Assembly: GCA_964016885.1 (NCBI GenBank)
Contig: OZ024758.1
Span: 6,820,001-6,884,000, forward strand
Source: Eledone cirrhosa
Taxonomy: Eukaryota
Length of the DNA stretch: 64,000 nucleotides
Direction: 5' to 3'
The notes beneath the pieces are model-generated. The model worked only from the letters and a program-made list of their open reading frames with translations, was not told the DNA's origin and made no database searches. The position numbers and the translations under genes are program-made. Positions 1 to 64,000 of the stretch are shown piece by piece; positions within the stretch are counted from its first letter, which is position 1; the number at the start of each line of letters is the position of its first letter.

Positions 1-202
1 CACACTGTAACGTGGTTGGCATTAGCAAGGGCATCCAGCCACAGAAACTAAGGCAAAAAATACTGTTCCATGTGAGCAAGATGTAGTGACCTGACATGTT
101 TCATAATGTGACAACCCATCTAACCCCACTCTCCAACTTTTACTACTCAGTTAATCTAAATAGAACAGATACAGAGAAAAATATCAAACCAAGACAACAG
201 AC

Positions 203-458
203 CTTCACTATTCCAGTTCATTTCTTGTTCAGCTCGATGAAGCTGCTGATCGATACTATTAAGTTTGTTGATAATAAGAGGAAACTCCACTGTAAGAGCT
301 GAAGTTCGGATATCATTGTACCAAAATACTGCTTGGTCAAGGTTTGTCACAAACTGATAGAAATCATCTTTTCTTGCATACAGTTCATTACTGCTGTCAG
401 GCATATTGGAAATGCCTCGAATCTCCATATATTTCACCTCTTTTAGGACTGATGTTAG
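203..458 (-). CDS. Dynein heavy chain exon 13 (LTSVLKEVKYME...MNWNSE)
   Basis: TTTCAG| acceptor, G|GTCTGT donor; 256 nt, phase 0/1. Confidence 0.9.
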
Positions 459-2607
459 CTGAAAATGTAACAACACAGATTAAAACTACCATATATACTC
501 AAATATAAGCCAAGCCCCCATCCTCACCATTTTATGTCTGAGAAATGGGCAAAAATCCAAATCCCATTTATAAGCTGAGGCAGCTAATCAACACTTTATG
601 TTCAGATGATGTGGTTTTGAAATTCTCAGGAGTGAAGAATATATTTAAGAAGTTTTAATATTTGGATATATAACATGTTTTAAATGTCCTTTACAGTATA
701 CTCTTTTATTTCACAACCCAATTATGTAATGATTTTTTTACCAATTTCCAGCCATTTTGAAGACCATATTCATTCAAACCATATCAAAAACAATAAGAAA
801 TATGAATTTCACATTCAAAGTGAAACTGGTGTAATATTCACCCCCAGAGTGAAACTGGTGTAATATTACCTCCAAAGTGAAACTGGTGTAATTTTCACCT
901 CCAAAATGAAAACGGTATAATATTACCTCCAAAGTGAAACTGGTGTAATATTACCTCCAAAGTGAAACTGGTGTAATATTCCCCTCCAAAGTGAAACTGA
1001 TGTAATATTCTCCTCCAAAGAGAAACTGGTGTAATATTCCCCTCCAAAGTGAAACTGGTGTAATATTCTCCTCCATATTCACAGCTTAAAATACTCACCT
1101 GGAGACTTAATGTATGTTTATTTTACCCAAACATATTGTATATAGTTTCATATATATGCTAGTATATATTCAGATTTTACAGAATATATAGAATAAGAAG
1201 CAGCCTAAGAAAGCCATAACTTACCTCCAAGTCAAAGTTAACAGAAACTAACTTGTTTACATAACTTCTTGTCAATAAAGGTTGCTCCAATTTATATTCA
1301 CAGATTTCATCAACATTCTCAATCCATTTTTTATAACACGACTTTTCAAACCTGAAATATGGTAGAAACAAGACAGCATTTACACTTATTAATATTTAAA
1401 GTGTACATAGCACTAATTTGAGATCTTAGTAACTCTTTTGATACCAAACAGACTGAAACTGCCCTGGTTCTAGAAAAATTAAGAATGTTTGTTTTAAAGT
1501 TTTTATATTTATATGAAAACCTTCCATCATAATTCTATGAAAGAACTTTTGCTAAGTGAACTTCCAAACATCATCGTAAAAATGGAATAGTTATGTATAT
1601 AACTAAATCCCTTCAAATTCTTGATGAAAAGTATTTATATAATAATATTTGAACAAAAGTTCTTAAATTTTTTATTAAATAAATTATATATATAAATAAA
1701 TAACATTACAAATTGCTCACAATCCTTTCAGAATAACATTACAAATATAATGTTCTCGATAAATACAAATATAAACACTTATAACAAATTCAATTAACCA
1801 TTGCTAAGTACCTCATGTCATTTATTAGAAATATGGCAATGAACGGGTGAACTAAATTATTATTTTAATGGACAGAGATATCGTTATGCTAGCAGGGGAC
1901 TTCAATGGTCATGATGGACAGCTCCAGGATGGATACACTGGGGTACATGGTGGGCATGGTTATGGCTCAAGAAATGAAGAAGGAGTGAGGCTTCTTGAAT
2001 TTTGTGATGCAAGTGCACTAACCATTTGCAACACTAACTTCAAGAAACCTACCAACCACCTAAGGCTGGTATGTATGGGTGACTGCTGGTCTTCCACCAA
2101 ACAACCATGCCTGGACTTGTGCCTTGGAGGGGAACTTTCTAGGTTTCAAATTCCATGGGCATTCGTGACCGAAGGGCGTCTTTACTTGTTTTATATACTT
2201 GAGTAATAGTCAATCTCGTGTAAAAGTCGACCCCCTATTTTTCGCTCCAAAATCTGGAATTTTCCATAAACCTTGTATAAAGTTGATCCAAGTATCTTAG
2301 GGATAACAGAGCAACATTTGTGGGTCAAAGTATCATTCTGTATGTAGAAATTAGCCATGGTAAAATACAATAATAATGAACTATAAATTGATTGCACTAA
2401 GCTAGTCTGTTAAGTTTGATGGATATGAGTAAAAGAGCAAGTGTAAATATTTATAAGAGATAAGCAACATTGCTTATGGATTTTGTTATTTACTAGGACA
2501 TATGCTTTGATGCATAGAACTGTTTACTTTCCTGACATTTGTACATTATTCTATGTACTATACATACACCTTTGATGAGTTGTAGTGCACCTGAGCACTG
2601 TACACAA

Positions 2608-2645
<38 letters not shown>

Positions 2646-5600
2646 TAAAAGCAGTTATATTACTGTAATTGATTGTGTTTTTGTTTTAATTCATTTAGAG
2701 ATCAGTTTGGTTTCTGCTACTGACACAGTACTTTGGATATTAGCTTGAATTTCAAGCCCCTCAAAAGTAGTATCTATATAATAGTCGACCCCATAAATTT
2801 AACCTTAAAAAATGGTCTAAAACTTTGACTTCTACACAAGATAATATATGGTAATTGCTATATTGCTATATTTAATTACTATATTGCTATATGGTAATTG
2901 CTATATTGCTATATATAATTGCTATATTGCTATATTTAATTACTATATTGCTATATATAATTGCTATATTGCTATATTTAATTGCCATGTTGCTATATTT
3001 AATTACTATATTGCTATATGGTAATTGCTATATTGTTATATATAATTGCTATATTGCTATATATAATTGCTATATTGCTATATTAATTACTATATTGCTA
3101 TATGGTAATTGCTATATTGCTATATATAATTGCTATATTGCTATATTGCTATATACAATTGCTATATTCTATAGTGTATTGTTCAATCTAGAAAAACTAC
3201 ATATTTACACACTGAAACTTAGAAACAATTGAAGCAAAATCTTCAATCAAGATAAGTAAAACTCACCCAGTAAGCCGACCTATAAGGTTTTCATATCTAT
3301 CATAGATAATCCTTGCATCTTCATCTTCAACACAACTGAAAAAGAAAAATCATTATAACCTTTTAGAGTATTTCAGAGTATTTTCTATGTTGTTTTGTAA
3401 ACCACATGAATAATAATACAGGGAGTTTTTATTGATAAATTACAAATTAAACAATGGTAAAATAAATAAAAAAGTGAAGGCATGTGGCCTAGTGGTAAGG
3501 GTGTTGGACTTACGATCATAATGTCGTGGGTCTGATTCCTGGATTGCGTGTTGTGTTCTTGAGCAAAATACTTCATTTCACATTGAAAATGAGTACCAGC
3601 AATAGCTGATGTTTAAACCTGTGATGGACTGGCATCCTGTCCAGGGAGAAGTCTTGTACTCTCGGTAGCTTCACACCATGAAACCGAGATAAGCACCTGC
3701 CAAATGAACCTTCTGGCTTAAGACAGACTTTAGACTTTTAAAATAAAAAAGAGGCAGTGAATTGGCAGAGTTGTTAGAATGTCATATAGAATGGTTTGTG
3801 GTATTCAATCTGGTTCCATTTATAGTGTATTAACCCTTTAGCATATCCAACCAGAATTCTCTCTCCTCCTTCTGTTTAAACCGGCCATAACTGACTGCTC
3901 ATACTGACATTAAGGTATTGTTCTTAAAATAAATAATATCAAAATCTCATTCGATATTGTGAGATAATTAGGTAAAATAAAGCCTTTACCACAAAAATAC
4001 AATAGCCATCATCATCATCATCATCATCATCATCATAGTATATATGATAAAGGGTTAAATAATAAATTTATATATATATAATGAAATTATTGTGTACAGT
4101 GCTCAGATGCACCACAACTCATCAAAGGTGCATGTATAGTACATAGAATAATATACAAAGGTCAGGAAAATGAACAGTGTATGAGTCATGATATACATGC
4201 ATGTGTGAGTATTTAGGGGGTATATCAGGTGTAGTGTTAGTGAATTTCAAGAAGCATGGAAGTATTGAAGGATGCAGTGTCTCGGCAGCTAACAACTGAG
4301 GCAGGTAGTTTGTTCGATGGAAGTTTTGAAGGATGCAGTGTCTCGGCAGCTAACAACTGATGCAGGTAGTTTGTTCCATGGAAGTTTTGAAGGATGCAGT
4401 GTCTCGGCAGCTAACAACTCAGGCAGGTAGTTTGTTCCATGGAAGTTTTGAAGGATGCAGTGTCTCGGCAGCTAACAACTGATGCAGGTAGTTTGTTCCA
4501 TGCTTCAGCAACTCTGAGCGTGAAAAATGTTTCCAAAAGTCATGGGAGCTATACTGTTTTCTGACTTTGTAGGCATGCCCACGTGTGTTAGACACATAGA
4601 ATTCAAAAAGGTGCTCAGGGTTGTTGTTGGCAAGAGACAAGTCAGATCAGATGACTGTGTCTTGCTCATACAGAACTGTTTCTAGCTTGGTTTCTACAGC
4701 TGGATGCCCTTTATAGTCATGAAAAATGGAAACATCAACAGCATTAGTGAAGAAACCTTAAAAATATCCCCAACAATATGTCGAGAGCAAAAGACAATAA
4801 ACATATATTGGATTATTTTTTTAGTGAAAATTTATTTTCACTAAATGCAAAAGGCTTGTCTTTTATTTTTTTACTTTTGAAAAAAATCACAAAAATATTA
4901 AAATATTTAAAAAAGATATTTGAATAAGCCCCTTGTAATGAATGAAGGCCTTTAAATCACAAACACCCCAAAATATAAAAGTATTTTTAAAAGATATTTG
5001 AATAAGCCCCGAAAGTCATGGGAGATGTGCTGTTTACTGACTTTGTAGGCATGCCCACGTGTGTTCGATACATGGAATTCAAAAAGGTGCTCAGGGTTGT
5101 TAGTTATGAGAGCTATACTGTTTTCTGACTTTGTAGGCATGCCCACGTGTGTTAGACACATAGAATTCAAAAAGGTGCTCAGGGTTGTTGTTGGCAAGAG
5201 ACAATTCAGATCAGATGACTGTGTTTTGCTCAAACAGAACTGTTTCTAGCTTGGTTTCTACAGCTGGATGCCCTTCATAGTCATGAAAAATGGAAACATC
5301 AACAGCATTAGTGAAGAAACCTTAAAAATATCCCCAACAATATGTCGAGAGCAAAAGACAATAAACATATATTGGATTATTTTTTTAGTGAAAATTTGTC
5401 TTTTATTTTTTTACTTTCGAAAAACAATCACAAAAATATTAAAATATTTTAAAAAGATATTTGAATAAGCTGCTTACTTGTAATGAATGAAAGCCTTTAA
5501 ATCACAAACCCTCAAAATATAAAAGTATTTTTAAAAGATATTTGAATAAGACCCTTACCTGTGATGAAGGCCTTTAAATCACAAACCCCTTAAAATATAG

Positions 5601-8600
5601 ATTTAAAAAAAGATATTTGAATAAGTCCCTTACCTGTGATGAAGGCTTTTAAACTTAACAATAAAGTATGTTATTCTTGTTTTCATTTGTTCAGCCCATT
5701 TTAGACTTCCAGATACCTTCGGCATAAACTTTGGGAGGATAATTCTTTGTTTTTCCTTTTGATGTTTCATCTGTTCTTTGTACATGCTGTCTAGAGTATC
5801 AAGTTCTTTATTCAGATATTCAGTAATTAATTGATATTTACTATCAAATAAATTTTTAATCAGAGGTCGTTCCAGGAGGTTAACCATCATTTCTACAACC
5901 TGAAAACAGAAAATTGCAAGTAAAAACTGTACGAGGATCGGCAGATAAGTTCATAGGCTGACTATGAAGGAGTGATGCTAGAACGTTGAAATCTTGCATG
6001 CATTAACTTCAACTTGTTAATAACTGCATTGTTTCTTTCCAGGGAATGTGTTGAAAAATAAACCCCCTTGGTCATTCCATGAGAATATCTTGGTCAGCCT
6101 ATGAACTCTTCAGCCAACCCTTGTAGGTCCTATAAAGCAGGCATGACAAACTGAGGGTCCCGCAAGGGCCACATGGATCACATATGTGTTGTCTGAGGGC
6201 CACATGTGTTGTCTGAAGGCCACATGGGTCACATATGTGTTGTCTGAGGGCCACAGGGGTCACATATGTGTTGTATGAGGGCCACATGAGTCACATATGT
6301 GTTGTATGAGGGCCACATATTACAACTAATATTTTTCATTTCATATTACGCTCGTGCTGTAAAAATCTGGGCATAGGTGTGCTTGTAAAGGGCCGGATGT
6401 GGCCCCGTGGCCCACTTATTAGACATGCTAGCTATAAAGTATATTCAGTTTATAGATACAGGTATGGCTTCACAACCACATGGTTTTGTGTTCAGTCACA
6501 CTGCATGACACCTTCGGAGTTTTCTACTATAATCTAATCTAATCTGGCCGAGTTTACACTCGCAAATAAGAGGAACCAGAGCTGCCCCTAGTAGCATTGG
6601 ATTTGGTGTACTCCATATTTGTTTCTGTTGCTGAATACAATCAGGGGTCACTGCTTCTCCCGAAGGTCAATAGTTCTCTTCTAACTCAAGTGGGAGCACC
6701 TAACTCTTCTAACTCGAGTGGGAAGCCCAATCCTAAGCCTGCTCCTTATTTTAGTATAAACATTTGAAATAACAAACCCATTTTTAGATATTTTCTGCTA
6801 AATCATTAAAGGATGTTAAAAGTTCTGAATATAGTTGAAATAATGTTATATTATTTTTACTGTATGTGGGGGATTGGCAGTATCTGAGCGTAAAAATATG
6901 TTTCTGAAAGTCATGGGAGCTGTGCTGTTTTCTGACTTTGTAGTCATGCCCACGTGTGTTAGACACATGGAATTCAAAAAGGTGCTCAGGGTTGATGTTT
7001 TACTATAAGTCATCACCGTGTTGCAACTGCAATAGGAATTTATGCTGGATATTCTAATAATCACCATCATTATCATCATCTAGTATAAACAATACTATTT
7101 GTATATGAAAAAAGAAAACAGCAACAAAATCCTGCAAAACAAAGGACCTCAACCCATTGACAACAATTACTACCTTCAAATATCCATCAAGTTCACCACA
7201 TTCATCAAAAGCTTTACAAATAATTGTTGCAAGGCGATGATCATATTCTGTAACTTTTTTCCGGAATGTGTTGTAGTCATCCATAAATTCCTACAAAAAT
7301 ATAAAAGAGAAAACTGTTTAGCACAGGAAAATATTGTGTGTGAAGGTTTTTGATATTATTGGTGGATTGGCAGTATCGGTAGAGAGTCGGACGCCATGCT
7401 TTCCAGCATAGCTACGTCCCTTTATGGTCTGAGTTCAAATCCCGCCGAGGTTAACTTTGCCTTTCATCCTTACGGGGTCGATAAAATAAAGTACCAGTAA
7501 TGTACTGAGATAATTGCTGGCCTTGTGCCAAAAGTAGAAACAATTATTACCATTATTAAGGGTTGTGGATTGGCAGAATCGGTAGAGCGTCGGACAACAT
7601 ATTTCACAGCATATAGTTATGTCTCTTTACATTCTGAGTTCAAATCCCGCCAAGGTTAACTTTGCTTTTCACCCTTACGGGGTCAATAAAATAAAGCACC
7701 AGTAATGCACTGGGGTCAATTTAATCGACTTGCCCCTCCCTCAATATTGCTGGCCTTGTGCCTAAAGTAGAAACAATTAATTATTGCCATTATTGATTAT
7801 TGATATGAAGACTCAATATCATAAACATATTTCTGATGAAAGACACTGTTGATCATTTCCAAATAATTCTGAAAACAATCAAGATTTTGGAAAGGTTTAG
7901 TAATATAATTGACTTTCTCATTATTAAGCTTACAATCATAACATTGTGGGTTTGATTCCTGGACTGGGTTGTGTTTGTATCCTTGAGCAAAACACTTCAT
8001 TTCATGTTACTCCAGTATACCCAGCTGTAAACGAGTACCAGCAATAAGTGTGTGGTTTAATCCCATAATGGATTGGTGTCCTGTTAAGGGAGGGGGATAG
8101 TCATGTACTCTCAGTTACTTAATGCCAAGGAAACCGTGGATAAGCACTTACCTGATGAGTCTTTGGCTTAGAACTGGCTTTAACTTAATAAACAACAAGT
8201 TCAGACAATTATGCTACTCTGCAAAGTAAATGAATCCATTCAATCATTAGTTTATCTCTACTTAAATATCCATCATTGATATTTGCTTATTTTAATTGTA
8301 TGACATCTCAACACAACAGACATTATATTCCATATCTCAGTACCCCACAAACCTGCTCAAGCAGAGACAAACTGAAACCTCTTGGTACCCCCCACAAACT
8401 TATTCAAGCAGAGCCAAACAGACAAGACTCAAACCTCTTGATATCTCACAAACCTGCTCAAACAGAGCCAAACTCAAATCTCTTGGTACCCCACAAACCT
8501 GCTTAAGTAGAGCCAAACAGACAAGACTCAAACCTCTTGGTACCCCCACAAACTTATTCAAGCAGAGCCAAACACCTACCAAACTCAAACCTTTTTATTC

Positions 8601-11600
8601 CACTCACCGGATCATTCCAGTCACAAGTATCATAAGTCTTTTCTTGGAATACATTGTACTGATTCTTGAATTCTACACAGATATCTTCAACTTGCTTTGT
8701 AAGATTCTTGCCAGTAATACCACCTATAACAATTTTCTCTAGTTTATTAAATTCATTAGATGTTTCTAAGAGTTTCTGAAAGAAAGAAAAGAAAAGTACA
8801 CATTAATTATTAAGTTTTATCTTCCAACTGTCGGTTGAAAGCAGACTTTAAACAGATTATAGTAGTAATTCACAAAAGATTTGGAAATATTTGCCTATAC
8901 TTATTTATTTTTTTCCCTAGTGAAATTTTATTTGTAAGTATAATAATATTACAAATAGAAAGAGAAAAAAGATAGGAAAGAAGAAAAGAAAAACTCACAC
9001 AAGCATGTAATACACACATCTAAGACCACATACAATGCAAGGCAGGTGAAAGGGGTGGACAAACAAACCGCAGCCAGAGCAAAAGATAACAATATGGCGA
9101 GGAGCACTGGGAAATCTCTCTAATAATATTTTAGGTAAACCAGCACACTCGTAAGGGTAAAACTTTAAAGCAGTGACTATGTCACTTACTTAGTTTCAGC
9201 AAAAGCAATGGGAAGCAACCGACGACCGTTTCTTGCTCATTTAGTGGTTGTCAAAATTACATATCCCTTCGCTTCTGCCAAGATTTATAGAAGCTGGATT
9301 CTTATAGAATTCCAGTGATGTTTAAGAGCTGATTAAACAGAGCAGTTTCCGGTCCAGCAAAAGTTAGGAATTAGTATTGGTGCTCTGAAATAGCGATGTA
9401 TATATGAATGTATGTATAGTATATTCAAAAATATTTTTTATAATTTTTAACTACCTTCAATAACAAAATTCTATGGAGAAATTTGTCTAATTTTTCTAAC
9501 ACTTCATCTCCACCAAACTGCCACATCTCAACGTCTTGATTTTCTGAGAAAAACGAGGGCACGTTCTCTTCAGCTTCATTATAGGCCTCTTTGTAATTTC
9601 TTAAAATCTTTTCTGTCTCAGCCACTTTCCACATATCTTCATCAGCTTCTCCTTTGAATAACTCGGTTGGCTCAAGATAAGCTCTTGCCTGGTTTTTACA
9701 AATATAGGTAAACAAGTTAAGATTTTAGTTTCTTAATATATACAGTAGGCTGTAACAGTAGGTAGGTATACAGGGGGCTGTAACAGTAGGTAGGTATACA
9801 GGGGGCTGTAACAGTAGGTAGGTATACAGTAGGCTGTAACAGTAGGTAGGTATACAGGGGGCTGTAACAGTAGGTAGGTATACAGGGGGCTGTAACAGTA
9901 GGTAGGTATACAGGGGGCTGTAACAGTAGGTAGATATACAGGGGGCTGTAACAGTAGGTAGATATACAGGGGGCTGTAACAGTAGGTAGGTATACAGGGG
10001 GCTATAACAGTAGGTAGGTATACAGGGGGCTGTAACAGTAGGTAGGTATACAGTAGGCTGTAACAGTAGGTAGGTATACAGGGGGCTGTAACAGTAGGTA
10101 GGTATACAGGGGGCTGTAACAGTAGGTAGGTATACAGGGGGCTGTAACAGTAGGTAGATATACAGGGGGCTGTAACAGTAGGTAGGTATACAGTAGGCTG
10201 TAACAGTAGGTAGGTATACAGGGGGCTATAACAGTAGGTAGGTATACAGGGGGCTGTAACAGTAGGTAGGTATACAGTAGGCTGTAACAGTAGGTAGGTA
10301 TACAGGGGGCTATAACAGTAGGTAGGTATACAGGGGGCTGTAACAGTAGGTAGATATACAGGGGGCTGTAACAGTAGGTAGGTATACAGGGGGCTATAAC
10401 AGTAGGTAGGTATACAGGGGGCTGTAACAGTAGGTAGATATACAGGGGGCTGTAACAGTAGGTAGGTATACAGGGGGCTGTAACAGTAGGTAGGTATACA
10501 GGGGGCTGTAACAGTAGGTAGGTATACAGGGGCTGTAACAGTAGGTAGGTATACAGGGGGCTGTAACAGTAGGTAGGTATACAGTAGGCTGTAACAGTAG
10601 GTAGGTATACAGGGGGCTGTAACAGTAGGTAGGTATACAGTAGGCTGTAACAGTAGGTAGATATACAGGGGGCTGTAACAGTAGGTAGGTATACAGGGGG
10701 CTGTAACAGTAGGTAGGTATACAGGGGGCTGTAACAGTAGGTAGGTATACAGAGGGTTAGTGTGGAAGATAGATGTTAATCGATGATGATGATGATTAAG
10801 ACTGTGTTGGTACAGACAAGTGATGCACATGGGTAATGATCTCTGGTTGAAGAAATGCCAGGAAATCTCAGTGGAATGAGGCTGTAGTAGTGGTAGACTA
10901 AGGAAGACCTTGGGGAGATGACGAAGGAATGTGGCGAATGGAGAGGTGCTGCACTGAAAACGACCTGTGCAACCAATGCAAGCATGGAAAAATGGACGTA
11001 AAAATGTTGATGATGATGATGGTGCGGGTGGTGATGATGGTGGTCATGTTGATGATGGTGGTGGTGGTGGTGGTGGTGGTGGTGGTCATGATGATGAGGA
11101 GGAGGGGGGTTAAAGTAATTAAAAGCCAATGTACCAAATTTATGATCAAATTAGATGTTTCTTTTAAGAGAATCTTCATCCGATAGGAAGTGCTGTAAAA
11201 TTTTGATTCGGCCCAGATTTTAGTAATGCTATCAAAGAGAACGGGAAAATGTCTGTCCAACTGAGGCCAACTTTCTACTGCCATCTCTTCATATATCATT
11301 TGTAGTGAAGATAAGTGACTGTGGATGACTTCAGCTTCATTTAAACCTGGAGGAGAAAAGAAAAAAATGAAGAAAAAAAAACAAAAGCAAAAACATAAAC
11401 ATCAAAGTATGACTTCTTCTTCTTGTGAATACACTTTCATTTATATTTATCTATTGTTATACTTTGGGAGGGTCATGTTGTTATACTTTGGGAGGGTCAT
11501 GTTCCCAACAAAAACACACGCACCTGTTGGTTTTTCCCTTCAATTTATTATAAATTTCCGATTGGCTGGTTGGTCGGTTGGTTCAATAACCGGAAGGTTG

Positions 11601-12021
11601 TTTATATGTTGTCAAAGCTCTTTCATCACACATTCTGTGACCTCCTCAGTGACTATGTTTTTATTTTGTGTGTCTCAATGTTCAAAAGTGGCCCGCCAAT
11701 GGAATATGTTGCACACCCCTGGTTTAGACTCTCCTATGATAGCCATATCAGAGGTACCTCGTGTAGGATGTGGCTCTTCATCACACTGGTCGGTCTTTGA
11801 ACTGAGAGAGACTAGGGGCTCAGCTTGAGTGAGCATAAATGCCATGTCATCAGTTTTCTGAGGGACATGTTGAACAGACACTGGGACAAACGGTGACGCC
11901 ACAATAGACCATCCAGTGTCAATAACACAACTTCACTAACGGTTTTAAGTGGTCATGTAATCCCAAGCAGACATGGAGACTGAGAGAAAGTCAGCAGCAT
12001 CTGGAAGGAAGGAGGGAGAGG

Positions 12022-12098
<77 letters not shown>

Positions 12099-15000
12099 TG
12101 TGAAATGTAAGATTTATGGAGATAAAGAAATGTTGAAACCTTTGAATCAACTTACCAGCAGCAACATCCATGAACATATTTTGAAAAGATTGGAAGTAAA
12201 TACTTTTTGTTACTCTTAATATGTCAGACATTTTCTTTACTTTTACTGTGTTCAACTACAATTACATAAAAATATAACACATTACTGATTTGAAAGCATG
12301 TGGAGGTGTGTGGCCTAGTGGTAAAGGTGTTGGTCTTACGATCATAATGTTGTGAGTTTGATTCCTGGATTGGGTTGTGTGTTGTGTTCTTGAGCAAAAC
12401 ACTTCATTTCATGTTGCTCCAGTGTACTCATCTGAAAATAAGTACCAGCAATAGCTGGGGGTTTAACCCTGCGATGGACTGGTGTCCTGTCCAGCAGGAA
12501 GTCTTGTACTCTCAGTCGCTTTACGCCAGGAAACCAGGATAAGCACTGGCTTGATAAGCCTTCTGTCTTAAGACAGACTGATTTGAAAGGAAGCATTAGT
12601 GTCCATTATTCTCTAATATACAAAAAGGTGCACAGCACAGAAGTCGATGGAAACCATGGAGTGGGGAGACCCAAGAAGACCTGGGATGAGGTGATAAAAG
12701 ACAACCTTACCCAATTGCACCTCTCAAAGGCGATAACACACGACCATGACCTCTGGCGTCACGCAGTAATACAGAAGGCCTGACTTCCCACGGGTACAAG
12801 CTGAAGCTGAAGTATACAGACAATATACGCCATCTTTCTTGGTCGTACTAATAGGGATATTTATTCATCATAGAAAACATTTAGAGGTAACAAAGGAGCT
12901 TCTTCACCAAATTACGCTCAATCATCTTAAAGAATTGAAGCATTGATTCTCTAAAAAAAATGGGATCACTAATGCTGGCATGTAGTATAGTTATTTTATG
13001 GAAATTTTGTTGGATCAGGGTTAACTGGAGATAGGCAACAACAAAGAAAAAGGGGGAAAAAACTGCCAAAAGTATATAAAGCAACCGATTCCAACAAAAG
13101 TTTTTAAAAGATATATTTGCTTTTACCTGTTCAAAAATACATCTTAGGTTTTGTGAGTGGTTTTTCCAAAACTCAAGTTCAACAAAAGGGAGAGAATTTT
13201 CATCATTAATGAAAATCTGTGCAGAGTCTTTCCTTAAGACTACACTAATCTGGCGAGACCATTCTATAATCACTGTTTCAATACAATGAATAAGTTGGTT
13301 ATCAGGTTGTGTGCTGTAAAAGAAGGAATAACAAGCAAATCACTCAAATAAGGTAAACGAATAAAGATATTAGGCATGTGGCCTAGTAGTAAGGAGGTAG
13401 GATTTACGATCATAATGGCGTGGGTTTGATTCTTGGACAGGGTTTTGTGTCATGTTCCTGAGCAAAAACATTTCATTTATTACTGTATAACCATGGGTTT
13501 ACTTGACCAGTAAAAACACTACAAACAACACAACACAACACTCTTTATTACAGCACCTATCGACAGTCGATCGGCTTTCGTCAAATTGGACCGAGGAAAC
13601 AATGTTTCCGTTGGTCTTTCCAATTGCTAATACTATCTATCGGTCGCAACTCCAGGTAGAAGGAGCAACGTGAAATAAAGTGTCTTGCTCAAGGACATAA
13701 CGCATCGCCCGGTCGAGGAATCGAACTGATAACCTCACGATTGCAAATCCAGTTCTCTAACCAATCAGCCACGTACCTCCACAGCACCTGTAAAGAATCT
13801 TATGATGAACAATATCTCACTTACTCAGAAATTTTCTCTATATCCACAAAATTAGGTGGAATAGGTAGAATTGTCTTTCCTAATATTTCACCCATACTCA
13901 GGTCAATATTTCTTTTCAAGTTATAAGAAGCTTGGATTATATCCTCAGATATAACTGATGTCCATGTTGTGTGATTTGCCTTATTTATGATAATAGGAAG
14001 CAAAACCTGAAAAAGGAAATATATACAAATATCAAAAACATTATATATTTACATCTCTGTGTGCGTATATCATCATCATCATCGTTTAACGTCCATCATC
14101 TACGCTAGCATGGGTTGGACGAGATTGTCCCACTTGAGGCAAGATTGGTCGGGTGACCGTGTCTCGCTCGTACAGGACTGTATCTGGCAGGTATCTATGG
14201 CTGGATGCTCTTCTTTAACACCAACTACATTTACAGTGTGGACTGGGAGTGTGGACTGGATGTTCTGTGGCACCAACATAACTTTACAGAGAAAGGGTGG
14301 TGTGGGTGGAAGTGGGAGGATAGAATAAAAATAACCAGGATTGAATTATATTAAATTATATAATTGATTGAACTGTCTTTTACCTATCTCGCTATGGACT
14401 ATAAAATCACATTTGAACGTTGAAATATTCTTTGCTTTTACATGGTTGTGTTATCAACTCATCTAGACTATTAATTCTATTCTATTATAAGTTGAGCCAA
14501 ATTATACAGCTTCATATGCAAATAAGATTAATCACCTCATTTACACAGATGGAAAAACAATATATTTTCACCTGTTTTCAAAGTCCAGCAGTTGCAAGAG
14601 CAGGAGAGATCGTCCTGACGAGAACCAGTTGAGTTTGAAACATATATATATAGGCAGAGCACTAAAAGTTGATGGAAGCCATGGAGTGGGGAGACCCAAG
14701 AAGAACTGGGATGAGGTGATAAAAGCAGACCTTGCCTAATTACACCTCTCAATGGTGACAAATCAGGACCGTGACCTCTGGCGTCACGCAGTAATACAGA
14801 AGACTGACTTCCCACAGGAACAAGCCAAAGCTGAGGCATATAAACAATATGCCCCCAACTGCAAAGTGCTCGTGGAGGTGTCACGACAAAAAAAGCACCC
14901 AGCCCACACTGTGAAGTGCTCTTATAGGTACCACGGAAAAAAAGCACCCAGCCCACACTGTAAAGTGGTCTTATAGGTACCACGGAAAAAAAGCACCCAG

Positions 15001-15414
15001 CACTCACTGTAAAGTGGTCTTATAGGTACCATAGAAAAAAAGCGCCCAGCCCACACTGTAAAGTGGTCTTATAGGTACCACGGAAAAAAAGCACCCAGCA
15101 CTCACTGTAAAGTGGTCTTATAGGTACCACGGAAAAAAAGCACCCAGCCCACACTGTAAAGTGGTCTTATAGGTACCACGGATAAAAAGCACCCAGCACT
15201 CACTGTAAAGTGGTCTTATAGGTACCACGGATAAAAAGCACCCAGCACTCACTGTAAATCAAGTTGGTGTTAGGAAGGGCATCCAGCTGTAGAAATCAAG
15301 CCAAAATCAGTTCCAGTATGAGCAAGACAAGGTCACCCGACCTAACATTGCCCACAACAGGACAACCCGTCTAACCCATGCTAACGTGGAAGAATGGACG
15401 TAAAACGGTGATGA

Positions 15415-15472
<58 letters not shown>

Positions 15473-16230
15473 GCTGACTAAAATTATAACTGACCTCATT
15501 ATACAAGACTGAGACATAAGCAAGAGGAGAGTAGCTGATATCACTACAAATATATGCATCAAGGAATGAATCATTCTCAGAAATTGCTTGCTCATTCTTT
15601 CTAATGAAGTAGCAGGATTTTGAGGTCACACTCGAAGGCCATTTATTCATAACCTGAAATAGAGAGTGAAAAAATATTATATGAATATATATATATATAC
15701 ATACATATATATGCACCCAGTACACACACACACTCTCATATATATATATATATATATATATACTACATTTATGTATGTACGTATACATACTTATATTTAT
15801 ATCTTTCTCACTCCCCTATTTCTCTTTATTTCTCTCTGTTTTTCTTTACATACATTTCTTCTTTTTCTCCGTCTTTATTTGTAACTGTGATTAACACTAA
15901 ATATCTATAAACACTTCACTACCAAACCAGCCTCCTACATTAATGGTCGCTATATTTATGGCACGTCAAAATTATTTATAAAACTGGTTATATATTGTAT
16001 TTTATCTGACGAAGGCATGCCATATTTTTAATATGGTATCCCTGAAATATGTATAATGAAATAAATATGGTTTTATAAATATAGTTTCCATTTGTTTAAT
16101 ATCGTATATTTATATATATATATATATTTATGGGTAGATTTATAGAATAACGAACCGATGTAAGGGACGTAATTTGGAAAAAAAAAAAAATTTTCGAAAT
16201 GAGTGCAAATAAAGACAAACACACACACAC

Positions 16231-16273
<43 letters not shown>

Positions 16274-16307
16274 CACACACACACACACATACACACACAC
16301 ACACACA

Positions 16308-16346
<39 letters not shown>

Positions 16347-17129
16347 GATTTCTACTATAGGCACAAGACCAGTAATTTGGCGGAAGGCGAAAGTCGATTA
16401 CTGGTACTTTATTTTATCGTACTTTATTTATTGTATATTTTTGTGTATTATATTTATAAGGTTCTAGGGCGGTGGATTGGCAGTATCGGTAGAGGGTCGG
16501 ACGCCATGCTTTACAGCATAGTTACGTCCCTTTACAATCTGAGTTCAAATCCCGCCGAGGTTGACTTTGCCTTTCATCCTTACGGGGTCGATAAAATAAA
16601 GTACCAGTAATGCACTGGGTAATTGCTGGCCTTGTGCCTAAAGTAGAAACAATTATATTTATAAGGTTCTTTTTCTTCTTCGCCCACTTATTCTTGAGAG
16701 GGTCGTGGTGGCAGAGTCCTCAAACACTGCTTCCAGCGGGTCCTGTCAAAAGCAACCGTCTCCAACTGATCCAGTTAGATCACCAAGTGAGACCAGCCAA
16801 GTTCCTGGATGTTATCCAATCTAGCTCGGGGTCTACCCCTGGGTTTCCTGCCGGTTGGTTTTGACCGTAAAATCTGTATTTATAAGGTCCCTAGCAATAA
16901 TAAATTGATGACATGTATGTACTTCGATTTAATCTTATATATTTATTAAATCTTATATATTTGTTAAATGATAATTTCATAGCTGTAGAAATGACATTTA
17001 CATGACATAGTCCCGTAACTCCCAACGGAGTGGTAGGGACACCATATTGATATACTGGGTTTCTAGGGTATCTTTTTAAAACCTAACGGAGCCCATTTAT
17101 TCTCCAGGTCTGAAAACAGCAGATTTCTT

Positions 17130-17186
<57 letters not shown>

Positions 17187-18057
17187 GAGAGCAAGAGAGA
17201 GATAGAAAGAGTGAGAGTATGGAAGTGAGAAAGAGATATAGAGGAAAAACATATCTCAGTACTAAACTGGTACTTTTTTTATCGATCTCGAAAGGATGGA
17301 AGGCAAAGTTGACGTCAGCGGGATTTGAACTCGGGGAGCAGAGAACCGAAATGAATACCTTAAAGTATTCTATCCGACGTTCTAACCACTCTACCATTCT
17401 ATCCGACATTCTAACCACTCTACCATTCTATCCGACGTTCTAACCACTCTACCATTCTATCCGACATTCTAACCACTCTACCATTCTATCCGACGTTCTA
17501 ACCACTCTACCATTCTATCCGACGTTCTAACCACTCTACCATTCTATCCGACGTTCTAACCACTCTACCATTCTATCCGACATTCTAACCACTCTACCAT
17601 TCTATCCGACATTCTAACCACTCTACCATTCTATCTGACGTTCTAACCACTCTACCATTCTATCTGACGTTCTAACCACTCTACCATTCTATCCGACATT
17701 CTAACCACTCTACCATTCTATCTGACGTTCTAACCACTCTACCAATTCGCCGCCTTAGAAATGACGTTAGGTTCCAGTTTATAATGTATGATATTATCGA
17801 AAGTATTCAACAAAAGAGAGGAGACACTTTAAGCTATGAAAATGACTTACCTGTAATGCGCCGGTTGATGTTAGGGAAAAAATTAACATACGAACTTCTG
17901 GGTTATTCAAAAATCTATTTATTAAATTCGCATTGGCTTCAATAGAGTACATTTTAATAAATTTATCTGATTTAGCATGTAATGTCATTAAGACATATTT
18001 TCCTAAAGACACAACACGGTTGTCTGGAATATCAGATAATTCATCGTCCAGCGACAT
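203..18057 (-). CDS. Axonemal outer-arm dynein heavy chain, beta type (DNAH9/DNAH11/DNAH17-like), 5' part: 13 coding exons encoding the N-terminal stem (DHC_N1); gene continues beyond the left edge
   Basis: 13 exons bounded by AG/GT with consistent phases (2284 nt). Motifs typical of beta DHC tails: IETVIIEWSRQI..VL, LPFVELEFW, KLEKIVIGG..G, DHRLATI..KAFDEC, LLERPLI, MPKVSGSLKWA, LVSVNFD..LTSVLKEVKY. Confidence 0.92.
816..1074. repeat. 29-bp minisatellite, about 9 copies
   Basis: Unit CCAAAGTGAAACTGGTGTAATATTCCCCT. Confidence 0.9.
1225..1351 (-). CDS. Dynein heavy chain exon 12 (FEKSCYKKW...VSVNFDLE)
   Basis: TTTCAG| acceptor, GAG|GTAAGT donor; 127 nt, phase 2/0. Confidence 0.92.
1868..2062 (+). 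mobile_element. RTE-clade LINE apurinic endonuclease fragment
   Basis: LAGDFNGH..G...G.HGG.GYG.RNEEG.RLLEFC....L.ICNT.FKK motif. Confidence 0.8.
2532..2641 (+). mobile_element. CR1-like LINE 3' tail with (ATT)n terminus
   Basis: Matches 52168-52266 and the reverse of 4083-4170; ends in an (ATT)n microsatellite. Confidence 0.7.
2851..3170. repeat. AT-rich about 21-bp tandem repeat
   Basis: Unit TAATTGCTATATTGCTATATA. Confidence 0.9.
3267..3335 (-). CDS. Dynein heavy chain exon 11 (CVEDEDARIIYDRYENLIGRLT); not in the ORF track
   Basis: TTTCAG| acceptor, GG|GTGAGT donor; 69 nt, phase 2/2, bridges exons 10 and 12. Confidence 0.88.
3829..4058. mobile_element. TTAA-flanked (piggyBac-type) MITE; similar element at 21477-21734
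   Basis: TTAACCCTTT...AAAGGGTTAA termini. Confidence 0.55.
4083..4632 (-). mobile_element. 3' end of a CR1-like LINE, with an internal 61-bp unit tandemly repeated about 4 times (about 4258-4500)
   Basis: Minus-strand NTRGHAYKV...HFF...WNKLPA motif typical of CR1 ORF2 C-terminus; the same 3' UTR occurs at 2532-2641 and about 52090-52266. Confidence 0.75.
4545..5630. repeat. Local tandem duplication (about 4545-5010 and 5110-5550) plus about 75-80-bp units that include the exon-10 donor
   Basis: Near-identical blocks, e.g. CAACAGCATTAGTGAAGAAACCTTAAAAATATCCCCAAC twice. Confidence 0.85.
5634..5899 (-). CDS. Dynein heavy chain exon 10 (VVEMMVNLLERPLI...KSLHH)
   Basis: TTTCAG| acceptor, AG|GTAAGG donor; 266 nt, phase 0/2. 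Confidence 0.92.
5930..6125. mobile_element. Mariner-type MITE; further copies about 39948-40277 and 56451-56657
   Basis: TACGAGG..(C)GC.GA.AAGTTCATAGGCTGAC ... GTCAGCCTATGAACT.TTCAGC.AACCCT.GTA inverted termini with terminal TA. Confidence 0.75.
6138..6430. mobile_element. hAT/Charlie-like MITE with an internal about 32-bp tandem repeat (6167-6318)
   Basis: CAGGCATG.CAAA left end; GGGCCGGATGTGGCCC...GACATGC right end. Confidence 0.5.
7174..7290 (-). CDS. Dynein heavy chain exon 9 (EFMDDYNTFRKK...DGYLK)
   Basis: TTGTAG| acceptor, AAG|GTAGTA donor; 117 nt, phase 0/0. Confidence 0.92.
7360..7780 (+). mobile_element. Two head-to-tail copies of SINE family A
   Basis: Both carry the A-box, GAGTTCAAATCCCGCC B-box and core. 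Confidence 0.85.
8341..8592. repeat. Degenerate 45-55-bp tandem repeat next to the dynein exon 8 donor
   Basis: Repeated CACAAACCTGCTCAAGCAGAG.CAAAC...AAACCTCTTGGTACCCC. Confidence 0.85.
8608..8775 (-). CDS. Dynein heavy chain exon 8 (KLLETSNEFNKLEKIVIGGITG...DWNDP); not in the ORF track
   Basis: TTTCAG| acceptor, CCG|GTGAGT donor; 168 nt open, phase 0/0. Confidence 0.92.
9455..9688 (-). CDS. Dynein heavy chain exon 7 (ARAYLEPTELFKGE...HRILLLK)
   Basis: ACCAG| acceptor (weak pyrimidine tract), AAG|GTAGTT donor; 234 nt, phase 0/0. Confidence 0.9.
9741..10752. repeat. 28-bp minisatellite, about 36 copies
   Basis: Unit TACAGGGGGCTGTAACAGTAGGTAGGTA; explains the spurious 365-aa ORF. Confidence 0.97.
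11135..11346 (-). CDS. Dynein heavy chain exon 6 (LNEAEVIHSHL...ETSNLIINL)
   Basis: CTCCAG| acceptor, TTG|GTACAT donor; 212 nt, phase 1/0. Confidence 0.88.
12156..12255 (-). CDS. Dynein heavy chain exon 5 (LNTVKVKKMSDIL...DVAA)
   Basis: TGTAG| acceptor, G|GTAAGT donor; 100 nt, phase 0/1. Confidence 0.9.
12303..12580 (+). mobile_element. tRNA-derived SINE family B (representative copy). Other copies about 3476-3730, 7925-8180, 13373-13480, 13640-13780 (-), 35825-35960 (-), 37480-37610 (-), 60820-60965 (-), 63930-64000 (-)
   Basis: Head GTGGCCTAGTGGTAA.G with B-box-like GTTTGATTCC; core GTGTTCTTGAGCAAAACACTTCATTTCA. Confidence 0.8.
13127..13313 (-). CDS. Dynein heavy chain exon 4 (TQPDNQLIHCIETVIIEWSRQI...CIFEQ)
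   Basis: TTTACAG| acceptor, CAG|GTAAAA donor; 187 nt, phase 2/0; start of DHC_N1. Confidence 0.92.
13825..14006 (-). CDS. Dynein heavy chain exon 3 (VLLPIIINKANH...GKTILPIP...EKIS)
   Basis: TTTCAG| acceptor, GA|GTAAGT donor; 182 nt, phase 0/2; G.T.LP.P motif. Confidence 0.88.
14655..15418 (+). mobile_element. RTE-type LINE 3' end (GVGRPK..WDEVIK) with internal 49-bp minisatellite and (GAT)n tail; related ends at about 12625-12830 and 59425-60078
   Basis: GRP.KTW.E motif; tail TTAGGAAGGGCATCCAGC...CCCATGCTAGC.TGGAA.A.GGACGTTAAACGATGATG recurs more than 15 times in the window. Confidence 0.75.
14885..15258. repeat. 49-bp minisatellite, about 8 copies
   Basis: Unit AAAAAAAGCACCCAGCCCACACTGTAAAGTGGTCTTATAGGTACCACGG. 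Confidence 0.95.
15495..15653 (-). CDS. Dynein heavy chain exon 2 (VMNKWPSSVTSKSCYFIRK...VLYNE)
   Basis: TTTCAG| acceptor, GAG|GTCAGT donor; 159 nt, phase 0/0. Confidence 0.85.
16468..16655 (+). mobile_element. tRNA-derived SINE family A (representative copy). Other copies about 7360-7550, 7560-7780, 17255-17390, 18450-18625, 18735-18935, 21865-22225, 28835-28965, 30595-30685, 32065-32230, 34955-35112, 51455-51630, 62085-62240, 63070-63235
   Basis: A-box-like TGGCAGTATCGG, B-box GAGTTCAAATC, conserved core GACTTTGCCTTTCATCCTTACGGGGTCGATAAAATAAAGTACCAG, in many dispersed copies. Confidence 0.85.
17367..17745. repeat. 29-bp minisatellite inside a SINE head, about 13 copies
   Basis: Unit ATTCTATCCGACGTTCTAACCACTCTACC. 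Confidence 0.95.
17851..18057 (-). CDS. Dynein heavy chain coding exon 1 (MSLDDELSDIPDNRV...LTSTGALQ)
   Basis: ATG at 18057; donor CAG|GTAAGT; 207 nt, ends phase 0. TTTAG just upstream of the ATG could be an acceptor for a 5' UTR exon. Confidence 0.8.
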
Positions 18058-19243
18058 GATTGCTAAATAAATCTTTGACCGTTTCACTGGCGTTTGCTAT
18101 ATTTCACAATATAAGAACGCGTAAAATCTTCAACAGTTTTCGGGCGGAATAAAGATATTTATATATAATATAAATTTTTTATACGATACCCCAAACATTT
18201 CTTTTTAATTTTGACAGTAAAATAACAAAATAATTAGTTAATAAAGATTTTATTTTGTTTTTTCTTTTTCATAATTTTGTGTTTCATTTTCTTTCTGGAA
18301 ATGCGGCGTTTCAAACCAATTTAAAGTAACAAAAACAAAAAAAAAAAGACATTCTCTCTCCTTTCCTCTCTCCCCTTCTCTTCTCCTCTCTCCCCGTCTC
18401 TCTTATATACACATACGCCCTTTTTTCTATGTATTTTATTATAATTATTTCTACTTTTGGCACAAGGCCAGCAATAACCCAGTGTATTACTGGTACTTTA
18501 TTTTATCGACCCCGTAAGGATGAAAGGCAAAGTTAACCTCGGCGGCATTTGAACTCAGATCATACAGGGAGGTAACTCTATGCTTCAAAGCATGGCGTCC
18601 GACCATCTACCGATACTGCCAATCTTATTTTATTTTATTATTTTCGATAAAATAAAGTACCAGTAATGTACTGGTTATTTGCTAGCCTTGTGCCTAAAGT
18701 AGAAACAATTATTTTATTATAATGGTCTCTAATATAAGCAAAAGGCCAGCAATTTTGGGAAATGGAGAAAGTCAATTAAATCGAACCTAGTGCGTGACTG
18801 GTACTTTATTTTATCGACCCCGTATGGATGAAAGGCAAAGTTAATCTCGGCCGGATTTGAACTCAGATCATAAAGGGCCGTAACTCTATGCTGCAAAGCA
18901 TGGTGTCCGACCCTCTACATATACTGCCAATCCACGGGACTTCTGTGTTTTATTATACGACTAGCTGGTCCCGTACCGTCAAAAATGACGGCTAAAGGGT
19001 AGAGGTGTATTTGTATATACCTTTCAACTACGGTCGTTTTATATTCTTGATAATTCTAATGTATTTCGATATTGTTAGGGACTTGGCTCCTTGAACAACA
19101 CATACATACAAACATTCACACACACATACACAGACTCAGAGAAAATAATCAGTACATGCACACACATATGTGTGTGATTGTGTGTGTGTATTTATATATG
19201 AGTAACACAGGTGTAGCGAACACTGTTCTCTGTTTTCTATAGT

Positions 19244-20435
19244 TTGTCACAGCCCCCTTCCTTCCACACTCATCACATAGATGTGTGTATGACATTGGAT
19301 TCTATTACAACTATGGAATTTACACCTGCAATGCTGCGACGTCACCTTAAAAATAAACACAACCATGCCTCTCCTGGTCTTGATGGTGTTACGTACCTGC
19401 TTCTCAAACGTGGTGGGTACTTCCTTCTGCACCAGCTTTCACACTTCTTCCAATTCTGTCTAAACAACAGTGATACTCCGGAGCAGTGGAAAACTGCCAG
19501 TGTCATTCCTCTGTTCAAAATGTGTGACCGCACATCACCTGTCAACTATCATCCAGTCAGTCTTACTAGCTGCATTGTCAAACTGATGGAATCCTGTGTC
19601 AGAGAAACACTTTGGAACTTCTGGAACTCTCACAGTCTTATCCAGCCCTCGCAATTTGGATTTATCCCTAACTCCAGCTGCTTATCGAGTTTCTTGAAGA
19701 CATCACCCGGATCACTGATGACGGCTCATTGGTGGATGTTGTTTACCTTGACTTTGCTAAAGATTTCAATTCTGTGCCACACAAAAGACTCATGGCAAAA
19801 CTTTCTGCAATGGGTGTGAAGGATGATCTTTTTAACTGGTTGAAGTCTTTCACTCTCAGTCGAAGAGAGGTAGTCACGGTTCTAGGACAGCATTCGTCAC
19901 TGTATGAGATGTCATCTGGTATACCCTTTTGTTTGTGGCAGAGATGCCAACTTAAAGAATGCCACACTACTGAAATATGCAGATGACATCAAGCTGTACC
20001 TTGAGATAAAAAGGTCAGATGCTGAACACTATAAATCTTTCCTGCAATCTGACCTGGACACAATGCAACAATGGATCACAGACTGTCAACTCAAGCTAGC
20101 TGTGGACAAGTGTACCACCATGCATTTTGGGAGTAAAAACCCAGCGTCCACATACTCCCTCCACAACACTAATATCAAGAAGTCTTCTTGTGAACGTGAC
20201 CTGGGCATTACTGTCAGCAGCGATTTGCGTTGGACGAAGCATGTCTCTAAAATTGTCAAGAAGGCCGAGGGTGTCTTAGCATCCCTCAGCAAGACCTTTG
20301 TCAGCCGCTCTCCAGCTATCTACTCAAAGCTGTAAATAGCTATGGTGCATCACCAGTCTGGAACCCCTATCTTGCTCTGAACATTGACCTGGAAACTGTT
20401 CAGGGACGTGCAACCAAGTGAATACTCTCCATCAG
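19244..20435 (+). mobile_element. Decayed CR1/L2-clade LINE ORF2 reverse transcriptase fragment
   Basis: Three frameshifted ORFs: SPGLDG, WK.A.V.P..K, NY.PVSLTS...KLME, QFGF, DVVYLDF.K.F..VPH, YADD, ERDLG; the PQGS.LGP motif is deleted. Confidence 0.9.
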
Positions 20436-20845
20436 CTGAAAGAATCGCTGCTTTCACCCTATTACATAATTGGGTGAAAGCAACAATTCTTTTCTTAAAC
20501 TTTAATCTGTACTAATAATAAATATTTGCCATTTGGATTTATATATACTTTTTTATTATATATATATGTGAATGTATGTATAGTATATTTGGCAATATAC
20601 CGTATGTTTAATTAAAAACATTTAGAAGACCATACACTATCAGTTTTAAAGTAGTGGCTATGTCACTTACTTCTTTTTGTCAAAAGAAGGGAGAGAAGCT
20701 AACAGTCTTCACGCTGTTTGGCGATCATCAGAGCCACATATTCCCCTGCTTTCAACGAAAATTATAGAAGCGGTATATTGCCAAATATACTATACATACA
20801 TTCATGAACACCAATCTATTTCAGAGCACCAATCCTAATACCTAA

Positions 20846-21061
20846 ATCACATCTGACATGGAAGATTTAAGCAATGCTTTGTATATGGATCATGTACCAG
20901 GAGGCTGGGCTCGACGTGCATATCCATCATTATATAATCTGACTGCTTGGTATGCAGATCTAATCCAGCGTGTTAAAGAACTAGAAACCTGGGTTTCTGA
21001 TTTTCAGCTCCCAGCTGCAGCCTGGTTGGCTGGATTCTTTAATCCACAATCTTTTCTCACC
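20846..21061 (+). pseudogene. Isolated fragment of a beta-type dynein heavy chain C-terminal domain (ITSDMEDLSNALYMDHVP...WLAGFFNPQSFLT)
   Basis: 72 stop-free codons with W.RRAYPS, KELE.W and W..GFFNPQSFLT motifs of the DHC C-terminus; in-frame TAA immediately before; no splice signals at the homology edges; flanked by repeat remnants. Confidence 0.8.
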
Positions 21062-22888
21062 CCCCAAAAAACGATGGTAAAATAGGGGGAGGAGTTGGTT
21101 TATATTTGAGTATATACAGTAAATAAAACAGCAACAAAGATCAGAAAAAACATAACATTTTTTTTTTATTTGAGCAGTTTTAAAGTTCAGTGATATTTTA
21201 CATTAAATCCTCTCATTGCAAGCAAAACCATTCATATCTTCCGAAAAATTAAAATGTACAGTTTTTCACTTTTTTTGTGAAGAAAAATCATATTACACAC
21301 ACACACACATGCACAAACACACACATGCATGCACACATACACACACACAGACTGAACATAGGTACATATTTTTGGAATTGTTGAAAGCACTTAAATCTAC
21401 AACTGAAAAATTGGTTGTACTTAAAAAAATTTTGAATAATAGATATAACCCTTGCATAATTTTGAATACAGTAGTATTAACCCTTAAGGTACCAAATGCC
21501 CTGAAACTGCCGTTGCTATCATACAAAAACTGTTTGTTTATAAAATGTTTATATTTATCTAAAAACCTTCCATTATAATTTTATGTAACAAATTAAATTA
21601 TGTTTCAAACAGCAGCACAATAACAAAGTTAATATAATTAAATCTCTCACAATCCTTGATTACTTCCAAAATGATTTTTTTTTTTAAATTATAGGCAGTG
21701 TTGTCATTAGAAAATATGGCAACAAAAGGGTTAAGACAACTATCCTGGAAAGTATACCCGTAAATCCATAAATACCAAAATTAAGCAGATACAAATTTCA
21801 TGGAAAGTTGACTTAAGTTTCTAATTCTAGTTATGCAACTTAATTATGTTATATTGAATTCTAATTTAGGCACAAAGCCAGCAAATCTTGAGAGAAGGGC
21901 AAATTTGATTAAACCAACCTCAATACTCCACTGGTACTTCATTTTACCAACCCCGGAAGGATAAAAGGCAAAGTTGACCTCGGCAGGATTTGAACTCAAA
22001 CATTAAGAGCCAGAATAAATAACACAATGGCATTTTAAGTAATAAGCTGTCAATTCTGCCAATCCCCCACTCTGGTCATACTGATACTTTATTTTATCAA
22101 CCCCAGAAGGATAAAAGGCAAAGTTGACCTTGGCGGGATTTGAACTCAAAACATTAAGAGCCAGAATAAATACCACAATGGCATTTTAAACAATGGGCTA
22201 TCAATTCTGCCAATCCGCCACTCTGGTCATATTAATGATTTTCATGTAGCTCTTAAATTAGAGTGAATATAACTTTAAAAAATAAAAATTATTTTCCTTA
22301 TATTTTTTTTGTTTTCAAATATAAAACCCACTAAACAAGAGGTTTACGTGCATTCAACCATCTAGTATCAAATTAGAAAAAAAAAGTCCTCTAGTAATCA
22401 TGAAGGAAGACTCAATATATTAATATTTACATGCTAACACTGCAAAATAGCCAAACCTATACGTTTCATTTCATTAAAATAATTATCACTTGATGTAAAA
22501 GGAAAATCTGAGGAATGAGGAATCATAAACTTAATAAAATATTTCAATGTCAAGGAAATTATAAATCTTTAACCATGATTTATGTTTATCTTTATCTTTT
22601 TTAGATTCTATTCCAGTGTTCCATTAACTTTAAATTAACTCTTCATTAAACAACTACCCATCAATCATTAATTAAAATAAATGCTGTAAAATAATTAAAA
22701 AAAGAAAATTATGAATACTTTAAGCAATTGTTTTAAAATCCTAACACATAGTGATGAAAATGTAAGGGTGCAATTATTAAAACCAATTTTAGACTATAAA
22801 GAGAAGTTATACTTACATGAATCTGAAATGAGATAATGTGAACACAATTTTTAAAAACAAAAAACATGTCTTTTTTTTTTTAGTGGTA

Positions 22889-23955
22889 TCATAATTCTGT
22901 TTTGGTGTTTTGTTTATGACTATTCAATTCATCTTCTTCACTAGTTAAACCTAAATCACTTTTAATGTCTTCTGTATGAGAATGTTTTTGTAAATACTTG
23001 TTTGCTACTAAAATATTTTCAGGGTGAATGTGTGTTTGTGTTTGAGACTGTGTTTCAGGAATGTTGTCATTTTCATGTGATTTAGATTCTATTTTTTCAG
23101 AAAGTAATTTCCTATTGAGATCTTCATTTTTAACTTCACTACTATCGTCCCTATTTTGTACATCACCCCCTTCCAATTTGTCAACACTATGGTGTTTTCC
23201 TTCCTTTATTGTTACTAACCAATTGTCATCTGAATTAGCTTCATTTGGTTTATTTTTACAATTATCATTATCAAATAATTCTTCTTCCTGAGAATTTTCT
23301 TTAGATGTAGAATGTAAACCTTTTTCTTCTTTCAAATTTGTCTCAGTTTCAAGGGCATCACTTTGCCCCTGCACTTCTTTCACAATAATAAGCTCAAAAG
23401 CTAATTCATCAAGTAAGTTTTTATCCTCGGAATTTATATTTCCTGAGTCAAAATAAGCAGATTCCAAAATCTTTGCAAGAGCCCTCAAATACGGACCCTG
23501 TTGTTCAAGCTGGGGGAAATTTGTATGGTCTCTCAAAAATGTAACTAAATCAACATAGATCTTATTCAATTTTGGCTCATTATTCACCGGGTTAATTTTA
23601 GAGAGATGCAGAAAATAAAAGCTTAGCTGTTTGGTACCATCTGGGAGCAAATTGAGTTGAATTGGTTCAAAATTCATATCATTTGGCGCCGATGAACTAT
23701 CACTGAAACTTTTTATGCTAATCTCCATGTTAACATTATCAGAGCCAACTTTAATAAAATAACCACCAGATCCATCTCTAATAGACATTTTTTTATGGAT
23801 AGGGGGCATTCTGTTATTGGTTGGTTGGTACAATAAACCAGCAGATGTTGCTGGTGTTTGGAAAGTTTTCATGTACTGAAATGCCTTTTTTTGTTTGTTA
23901 GAACCTAAAGTTGATGTTTCTTTTTTGTATTCTTCTGTAGGTGTTTTACTTTGAC
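22889..23955 (-). CDS. EDEM3: EDEM3 terminal exon, about 355 codons, ends ...NTKTEL*
   Basis: TTGTAG| acceptor in phase 1; long open frame; TGA at 22891-22889; KDEL-like ER-retrieval signal as expected for EDEM3. Confidence 0.9.
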
Positions 23956-25436
23956 CTACAAAATATAGTAAAAACCAATCAGACACATGAATAAATTACA
24001 AATTAATACAATAACAAGAAACAGAAATACTGTTGCTATTGTTAGGAAGGGCATCCAGCCGTAGAAAACCTGCCAGATAGTCCTATATGAGCGAGACACA
24101 GCCACCCAACCAATCTTGCCTCAAGTGGGACAATTCCCATCTAACCCATGCTAGCGTGGAAGATAGACATTAAACGATGATGATGATTGTTTCCTTCATT
24201 AACCCAGCTCAACAATGTAACAAAACAAATCTCATTTAAAACTTTCACACCATTTTTAAGCCCTAAAACTTGTGAAAACATGGAACATGGTTAAGAAATC
24301 TATTTAAAGAGAGTTGATGAGAAACATTCAGCAACATCTCACACAGACATCAATCTAAAATAGAGAATCATCATCCTCGTTGTTTAACAACCTTTTTTTT
24401 TTTACATGGTTTCTACAGTTGGTAGCCCTTCCTATCACCAACCATTTTATTTATATAATCATCACCATTTAACGTCCATGTTTCCATGCTGGCATGGGTT
24501 AGACGAGTTACCTGTTGTGAGCAGGTCAAGTAGTCATGTCTTGCTCATACAGAACCAATTTTGGGTTAGTTTCTACTGGATGTCCTGCCTAGCTCCAACC
24601 GCATTTACAGTACTTTTTGCCCTGACACTTACACAACCACTTTACAGTGTGGGCTGAGCGCTTTTTGTTGTGTCACCATCACAACCACTTTACAGTGTGG
24701 GCTGAGCGTTTTTTGTTGTGTCACCATCACAACCACTTTACAGTGTGGGCTGAGCGTTTTTTGTTGTCACCATCACAACCACTTTACAGTGTGGGCTGAG
24801 CGTTTTTTGTCGCATCAGCATCACAACCACTTTACAGTGTGGGCTGAGCACTTTTTGTTGTGTCACCATCACAACCACTTTACAGTGTGGGCTGAGCACT
24901 TTTTGTTGTGTCACCATCACAACCACTTTACAGTGTGGGCTGAGCACTTTTTGTTGTGTCACCATCACAACCACTTTACAGTGTGGGCTGAGCACTTTTT
25001 GTTGTCACCATCACAACCACTTTACAGTGTGGGCTGAGCGCTTTTTGTTGTGTCACCATCACAACCACTTTACAGTGTGGGCTGAGCACTTTTTGTTGTG
25101 TCACCATCACAACCACTTTACAGTGTGGGCTGAGCGCTTTTTGTTGTCACCATCACAACCACTTTACAGTGTGGGCTGAGCGTTTTTTGTCGCATCAGCA
25201 TCACAACCACTTTACAGTGTGGGCTGAGCGCTTTTTGTTGTGTCACCATCACAACCACTTTACAGTGTGGGCTGAGCGCTTTTTGTTGTGTCACCATCAC
25301 AACCACTTTACGCCCTGTGGCTAGACATATTGTCTTTGATGCGTCGAAAATTCTGAGACCCACAACAGACAAGTGAAGAATGGATCTGACCTTTATTTGT
25401 GTTTTCCTTATATTTCTAAACACTCGTTATATATAT

Positions 25437-25476
<40 letters not shown>

Positions 25477-28400
25477 TAAATAACAGATTAAAGTTTAAGC
25501 AAAGAATCGCTGCTTTCACCCATAACTGAATGATTTTTTTAGTTTCAGAAGACCCCGTTAAGGGTGAAAGCAGTGACTCTTTGCTTAAACTTTAATCTGT
25601 TATTTTAATAAATATTTGCTCTAGGGTTCTTATATATTTGATATATATTTATCCTTATCGAGCCCTCTTTGGATTTTAGTCTTCACATTTATTATTATTA
25701 CTATATATATATATATTCTTCATTAGGGGACTAATTGAAACAGAATTAATTCTGTAAACTAGTCACATAATAAAAACCAATACAATGTTACTCTACTTGC
25801 TGAAGCAGTGACTATTTAGTATTTAAGTTTAGCTATTACAAACAAATACACAGGTATATACACAGACATAAATAAATATCTAAAATACAAACCTGAAGAT
25901 CTTGAGTCAAGAGCCAACACTACTTCCAAACTGTAATTCTCACTGAGTGCTTTCAATAGCTTTTGCCCTTCTTTGTGGAAAAGAAATACCAATGGGATAC
26001 TGACATCACGTTGACCATCACCAGACATTGCAAACAGTGGAGATGATTCACTGCTTGTACCTTCATTATGATCTACAACCACATTTAATAGATTGTAAAG
26101 TATTTTATTATTATTCAATATGAAATAATGAAATACAGTAAATTCTAATTATGTTAGTAAATACATTTAGCACTCAATGAACAGGGAGACCTTTCAAGAC
26201 TAGAGCTTTCCATACGAAGTAGTATACAGATTAGAATCAAGCCCATGTTTCCATCTTCTCTCAAGCAGTCATTTACCATATATATCCAAATATAAGTCGA
26301 CTCCCTATTTTATGCCTGAGAAATAGACAAAAATCTAAACCCTGTTTATAAACCAAGGCAGGTAATCAACACATGTTTATATGGTGTGGTTTTGAAATTC
26401 TCATGAGTGAAGAATATATTTATGAAAATGATTTGAAACTCATAATCAATATCTTTTATTAGATATCATCATCATCATTTTTACATCCATTTTTCCACAC
26501 TTACATGGGTTGGACAGGTCCTTTTCATAAAAAGGGTTTCAGAATGAAGAACTGACAGCAAACTAATTATTTTTCTTGCAATATATTTTCTTTTAAAGAA
26601 AACATTTTAACTTTTAATCATATGAACTTCATTTAAACTATGGTTAGATAAATGTCACTACACTTGATAAAACCTACATTTTCATAAGGTAATTAGTTGA
26701 GGAGAGAAAATGCTCAAAACATTTACGTGTGTTCCCAGGCTGGTCAGATTAATGTTAGTGGAGGAAAACAAAAGATTTGTACAAATCTTTGTACCTAAAA
26801 GCACCAAAGGACAAAGTATTTTTTCACCCAACAATCATCACCCATATGTATTACATGTTCATACCAGCACAACCTCCTCTCCTGCATGTTACATCTGATT
26901 CCTCTTATATACAGTTTTCTCTCACCTCATCCATGCTGTCATTGATGAACACTAAACATTTCACACCCAACGGAGCCTGTACAACTCCTTTCTCTCCAGC
27001 CTTTATATATCTTTTACATTTACTGTCCTTGCCTCACTACTATGCAACTTTGTACACAGGCATCATACAATCCATCCTTTGCTTGGAAAGAAAATGCCTT
27101 TGTTGTCAACAATGGTAGTAGCTCCTTGAACATTTTTCACCCTGTTTTATTCTAGCTACTATCTTTCCTTCATTGTTAATTAGGCCACACAGATAAGAGA
27201 AGCTATCAACTACTTCTATGGAACCTTTGTTGGATTTGAAAATGTTTATTTCATAGGTGCTCTTACTACCAACTAGTCTAGTGCACTGCCACATACAAAG
27301 TCTACTGTCTCTGTTTCTCTGCCTGCAATCCTACCACACCACTTGGGTATTTATATTTTACACTGTGTACACCATATGGAAGTTTTTACTTATTTCTTGT
27401 CTGTATATTGAGCATAGTCAATTGTCTTGTCAACTTTGCTACTTACTAAAACTTTGTCTGTATTCTTACTCTAATAATCTTTGATCTCACCTTTTGAACT
27501 GCAATAACAGACAACCATTGATCACAGTCTGTAGTCAAATTGTCTATTGTTACTCTAATAATCTTTGGTCTAACCTTTCAAGGCTCCATTTTAACACTAT
27601 TAGACATTCTATTCAATATTTGAAGAAGAAAACATCTATATGCTCAACTTTCAACATCAGAAAAGAAAGAATATGGGAAAATAATATGCAGAAGGTGGTT
27701 CAAGCATATGTGATAATGTTGAAAATATTAAGGTTACTGGGAGTGTGATAATGTTGAAAATATTAAGGTTACTGACAAAATACTCACCAATCACAATGCC
27801 ACCTACTGCACCGGCCATTTCCACATTAGTTGCCTAAAATAAAAAATGTAAACAGAAAAGTTTTTAGACAAACATTCTAAGGAAAATATTGTTATATATA
27901 TTTGAAATATTGTTATATGTATAACATTGTATGTTTCAAATATTGTTATATGTATAACATTGTTATATGTATAACATTGTATATGTTTGAAATATGCTTT
28001 TATGTACAATAAAACAATATGTTTCAAATATTGTTATATGAAACTATTCAACCATGTTCCTCATTGTTATCCACTTTCACTTTCTCCATAGCAAATTTCT
28101 ACAGCCAGATTGCTTTCTTGCCGCCAACCTGAACTTTTCTGAATGCTAAAGGTTGACTAACTTAACAGTATTTTGAATGTGAAGATGTGTATGCAAACAC
28201 ACACACACAAACGACAGGCTTCCAAAGATTTCCATCAACTGAATTCACTCAAAGAATTGGTGAACCGAAGGTTATGGCAATACAGAGAGATTCTCCACCA
28301 AAGCAGAATAATTGATCCATGTTAGGTTACGTTTAAAGTCTGTCACAAATCCAGAGGCTCATCATACTACAACTTATCTCGGATTCATTGGAGTTATGTG

Positions 28401-31400
28401 ACTGAAAGCTCAAGACTCCCTTCTGGAGGAGATGCCCATCTTTCTCAGGCTTACCCCCCACTCTTCAGTCCTGAGCAATGTGAAATGAACCCAATGTGCC
28501 ACTTGGTGTAGGATTCAAACCCACACCATTATGATCATAAGCCAAACAACCTGACCACTGAGCCACAATTTATCTATGTGTCACAATGTTGATTCTGTAA
28601 AAATATATCTCTATAACTTGTTAAGATAAATATGATATACTCAATGTGTTATGAAGAGTATAGCACTGTAACTCCTGACGGGGTTTGTAGAGCGCTGTAT
28701 TGACATAGAGCATTTTTAGGGCATTTTCAAACCTGGCAGAGCCCATCCCCTCCCTTGGTCGGGATACAGCAGGTTTCTTCCAGAGAAGGATAGAAAGTGA
28801 GGAAGTGAGAAAGAGACAGAGGAAGAATGGACTGGACTGGTACTTTTTTACTGATCTCGAATGGATGAAAGGCAAAGTTGACCTTGGTGGGATTAGAACT
28901 CAGCAGAAAGCCAGAATATCACAAAGAATTCTATCCGACGTTCTAATGACTCTGCCAATTTGTCACACTAGTATAGATTTTAGCCACATGTAAATAAGCT
29001 AAGAAGGTTTTAATTAGAATTATGATGTATTATGAGTTGAATATCACAATAAATATGTTCATAAATGGTATTAATATTATGTTTTTTTATTTGACAATCA
29101 ACAACTAAACAACCCTCTGGTTATTAAAATAATCCACTGGGAAATTATAATAAATTGAAGTGAAACCCAACAAGTGCATATGTTTTTTATTGGCAACGTG
29201 ACCCTCCCAAAGTATAAAAATCTTAATATTACCTTTTCAATAAACATGCATTCACCTCTTTCTAGGATAGCAATGTTTCCTTTGATATGTCTTGTATTAG
29301 TGAGAGGTGTACAAGCTTTGTACGGCTCAGCAATCATCAACTGGCCTTGGATCTAATTAAAATAATTCAGAAATATGATTAAAGAACAGTGTTGTCATAA
29401 AAATAGTATTTTAACCATGGAATTACTTCCTTCTTATTCCACTAGATTTTAATTTCCACTAATTCAAATAAAAGTAGGGCTACTTGTGTATGTAATGATA
29501 ATGAGCCACAAGAAATACTGCAAGGTATCACACACAATGCTCTAATAATTCTGTCAATTCACCCTCCTGATGATGGATTCTCCACTGATTTCAATAATAA
29601 GCATTCTGTTGTTCTATCAACTGAACGTCCACCTCCAGAATCAAACACTTAAGGAAATATATAAATTCAAAAGAAATTATGTATTTCATGGTTATTTATA
29701 AATTTCCAACAAGTTCATAGATTTCAAAATAACCGTGGGACTTCTAGGGGTCCTGCAAGTAATTCAAGAACTCCTAGTTTTCAAAATAACCATGTGACTT
29801 CTATAATTTCCTTAAATTTATAAACAAAAATATAAGAAGTGGGATACTGTCAGAAACCAGTAGTTTGCAATGACACTGTAATAATCACATGAAAGTGGAA
29901 TATAAATATCTTCCACTTCTTTACTATATCAAAATAGTTTAGCTAAAACTTTAAACTTCTATTTTTAATTGTGACTTAATTTTTACAAAGAAAACTATTT
30001 ATAATCTGACTTTCTTAAGGTAATCATTAATTCATTCTACCTATATTAGGTTCATAACTATAATGAAAATAATAGTAAAATTTCAACAAAGGCAGATAGT
30101 GTATATGAATATTGCAGCTTTCACCCAATTATGTAATAGGGTGAAAGCAGCGATTCTTTGCTTAAACTGTATATATTAAACTGTATATATTTGAATAAAG
30201 TTATAAACACGTACATATATAGTAAAGTAAAAGAACATGATTTATTTACTTACTGGTGAGGAATTCTTGAGGTTGTAACCAAACTGAGCAGGTCCAGCAC
30301 TCAAAACTGAGACATCATCACTACTAGGTGACAAGATCTGCACAAGAAGTGGCTCGTGTTGAGCTAAAGAAAATCAACAGTTTAACTACTGAAACAAAAA
30401 AGTTCAATATGTGACATTTACCTACACATGTACAATACTTTCTTTTGGAGTGAGGTAAAGATGTTTACGCTGCATAACTACTTAACGATTGTCTGAAGAA
30501 GGATTGTGACTGACAACGTTGTGTACCATATTGTAATCATACCCAAACATTATCTTGTAATAAAAATGCTGATTGTTATATATTATAAAAACTCACTCGA
30601 TTAAATCAACCCCAGTGCATTACTGGTACTTTATTGATCCCATGAGGATGAAAGGCAAAGCTAACCCTGGCGGGATTTGAATTACAATAAATAATGACCA
30701 GTGACAATAGTTTTAATAATAATGAGAATGTTAAATATAAACATATTAAATATAAACAGGCCGTCCTGTAGTCCTAGAGAGGAGAGTCAGTTCTCATCCC
30801 TTGATTACTGAGAAAACAAGATAGAAATGGAACTTTTTCAAAGCTTGTACTAAGACTGGGGACAAGGTGATTTTAATACCTGCTTTTATGGCAAGTTTAT
30901 GCAGGTGTTTATGCCCACCACCTCCAACTTTCATTACATGCAATTGAAAAAAATCTGCATTATTTGATGGATGACCCAATAGATTATGTTTGAGAGAAAC
31001 TAAACTGAATACCCGGGTAGTATACAGGAAGACTGATGTATACTTTCTTCTGTTATGGCAGACGATGCCAGAGACTAACCATAACTCCAGACACATTAAG
31101 TATGGTCCCCTAAGACTGAGCTGCCAATGATGATGGGTGATAAGTATGATGTGTATTATAATGTTAAAGAAAAGAAGATGTTTAATCTGTTAAAAGTTAA
31201 CAATCATATATACTTGAATATAAGCCGAGGAATGTGTGACCAATAAATCGATGGTAAAATGGAGGAGGGGGGCTTATATGCACCTTCTAAACAATGGGTT
31301 GATTAACTACCTCAGTTTATAAACGATGTTTGGACTTTCACCAATTTCTCAGACATAAAATAGGGTGGTCGACTTATATTCAAGTACAGTGGAACCTCAG

Positions 31401-34400
31401 TTAACAAACTTAATTCGTTCCTGAAGGACATTCATCATCTGAAAATATTTTTCTCAAACAAAATGTTGAGAGAGAGAGAGAGAGAGAGACTGTGTATGAA
31501 AGACAGATAGATATCACTATAGTAACTAACTACACAAGTGACACTCTCTTGCCAATACTCCAATCTTGTCACCAACCATTGTTGCCGACTTGCGTGATTA
31601 TTAATCGAGACAACATTTGTCAACCAAGATATTTTATGTTCAGAAAAATTTGTTCATGATGAGAGATGTTTGTGAACCAAGGTTCCACTGTATATTCGGT
31701 AAGCATCAAATATATCAGATATCAGGCTTCTTTTTGGAATTACAAATATTAGAATGAAACAATTCACATGAACATCTACCTTCGTTGTGTTGATTCTTGG
31801 AGAATTCAATCATTTCCTGCATGAATTTCATTCCATCTTCGGCATCCATTGGTGAAGCAGCCTGAAAATAAGAACAGAATTGAAATAAGGGACTTTGACA
31901 TGGAAATAGAAAAATGGTATATGGAAAAGAATTGGCAGATAAGATAAAAGAAAATCTTAAGAAAGAAGAGGTGAGTAAAGAAAGGAAAATAAAAATGAGA
32001 GGTAGGAGAGAAAAGTCACTGCAAAAAGTAAGACAAAGTTATTTGAAGAAAGGAGAAAAAGGTTATCGATTGAATCGACCCTAGTGCATTATGGGTGCTT
32101 TATTTGATCAACCCCTTAAAGACGAAAGGCAAAGCTAACCTCGGCAGGATTTGAACTCAGAACGTAAATGGCCGTAACTCTATGCCACAAAGCATGTCCG
32201 ACACCCTATCGATACTGCGAAACCACTGCCCTCAGAGAGTGGGATAATAATAAAAAGAAGAGGTGAAGTCATTATAAATAGTGGAAAATGGAGAATTTAA
32301 TATAAGTGAACAAAATCAACAGTGAAAATACTTGGAAGTTCTAGATTGGAAGCAGCAAGACATAAGAGAGTTCTAGATTGGAAGCAGCAAGACATAAGAG
32401 AGTTCTAGATTGGAAGCAGCAAGACATAAGAGAGTTCTAGATTGGAAGCAGCAAGACATAAGAGAGTTCTAGATTTTCTTGAAGAAGAAAAGAAGGAAAT
32501 TTAAATAACTCAACTCAAAGATATAATAATTGTTTCTACTTTTGGCACAAGACCAGCAATTATCCCAATGCATTACTGGTACTTTATTTTATCGACCCTG
32601 TAGTTATGAAGGAAAAAAAAGAAATAATTAAAAAGATGCCCAGCTTACCTCTGAGGCTGTGTGCAGCAGCTGAATCCTACCATCACTCATGGTCATTAAC
32701 CTAATACCCATTCGACCAAGTATTTCCAGTTGTTCTTTATTTCCTGCCATGAAATCAATTGCACGGAATCTACGGCGATCACTGAAATTCCATAAAATCA
32801 AATAATACTTTTAAATAATATGTAAACAAGGGCAGTGCCCCAGCATGGCCTCAGCCGGATGGGTGAAACAGGTAAAAGAGTAAACATTAATTTGAAATAT
32901 TATTACATTCTTGATTTTAAATTCAGACAACACTATGATTAATATAGTAGTTTAATTATTGTTAATATCTCTTTATAAAATAAAATGGTTAAGTAATTCT
33001 GTACTTAACTCTTTAGCATTTAAACCGGCCATATTTGGCCAGAATTCTCTCACCTCTTTCTGTTCAAACTGGCTGTAACTAGCCACTCATACAGATCACC
33101 AACCACTTTACAGCATATAAATCATGAAACTTTGTTATGATGAAAAGAATCGGGTTATCTGCAAATGTCTAAGTGTGAGTGTTAGTACCACGATAAAATA
33201 TACCCATTCCACTCTGTAAAGTGGTAGTGCTGGGGTCACGAAAAAGCACCTAGTATACCCTGTAAGGCAATTGGCATTAAGGACATCCAGCTGTAGAAAC
33301 CATGCCAAAATATGGAATATAATTAGCAAGACTGGTCATTCTAACACATCTGGTCTCAGACTGTAGCAACCCATCCAACCCATGCCAGCATAGAGAGCAT
33401 TTTAGACATAAAAATGGTGGCGGTGGTGAGGAGGTGGAGAACAGATTAGCTTCATGGTTCTCTTTAGTCAGGCTACCAAAATAACAACTGGTGGGAGAGC
33501 AAACATTCTTGTACATCCATTCACACACAAGAAAAAGATTACAATTAACATCAACTTGTTAAAATTTCAGTGAAAAATATTCATAAATACTTTTTGGGTT
33601 TGGGACTGACTTTTTCAACCATATCCTTCAACTGTTCCCTTACTGAATGAGCATAGTTTGGTTCACCATGGTATATGTGTTTGATGTTGGGGCAAGTCTC
33701 TCTTTCAATGTGCTCAACAGATACCTTTCTCTTTTGGCTAGAATTATTCATTTTATGGTAAGCTTCCAGTCGTATCTTTACATGTAAAAAAAAAAAAAAA
33801 GATAATATATTTTATTCAGGTTAAACAAGTTTATACATACAAACTTTTAACTAGATTGGTTTGAAGTTTTTTTATAATCATTTAAACAGAAAGTGTATTT
33901 TATGATTGCTTTAAAAAAAATTATGTAGAAAAAAGGGCAATGCCCCAGCATGGCCTCAGCTGGAACAGGTAAAAGGGTAAATGAATGAATTTTATAGAAA
34001 ATTGAAGTGCCACCATCTTCAGCTCTAACATAATGAAATTGTTAAGAAAGTAGAACTTAAAATGTTCAGAAATTACAAGAAAAATATCAAATTAAATATA
34101 AAATCAATGTAAAATATGACCTGAAGTAGCTTTAGTTAAATTATATGCAAAATAACAATAAACGGGGATTTGTTTAACTGTTGTTTGTTGTATGACAAAC
34201 ATTTACTAAAGTAAGAACGAGCGATCTACTCCTAATGTCCAGGTCTTGATATCCACTTCACTGGAAGTGCCTTCACTGCTGACCAGTTCAATAATAAGTC
34301 TGCAGTAAAGGTCCTTCAGTCAACAGTCTTTTAAAAGCTCGTAGCAATGCTCAACACTGGGAGCTGAACTGACCAAACACAGTTTGTCACCTGAAATGTT

Positions 34401-37400
34401 TGTAAACCAAAACTATTTTTCCCATATGAAATGTTGAGAGAGAGACTGTGAGTGAAAGACAGATAGATATCACTATAGTAACTAACTACACAGCTAGTGA
34501 TGCTTTCCCATTGATACTCCTAGCAGAGAGGTTTATGTTTGGAAAAATTGTTCATGAACCGATTTGTTCATGATGAGAGGCATTTGTGAACAGAGGTTCT
34601 GTTGTATTAACACAAATTGCTTCAGTATAAAGACAGCAACAAACCTTAGAATGATGTCTCGATGTATTGAAAATGGAGAGTGACAAAGGAAGTAGATGTG
34701 CTTCAGTCGTAAAAATGTAATCATTTAAATCTAGTATCAAATCATCATCTTCAGCAAACAAAAGATATAAATATTTGAAGGTTTCAGCCAAAACAAAGGA
34801 ATCCATTCTGGAAAGATTTTAAGAAAAGCAAACATTAAAAATATATATATATATATACACACATCAAGTTCCTAATTAAATCTCCTATCCAGGCCTGACT
34901 ACAGAGAAGGATATGAAGTGAGAGAATGGAAGTGAGAAAGAGATATAAAGGAAGAATTGACCCCAGTATCGGACTAGTACTTTTTTATCGACCACAAATG
35001 AATGAAAGGCAAAGTTAACCGTGGCAGGATTTGAACTCTGAGGGTAGAGAGCTAAAACGAATACCACAAAGCATTCTATCCAACATTCTAATGACTCTGC
35101 CAAGTTGCTGCCACTCTTTTCTTACTATATTTCTAATAAAAGATATTGCCTATGATTCTCAAATAATTTTGAAAATAATCTAGAATTTGGAAGGATTTAG
35201 TAAATATAATAGAATTTCTCATAATTATGTTGGTGTTTGGAGTTTCTTACATAAAATCTAAAATAAACTTCTTATCATAGAAGGAGGGGGGGGGGGGCAA
35301 TTTGATATTAAAATGGTTACCATATATACTCAAATATAAGCCGACCCCACAATTTTGTCTGAGAAATGAGCAAAAACCCAAACCTTATTTATGTAGAATT
35401 TAAAGTTGGTAAAAATCGTCATATTGACTCTGTTCAGACCTGGAGAGGAGATGGGTTCCACCAGGTTTTAAAATGACAAAGTGACATATCACACACCGTA
35501 TGTCACACCAGCGTCCCTACCACTCCATCATCATCACCGTTTTACGTCCGTTATTCCATGCTAGAATGGGTTAGACGTGTTGTCCTGTTGTGGGCAGTGT
35601 CCGGTCAGCTGACCTTGTCTTGCTCATACAGGAACTGATTCTGGCTTGATTTCTACAGCTGGATGCCCTTCCTAACACTAACTTTATTTAGAGTGAGTGC
35701 TGCGTGCTTTTTTTTTTCCGTGGCGCCTACACGTCCACTTTACAGTGTGGGCTGGGTGCTTTTCTGTCGTGGCACCTCCACGACCACTTTGCAGTGGAAT
35801 GATAGGGACCCCAGTCCTATCATCTCATTTCTACAGCTGAGTAAACTGGAGCAATGTGAAATAAAGTGTCTTGCTCAAGGAAACAACACATCACCCGGTC
35901 CGAGAATTGAATTCACAACCTTTCGATTGCAAGCCTAATGCTCTAACCACTAAGCCATGGATAAAAAATTTTTTAAATGCAAATTTTGAAATTTCAGATA
36001 AAGGATTCTTAGTCTTAGACTAATAATAGAATTGAAAATGAACTTACTGATCTTCATGACTGCCAACAGTAACATCTTTAATAGAAGCAAAACCACATGC
36101 AACTCTAGCATGCTTGTTCAGATTCTGTACCACTTTTTTACCAACTTCTAAATAATGGAGATCATTTGTAGCCTGTAAAATAATCAATCACATGATAATC
36201 AATCAAATGATAATCAGATTTAGAAAACTAAGTTGTGGAATATGGGGAAATAATCATACTGAATGTGGTTTAACCATTTGTTAAGGATCAATGAGCAGAA
36301 GATAGATCAATGTTTGACTCTAGTATGGTAATATATTACCAGTTGGTGTTAGGAAGAGCAGCCAGCCATAGAAACCAAGACAAAATTGGTTCTGACCTCG
36401 ACTTGCCTCAAATAGGACAACCTGTCTAACCCATGCTAGCATGGAAAATGTATATTTAACGATAATGGTGGCGATACCAAAGAACCATCTATATGACAAA
36501 TCTGAATATTCAATAATTACTAGACGAATTGTCCCATTGTGAAACAAGTCAGGTTAGATGACCATGTCTTGCTCATACAGAACCGTTTCTAGCTTGGTTT
36601 CTATGGCTAAATGCCATTCCTAATGCCAACCACATTTATAAGGTGGGCTGGGTGCTTTTTGCCAAGTGACCAACTCAACCACTTTACAGAGAGCGGACCG
36701 CAAGTACTTTTTGATTTTGTCACCAGTATAACCACTTTGCAGGTGCTTTTTGTCATATCACTGACATGACCATATTACAGGGTCAACTAGATGCTTTTTG
36801 TCGTGTTACCAACACGACCACTTTACAGCTAGTTTTGATATAAGTTTCCTTATATAAAGTTAAGCAACATATCTAAGAAATACGAATTCTGAAAAGGATT
36901 TACCTTATATAAAAAATATGTTGATTCAACAAATTCAGGCCGAAGTGGGTGCTGACCCCAGTGGATTCTGAAATCTGTAGTGAAAGCCTTTTGAAAAAAA
37001 AAAGGAGGAAAAGTAGGAGTGTAAATTATAAGGTTAAAAATTACAATAAGTTAGCATTCAAATTACAACCAGATTAAAAATAACAATTCCAAAGTAACCC
37101 AGTTGGTACTCTGCCTACTGTGGACATAAAGCAATTAAATTTCCACAGTAACACAGTTGATATTGTCTACTGTGGACATATAGTAATAACATTTCCACAG
37201 TAACACAGTTGATATTGTTTACTGTGGACATATAGTAATAACATTTCCACAGTAACACAGTTAATACTTTGTCTACTGTGGATATAAAACAATCAAAATT
37301 TCCACAATAACCCAGTTGATATTTTGACTTCTATGGACACATATATGATATGAAAACAATCGACAAAGATCTCAGACCTCATTTGCTTACCGAGTAGGGT

Positions 37401-40400
37401 GGAACTCATCCAATTGGAACAAGGAAACACTGTTTCCATTGGTCTTTCCATTGCTGGTACTATCTACTTGTTGCCACTCCTGGCAGAAAGGGCAACATAA
37501 AATAAAGTGTCTTGCTCAAGGACATAATGCATTGCCCGGTCCAGGAATCAAACTCACAAATTCACAATTGCGAATCCAATTCTTTAACCACTAAGCTACG
37601 TGCCTTCACTGTGGACATAGAACAATCATAATTTCCACAGTGACTCAACTGATATTCTATCTACATATAGCTATCATAAGATTACATTTTAATGTGTAGT
37701 AGTAGTAGTAGCAGCAGTAGCAGTAGATATACAGATTAATTGTAAAGAAGGACAAATTAACTAAGCAACAATTAACAACCAGAAATTAATACATAAATAC
37801 TTTTAGAGACATGTTTTCCATACGGATATTATTATCTTTACATTTGTTTGTTTTAACTCTTCCTATTCAGACATTTTTTCAAATTAACTACACTTGTATT
37901 TTCCACTCTATTCTTTTATTTTCATTTTAATTCTTGCAGTTTCCATGAAACTATCAATTTTGTTTACGATGATTTTGAACTGTGAAGGTCATATATAGTT
38001 TTCTTACTACTACTACCACTTTGAAGATAAACTCCGCCAGTTGCAGACTGCGCATCAACATGAGATATTTTCCTCCACAAAGTTCGATCACCAAGAGCAG
38101 AGTTTACAAGATTGAGATTTTGCTCCATCATATAAACAGTATCTGGGTTTCAACAGATAACTCCTACAGTAGCAGTTATTTCATAGATAATCAGTTTGTT
38201 TAAAATCATTGAATTTCTTCTTTAAGATCCAAATCACGCATGATTTTGAAAATGAGAAGTAACTTTTCTTGTAGAATGGTACAAAACATTCTTTATGCTT
38301 TAGAGCAGTCATGGGCAACCTGCGGCCTATGGGCAGCCCACGAAGCTTTCTCAATGGCTTGCCTAAGTCACCTAAGTGAAATCTTTCTGATTTTTTTTTA
38401 CTCCAACTTTTCAGTCATAATTTATCTTTCTATCATTTTTACAATCGAGGAAAATAACATGTACGAATTCTGAAGAAACAAATCACAACAACCTAATGTG
38501 GGCACGAATGTAAATTAGCGCGTGCAGCCCGCCTGATGATGAGCCATAGCTCATGCAGCCCGCTCTAAAGCAGGCATGGGCAAAAGGTTGCCTATGCCTG
38601 CTTTAAAGTCACTAACAACATGATAGTCTATGAACTAATGAAATAGCTTCGTGGTTGCTCAACCAGCTTGAAAATAAACAACCAAATCTCCCTCAAACCA
38701 CCTTTCTACTCTCTTAGAAAGGACACACAGGATAATAGTCCAGGTACACCACTCTTGGGGGAAACAGTAAAGATTGTGATAGTTCAATGAAGGATGTCTT
38801 GGAGTTAAACATATTATTCTAATAGGTTCTGCAACACGTATTTGAATAATCAACTTTCTGATTTCATGCAGCATCATTATTTTTAGAAATTTTCTAGAGC
38901 CTCTGTTCAGTCTTCTTTTTTCTCCTGAAGTAAAAAAAATGAAATTAAAAGAAAATGTTTATATAAACAATACCTCTGGGAGGAAATTATGACGTTTTAT
39001 TACTTGATAAAGCATCTCATGAGTCTCAATGGCAGGTTTGAGGTCACCCTTTAAGACCTAGAAAAAATACAAAAATATCTTATTAGAAAATCATTCAAAG
39101 AATATATTTACATATACTACATACATCATCATCATCTAACGCCTGCTTTCCCTGCTGCAAGAGTTGAACGAGTCTACATAGACCAAGTCAATACTGAAGT
39201 AGGGCTACTGACTTCCCAGACAGGCTGATGAGTGTGTATCTCACTTATGAATGGTCATATCAAAAGTGGTTGGCATTAGGAAGGGCATCCAGCAGTAGAA
39301 ACCAAGCCAAAATCAGTTCTGTGTGAGCAAGACATAGTTGTCCGACCTGGATCTCTCACAACGGGACAGAACATCCTACCCATGCTAGCATGGAAAATGG
39401 ACATTAAACAATGATGATAAGCCGAAACAAATACAAGCCGACACCACTATTTTATGTCTGAGAAATGGGCAAAAATCCAAAACTTATTTATGTAGAATTT
39501 GAAGTTGGTGAAAATCATCAAAATATTGACCCTGAATATAAGCCGACCTACTTCTACCATTGATTTTTTGGACACATATTCCTCAGCTTATATTTGAGTA
39601 AATACGGTATTTGGAATAGAGTGTACCTCATTAGAAATACAGTTACAAAAGGGTTAATAATACTGTATCTGTTATTTAGAATTCACTAACCTGAAGACCG
39701 GGCCAAAAAGCCAAAAGGGAATCCATAAAGTTTCGAGAGGTTGATTGTGGTTTGTGCATATGAACATCAACTAAGAGAGGTCCTTGGCTAATATACTTCA
39801 TCACAGCTTCATAATGCTAAAACAAATAAAAATAATCTAATTGAGACTACTAATTAAAAAAGAACATTATGTAACAATATGAGACGTAACAACATTTCAT
39901 TAAAGAGATGAGGCTTATATTGAAAAGGAATTTCACAGCATTTATTTATGAGGGTCAGCTGAAAAGTCCATAAACTGACTATGAAGGAGTGATGCTGGAG
40001 CTGTGAAATTTTGCATGCATTAATTTCAACTCTTCTTATTAATAATTGCATTGTTTCTTTCCAATTTCCAAGGACTATGTTGAAAAATAAACATCATTTG
40101 GTCATTCCATGAGAGTATCTTGGTCAGCCTATGAAGGAGTGATGCTAGAGCTGTGAAATCTTGCATGCATTAATTTCAAATCTACTTATTAATAACTACA
40201 TTGTTTTTATCCAGGGACTATGTTGAAAAATAAACCTTATTTGGTCATTCCATGAACTTTTCAGCCAACCCTCATACAATGGTGAGTTTCAAGGAAAAGA
40301 AATGGAATGAATCTCTGTCTGCTTCAATGACAAGTGCTCCAGTTGTTCAATCAATAAAAAGCCTGAACATTCCATAAGTCAAAATAGCTTAGATACTTTT

Positions 40401-43400
40401 TTCTTTGTACATGCAGCTATAGAAATCAGATAATTTCTCCTGATATTTTTTTTCAGGACTGGGTGTTTTCTTCACTAGAGTTCTTGTCACCTGACACCGT
40501 TATACAGAAATAAAGACATCCAACAATATAATCACAATAACTGCTGTAAAACATTTTATCAAACTTTATACAATCAAGAAAATATCTCACCTTATTGAAA
40601 CGCTTTAAGTAAGTGTTATCACCCAATAAGATATAACCCTTTAGTACATATTCATAGTAGGAATCTATACCTGCTCCAACTCCACTTTCTGAAGAACAAA
40701 AAATAATAAAAACAATAATAATAAGTTTATCAAAATGAAACATTATCAAAATTTATAAATAAGCAAACACATCAAATAGTCTTCAGCCACATCATCATTG
40801 TTTAATGTCTGCTAACTGTTAGAAAGGGTTGGATGGGTCACCATAGACCAAGTCAGTACTGAAGCAGGGCTACTGACCTGCCAGAGGGTCCAAGGGGTCT
40901 GTATCCTACTTTCATATGGTCAAACCATTGTTAATAGCTCAGAGGTCCATTTTAACTTGCAGTGGACAAAACAACCTGTCTAGTATTGGTGTCATTATCA
41001 AATGCACCCAGAACCCTTTGCAAAGTGTTGATGTCATCATAAAATACTGATTTAAAATGTTTATATTTATTTAAAAATCTTCTATAAATTTATGTAAGAA
41101 CCTTTGTTAAGTTATGTCCCAAACCGCTGATAAATAATGAAGAAGTTAAATATTTCATTAAATCCTTCCAAATTCTTAATTATTTTCAAAATTATTTGAA
41201 AATCATATCATCATCATCGTTTAACGTCCATCTTCCATGCTAGCATAGTAGGCAATGTTTTTCAATTGAAATATAGTAGTAAAAAGGTTAATGCAAACAA
41301 TCCGATTCCTCATCATCACTGTTTAATGTCCATGCTAGCAGAGTGGACAGGTTGTTACAGATCACATAAGCACTAAATCAGATATGTTAGGGGTAAAGGT
41401 GTCTTGTTTACATACATTCATACACTTTACAGAGAGTACTAGGTGCATTTTATCATGGCATCAACACAAGGGAGGTTGCCATGATCTTGACACAATTAGA
41501 GAGTCCTCTCAACCCTATGTTTGGCAGGTTTGCTATGGATGGATGCCCATCCTGACACCAACCAATTTACAGAGTGTACTGGGTGCATTTTATTATGGAA
41601 CAAGCACTAACAAGCTTGTTGTGCCCTGCACACAACTGGTTTGGCAAGTTTTCTACATCTGGATACTGTTCCTAAATGCCACTCTACTGAGTGAAATGGG
41701 GACATTTTCATGGCATATGCCCTAGAAAGGTTGTCATGACTGAAGAATCTTCTCAACCCTTTTGGCATAGTTTCTATGACAAGATGCACTTCCTAAAATT
41801 ACTCCTGATATACTTAAGTTAAAAAGAGATCATCATCATCGTTACTTAAGTAAATATAGATAACAACACTTACCCCTACGGACCCAGTCTCCATTGTGAA
41901 TATTAATTACAGTGCCAACTAAATCACTGACACGATGGCGCTGTTGCCAAAGATAGTCCATTGCTTTACGTGCCTTCTCCTGCAAAGAAAGAAAAATGAT
42001 TGGATATGGGGTAAAGAGGGAGACACACCAAGGCATATCAGGTATAAAGTAGCTTAGAAAAACAGATTGGGTAAAAATATGAAAGAAAAAAAACAACACA
42101 GAAAGCACAGCTATATATATATATACATGCATATATATATGTATGTCTTGTTCCTCGAGCTGATTGACAGTGAAACATATGTAATATATAATTAAATATG
42201 TATATGATCCAACATTGATTTTTTGTTCCCTTATATATATATATATATATAAATGATCATCACCGTTTAATGTCTACTTATCCACGCTGGCATGTGAGAT
42301 TGAAGAAAACAGAAGTAGATAATAGGAATCAATAATCATCTTTGGTACATTTTCTAATCAAAGTACAGTTTGAGGCCCTTCTCTATCATGTCTGACCAAG
42401 GATTTCCATCTGAAAGGTTTCTCTCCAAGGCCCTCATAATTAAAAAGGTAATTTAATATATAGTCTCCAGTGTTTTCTCATACAAATTGACATGACAAGG
42501 TCTTTTTCTGCCATGTCTGACCAAGGGTTTCCATCTGGAAGGTTACTCTCCAAGGTCAACTAAGGCAACTAGGCCACACACCTTCACTCATGTAAATTAA
42601 ATAGGTAATCACCTCAAATATATAGTCCCCAGTTAATCGACTGAGAGCTGCGAATTCCAGAATGATAGTTCCAGCACAAGCAGTACAGGTGTCTTTATGT
42701 CTGCTTCGAAGATCAGCATCAATACCATGTAACAAATTTACCTGAAATGACAAATAGTAAGTGTTCATATAAAAAAATGTTCAATAGAGCAGTGCCCCAG
42801 CATGGCCTCAGCTGGATGGCTGGAACATGTAAAAGAGTAAAATACTTGGAATTTTATCAACATCTTCATTACATTGAATTAAAAGTAAACTTAATAACAA
42901 TAAACACTTTAAGGCCATTTTTCCTGCTAAAGCAGGGGTTAGCTTTGAGGAAACCCATGGCAGGTTTCATATTCATCAAGGAAACATTTTTAAGGCAATG
43001 TTTTACGGTTGGTTACACTTCATGGCACCAATCATTTTAGTTGCCTCTTACAGCACACAGAGACACAGAATCATCACCATCGTCACCGTTTACTGTCTAT
43101 TTTCCAAGCTAACATGGGTTAAACAAGTTGTCCCGTTGTGAGACAGATTAGGTGACCATGTCTTGTTTATACAGGACTATTTCTGGCTTGGTTTCAATGG
43201 CTGGATGACTTTCCTAAAACCAACATTTACAGTGTGGAGTGGGTGCATTTTTTTTATGATGGCACTAAAATGACAAGTTGGACTGAGTACTTTTTCCTCA
43301 GGTCACCAACCCGACCACTTTACAGTGTGGACTGGCCGCTTTTTGTCATGTATGTATATATGTATTTATTTATGTTGACTCTGCTGAGTTCCTCCGTCCC

Positions 43401-45180
43401 TTTGCCAGGTCTTGTATTTCATCCCACAGGGTGTCCAAATATCATCTTCCTTACCAAGCTAGCTTGGTTGGGTTGCCAGTTTAGTCGCTGACGACACGAC
43501 CATGATACAGGTTGTACAGTAGCTATCCAAATAGTTCTTTTCTTTTTTTTTTCTTTTGTTTTCACCTGGGAGTGAAAGGCCCCCAGGTGTTGTCACAACA
43601 CCTTTCTAGAAGGAAACTCTAAAAAAAAACCTGTGGCTTTGGCAGCATCCAATGATGTTGACCAGTTCTCCTTTTCAGGTAGTGTTTTCGATGCACAGAG
43701 AGTGGTATTGGTCCAGTGCAAGGCCTTTCCCCACTTAACTTAAAAAACTTTCAAAGAACAGGCATTGCTTGTTCAGGATATGTTACAGGTTCGTGTGGTT
43801 GGCCGTAGCCTAAAAGTGCACCAAACTCTATAATCTGACAAGCAATTGCAATACTCTTAGTAGAGTTTGCAGCCTTCATTTATTTATGTATATATGTACG
43901 TACATATGTTTGCATGTATAAGTTATAATATATTGCTGTAATATATAAGTATACTTACTTTTGGATAAGGAATCCCAGTTGTAGTATTGAAGGCAGGAAG
44001 TAAACGCATACCTACTTCATGAGCCATGGCAAGCAATTCACTATTATACCAGAGCATTCCCTTTCGTTTTTTCTTTAAGAAATTTGCAACAACATGGCCT
44101 CCTAACAGACCACTGAAAATAAAGTTTTGTGATTTATTGTAGAAAGGCAAAAAACTGCAAATTTTAAATTGGAAATACTATATTTGCCGGTGTCTAAGAC
44201 GCTACCATTTTCATAAAATAAGTCTAAAAAATCTACCTTGCGCCCTGGAGGGCGAAGGTTGTTTATCATTTTTTTCTTTTCAAATTTTTGGTCAAAATTA
44301 GGGTGCATCCTCGAGGACGAAGCGTTTCGGCGCCAGGAAATACAGTACTCAAAAGGTAGACAGATGTATGTATATCATATATAATAAACCACATTCAATG
44401 AAGGGGTAATTTAGAACACTAAATAATATTTATGAATCATAATTTTCAGTCTATATCTACATCGAGAAGTGTAAATTAATATATTCACTAAACCCAACTG
44501 ATTCAATAGCAATCCACACTACCAAAACTGTGGGTATATACAGAATGTATCAAAATGAATCATCTGATTTCAAAAATTTATATTTTTTAAACAAATGACC
44601 ACATAAACATGAGGTAACTTGTACAATACATGTCTGAATATAGAGTCTTATTTACAACTTTTACAAATGCTCAATATGCCATCCTCTGCAGACACAGCTT
44701 ATATCTACAGAATAGTCAAACTCTGATAATCATCAGACATTTTGATACACCCTTTTTCATTTAATTAATGAGGAATTTGGAGCAATTATTTCATTAATGA
44801 AGTGTATTTGTAACATCATTAAACAAATGGATCTTATATCAAATTATATTGACAGTTTTTAATTTAAATAGGGATTGTATTTCATAGAACAAGGGACTTA
44901 TTTGCTGTTTTACGATTACATGTAATGTATACAAATTATGCTAACCTTAAAATCAAGCAAATTTAGAAACAAACAAACATACAATCAAATAAATATGTAA
45001 ACCAAAATATATAACGTACCCCAATACACGAATGTTAGTTTCAAAAACAGACACAACAACATCACTATCAAACTTTGTGTTTTTAATCACAAGTTTAACA
45101 GCATTTTCAAATTCATCCAACTGACCAAGTAGCTACAAGGAATAGAAAGGAAATCTATTAGAATGAATGACTGTGATAGA

Positions 45181-45222
<42 letters not shown>

Positions 45223-48200
45223 ATAATAATAAATTTGAAGACTAAAATCCAAAGATGGCTCGATAAGGATAAATATATATCAAATATATAAGAACCGTAG
45301 AGCCAAATATGTATTAAAATAACAGATTAAAGTTTAAGCAAAGAATTGCTGCTTTCACCCTTAACGGGATCTTCTGAAACTAAAATAATCAATCTGTGAA
45401 CGCAGAAGTAAATATTTCGAAAAACGTTGCAACCGAATGAAGACAGGAAGATGATACTTTGGTTCATGGGGACGTTCCCTGGCAAAGAACAGAAAAAAAC
45501 GAAGATAATACGTCATTATTTGGAGCGGTGAGGACAATTACATGCAAAGACAAAACCACGTTTATGGTATAACTGAAGTCGTATATATATGGACTGGGTG
45601 CTTTTAGTCATGTCACCAACAGGACCACTTTTCAGGGTGGACTGGGTGCTTTTTTTGTCCTCACAGGGCTGACCAGGTGCCTTTGTTGTGTCACCCACAC
45701 AACCACTTTACACTAGTTCTATTTAAAAGCATTGTTTATAAAAGCATGGTAAGCAAGACATTGGAATGTCAAATAATTTTAACTAATGAAAAAAGAACAT
45801 TAATGGGGGGCGGGGGGCGATTATTCAAGATATGAGAGTATATGAAAAAATATATAAATATATAAATGATGATGATGATGATATAAATAGTATCAAATTG
45901 ACAGAGTCATTAGATTGTTGACACAAATGCCTCATGGTATTAGAAGAGAAGATAAAACATAATATTATATAATGGTGGAAAGATTAGTTACTTCCTTGTT
46001 AGTCAGCATGGTACAGTTAGTAGTAGTAGTAGTAATATAGGCTATGATGGTTGAGAGAGTTGTGAACAGTGCACCAAATTGATGTAAACTTCCTGAATCT
46101 GTTATCAACATTCTTGTTTTTCATCTTCACAGTCTCATCTTCAGGATGCAGTGATGTTGGCATGTGTAGTGTTGCAACTGCTTCTTGTAAGTACAAACAT
46201 ATATATACATATACATGTATAGCATCTTTACTACATCATCATCATCATCATCATCATACTTGTTGTTTGTTTGTTTGATGTTGAATTTCATCAGATGTGA
46301 CAACATAAAATTTTCTCAATCCAGATTGACAGCTTTTGAAACACACCTCTGCAACCAATCAACAACATACAAGCTACCATGTCTTTTTTACAAAGGCAGA
46401 ATCCGTCAGGTATTTGTGCCAACCCTTACAGATGGTCATGAATCTTGGGTAGTGATCGAAAGAATATGATCATGAATACAAGCAGCCAAAATGGGGTTCC
46501 ACCCAAGGGCCTTTGGAGTAATGTTACACGATAAGAGTGCGTAGATCAGAGATTAGGGAGTCACTTCTCCGAATTGAGAGATCACAGCTCCAATACTATG
46601 GACATGTGGTTAGAATGTCTCAGGAAAAAAATCACTGGACAGATTTTATGGGCAAAACCAACTGGCAAGAGACCCAGGAGTAGATCCCGAGCAAGATGGT
46701 TAGATAACATCCATGAGATTGGCTGGTCTCACTTGGAAATCCAGCCGAATCAGTTAGAGACAGTTGCTTCTGAGAGGACTCGAAGGAGTGTTTGAGGACT
46801 CGAAGGAGTGTTTGAGAACTCTGCCTCCATGACCCTCTCACGAATAAGTGGGCGAAGAAGATTTCATCAGTAAACCTAGAATTGTTATAAAAACGAAGCA
46901 ATTTTCACTGGAACATAATTTTGTTGATTCCAGACATGGATCCATTTAGACAAGACTTACACCATATCTAAAACATGTCTTCAACTAAGATGTGTTAAAT
47001 GAGTAGCTAGTTCTTGACAGCACAAATCATGTTGAGTCACCATGTGAATATCACGACAGCAGTGACCCTGTTGAGTTGACATGTGAATATCACGACAGCA
47101 GTGACCCTGCTGAGTTGACATGTGAATATCACGACAGCAGTGACCCTGCTGAGTTGACATGTGAATACCACAACAGCAGTGACCCTGCTGAGTTGACATG
47201 TGAATACCACAACAGCAGTGACCCTGTTGAGTTGACATGTGAATACCACGACAGCAGTGACCCTGCTGAGTTGACATGTGAATACCACAACAGCAGTGAC
47301 CCTGTTGAGTTGATATGTGAATATCATCACAGCAGTGACCCTGTTGAGTTGACATGTGAATACCACAACAGCAGTGACTCTGTTGAGTGTTGGTGTCATG
47401 ACAAAAAACACCCAGCCTACACTGTAAAGTGGTCATGCTGGTGACACAACAAAAGGCACCCAGCACTCACTGTAAATGAGGTTGGTGTTAGGAAGGGCAT
47501 CCAGCTATAGAAACCAACCCAAAATCAGTTCTGTATGTGCAAGACATGGTCACCTGGCCTAGCATACGGGACAACCTGTCTAACCCATGCTAGCATGGAA
47601 AAATTGACGTGTGATGATGATGCCAACCCATATTTTATTCTAAGTATAGTATATGTGTGTGTGTATATATAGGTGTGTGTATGTATATATAATATATATA
47701 GTAAAACCTACTCCAGCCAGTAGGCATCTCTAACAAAATACACCCCGTCCCACCACCACCACCACCCCCACCCCATCCACACCACCCCGTTCTATGTAAA
47801 GTTATGTTGGTGCCGCGCCATCCAGGCCGAAACAAATGAGATCGTGTAGGCCGAAACAAATGAGATCGTGTAGGTGTCACAACAAAAAAACACACAGTCC
47901 ATGCTGTAATGTGGCCATGTAGGCAACACGGTAAAAACCTCCCAGACCCACACTGTAAATGTGGTTGGTGTTAGGAAGGGCATCCAACTGTAGAAAACCT
48001 GCCAGACAGTCCTATGCGAGCAAGACAATCACTCTTGCCTCAAGTGGGACTACCCCCGTCCAAACCCATGCAAGCGTGGAACACGGACGTTAAACGTTGA
48101 TGATGATGATGATGATGATGATATATACTATATATATATATTTATATGACTGGTATTTGTCAACCAGCTGCATATTGTTTATGAAAGATATAAACAAAAG

Positions 48201-49479
48201 TTGTACTTTCCTTCTTATTTTTTTAAGTGTTAATCTGAAGATGTTTGCAATAACTGACATTCACACAAGCATGCACACAGATACACATACAATGGGCTTC
48301 CTTGCCGTCTCTATCTACCAAGTTTGCTCACAGTGCCATCAGTGTAAATTGGTGTTTCAAATAAAAATACCAGGTTGAGCGACATCTCTTTACAACAAAG
48401 ATGAACTTAACATGTTCAATAGGCAGAGCTCAATAAAATAAATAAACAGGATTGATACGATCTACTGGAACCAATAAAAAACAAAAATGCTTCTTGAAAA
48501 ATAAGGAAACAATCCTATCATCATATCCCACCAAGGAAACAATGTACCAAGGGTCATTCCATTGCTGATACTGTCTATCACAACTCCTGGCAGAAGGAGC
48601 AATGTGAAACCAAATATTTTGCTCCAAAATATGTGCCACCTGGTCCAGAAATTGAACCAAACCACTAGGCCACACTTAATAGATTTAGTTTAACCTTTAG
48701 CACATTGAATTGTTTTAATTGACACTGCATTATGTATTAAAGGGAGATTACTCTATCAGTGACATAATGCACCTAGAGTGCCTAGAAGGTTAAACATATC
48801 ACATTTTTGTCTATTCTGTTATAGACATTGCCTCCACCTGCCAACACTGCATCAAAGGCCACAGTATTCAATGGCAGGATATGTTTTGAGGAAAATTTGG
48901 CTGCTATTTGTAGCAGGTTAAGAGGCTGCATCGAGAATTTCTGATGAGTTGAGTGAAGTATTTGAGTTTGGGGATATTGAAACTTGAAAATTAACTTTTA
49001 CCACTGCAAACAGTGGTGGTGGTGGTCCCTAACTAGCCTGGAATTTGAAAAGTCTGGGTTAATTGAAAAAATTGACCTCCAGTATTTGTCTTGTACTTTA
49101 TTTTATCAATCCCAGAAGGGTGACAGGCAACTCAAAATACAAAGAACTGGAAATAAATACATGAAATTTTATCTAATTATCCTGTTTTCTAGAAAAATTA
49201 AAATTAGTCTTCCTTACTGACTGCTTTCACATCAGAATCTAATTAAATAATTAATGCAGGATGTATATTAATCTTTAATTAAAGCCAATTTATAAAATAA
49301 TGCCAGTTAATTTCACTAGTCTCTGAATGAGCCAATAAAAATATCTTCTCCCCGGATATACTATTGGAATATAGCTGTTTTACAGTCAACAGTTAGTACA
49401 GCAGTCATGCTGCTTATCAAAAAACAAACAACTCCAAAATTAATGTGCACTTAGCTATATATATATATACACATATACA

Positions 49480-49535
<56 letters not shown>

Positions 49536-49571
49536 ATACATACTTGGTAACTTGTTATAAGTAAATTGTAC

Positions 49572-49611
<40 letters not shown>

Positions 49612-52600
49612 TCACGATTTTACATCTGCTTTTCCATGCTAGCATATGAATAATACATACTAGATTATAGATAAAATACAATATGAATACAACAATCTTA
49701 ACAAGTCCACCTGTTATGTCCATCCGATTATTGATTTTTATTATCTTACCCCTATTTATAATTTTGGGGTTCGTAGGCAACCTATTTGTCATATATATTT
49801 ATACCTGGAAACCTTACAGAAATAATGTAGAAGCATTCATCCTAACGCTAGCAGTTACTGATCTGATTGGATGTTGTATTGGAATACCAATGGAAATGGT
49901 GGAACTCTACACTGGATATGACTCAAAATATCTATGTAAATTCTACAAGTTCATTATTTTCAGTTGCAGTATCATGTCCTCTCTAATTCTTCTCATCATT
50001 GCCATTGAGCGATTTAGAAAGATATGCTGCCCATTAAAGCAACAAATGAATCAATATATATGCAAGGTTCTTATTGTTTTCTCAGCATTAATATCAATTA
50101 TAGCACCACTGCCAACTGTTTTCTCCACCATTATTGTTCTCCCCAAAAAAACCTTCAGCATCTGCCTCTACAAACCACATGGAGATTCTGTTTCCCGTTA
50201 CACTATAGCAGCATTGATTATTCATGGCATTATTTTAATAGCCATGACTGTACTTTATTCATATGTCCAGAACACTATTTTTCATCGTTATAAGAAAAAA
50301 CAAGGAAATGAAAGTAAAGAAGAAGCATGTAAACAAGAAAATATATATCGCACAAATGCAGTCCTTTTTTCAATATCCATTTTGTATTTTGTGAGCTTCT
50401 CACCGTCCCTTATTTTTGCTATCATATATCAATATTGTAAATACTCTGAATTGCTGGAGGTTTTTAAAACAGTCATCTATCGTCTTTGGATACTAAATTC
50501 CTCCTTAAATCCTATTGTGTATGGATTCTGTAACAAAATATTCCGGAAAAATCTTTTCAGTATATTTACGAGAAATAGAATGGACTCATCAGAAATATGA
50601 GAGAAACTTTGGGTGCATTTTACTCCACCACATAACTCAAAGAAAAGGTATGCTTAAAACTTTCAGAAGTGTTCTTTCCTGACAATATTTTTAAAGAAAT
50701 ACACTATGATTTGGATTAATTTCAAAAATAACCAAGAATTTGGAGGAATTGAGTGAAATAGTTACTGTTTATACTTATGCATATGTCACACCATTTCCAT
50801 GGAAAATCAACATACAGAACCAGCATTTGACTTATCTACTGGACCTACAAAACCTCAACACAAAAAAATATAAGACATTGTAAATGTATGTAAAATCTAA
50901 GTATGACTATTGTATCAGTGCAAATAATGCCCGTGTATATATGACAACGTTTTCATTGTTAAGTGCAAATAATGCCCGTGTATATATGACAACGTTTTCA
51001 TTGTTAAGTGCAAATAAAGCCTGTATATATGACAACGTTTTCATTGTTAAGTGCAAATAATGCCCGTGTATATATGACAACGTTTTCATTGTTAAGTGCA
51101 AATAATGCCCGTGTATATATGACAACGTTTTCATTGTTAAGTGCAAATAAAGCCTGTGTATATATGACAACGTTTTCATTGTTAAGTGCAAATAAAGCCT
51201 GTGTATATATGACAACGTTTTCATTGTTAAGTGCAAATAATGTCCGTGTATATATGACAACGTTTTCATTGTTAAGTGCAAATAATGCCCGTGTATATAT
51301 GACAACGTTTTCATTGTTAAGTGCAAATAATGCCCGTGTATATATGACAACGTTTTCATTGTTAAGTGCAAATAAAGCCTGTGTATATATGATAACGTTT
51401 TCATTGTTAAGCTGTCATTTGAACTTACACCTATTTTCATTCATAAAATTATAATTGTTTCTACTTTTGGCACAAGGCCAGCAATTACCCAGTGCAATTA
51501 CTGGTACTTTATTTTATCGACCCCGTAAGGATGAAAGGCAAAGTTAACCTCGGCTGGATTTGAACTCAGAATGGCAAGGGCTGTAACTCTATGCGTCAAA
51601 GCATGGCGTCCGACCCTCTACCGATACTAATGGAAGATTTTAATTTAAATCTGAACACTTAAAAATGTTTAGTTTGTATAAAAAACTAGAGACATTCCGA
51701 GATGTTAGGGAAAAGGTTATGCTCTATTTAAACACTTGAATAATTATTGAACCCAGTCACTGTTACTGTTTCCTTTATATTCCCAAATATCTCTCCTTTT
51801 CCTTTCTCTTCTACTTCAAGAATGTATGAATCTTATTTACAAGGTTTGTTCCAAAAGTAAGGGTACTGATTTTTTTTATTGAAATACATATTAGGCATAC
51901 ACGAAATTACAAGTTACCTCCTTCAAAATACAACCCCTAGGAAGTCACACAGTGGTTCCAGTTTTTTTTTCAATTGATCATAATAGTACCAGAAGTCATT
52001 TTTTATGCATGTCCTTAGCTTGTTGGTTACAATTTTTTCTATGCTTCCCACAGTCCCAAAACGATGACCCTTCAACTTTGATTCCATTCGCCAACACTAG
52101 ACCTGATGTCCCTCCCCCCTCCATACACACGCACATGTATTTCATGACTCATACACTGTTCATTTTCCTGACATTTGTACATTATTCTATGTACTATACA
52201 TGCACCTTTGATGAGTTGTAGTACACCTGAGCACTGTACACAATAATTTCATTATTATTATTATTATAGATCTGGGCTGTATGGATCATAATAGGTATGT
52301 TTATATGAACCTCTCAGCCTGATAGAAATATCAGCCAAATCTTTTTCAAATCACATCCTGTATTATGTATGTATGTATGTGTATAGATTAAAAGTTTAAG
52401 CGAAAAACTGCTGCTTTCACCCTAAGTGGGATCATCTGAAATAGTATTTTGCTTAAACTTTTAATCTGTACTAATTATAAATATTTTCTCTATGGGTTTA
52501 TATATATACAAGCCTTATCAAGTCTTCTTTAGATTTTAGTCATTGTATTCATTACTACTATATATATATATATATATATAATCATCATTGTTTAACGTCC

Positions 52601-55600
52601 ATCTACCACGCTAGCATGGGTTAGACAAGAATTGTCCCACTTGAGGCAAGATTGGTTGGGTAACCATGTCTTGCTTGTATAGGACTGTATCTGGCAGGTT
52701 TTCTACGGCTGGATACCCTTCCTAACACCAACCACATTTACAGTGTGGACTGGGAGCCTTTTTACCGTCTCTCCTACACAACCACTTTACAGTGTGGACT
52801 GAGGTACCAACATAACTTTACAGAGAAAGGGTGGTGTGAGTGAAAGTGGGAGGGTGGAGTAGGGCTAGTGGGTTGGGGTCTATATTTGGTTAAGAGGTGC
52901 CTATTGACTGTAGGTTTAACTTCGTACATAAGGGAAGAAAAATGTGAAACTTGAAGGCACCTTTCTCCCTCACCTATGTTCACCACTTCCAGCAGCATGA
53001 TTCCAGACTTGTCCCTTGTTAAATTCTTCTTCTGAAGAGATTTTATCACAAAATATCAGGACAGATAAATAAATAAGGTAACACATAATATCTTGCTTCG
53101 TCTTATTTTCTTGTTTGTCCATTTCACATTATTGTGGCTTTCAAACATCACATTTTTCTATACTATAAACAATGCTTCAAGTAAACTACAACTTTCTCAT
53201 GTATGCATGTGTGTATGTATATATATATATATATCATCATCATCATCATTTTACGTCCGCTTTTCCCTGCATATATATATATATAGTTCAAAAGGATAAA
53301 AAAACAACGCAGGAGTCAATGGTACGTAGTGTTATTAGCTTCATATATTATATATTTTGATGATGATGTTATTTATTTTGAAAACAATATGTTAATGTCA
53401 GTATGAGTGGCCAGTTATGGCTGGTTTAAACAGAATGAGGAGAGAGAATTCTAGCCGGATATGGCTGGTTTAAATCACACATTCCTGTTTTATGTAAGTA
53501 TGCTGTGCTGAAAAAGTGCCATGGAAAAGCAGATGTAAAATAATGCTGATAATCTATGTATGAATGAGGAAACACATTTTTCTGGCCATGGAGGGAAAAT
53601 ATAAAACATTTGTTTAAATTTGAAAGTGAGGTTAAAGTTGTCCATATACCAACATTGCAGATATGTCAATAAATGCTGTCTAGTCTATATTTAATTAATC
53701 ACATTGCCAATGGCAGCAGTTTCTGCTTCAGCTGTTAAATGATGCAGGAAAAAGAGGCTTGGTGTGTCACCGGATGGCAGGTGGACCCATTGGAAGGAGT
53801 GTTTGAGAACTCTACCCCCACGACCCTCTCAGGAATAAATGGGTGAAAAAGAAAAAAAGATATTGCCCCTAGATGCACTTTTTATTCATATTCAACTGAC
53901 CATTTCATTTGAGCCATTTGTGCTTGATATAGCTAGCAATCTCTCTATGGACAGAAATTGAGAACATTTGTTCTCAAATGACTCCAAAAGGTTACAAAAC
54001 TAGTCAGGTATAAACCCAAACCACAAATTGTTTCCTAGCATGTATCAATTGTTTATGTAGATGTCACGACAAAAAAACACACAGTCCACGCTGTAATGTG
54101 GCCGTGTAGGTAACGTGGTAAAAACCTCCCAGTCCACACTGTAAACGTGGTTGGTGTTAGGAAGGGCATCCAGCCATAGAAAACCCGCCAGACAGTCCTG
54201 AGCAAGACAACCAATTTTGCATCAAGTGGGACAATTCCTGTCCAGACCCATGCTAGCGTGGAAGATGGATGTTAAACGAAGATGATGATGATGAAGTCAT
54301 ACAATATAAAAAGAAATTTAACTGTTTTTGCAGGCTGAATAGCGTTATAAATCATTTTGGATGTTAGAACAATAATCTTTCTTAACTGTCTTGCTTTTTC
54401 TTTGATGTTGAGTTGTAATATAAGGTTAATCAATATACAATCAGCATTGTTTTAAGGCCATTGTCTCTGCTAAATCAAAAGTTAACCCTGTGGTCCTCAT
54501 GATAGACATAACCATATCATGAGGTCCCTTTAAGGCCATTTTCTCAGCTAAATAAGGGGTTAACCTTATGGTTTCCATGACAAACATAACCATACTCATC
54601 ATGAGGTCCTTTTTGTAACAATGTTTTATCGATGGATGCCCTTCCTCATGTCAACCCATTTGGTCACCACTTATGACATGAAGAAAGATAGTTAATTTAT
54701 ATATAAAAAAAAGATAAATACAAAAAGGTTAATATAAAATAAAAGTACTCACAGCTAAGGAATCCAGAGAATCTATTAAGGTTAGAGAGAAACTGAAAGA
54801 GAAACACATTATGAAATTATAGAAACAATAAAAAAATCAAATCACAATAATATAGTTTCGGAATATAAGCTAAGGAATATGTGACCCCAAACACGCACAC
54901 ACAGCCAAACAAAACTGTATTTTTGTTCATGCAGACATTGTTTTTAGTTAGTTAGAGAGAGGGGAAGGTGGAGTGAGAAGGAAAGTAGTATTTCCCTCCC
55001 TCTAAATAGAGAATCAGACAGACAAACAGACAGAGATCTTATAGTATAGATTAACTAAAGCGTGCAAGGGAGACAACTGTTAGATTATGGATAGGCTGCT
55101 AAATGATGAAAAAGAGTTATGTGCCCTCAGTGGAAGATACTTGTGGAAGACATGAGAAGAATGAAGTCAGATCTCGTGATGCCTATAAACTCAGTCTCAG
55201 CATCCGAAATCAAGGAAGCTTTTTCCTGGATTTTTTTGCCTTGACATCTACCTCTCTATTTCTCTCTCACTCCGGTTCTCTGTCTGCCCCCTAGACCTAC
55301 GCATTCACTTCACTTCAGGTTCTTTCACATGAAAATCTACACACAAAGCAGAGTTAAGCTAAACCTTTACTTTCATTTTTATTTCATTTTCTCACAGTCA
55401 ACTATTGATGTTACCATAAATCTGGAGACCAGTCTGGCTGATGACATATACCACCCTCTCACCCCCTCACTCCCACCTTCCAGTGTGAAGGTATCCAGAT
55501 GGGCCTTTGTGATATGCTTAATGGCACTTCAATGTGCGGATTGTAACTATGCTGGAGATGGCCGACGGTGGCTCTGTGAGACAACATAGTTGGTCACCCG

Positions 55601-57207
55601 AATAAATTTTGAATGCTGGGTGGAGACAAGGTCTCTGTATGCCACAGTGATAATGGTCTGACAGGGAAAGCAGTTTCTACAAATAAAATGAGATTGCACA
55701 GGACAGATACAGGCTCCATAAACCATGCAGAAGGTCTAGGCTTTCACAAGACTCTCCTACACCTAGTTTCCTTAATAAGATTACACAGGTGAGATATGTG
55801 CTCCGTAAACCATGCAGAAGGCAACATATCTAGGCTCTCACAAGCCACTCTTCTACACCTAGTTTCCTTAAGGACCACCAGATGACAGATTGTGGTACTC
55901 TGTCAAAGGTTTTCTCTAGATCAACAACAGCTATATAGCTAAGAACTTCTTTTGTGGATACCCTTTCACCCCCTTGTAGTTAAATAAGAAAGCAAAGCTG
56001 TCTTACTTCCCCATGCATTCATCTATGTCTCCACGAGATTTTTCTTGACCTCGATAGCGTTCTTTGCAACTGAGAGGCATCAATTCATCAGCAGGGTAGG
56101 CATGTTTCTGCAAAATAAAAGAGTAAAAAGTAAAATCAATAATTTGCAAGAAAGACATAATAACGTTGAAAATTGATCTAAAAAAAATTGAACCTCACAA
56201 AAAGAGATGAAACACGATAGAAATATAAGGAGTGACTTTGTATTGGAGAGGACTTGCCTAACCTATGTGAGCATGAAAACATGGACATTAAAACAATGAT
56301 GATGATCAAGTTAGATACACAGCATATCACCAATTGTCTCTCTTCTGAAAGGTCCAATGTTCACAGATCTGATTCCAGTACTACTTCTTCACACTTTCCC
56401 TCCTCCACTGGTACCATCCACTAACAGTAAATGACACCATCCATTTGTACTACAAGGGTCAGCGGAAAAGTTCATATGCTGACTATGAAGGAGTGATGCT
56501 AGAGCTATGAAATCTTGCATGAATTAATTTCAACTCTTCTTCTTAATAAATAACTGCATTGTTTCTTTCCAGAGACTATGTTGAAAAATAAACCCCATTT
56601 GGTCATTCCATGAGAGTATCTTGGTCAGCCTATGAACTTTTTAGCTGACCCTCGTACATACTTAAACCACAGCAATCATGTCTCCAGCACACTTCAGCCG
56701 ATGCCCTTTATCTCAAATCACTTTGTGTTCATTTACACCAGTGAAGGGCCATCTTGCTCTCTTCTGTGAACATGTCTTATCTACTTTCATCTTCTGAGAA
56801 TGTAAGAACAATGTATGACACAGGAAACCAAGTGCAGGTTACATCCCCATGATGGGTTGCCATCTTTCTGGTTTAGGGAGTCCATGTCTCTCTTGTTGAT
56901 TTTAAGTGACATGGAATCTTCATCATCACTGTTTAATGTCTATTTTCCATACTTGCATGTGTTAGACAGGTCGTCCATGTCAAGAGTGACTGTAAATTTG
57001 ACCAGGAAGTTTTACAGCTGGATGCCCTTCCTAATACAAACCACATTTACAGTGTGGAAGAGAAATACTTGATAAATATAAATATGTCCATGAGGAATAT
57101 CTGCTATTGTCAAAGTTCACTCAAGTGATAAATTAGAGATGATTTGTTAATCAGTACTCACCATATAAGAATTGTATGCATGGTTAAACATCTCAACAAC
57201 TTGATCC
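22889..57207 (-). CDS. EDEM3: ER degradation-enhancing alpha-mannosidase-like protein 3: 21 coding exons (GH47 + PA domain + long tail, KTEL); first exon not found in window
   Basis: Phase-consistent exons (3292 nt) with [89 protein letters not shown]; PA domain [19 protein letters not shown]; C-terminal KTEL. Confidence 0.96.
24631..25310. repeat. 46-48-bp minisatellite, about 14 copies
   Basis: Unit ACAACCACTTTACAGTGTGGGCTGAGCGCTTTTTGTTGTGTCACCATC. Confidence 0.95.
25893..26072 (-). CDS. EDEM3: EDEM3 PA-domain exon ([19 protein letters not shown]...IPLVFLF...DSRSS)
   Basis: TTGTAG| acceptor, G|GTTTGT donor; 180 nt, phase 1/1. Confidence 0.92.
26790..27320 (-). mobile_element. Degenerate RTE-like RT C-terminal remnant
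   Basis: [11 protein letters not shown]-like motif; many stops. Confidence 0.5.
27788..27833 (-). CDS. EDEM3: EDEM3 PA-domain exon ([15 protein letters not shown])
   Basis: TTTTAG| acceptor, G|GTGAGT donor; 46 nt, phase 0/1. Confidence 0.92.
29233..29352 (-). CDS. EDEM3: EDEM3 PA-domain exon ([14 protein letters not shown]...[12 protein letters not shown])
   Basis: AATTAG| acceptor, AAG|GTAATA donor; 120 nt, phase 0/0. Confidence 0.93.
30254..30363 (-). CDS. EDEM3: EDEM3 exon ([12 protein letters not shown]...[12 protein letters not shown]...SP)
   Basis: CTTTAG| acceptor, CCA|GTAAGT donor; 110 nt, phase 1/0; AGPAQFG motif. Confidence 0.93.
31387..31690. mobile_element. pogo/Tigger-type MITE with TA target-site duplication, nested in another MITE (about 31203-31701)
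   Basis: TA|CAGTGGAACCT...AGGTTCCACTG|TA inverted termini; related internal piece at 34385-34605. Confidence 0.8.
31780..31861 (-). CDS. EDEM3: EDEM3 exon ([27 protein letters not shown])
   Basis: TTTCAG| acceptor, G|GTAGAT donor; 82 nt, phase 0/1; DAEDG..FMQEMIE motif. Confidence 0.92.
32337..32475. repeat. 32-bp tandem repeat, 4 copies
   Basis: Unit AGTTCTAGATTGGAAGCAGCAAGACATAAGAG. Confidence 0.9.
32649..32781 (-). CDS. EDEM3: EDEM3 exon ([26 protein letters not shown]...[12 protein letters not shown])
   Basis: TTTCAG| acceptor, GAG|GTAAGC donor; 133 nt, phase 2/0. Confidence 0.92.
33591..33775 (-). CDS. EDEM3: EDEM3 linker exon ([11 protein letters not shown]...ETCPNI...[17 protein letters not shown])
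   Basis: Open 185 nt, phase 0/2 fits both neighbours; TCPN motif; acceptor (TAAAG) and donor (AA|GTATTT) are weak, so boundaries are less certain. Confidence 0.72.
34645..34807 (-). CDS. EDEM3: EDEM3 exon ([17 protein letters not shown]...FTTEAHLLP...HHSK), end of GH47 domain
   Basis: TTCCAG| acceptor, AAG|GTTTGT donor; 163 nt, phase 2/0. Confidence 0.93.
36048..36172 (-). CDS. EDEM3: EDEM3 exon ([11 protein letters not shown]...[19 protein letters not shown])
   Basis: TTACAG| acceptor, CA|GTAAGT donor; 125 nt, phase 0/2. Confidence 0.95.
36904..36987 (-). CDS. EDEM3: EDEM3 exon ([28 protein letters not shown])
   Basis: poly-T CAAAAG| acceptor, AAG|GTAAAT donor; 84 nt, phase 0/0; LRPE motif. 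Confidence 0.95.
37087..37340. repeat. About 52-bp degenerate tandem repeat
   Basis: Repeated TTTCCACAGTAACACAGTTGATATTGTCTACTGTGGACATA. Confidence 0.85.
38974..39057 (-). CDS. EDEM3: EDEM3 exon ([28 protein letters not shown])
   Basis: TTCTAG| acceptor, GAG|GTATTG donor; 84 nt, phase 0/0. Confidence 0.95.
39691..39816 (-). CDS. EDEM3: EDEM3 exon ([15 protein letters not shown]...[12 protein letters not shown])
   Basis: TTTTAG| acceptor, CAG|GTTAGT donor; 126 nt, phase 0/0. Confidence 0.95.
40591..40688 (-). CDS. EDEM3: EDEM3 exon ([23 protein letters not shown]...FNK)
   Basis: CTTCAG| acceptor, AAG|GTGAGA donor; 98 nt, phase 1/0. Confidence 0.95.
41874..41979 (-). CDS. EDEM3: EDEM3 exon ([11 protein letters not shown]...GDWVRR)
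   Basis: TTGCAG| acceptor, G|GTAAGT donor; 106 nt, phase 0/1. Confidence 0.95.
42613..42741 (-). CDS. EDEM3: EDEM3 exon (VNLLHG...[26 protein letters not shown])
   Basis: TTTCAG| acceptor, GAG|GTGATT donor; 129 nt, phase 0/0. Confidence 0.95.
43959..44112 (-). CDS. EDEM3: EDEM3 exon (GLLGGHVVA...[15 protein letters not shown])
   Basis: TTTCAG| acceptor, AAA|GTAAGT donor; 154 nt, phase 2/0. Confidence 0.95.
45020..45132 (-). CDS. EDEM3: EDEM3 exon ([12 protein letters not shown]...[11 protein letters not shown]), carries the catalytic Glu of the FET motif
   Basis: TTGTAG| acceptor, GG|GTACGT donor; 113 nt, phase 0/2. Confidence 0.95.
46385..46860 (+). mobile_element. Second non-LTR retrotransposon family 3' end ([14 protein letters not shown]); related pieces at 16670-16875 (-), 53790-53850 (+), 57300-57960 (-)
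   Basis: G.RP.GRP..RW-type motif and shared tail CTGCC.CCA.GACCCTCTCA.GAATAA.TGGGCGAAGAAG. Confidence 0.65.
47030..47390. repeat. 39-bp minisatellite, about 9 copies
   Basis: Unit GACATGTGAATA(T/C)CAC(G/A)ACAGCAGTGACCCTG(T/C)TGAGTT. Confidence 0.95.
49683..50600 (+). CDS. Intronless class A (rhodopsin-like) orphan GPCR, 305 aa, nested antisense in an EDEM3 intron
   Basis: Seven hydrophobic segments; GN in TM1, LAVTD in TM2, Cys at top of TM3 with IERF (DRY-type), Cys in ECL2, NPIVY in TM7, F(R)K helix 8; N-glycosylation sequon NTT at residue 2. Confidence 0.93.
   Translation: MNTTILTSPPVMSIRLLIFIILPLFIILGFVGNLFVIYIYTWKPYRNNVEAFILTLAVTDLIGCCIGIPMEMVELYTGYDSKYLCKFYKFIIFSCSIMSSLILLIIAIERFRKICCPLKQQMNQYICKVLIVFSALISIIAPLPTVFSTIIVLPKKTFSICLYKPHGDSVSRYTIAALIIHGIILIAMTVLYSYVQNTIFHRYKKKQGNESKEEACKQENIYRTNAVLFSISILYFVSFSPSLIFAIIYQYCKYSELLEVFKTVIYRLWILNSSLNPIVYGFCNKIFRKNLFSIFTRNRMDSSEI
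50918..51410. repeat. 45-bp minisatellite, about 11 copies, just downstream of the GPCR
   Basis: Unit GTGCAAATAATGCCCGTGTATATATGACAACGTTTTCATTGTTAA. Confidence 0.95.
52090..52266 (+). mobile_element. CR1-like LINE 3' tail with (ATT)n terminus
   Basis: Same sequence family as 2532-2641 and 4083-4250. Confidence 0.7.
54753..54792 (-). CDS. EDEM3: EDEM3 exon ([13 protein letters not shown])
   Basis: TTTCAG| acceptor, GCT|GTGAGT donor; 40 nt, phase 2/0; GH47 TL.DSLD motif. Confidence 0.93.
56007..56107 (-). CDS. EDEM3: EDEM3 exon ([33 protein letters not shown])
   Basis: TTGCAG| acceptor, AA|GTAAGA donor; 101 nt, phase 0/2. Confidence 0.95.
57162..57207 (-). CDS. EDEM3: EDEM3 exon ([15 protein letters not shown]), first visible coding exon
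   Basis: TTCTAG| acceptor, ATG|GTGAGT donor; 46 nt, phase 2/0. Confidence 0.92.
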
Positions 57208-58269
57208 CTAGAAAACAAAAACAAAAATTGAAATATATTAGTACAAAATTGTAGTGGAGTGGGGTTGGTTTATGTTTGAGTGGGGTCGGGTGAGCTAATA
57301 TTGGTTGGGGGTACCCCTTGGTCTCCTGCTAGTCAGTTTTGCCCACAAAATCTGTCCAGCAATTCTTTCCTGAGACATTCTAACCACATGCCCATAGTAT
57401 TGGAGCTGTTATCTCTCAATTCGGAGAAGTAGCGGCTCTACATGGAATAACTCTGTGATCTCCAAGCTACACACTCTATCAAGTAACGTTACACCAAAGA
57501 CCCTTCAGAAGAACCCCATTTCGGCCGCTTGTATTCGCAATCGTATTCTTTCGGTCATTACCCAAGATTCATGACCAAAGGTAACGGTTGACATGAAAAC
57601 CAAATTAAAAATAATGAGTTTGGCTTTTATGTCTACCTCCCCTCTTCTGATAACTGACTGAATACTGAAGCTGGCACATTACTGCACCAACTCCTGCAAT
57701 TCTTGCACTTAATTCAGCCTCCTCCCTTCCATCACTTGTGAACATAGGCTCTGAGATACTTGAACTTCTCTACCTGCTTCAGTGGAACTCCATTTATATG
57801 TAGAGAGCACTGCACAGGCTTTCTTGGGAGGATGAGTATCTCAGTTTCTGCAGCACTGATTTTCATTCCAGCCATGCAGCACAGCACTCGGTATCAAACC
57901 TATTGAGTGCAAGTCGGAGATCCCCGTCTGTTGAGTTAAGTAAAACCATGTCACTTGCAAATTCAAGTCGAAGACACTGCCTATAATTTTCAAACCACTT
58001 GGACAATAATCAAATATGTTGACGGATTTAGTAATATAACTAACTTTCTCATTATTAAACTGGTGTTTAAAACATAATAAAGGTTCTTACATAGAATTAC
58101 GAAAGCTTTTTAGATAGTGGTGGGAAATTCTCAAGAGAGTTGGACAGCAGAAAGTCTTCAGAGGTGAACCCCCCTCAAGCAACATGAATGGACCTGTTAT
58201 TTTTATCTAAAGACATTTTTTCCAATTCCACCCCGCCCGTCCCTTCAATCTATCTAATTTCTCATTCTT

Positions 58270-58305
58270 TCTTCTGATGAAGGACTAGCGTCTGAAACGT
58301 TAAGA
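58270..58305 (+). ncRNA. Minimal type I hammerhead-ribozyme-like motif (Penelope-like-element type), possibly degenerate
   Basis: TCTT CTGATGA A GGAC-TAGC-GTCT GAAA CGTT AAGA: core boxes, stem II, stem I TCTT/AAGA, palindromic stem III. Confidence 0.5.
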
Positions 58306-58627
58306 CTCTCTTCCTGCTATTTCAAGCATTAACCTAATATATTCCTTCCATATACTGTACCGATTGTGTTGTTATTTCTGTTTACCTTTTATATACATAT
58401 ATATATATTTATATACATATATATTGAGAGTATAAAACATACAATTTCTCAATTACTGATCAGTCTTATCTTGATAGAGAATCATTGGATTGTGCAAATT
58501 CATGGAAACAGCTGCATATATTTGATTTGTTGGCTCAGTGTCTGTGTGCGTGAAAGAGAGAGTGTGTGTATGTGTGAGTGTGTGCACATGTGTGAGTGTG
58601 CATGTGTATGTGAGGATGTTGTGATCA

Positions 58628-59021
58628 TGAGGGTGTAAATATTTAGTTCAAGGTTGGGTTCAAAGCTGAGGGTGTAAATATTTAGTTCAAGGTTGGGTTC
58701 AAAGCTGAGGGTGTAAATATTTAGTTCAAGGTTGGGTTCAAAGCTGAGGGTGTAAATATTTAGTTCAAGGTTGAGTTCAAAGCTGAGGGTGTAAATATTT
58801 AGTTCAAGGTTGGGTTCAAAGCTGAGGGTGTAAATATTTAGTTCAAGGTTGGGTTCAAAGCTGAGGGTGTAAATATTTAGTTCAAGGTTGGGTTCAAAGC
58901 TGAGGGTGTAAATATTTAGTTCAAGGTTGGGTTCAAAGCTGAGGGTGTAAATATTTAGTTCAAGGTTGGGTTCAAAGCTGAGGGTGTAAATATTTAGTTC
59001 AAGGTTGGGTTCAAAGCTGAG
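58628..59021. repeat. 39-bp near-perfect minisatellite, 10 copies
   Basis: Unit TGAGGGTGTAAATATTTAGTTCAAGGTTGGGTTCAAAGC. Confidence 0.97.
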
Positions 59022-59424
59022 CTTTGGAAAGAAATGTGTATGTTTTGTTATTTAAGATCAAAAAACCTATCATGGAAAAGACAGAGGACTGCAGAACTAA
59101 AGATAAACCTGTTTAGAGAAGCTAAATGGTTTGAGACATAAATCTTGTCAGGTTGGTCATTAAGTGATGCACAACAGATTAGAGAGTATAGTAATATGAG
59201 AGTAGATAGACATCCTGGAGGGAGGGGGGGGGGGGGGGGTTGTGTGATGTATGTTATTAAGGTCACACACATATACAGAAACATAGACAAATATGACCAC
59301 ATATATACATACATAGAGACGTATACAGAAATGTATACACACACATAGATATGTACACATATGTAAGCAGATACAAACACAGTCACACTGCCGCACATAT
59401 GTAGAAATATAGGAAGATAATATG

Positions 59425-60078
59425 CCCACATGGGACGAGGTGATAAAAACTGACCTTGCCCACCTACACCTATCTAAGACAATGACACTGGATCGAGACC
59501 TTTGGCGCCATGCTGTTGTACAGAAGGCCCGACTACCATTGCATACAAACCTAGTCAGTAGGCACCTCTTAACTCAATGTACACCCCACCGCAAAACCCT
59601 ACCCCATCCTCCCTCTCCCGTTCCGTCCACTGTGTTGATGACACAACAGTCCACCCTGTAAAGTGGCTGTGAAGGAGACATGGTGAAAAGGCTCCCAGTC
59701 CACACTATAAGGTGGCTGTGAAGGAGACATGGTGAAAAGGCTCCCAGTCCACACTATAAGGTGGCTGTGAAGGAGACATGGTGAAAAGGCTCCCAGTCCA
59801 CACTATAAGGTGGCTGTGAAGGAGACATGGTGAAAAGGCTCCCAGTCCACACTATAAGGTGGCTGTGAAGGAGACATGGTGAAAAGGCTCCCAGTCCACA
59901 CTGTAAATGTGGTTGGTGTTAGGAAGGACATCCAGCTGTAAAAAAAAAAACCTGCTAGAGACGCTTCCGTGCGAGCGAGACATGGTCTCCCTACCATTCC
60001 AGCATCAAATGGAACAAAACCGTCTAACCCATGCTAGCAGCGTGGAAGATAGACGTTAACCGATGATGATGATGATGA
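59425..60078 (+). mobile_element. RTE-type LINE 3' end with 49-bp minisatellite (about 5 copies, 59661-59905)
   Basis: TWDEVIKTDL...DRDLWRHAV motif, same conserved tail ending (GAT)n. Confidence 0.75.
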
Positions 60079-60555
60079 ATCATACACAAGCATACATATA
60101 TACAAGTATATACACACATGCCTGCATACACACATACACAAGTATAGACACACGCATGCATATACACAAGCATACACTAACACAAGTATATACACACATG
60201 CCTGCATACACACAAGCATACACAAGTATACACACACACAAGCATACACATACAGAGAGAGAGAGAGAGTCAACCAATAGGTGTTTAACAACTTGTACAA
60301 TTCAATGATCCGCTATTGTTTGGTTGAAACCAGTTGCTAACTGTGAGAAATTGTAGATGTTAGTCCTTCAATAAAAATATATACTTTACTTCTGTACTCA
60401 GTGCTCTGTCTCTGCTGAATGATAGCCATTACCAGTAATATAATGATGCACTTTTTTACCTGTTCCAGCCATCCAGCTGAGGCCATGCTGGGACACCGGC
60501 GTTGCAAAAAGTATGGAACGCTTCATGAATTTGCATGTCATCCGTGCGAAGGGGG

Positions 60556-60620
<65 letters not shown>

Positions 60621-60983
60621 TTATTCAATTCATTTCATTTTACGTCCGCTTTTTCCCTGCTTGCAACGGTGGGACAGGGAACTGATTCTGGCTTGATTTC
60701 TACAGCTGGATGCCCTTCCTAACACCAACCTCATTTACAGTGAGTGCTGGGTGCTTTTTTTGCCGTGGCACCTCCACGACCACTTTGCAGTGGAATGATA
60801 GGGACCCAAGTCCCTATCATCTCATTTCTACAGCTGAGTAAACTGGAGCAATGTGAAATAAAGTGTCTTGCTCAAGGAAACAACACATCACCCGGTCTGA
60901 GAATTGACAACTCACAACCTTTCGATTGCAAGGCCAATGCTCTAACCACTAAGCCATGTGCCTCCATTATATATATATATATA

Positions 60984-61109
60984 TATTATTATGTAATAAA
61001 CAACATAAGGCAATTATTCCATTTACCAGTGGTTTCTTAAAAGCAAAAGCTTTTAAGAAACCACTGGTAAATGGAATAATTGCCTTATGTTGTTTATTAC
61101 ATAATAATA
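60984..61109. repeat. Perfect inverted repeat: 61-bp arms, 4-nt AAAA loop
   Basis: 60984-61044 is the exact reverse complement of 61049-61109. Confidence 0.95.
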
Positions 61110-61169
61110 ATTAAGCTCTGTTGCTTACATAGAGCACTCTTTTTTCCTGGACTTTTCCGACGGAATTAC

Positions 61170-61228
<59 letters not shown>

Positions 61229-61485
61229 TAGGCCATTTGAGCACTCGATGCTCTTACAGAGCAGAGTATAATATCACAAAAGAAATGGAGAATCAGTGGT
61301 GCGACGAATAAGATTTCTTATGTTATATAAATATATATATATATACATGTAAAACGATAATAATAATGATGATATATATATATATCATTGTTTTACATGC
61401 TTATACACACACACACATATATATACACACTTTATGAACCACCTATCAAATATATATATATTACACACACTCTATGAACCATCTG

Positions 61486-61544
<59 letters not shown>

Positions 61545-63605
61545 TCTGAAACCCTAAAGTAACAAGACTCACTATTTAGCCTTAATAATATGAAAAAAAA
61601 ATACATATATATATATATATATCATCATCATCATTTTACGTCCGCTTTTACCTGCTTGTATGTGTATATATATATATATATATATATACACTAAATAAAC
61701 ATGTAAAACGATGATGATATATATATATTTATGTGTGTGTGTGTGTGTATTGGTGTAGGCATAGCTCCAATAGGTAGTGGCATGTTTCCAATAACCACAG
61801 TTATGGCTAAGTGGTTAAGATGTTTACTTTACAGCCATATGGTTTTGAGCAAGTGTTTACTATTCTTATGTCAGCTCAATCAATGCCATGTGAATGATTT
61901 TGGTAGATGAAAACTGTAAGAAAGCCTATTGTGTGTGCGTGTGTGTGTGTATATATATATATAGGGCATTTTTAAACCTGGAGGAGCCAGTTTCCTTTCC
62001 AGGTTCGAATACAGCAGATTTCTTCCAGAGAAGGATAGAGAGAGTGAGAGAAAGGATGTGAGAAAAAGCTATGGAGGAAGAATCAAATGCAGTACTAGGC
62101 TGGTACTTTTTTTATCAATCTTAAATGGATGAAAAGCAAAGCTGACCTCAGAAGGGTTTGAACTCAAAGAGCAGAGAGTTGGAATGAATACTGCAAAGCA
62201 TTCTATCCGACGTTGTAACAACTCTGCCAATTCACTGCCTGCTTGTATACAAAGTGTGATATTACATGGCAGTGAGACACGGGCATTGATTTCAAAAGAT
62301 AAACATATGCTAGAAAGAACTGCAGCAAATATGCTCCACTGGATATGTATGCTAATGTACAAGAACATGACACGTGAACTGAGTGAAAAACTGGGCATAA
62401 AAAGAATCAGATTTAGTTGCTGGTACAGACATATAATCTAGAGATGATGACAGATAACTAAAGAAGTTCTAGAAGATCCAAATAAAAGGTAGATACAGAG
62501 GAAGAAATAGGTGGGCAAAAGTAGTGAAAGTTGAACCAGATAGGTGGCAAAACTATGTTGGAGAGAACCTGTCCAACCCATGCATGAAAAGCAGATGTAA
62601 AAATGATGATGTTGTATTTGTCTGTCTATAAAAGAATGTGTATTAATTCCGTTTAATTCAAGACACCAAGCATACATTCACACATGATTGGTTTCAGCCA
62701 ACACAAATTTCTCTTCTAATGCAAATTTAAACAACAATGAATTCCATTCAACTATTTTTTTCCAGCCTGTAACATTTGAGATGTTTGGTGGAACTGAGCT
62801 GCTGACAGCAAAGTTCTGGTCATCATTAGCAGTTCACCTTACCAAGGTGATGCATGTGAGGGTGCCTGGTTGTTTCAGCACCTTAGCCTCGCCATCACCC
62901 GCAGTAATGCTGCAAGTATGTAGGTTTGCCTCAAAAAATTTCCGATGAAATTTGTGGTATATGACGGATTGATGGGGAGGACTTAGTGTTGAATTGATGG
63001 GGAGGATGGGGGAGGGTATTTTCACTTTGATTATTTTTGTGTATTAGATTTGTTTGTGCTTTTGTTGTGGCTTGGCAGTAACGGTAGAGCGTCAGACATG
63101 CTTTGCAGCATAGAGTTACGGCCTTTTATGATCTGAGTTCAAATCCCGCCAAGATTAACTTTGCCTTTCATCCTTACGGGGTCGATAAAATACACTGGGG
63201 TAATTGCTGGCCTTGAGCCAAAAGTAGAAATAATTATATCTCTTTTTATACCCAAGATTTCTTCTCTACACTGACATTCTCCTTTCACCCACAGCTCCAA
63301 TAAAGAATGTATATTTTTCAATTCGATTTTACATTCCTACAAATTCTACTGGTCCCAAGTTCTTTAAAAACGTCTTTAAGAAACCCAGTTTCTAAACCTC
63401 TCCTCCCACCTGAATAACAGCTGATTACTTCCAGAGAAAGCGGAGAAGAGAGAGATGGGAAGAAGAAGAATCGATTCCAGTACTTGGTGCTTTCTTTATC
63501 GACATTGGAGAAATGAAAGGCTAACCTCGGTAGTATTTGAACTCTAAGTGAAGAAAGCTCTATAGAATACCGCAAGGCATTATATCAGATACACTAACAA
63601 CTTTT

Positions 63606-63649
<44 letters not shown>

Positions 63650-63698
63650 TACTTAGAATCTGTTCAAATAATATTTGATCTACGGTTATACATGTCTA

Positions 63699-63729
<31 letters not shown>

Positions 63730-63788
63730 GAGTCCCGAGTTCAATCGGGGGTAACCACAGTAAGGTACTCAATACATTAGTAGAGTGT

Positions 63789-63829
<41 letters not shown>

Positions 63830-64000
63830 CAGTTATAACAGTAACATATACAGGTACTTAAGTTTCGCTAGATCGTTTACCCCAACTTATTCAGCCTGTC
63901 ATAATTAGAAAGAATGCCCTATATATATATTGCTAATACTATCTATCGGTCGCAACTTCAGGTAGAAGGAGCAACGTGAAATAAAGTGTCTTGCTCAAGG

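Follow-up and report, generated by a model that had tools for sequence, protein, structure and literature searches.

The window examined here, a stretch of 64,000 nucleotides of Eledone cirrhosa DNA (contig OZ024758.1, positions 6,820,001 to 6,884,000 of the forward strand), holds exons 1 to 12 of a dynein heavy chain gene with 1.2 kb of its upstream DNA (1..19298, minus strand), a block of repeats, a short dynein fragment on the plus strand (20845-21060) and an EDEM3 gene on the minus strand (22889..57206; GH47 mannosidase with a PA domain) that stands tail-to-tail with the fragment. Genome DNA search, Pfam and pairwise comparison identify the fragment as a third, truncated copy of a dynein last exon. 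In the parent, a beta-type outer-arm dynein heavy chain gene, the last coding exon measures 618 nt; the fragment corresponds to its nucleotides 12-227 and is identical at 215 of 216 bases to each of two full last exons, the single substitution (window 20901) changing Val to Gly. It has neither an in-frame acceptor nor a stop of its own. The sequence-only reading had described 72 stop-free codons at 20846-21061 with a dynein C-terminal match, and both statements were borne out: translation gives the residues it quoted, and these cover positions 100-171 of the 309 of the Pfam Dynein_C profile (E 3.8e-24). The in-frame TAA that it placed before the fragment sits at 20843-20845, the dynein start that it put about 2.8 kb away is a minus-strand ATG at 18057 (2.79 kb), and the whole 64-kb window indeed holds no further plus-strand dynein match. 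Its limits were roughly right, except that homology to the parent covers 20845-21060 and base 21061 is already foreign. A possible peptide gene, a frame of 75 codons that opens with the ATG at 20858, was discarded for want of promoter or splice support.

The fragment had also been called an orphan, which it is not. At distances of 80 and 88 kb on its left are two complete parent exons, and the genome search with the 216 nt that had been proposed as a check returned three candidates, all of which match: the fragment itself and two copies on opposite strands, all within 88 kb on the same scaffold. Directly left of the fragment is a tail-to-tail palindrome with arms of about 80 kb that contains the full dynein gene twice. 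Self-comparison of 264 kb, with no N anywhere and hence no gap, places the colinear arms at 6,675,898-6,753,877 (plus) and 6,839,298-6,759,480 (minus). The right arm extends to about 60.5 kb beyond the window start on the left and ends at window 19298, which is 1.2 kb upstream of the ATG of the inverted copy. The arms differ by 0.93% substitutions over 48,992 aligned non-tandem bases, and at 32 of the 34 joins in the alignment chain they differ by at least 100 bases.

Both dynein copies could be modeled as open genes of 57 exons and 13,308 nt, encoding 4,435 residues with one terminal stop and no frameshift; one GC donor is common to both, and both 618-nt last exons are complete and end in a stop. 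The exon chain was built with a profile of 20 homologues and is the same in the two arms. Splice sites were chosen independently in each arm and yielded equal exon lengths, with exons 1-3 and three junctions placed by hand. The first coding exon of the inverted copy is at 17851..18057 (minus strand), in a stretch with two matches in the genome. The copies differ at 93 of the 13,308 bases and are thus about 99% identical. They show 57 amino-acid differences, 33 of them within residues 1-1300. Their pN/pS of 0.46 is below neutral (P 0.0005), with 0.57 in residues 1-1400 versus 0.32 beyond. Hexamers resembling poly(A) signals occur 28 and 45 bases past the stop in each copy. Along the left arm, 6,714,948-6,716,423 shows no difference from the right arm over 1,209 aligned non-coding bases (P 0.002 against random placement) and may possibly be a tract of gene conversion between the arms. 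Upstream of that arm, two plus-strand frames (L022:1385-1790 and L022:2605-2940), one of them His/Lys-rich, resemble exons of an unnamed gene.

Class 4-beta outer-arm heavy chains comprise DHC4, or DNAH9, 11 and 17 (Kollmar, 2016; PMC5100056), and under that scheme both parent genes are class 4-beta axonemal dynein heavy chains. The last-exon protein is 93% identical to the Octopus vulgaris “dynein beta chain, ciliary-like” and about 69-75% identical to vertebrate DNAH9/17 entries. It groups with the O. vulgaris protein (support 100/96) in a tree of 14 rows drawn without any other dynein class. Both models have P-loops at residues 1818, 2099 and 2426, matches to the DHC_N1 and Dynein_C domains were obtained, and the 4,435 aa compare with about 4,450 aa expected for the class. 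An older beta-type paralogue is located 6.9 Mb away on the same scaffold (13,670,385-13,688,693). Its last exon is 85% identical, and over 18 exon pieces matched in its 3' part the identity is 64-91%. It falls in one group with the young pair and O. vulgaris and is therefore probably an octopod-level duplicate. Three full or apparently full genes of the class stand on one scaffold here. The sequence-only reading had allowed a paralogue as the source of the fragment. This is excluded, because the older paralogue matches 158 of 216 bases versus 215 for the adjacent gene. In O. vulgaris, two adjacent dynein accessions proved to be splice forms of one gene, and EDEM3 is on a different record (694 kb) from the dynein accessions.

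The EDEM3 gene was recognized by 20 tblastn matches to Octopus sinensis EDEM3, one of them weak, and by its PA domain (E 2e-4). Its last coding exon (22889..23956, minus strand) is 74% identical to the O. sinensis protein and finishes in an ER-retention-like KTEL; the exon has a single match in the genome and has been lost from both copies in the palindrome centre. A frame at 22889-23995 that could have been taken for a dynein start was rejected, being this EDEM3 exon. Other parts of the EDEM3 3' region are present more than once. The penultimate exon with its flanks (25702..26426, minus strand) occurs three times over 25702-26001 and twice over 26002-26426, and two more exons with their introns (28928..30666, minus strand) are duplicated in direct orientation in the centre. 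The spacer at 21649..22096 (plus strand) recurs beyond the final exon of the inverted dynein copy, with 9 substitutions in 441 aligned bases. The 5.6-kb centre (6,753,877-6,759,480) accommodates these pieces in two sets. The right dynein copy is followed by inverted pieces of window 21649-22096, 25307-25452 and 25702-26426, and the left copy by direct pieces of window 25687-26001, 28928-30116 and 30111-30666. Since pieces of the EDEM3 3' region stand behind both full copies, the same DNA trails all three last exons, each with its own deletions. The tail behind the left copy lacks the last EDEM3 exon and breaks inside the preceding one, through two separate deletions, which gives it the look of a dead duplicate rather than a living allele. 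Dead EDEM3 exon pieces are seen in both orientations in the centre (L007:4154-6807 and L007:7568-9425). At least six SINE pieces, also in both orientations, cluster at the turning point.

Both edges of the fragment run into repeats. On the left lies half of an abundant fold-back element of about 560 bp (20560..20845; 2212 candidates in the genome, 40 of them scored), a full copy of which measures 563 bp (L025). The sequence-only reading had noted this fold-back correctly, its inverted arms at 20569-20613 and 20760-20804 being 91% complementary, but what is present is only the left half, namely the first 286 bases, cut mid-element with 1 bp of microhomology to the exon at 20845. The element has nested inverted repeats and (TA)n flanks and was matched to no named family (L025, L026). 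On the right, the MITE terminus that had been described is there, as a MITE-like end at about 21063-21121. Comparison with L029-L031 assigns 21061..21121 to the right end of a MITE-like repeat that is unrelated to the left flank and for which all 25 scored candidates matched, the window copy included. At the right join this repeat is cut just inside its left terminus, with 2 bp of microhomology and a lengthened C run. Only repeats occupy 19298-20845, where 1.5 kb of LINE and MITE separates the arm end from the fragment: a broken LINE reverse-transcriptase fragment (19299..20438, plus strand; RVT_1 hits in each of three frames with E values from 1.7e-6 to 1.1e-3, none of which reaches the curated cut-off) and a short hairpin repeat (20439..20567) whose family recurs at 25.4-25.7 kb, at 30.1 kb and in the palindrome centre. 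Both fragment ends look like random deletions, and joins into the interior of two unrelated elements argue for deletions and against the capture of cargo.

The layout in the assembly can be written with three segments, where A is the dynein body, B its last exon plus the EDEM3 tail, and C the next EDEM3 piece. The order is A B C, followed by B and A in inverted orientation and finally by B C and onward DNA, which gives two copies of A, three of B and two of C and a profile of 1-2-3-2-1. Within the 264 kb, no long second match was found for DNA upstream of the palindrome; exon 1 has two matches, and some parts of the triplicated zone, the EDEM3 last exon among them, have returned to single copy. 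The three last exons read plus, minus and plus at 6753022, 6760335 and 6840845, so that the middle copy is inverted. Distances between copies are 0-1/216 for the last exon, 3/300, 4/282 and 5/282, 0/425, 9/441 and 5/549, plus 21/1185 in a comparison where many changes sit at a SINE edge. These similar distances between all pairs of copies fit one event. We regard the fragment, with good confidence, as the third copy of the dynein last exon and probably a scar, no longer functional, of the second junction in a local duplication-inverted triplication-duplication. The earlier suggestion of an inversion-derived piece of this same gene is thereby supported by the matches, the palindrome layout and the comparison between copies. 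The ancestral order was likely dynein (plus), spacer, EDEM3 (minus). Both full copies are trailed by pieces of the EDEM3 3' end, the same DNA that comes after the fragment, so the fragment likely stands at the original place of the gene, beside EDEM3.

We infer template switching as the mechanism. A replication fork would have passed through the dynein gene and entered the EDEM3 3' end as far as about window 30.7 kb. After a template switch there, copying would have run backwards over the EDEM3 tail and all of the dynein gene, reaching 1.2 kb beyond the dynein start. A second switch, at or before the last exon, would have returned the fork to the forward strand and led on into an intact EDEM3. 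The third dynein copy may have started at the last exon or may once have been longer. Later deletions would have trimmed all three overlap copies, and two of these, each ending in a small repeat, would have left the 216 bases seen today. The copying of about 80 kb back-to-front likely also explains the two adjacent complete copies that are 99% identical. The join at 20845, with its 1 bp of microhomology, may be a later deletion instead of an original switch. The original junctions have been overwritten by later repeats and deletions, with the SINE cluster filling the turning point. A search for an inverted repeat partner in the third copy found none, the six SINE matches in window 20.4-33 kb being all in one orientation.

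The proposed structure resembles haplotype 3 of human DUP-TRP/INV-DUP, described as “triplication and initial duplication inverted” and attributed to two template switches (Grochowski et al., 2024; PMC11293582). As in that haplotype, copies run 1-2-3-2-1, the triplicated segment and the first duplication are inverted and the last duplication is direct. A further likeness to the cases described there is that a whole gene gains an inverted copy. The 1-2 bp of microhomology at the present joins recall junction 2 of the human cases, although the join at 20845 may be a later deletion. The human cases in that report are fresh patient alleles begun at large inverted low-copy repeats. In contrast, the octopod locus is about 1% diverged, eroded by deletions and insertions, and has no inverted repeat pair left. 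By the account of Brewer et al. (2024; PMC10766186), a first junction within an inverted repeat pair is frequent but not universal in such rearrangements. Their ODIRA model derives these structures from an inverted triplication with palindromic junctions that are later eroded. The locus agrees with what ODIRA, as presented there, predicts: an inverted middle copy and palindromic junctions widened by secondary deletions, frequently at SINEs or with scant microhomology. That model starts from short inverted repeats and a nearby replication origin. On this reading the fragment is a scar of a known kind of rearrangement with an ordinary mechanism.

The sequence-only reading had considered capture by a transposon or retrocopying, and repeats do abut both edges of the fragment while a LINE fragment lies 0.4 kb away. 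It is nevertheless scarcely credible that a DNA transposon (by Pack-MULE-like capture) or reverse transcription of dynein mRNA brought the fragment here. The flanking repeats belong to two different families, each cut internally and not at a terminus, whereas a Pack-type element would enclose the fragment between both termini of one element. The fragment lies inside one exon and spans no exon junction, the feature by which a retrocopy was to be recognized, and it has neither a poly(A) tail nor a target-site duplication. Moreover, its intergenic and intronic neighbours were duplicated with it, non-coding DNA from 0.6 to 9.6 kb to the right appearing in the order expected behind the parent exon.

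Another alternative starts from staggered breaks, which left inverted duplications at the breakpoints of 17 of 29 Drosophila inversions (Ranz et al., 2007; PMC1885836). Here, an inversion of a single dynein gene would have produced an inverted duplication of about 5.6 kb at the right breakpoint, of which the fragment would be the scar, and the left arm would be the other haplotype, misassembled in line, so that each chromosome would carry one dynein gene. We consider this combination, and with it an artefactual left arm derived from the second haplotype, unlikely. Like the breakpoints in that Drosophila work, the locus contains dead gene fragments in opposite orientation. The Drosophila duplications, however, span 46 bp to at most about 1.9 kb by the same account, and the inverted segment there is single copy, while the 80-kb inverted segment of the present locus also has a direct copy.

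Placing the left arm on the other haplotype is in line with the arms differing by about 1% and by at least 100 bases at nearly all alignment joins. Two octopus haplotypes could be some 1% diverged. Nevertheless, such a haplotype would have to carry an EDEM3 allele wrecked by two separate deletions, and no gap interrupts the 264 kb. DNA searches of the genome revealed no third full copy and no haplotig. The pN/pS given above is also more easily reconciled with young paralogues than with alleles of a conserved motor, although this is a weak argument. If the assembly is base-true, three copies are impossible from two alleles of a single-copy locus, and at least the inverted duplication of about 5.6 kb that contains the fragment must then be within one haplotype. 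Even under staggered breaks the fragment would still be a rearrangement scar.

The assembly is the source of the palindrome layout, the copy numbers, the sequences at the junctions and both open gene models. Five of eight listed sequencing runs, from two studies, contain part of window 20700-24000, with no RNA run listed among them. Four of the eight runs were compared over 17790-21280, where repeats swamp the results (up to 201,683 records) and, among the listed pieces, none crosses 20845 or 21061; run X1 has a hole in its middle, which by itself proves nothing. A contig of that run over 17838-18465 has the left-arm letters at 17929 and 17938, the two arm differences displayed of six expected there; as contigs drop variants, this favours neither reading. 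Contig depths of about 12-14 over exon 1 and about 6 over 21183-21280 are not copy numbers and fit both the duplication and the haplotype readings. The RAD run X6 has no depth in the bin 20949-21065. In run X5 (organism B), a 950-base contig matches 20852-21060 with 16 differences and continues on both sides.

In its present state the fragment is most likely junk, and we infer that it has lost its function. The sequence-only reading had raised antisense pairing with dynein mRNA, but had overlooked the palindrome and the position of the fragment behind the 3' end of minus-strand EDEM3, which would be the only obvious source of antisense RNA. The fragment lies 1.83 kb past the EDEM3 stop on the other strand, and its complementarity to each of the dynein copies is 99.5%, so that EDEM3 read-through RNA could in principle pair with the mRNAs of both, and the scar could have been kept for this reason. 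We see this as a remote prospect: two AATAAA motifs on the EDEM3 strand (22088 and 21165) precede the fragment, its near-identity is predicted by its age with no need for selection, and its ends have the random look noted above. A broader proposal would have the DUP-TRP/INV-DUP established in the octopod germ line, with an intact, palindrome-held pair of outer-arm dynein beta genes whose tails are already diverging. Read-through over the 6-kb centre, or out of EDEM3 and across the fragment, would then produce long double-stranded RNA, and its editing or dicing would buffer the doubled dose of dynein. As a whole this appears very unlikely.

The value of the fragment is that it marks a whole-gene inverted duplication that is invisible in the 64-kb window. 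DUP-TRP/INV-DUP is known mainly from human disease alleles, and titles and abstract openings of the literature on octopus dynein duplication and cephalopod inverted duplication yielded no publication on this locus. If reads confirm the layout, it would represent a naturally aged duplication-inverted triplication-duplication with the later erosion that ODIRA predicts. It would also offer a young pair of ciliary motors, each of 4,435 aa, whose early steps of divergence could be traced. Automated annotation may mistake the fragment or the dead EDEM3 pieces for genes, or may collapse the dynein copies into one.

Two further elements were observed in the neighbourhood. Within a large EDEM3 intron, on the opposite strand, an intronless frame of 309 codons (window 49671-50600, plus strand) reads by eye like a rhodopsin-type G-protein-coupled receptor. 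To the right of the window, at 6,899,410-6,901,313 (L015:5410-7313), 88-bp tandem units are 100% identical over about 1.9 kb.

Follow-up and report, generated by a model that had tools for sequence, protein, structure and literature searches.

The window analysed here, a stretch of 64,000 nucleotides from contig OZ024758.1 of the Eledone cirrhosa assembly GCA_964016885.1 (positions 6,820,001 to 6,884,000, renumbered from 1 throughout), carries an uninterrupted receptor-like reading frame within an intron of EDEM3 and on the strand opposite to it. This arrangement raises the question of what the frame encodes, whether it is a working gene, what it may respond to and how it came to lie at this address. 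The reading that we favor, with a probability of roughly 0.68, is that of a single-copy member of a published cephalopod receptor expansion (group 1), intact and likely functional, with a likely small peptide-type ligand and a place in EDEM3 that is likely an incidental relocation.

The frame is translated into 305 residues with no internal stops and was matched by the Pfam 7tm_1 profile over residues 32-280 (E 2.9e-28; 99.5 bits compared to a cut-off of 30.5; profile positions 1-260 of 260). When the host intron was shuffled 500 times, the longest open frame had a mean of 107 codons and a maximum of 218. By use of a residue numbering of its own, set from motif anchors, the receptor was found to keep G32-N33 (N1.50), LAVTD60 (D2.50), C85 (C3.25), E109-R110-F111 (R3.50), C161, P241 (P6.50) and N276-P-I-V-Y280 (NPxxY). 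The TM4 Trp (W4.50), the TM5 Pro (P5.50) and W6.48 are absent, TM6 reads YFVSFSP, and TM1 begins near residue 9. W4.50, P5.50 and W6.48 are common in class A GPCRs and are not obligatory. Also absent are the aminergic Asp at 3.32 (I92 in the receptor; Val, Ile, Thr or Ala in its Octopus relatives) and the opsin Lys at 7.43 (I270 in the receptor; Ile in 17/17 Octopus copies). Judged by its sequence, the ORF encodes a class A GPCR, and the original prediction of an uninterrupted 305-aa class A frame on the plus strand was exact in its coordinates.

Table 1. Features of the window around the receptor gene (positions are those of the window).
Feature	Position	Strand	Description
Receptor gene	49683..50600	+	Orphan GPCR of class A (rhodopsin family), 305 aa, with one exon; placed in cephalopod group 1 expansion, Scaffold18646-type subfamily
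EDEM3 host gene	22889..57209	-	21 exon matches by tblastn with O. sinensis and Argonauta hians EDEM3
EDEM3 host intron	45133..54752	-	9,620 bp, GT-AG (GTGAGT...TTGTAG), phase 0
EDEM3 exon preceding host intron	54753..54794	-	42 bp
EDEM3 exon following host intron	45020..45132	-	With VFETNIR (VFETNIRVL) motif
Young interspersed repeat in host intron	47691..48148		High-copy, 97-98% to best-matching copies
(TA)n microsatellite	49456..49609		Ends 74 bp upstream of ATG
Old interspersed repeat	50674..50910		Just 3' of receptor stop codon; 74-88% to copies elsewhere
45-bp tandem repeat	50909..51411		11.2 copies

The placement of the receptor antisense inside a 9.6-kb EDEM3 intron that precedes the FET exon, as proposed earlier, was upheld with both ends of the intron confirmed. 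The VFETNIR motif of that exon is one that we take to carry the catalytic Glu of GH47. EDEM3 may have one more 5' exon upstream of the matched region, and its other 19 introns are about 0.6-2.0 kb by approximate boundaries, the host intron being about five times as long as the next longest. Microsatellites, two tandem arrays and interspersed repeats both young and old make up the host intron content. The description of the receptor as lying amid decayed repeats thus fits the old repeat beyond its stop codon but not the young high-copy element. The first AATAAA hexamers 3' of the ORF (51013, 51146, 51191 and 51371) fall within the 45-bp tandem repeat.

A search of 5.8 billion proteins returned 25 matches, the top 16 of which came from O. 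bimaculoides or O. sinensis (49-56% identity), followed by proteins at 34% or less; a profile search added a 17th Octopus relative, and the alignments were nearly full-length. Compared to these 17 Octopus proteins, the best paralogue in the E. cirrhosa genome reached only about 35% identity. Group 1, as described by Ritschard et al. (2019, PMC6408891), comprises 63 class A receptors of three cephalopods and falls within a clade of molluscan sequences that carry neuropeptide receptor annotations. In supplement 2 of that paper, each of the 11 O. bimaculoides relatives looked up is assigned to class A group 1; seven of these are in tandem on Scaffold18646, a clade that the authors give as one example of duplication followed by dispersal, with dispersed members reported too. 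The next named relative, A0A0L8I745, also belongs to group 1. No orthologue from squid or cuttlefish was identified, nine of the ten clusters that come next in similarity being unlabelled. In a 68-row tree built with a quick tree search, the receptor and the 17 Octopus proteins formed one clade (SH-aLRT 99) with the receptor outside all Octopus copies at an SH-aLRT of only 89. The clade was recovered at 100/99 in a careful 27-row tree with 13 of the 17 Octopus proteins, in which the place of the receptor within the clade was left open. The sister lineage consisted of an E. cirrhosa gene on contig C4 and one further protein. The receptor sits on a long branch (0.42-0.46), and it is separated from the Octopus copies by 0.75-0.91, well above the value of about 0.5 between another E. 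cirrhosa receptor (L003) and O. bimaculoides P0047; hidden paralogy between the receptor and the Octopus copies is therefore possible. By its position in our own trees and by accession look-up, as distinct from the full data set of PMC6408891, the receptor belongs to the published group 1 expansion and, within it, to the Scaffold18646-type subfamily. Origin in a cephalopod lineage-specific GPCR expansion, as envisaged in the original prediction, was thereby borne out, and the novelty claimed for the receptor was given up, since a published group with intact Octopus members already holds this subfamily. Names given to the Octopus relatives at NCBI (NPY, NPFF, neuromedin U, melatonin and angiotensin receptor-like) are automatic and mutually inconsistent and were set aside as functional evidence.

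The missing motifs were examined in an alignment of the receptor with 56 relatives (17 Octopus proteins, 19 E. cirrhosa paralogues and 20 library representatives). W6.48 was present in 0/56 (Phe or Tyr in all but two), Ser occupied position 6.47 in 51/56, and any TM4 Trp or any TM5 Pro was detected in 8/56 and 3/56, respectively, so that each of the three sets has these residues rarely or not at all; the missing motifs are therefore not a divergence of this gene. The receptor has 32 residues before N1.50 and the 14 full-length Octopus proteins have 31, all 14 of the latter beginning with M-N-x-T/S. As read from this alignment, the motif pattern and the short N-terminus are inherited family traits: the absence of the TM4 Trp, the TM5 Pro and CWxP was correctly noted before, but these are clade-wide states and not losses by this gene. 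Coding regions of one exon are likewise the rule in the family. Each of 19 E. cirrhosa paralogue loci (the best 19 of 75 other matches) holds one ORF of 313-420 aa, and gene spans in O. bimaculoides equal three times the protein length plus the stop codon in 9 of 11 cases. Intronlessness is thus uninformative on retroposition, and the proposal of a retroposed copy finds no support in these counts. There is no A-tract in the 123 bases that follow the receptor stop, and no parent copy for retrocopying was found among the best candidates scored in DNA and protein searches of the E. cirrhosa genome. Because the gene has one exon, duplication through either DNA or RNA could have carried it over in one piece, and both routes would fit.

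The receptor resembles the Scaffold18646 clade of O. bimaculoides (e.g., Ocbimv22011400 and A0A0L8HMG6) in its 49-56% identity, length of about 305 aa, single coding exon, short N-terminus with an N-x-T sequon, lack of W4.50, P5.50 and W6.48, and pocket residues. By contrast, it differs from this clade in copy number and genomic address. At least 11 O. bimaculoides genes (seven in tandem) and at least 5 O. sinensis proteins were found in the subfamily compared to one copy in E. cirrhosa, where the next protein match is at about 35% and the ORF DNA matches only itself. No second or decayed copy was found on the receptor's contig (C19) or elsewhere among the best candidates scored (the best 129 of 176 and the best 129 of 194 by protein and the best 40 of 595 by DNA), and no local tandem cluster of paralogues was found around the receptor on C19. 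The mapped Octopus copies lie on contigs other than that of EDEM3: of ten annotated copies with contig data, spread over five contigs (identified by their lengths as 120,472,873 with four copies, 207,928,902 with one, 117,080,279 with three, and 192,492,730 and 57,524,431 with one each), none shares the contig of EDEM3 in its own species, with EDEM3 located on contig 213,406,131 in O. sinensis and on contig 199,874,329 in O. bimaculoides (in the latter as a 208-aa model). The same nesting at Octopus EDEM3 loci was thus not seen among the annotated copies. P0047 shares its O. bimaculoides contig with the tandem cluster, and the clade of P0047 includes E. cirrhosa genes on C6; the Octopus cluster chromosome may therefore correspond to C6 rather than to C19. 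This correspondence, which is read from one marker (P0047), hints at a relocation into EDEM3 in the E. cirrhosa lineage. An order of events in which the EDEM3 intron was the original home, the receptor is the unexpanded ancestral state, and the Octopus copies escaped and multiplied more than tenfold, several gaining sucker or skin expression, seems decidedly unlikely; if true, the locus would be a living 'before' state for the passage from a peptide-type receptor to a peripheral sensory repertoire.

What is specific to this genome is the single copy, compared to the Octopus radiation, together with a nested address that no annotated Octopus copy shares. The genomic address of the subfamily changed between lineages, which fits the published model of duplication and dispersal. 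As a single-copy member, the receptor offers the easiest route to the ligand of the subfamily; gene finders may miss it because of its intronic position.

At columns conserved in outside paralogues, the receptor agreed with the Octopus majority in 49 of 52 cases, compared to 107 of 206 for the other columns (Fisher P 2.4e-9). Nonsense changes amount to 5.8% of missense changes in the receptor coding sequence, and 0.2-0.46 neutral changes per site would be expected to yield 3.6-8.2 stops, the chance of zero stops under neutrality being 0.03-0.0003. These two indirect tests, of column conservation and of a frame kept open over a long branch, indicate that the receptor is under purifying selection, as had been thought probable, and a very recent loss of function would be compatible with both. 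A non-synonymous variant, Y45H (position 49815), was present in 2 of 4 sequencing runs; Octopus has Gln or Lys at this residue. One of these four runs, all from one study (X4; 88 million letters of unrecorded kind, from a different sample), gave joint-free contigs across 49936-50270 and from 50322 to past 50900 and is left aside as evidence of transcription. Some of these features would suit an intact-looking pseudogene, that is, a relocated copy that was recently silenced: the Y45H variant, the long terminal branch, the microsatellite about 70 bp from the ATG, the repeats that start 74 bp past the stop and the fact that no promoter was identified. We nevertheless regard silencing as very improbable, given the strong constraint pattern, the open frame across that same branch, a start context (MN.T) and length that match intact Octopus members, and no other copy of the subfamily found in the genome. 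On this sequence evidence, the receptor is likely functional. An address within another gene has precedent among human GPCR genes, where LPAR6 lies in RB1, and GPR18 and GPR183 lie in UBAC2. The GPR18/UBAC2 nesting is not stated in passages of PMC13205159, and a literature search returned nothing relevant on surveys of nested GPCRs and no paper on the present host-guest pair (EDEM3, octopus and intron). In two broader studies, genes lying inside others are as a rule small, lack introns and arose through duplication, with 74% in human and 78% in mouse on the opposite strand (PMC8467205), and nested genes of Drosophila are on the opposite strand in 71% of cases and evolve faster (PMC3814207). 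The present pair is like these nested genes in its short intronless guest, opposite strand, long intron and conserved host. The nested antisense layout is common in animals, and neither it nor the missing motifs are surprising in themselves. That the nesting is functional, with opposing transcription of the receptor and EDEM3 allowing one to tune the other, has only geometry in its favor at this locus, where the EDEM3 transcription unit overlaps the whole receptor gene in antisense, along with the transcriptional interference discussed for nested genes generally in PMC8467205. Antisense orientation is, however, the majority state of nested genes, and the ten Octopus copies with contig data, none of which lies on the contig of EDEM3, imply that the family persists without this host; a regulatory role of the nesting is thus extremely unlikely.

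A more plausible alternative to the favored reading concerns the ligand, for which structural models were used. The AlphaFold model, generated from 106 sequences (pLDDT 92) in place of an earlier and poor 17-sequence model (pLDDT 56), has seven TM helices and H8 with an ECL2 beta-hairpin (strands 149-152 and 159-162), and the two cysteines that usually form the TM3-ECL2 disulfide are in place. The top Foldseek matches were orexin, opioid, chemokine, NPY, neurotensin, galanin and CCK receptors (TM-score 0.7-0.8), and by sequence the closest solved structure was that of melatonin MT1 (E 2.6e-13), ahead of those of NPY2, galanin, bradykinin, NPFF and CCK receptors. Melatonin receptors are small-molecule receptors, and fold likeness to peptide receptors is expected across much of class A. 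Matches to characterized neuropeptide receptors (orexin/allatotropin, CCK/sulfakinin and NPY/NPF) were spread over many types; the trees contained no characterized receptor. With molluscan orphans automatically annotated as orexin, CCK, NPFF or NMU receptor-like, and with the structures of the human peptide receptors OX2R (7xrr), NPY2R (7yon) and CCK1R (7mbx) and of melatonin MT1 (7vgy), the receptor shares the 7TM fold, ECL2 hairpin, TM3 and ECL2 cysteines, E/DRY and NPxxY; it differs from them in lacking W4.50, P5.50 and CWxP, and identity in structural alignment is 16-23%. The nearest molluscan sequences to group 1 are mostly annotated (automatically) as neuropeptide receptors in PMC6408891. 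Charged near-pocket residues, positioned by motif numbering (E71, E74, K89, K262 and R267), are conserved in 15-17 of the 17 Octopus copies, and E71, E74, R267 and W269 are found in all 17. From these features we expect a ligand that is peptide-type or otherwise polar, with coupling to G proteins in the normal way, and fold and relatives together point to a peptide-type receptor over a chemoreceptor. That the receptor senses external molecules as a chemoreceptor of sucker, skin or olfactory epithelium is unlikely, even if a minimal N-terminus, one exon, rapid evolution and Octopus tandem expansion resemble chemoreceptor families and lineage-specific class A expansions are treated as candidate chemoreceptors in PMC11886862. 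Among 11 O. bimaculoides homologues with tissue figures, which are proportions and not levels, the top tissue was sucker in two (accounting for 73% of the expression of one of them) and skin in two, so that the chemosensory lead raised originally is weakly supported by 4/11 but not by the other 7/11, which peak in axial nerve cord (three), viscera, ovary, embryo or brain (one each). By analogy with these homologues, the receptor would fit mixed peripheral signalling and a sensory role only partly. The single copy in this genome provides no repertoire, and the pocket positions hardly vary among the Octopus copies. In PMC11886862, cephalopod models are without the TM3-ECL2 disulfide, the cysteines of which are kept here, and class A expansions are reduced in cephalopods. 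Membership in the lophotrochozoan chemosensory-like expansions of that study would call for a species-specific multi-copy clade and sensory-tissue expression; seen here are one copy and homologues of mixed tissues.

In the working proposed for a peptide-type receptor at this locus, its own promoter would drive transcription on the strand opposite EDEM3. The receptor sequence would be spliced out of the EDEM3 pre-mRNA, and the EDEM3 protein would be unaltered. A polar ligand would sit in a pocket lined by E71 (2.61), E74, K89 (3.29), K262 and R267. Coupling of the receptor to a heterotrimeric G protein would run through the ERF, P6.50, Y5.58 and NPxxY switches, all of which are intact, and would probably take place in tissues that are peripheral or mixed.

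Related receptor loci elsewhere in the E. cirrhosa genome were also inspected. The nearest paralogue (C4:51367166) and SBDS stand head to head, the paralogue lying outside SBDS at about 2.5 kb from the first SBDS exon, and the region C4:51358694-51368107 is a possible shared promoter region of a receptor paralogue and a housekeeping gene. By a rough nesting check of 130 kb flanks at C4, C6 and C10, reductase exons were detected about 16 kb from the C6 paralogue, no host exons were recognized around the C10 paralogue, and hosts with long introns would be compatible with these results. On C6, an uninterrupted LINE-type reverse transcriptase frame of 1,136 codons (L033:3477-6884, minus strand; RVT_1 and zf-RVT) lies about 3 kb from the L003 receptor and adjoins a tandem group 1 receptor cluster. 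A different subfamily has expanded on C2 (C2:147747298-148096982), where a tandem cluster holds more than 10 related intronless receptors, some near-identical (L013, L019 and L020).

Within the window, the last exon of EDEM3 (22889-23953, minus strand; about 355 aa) gave no Pfam match in the 327 aa scanned and, in a homology search, matched only EDEM3 of O. sinensis (75%) and of Argonauta hians (61%); it ends in KTEL, a likely ER-retention signal. Downstream of EDEM3 and on the same strand is a dynein heavy chain gene (159-18096) with DHC_N1 and DHC_N2 exons that runs on into contig positions 6810001-6820000. An isolated Dynein_C piece with stops on both sides (20846-21082, plus strand; profile 100-171, E 3.4e-24) lies just upstream of this dynein gene on the opposite strand and is possibly a duplicated exon, a pseudogene fragment, a local inversion or an assembly error. 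Decayed LINE reverse transcriptase fragments (19286-20332, plus strand) are located between the dynein gene and EDEM3.
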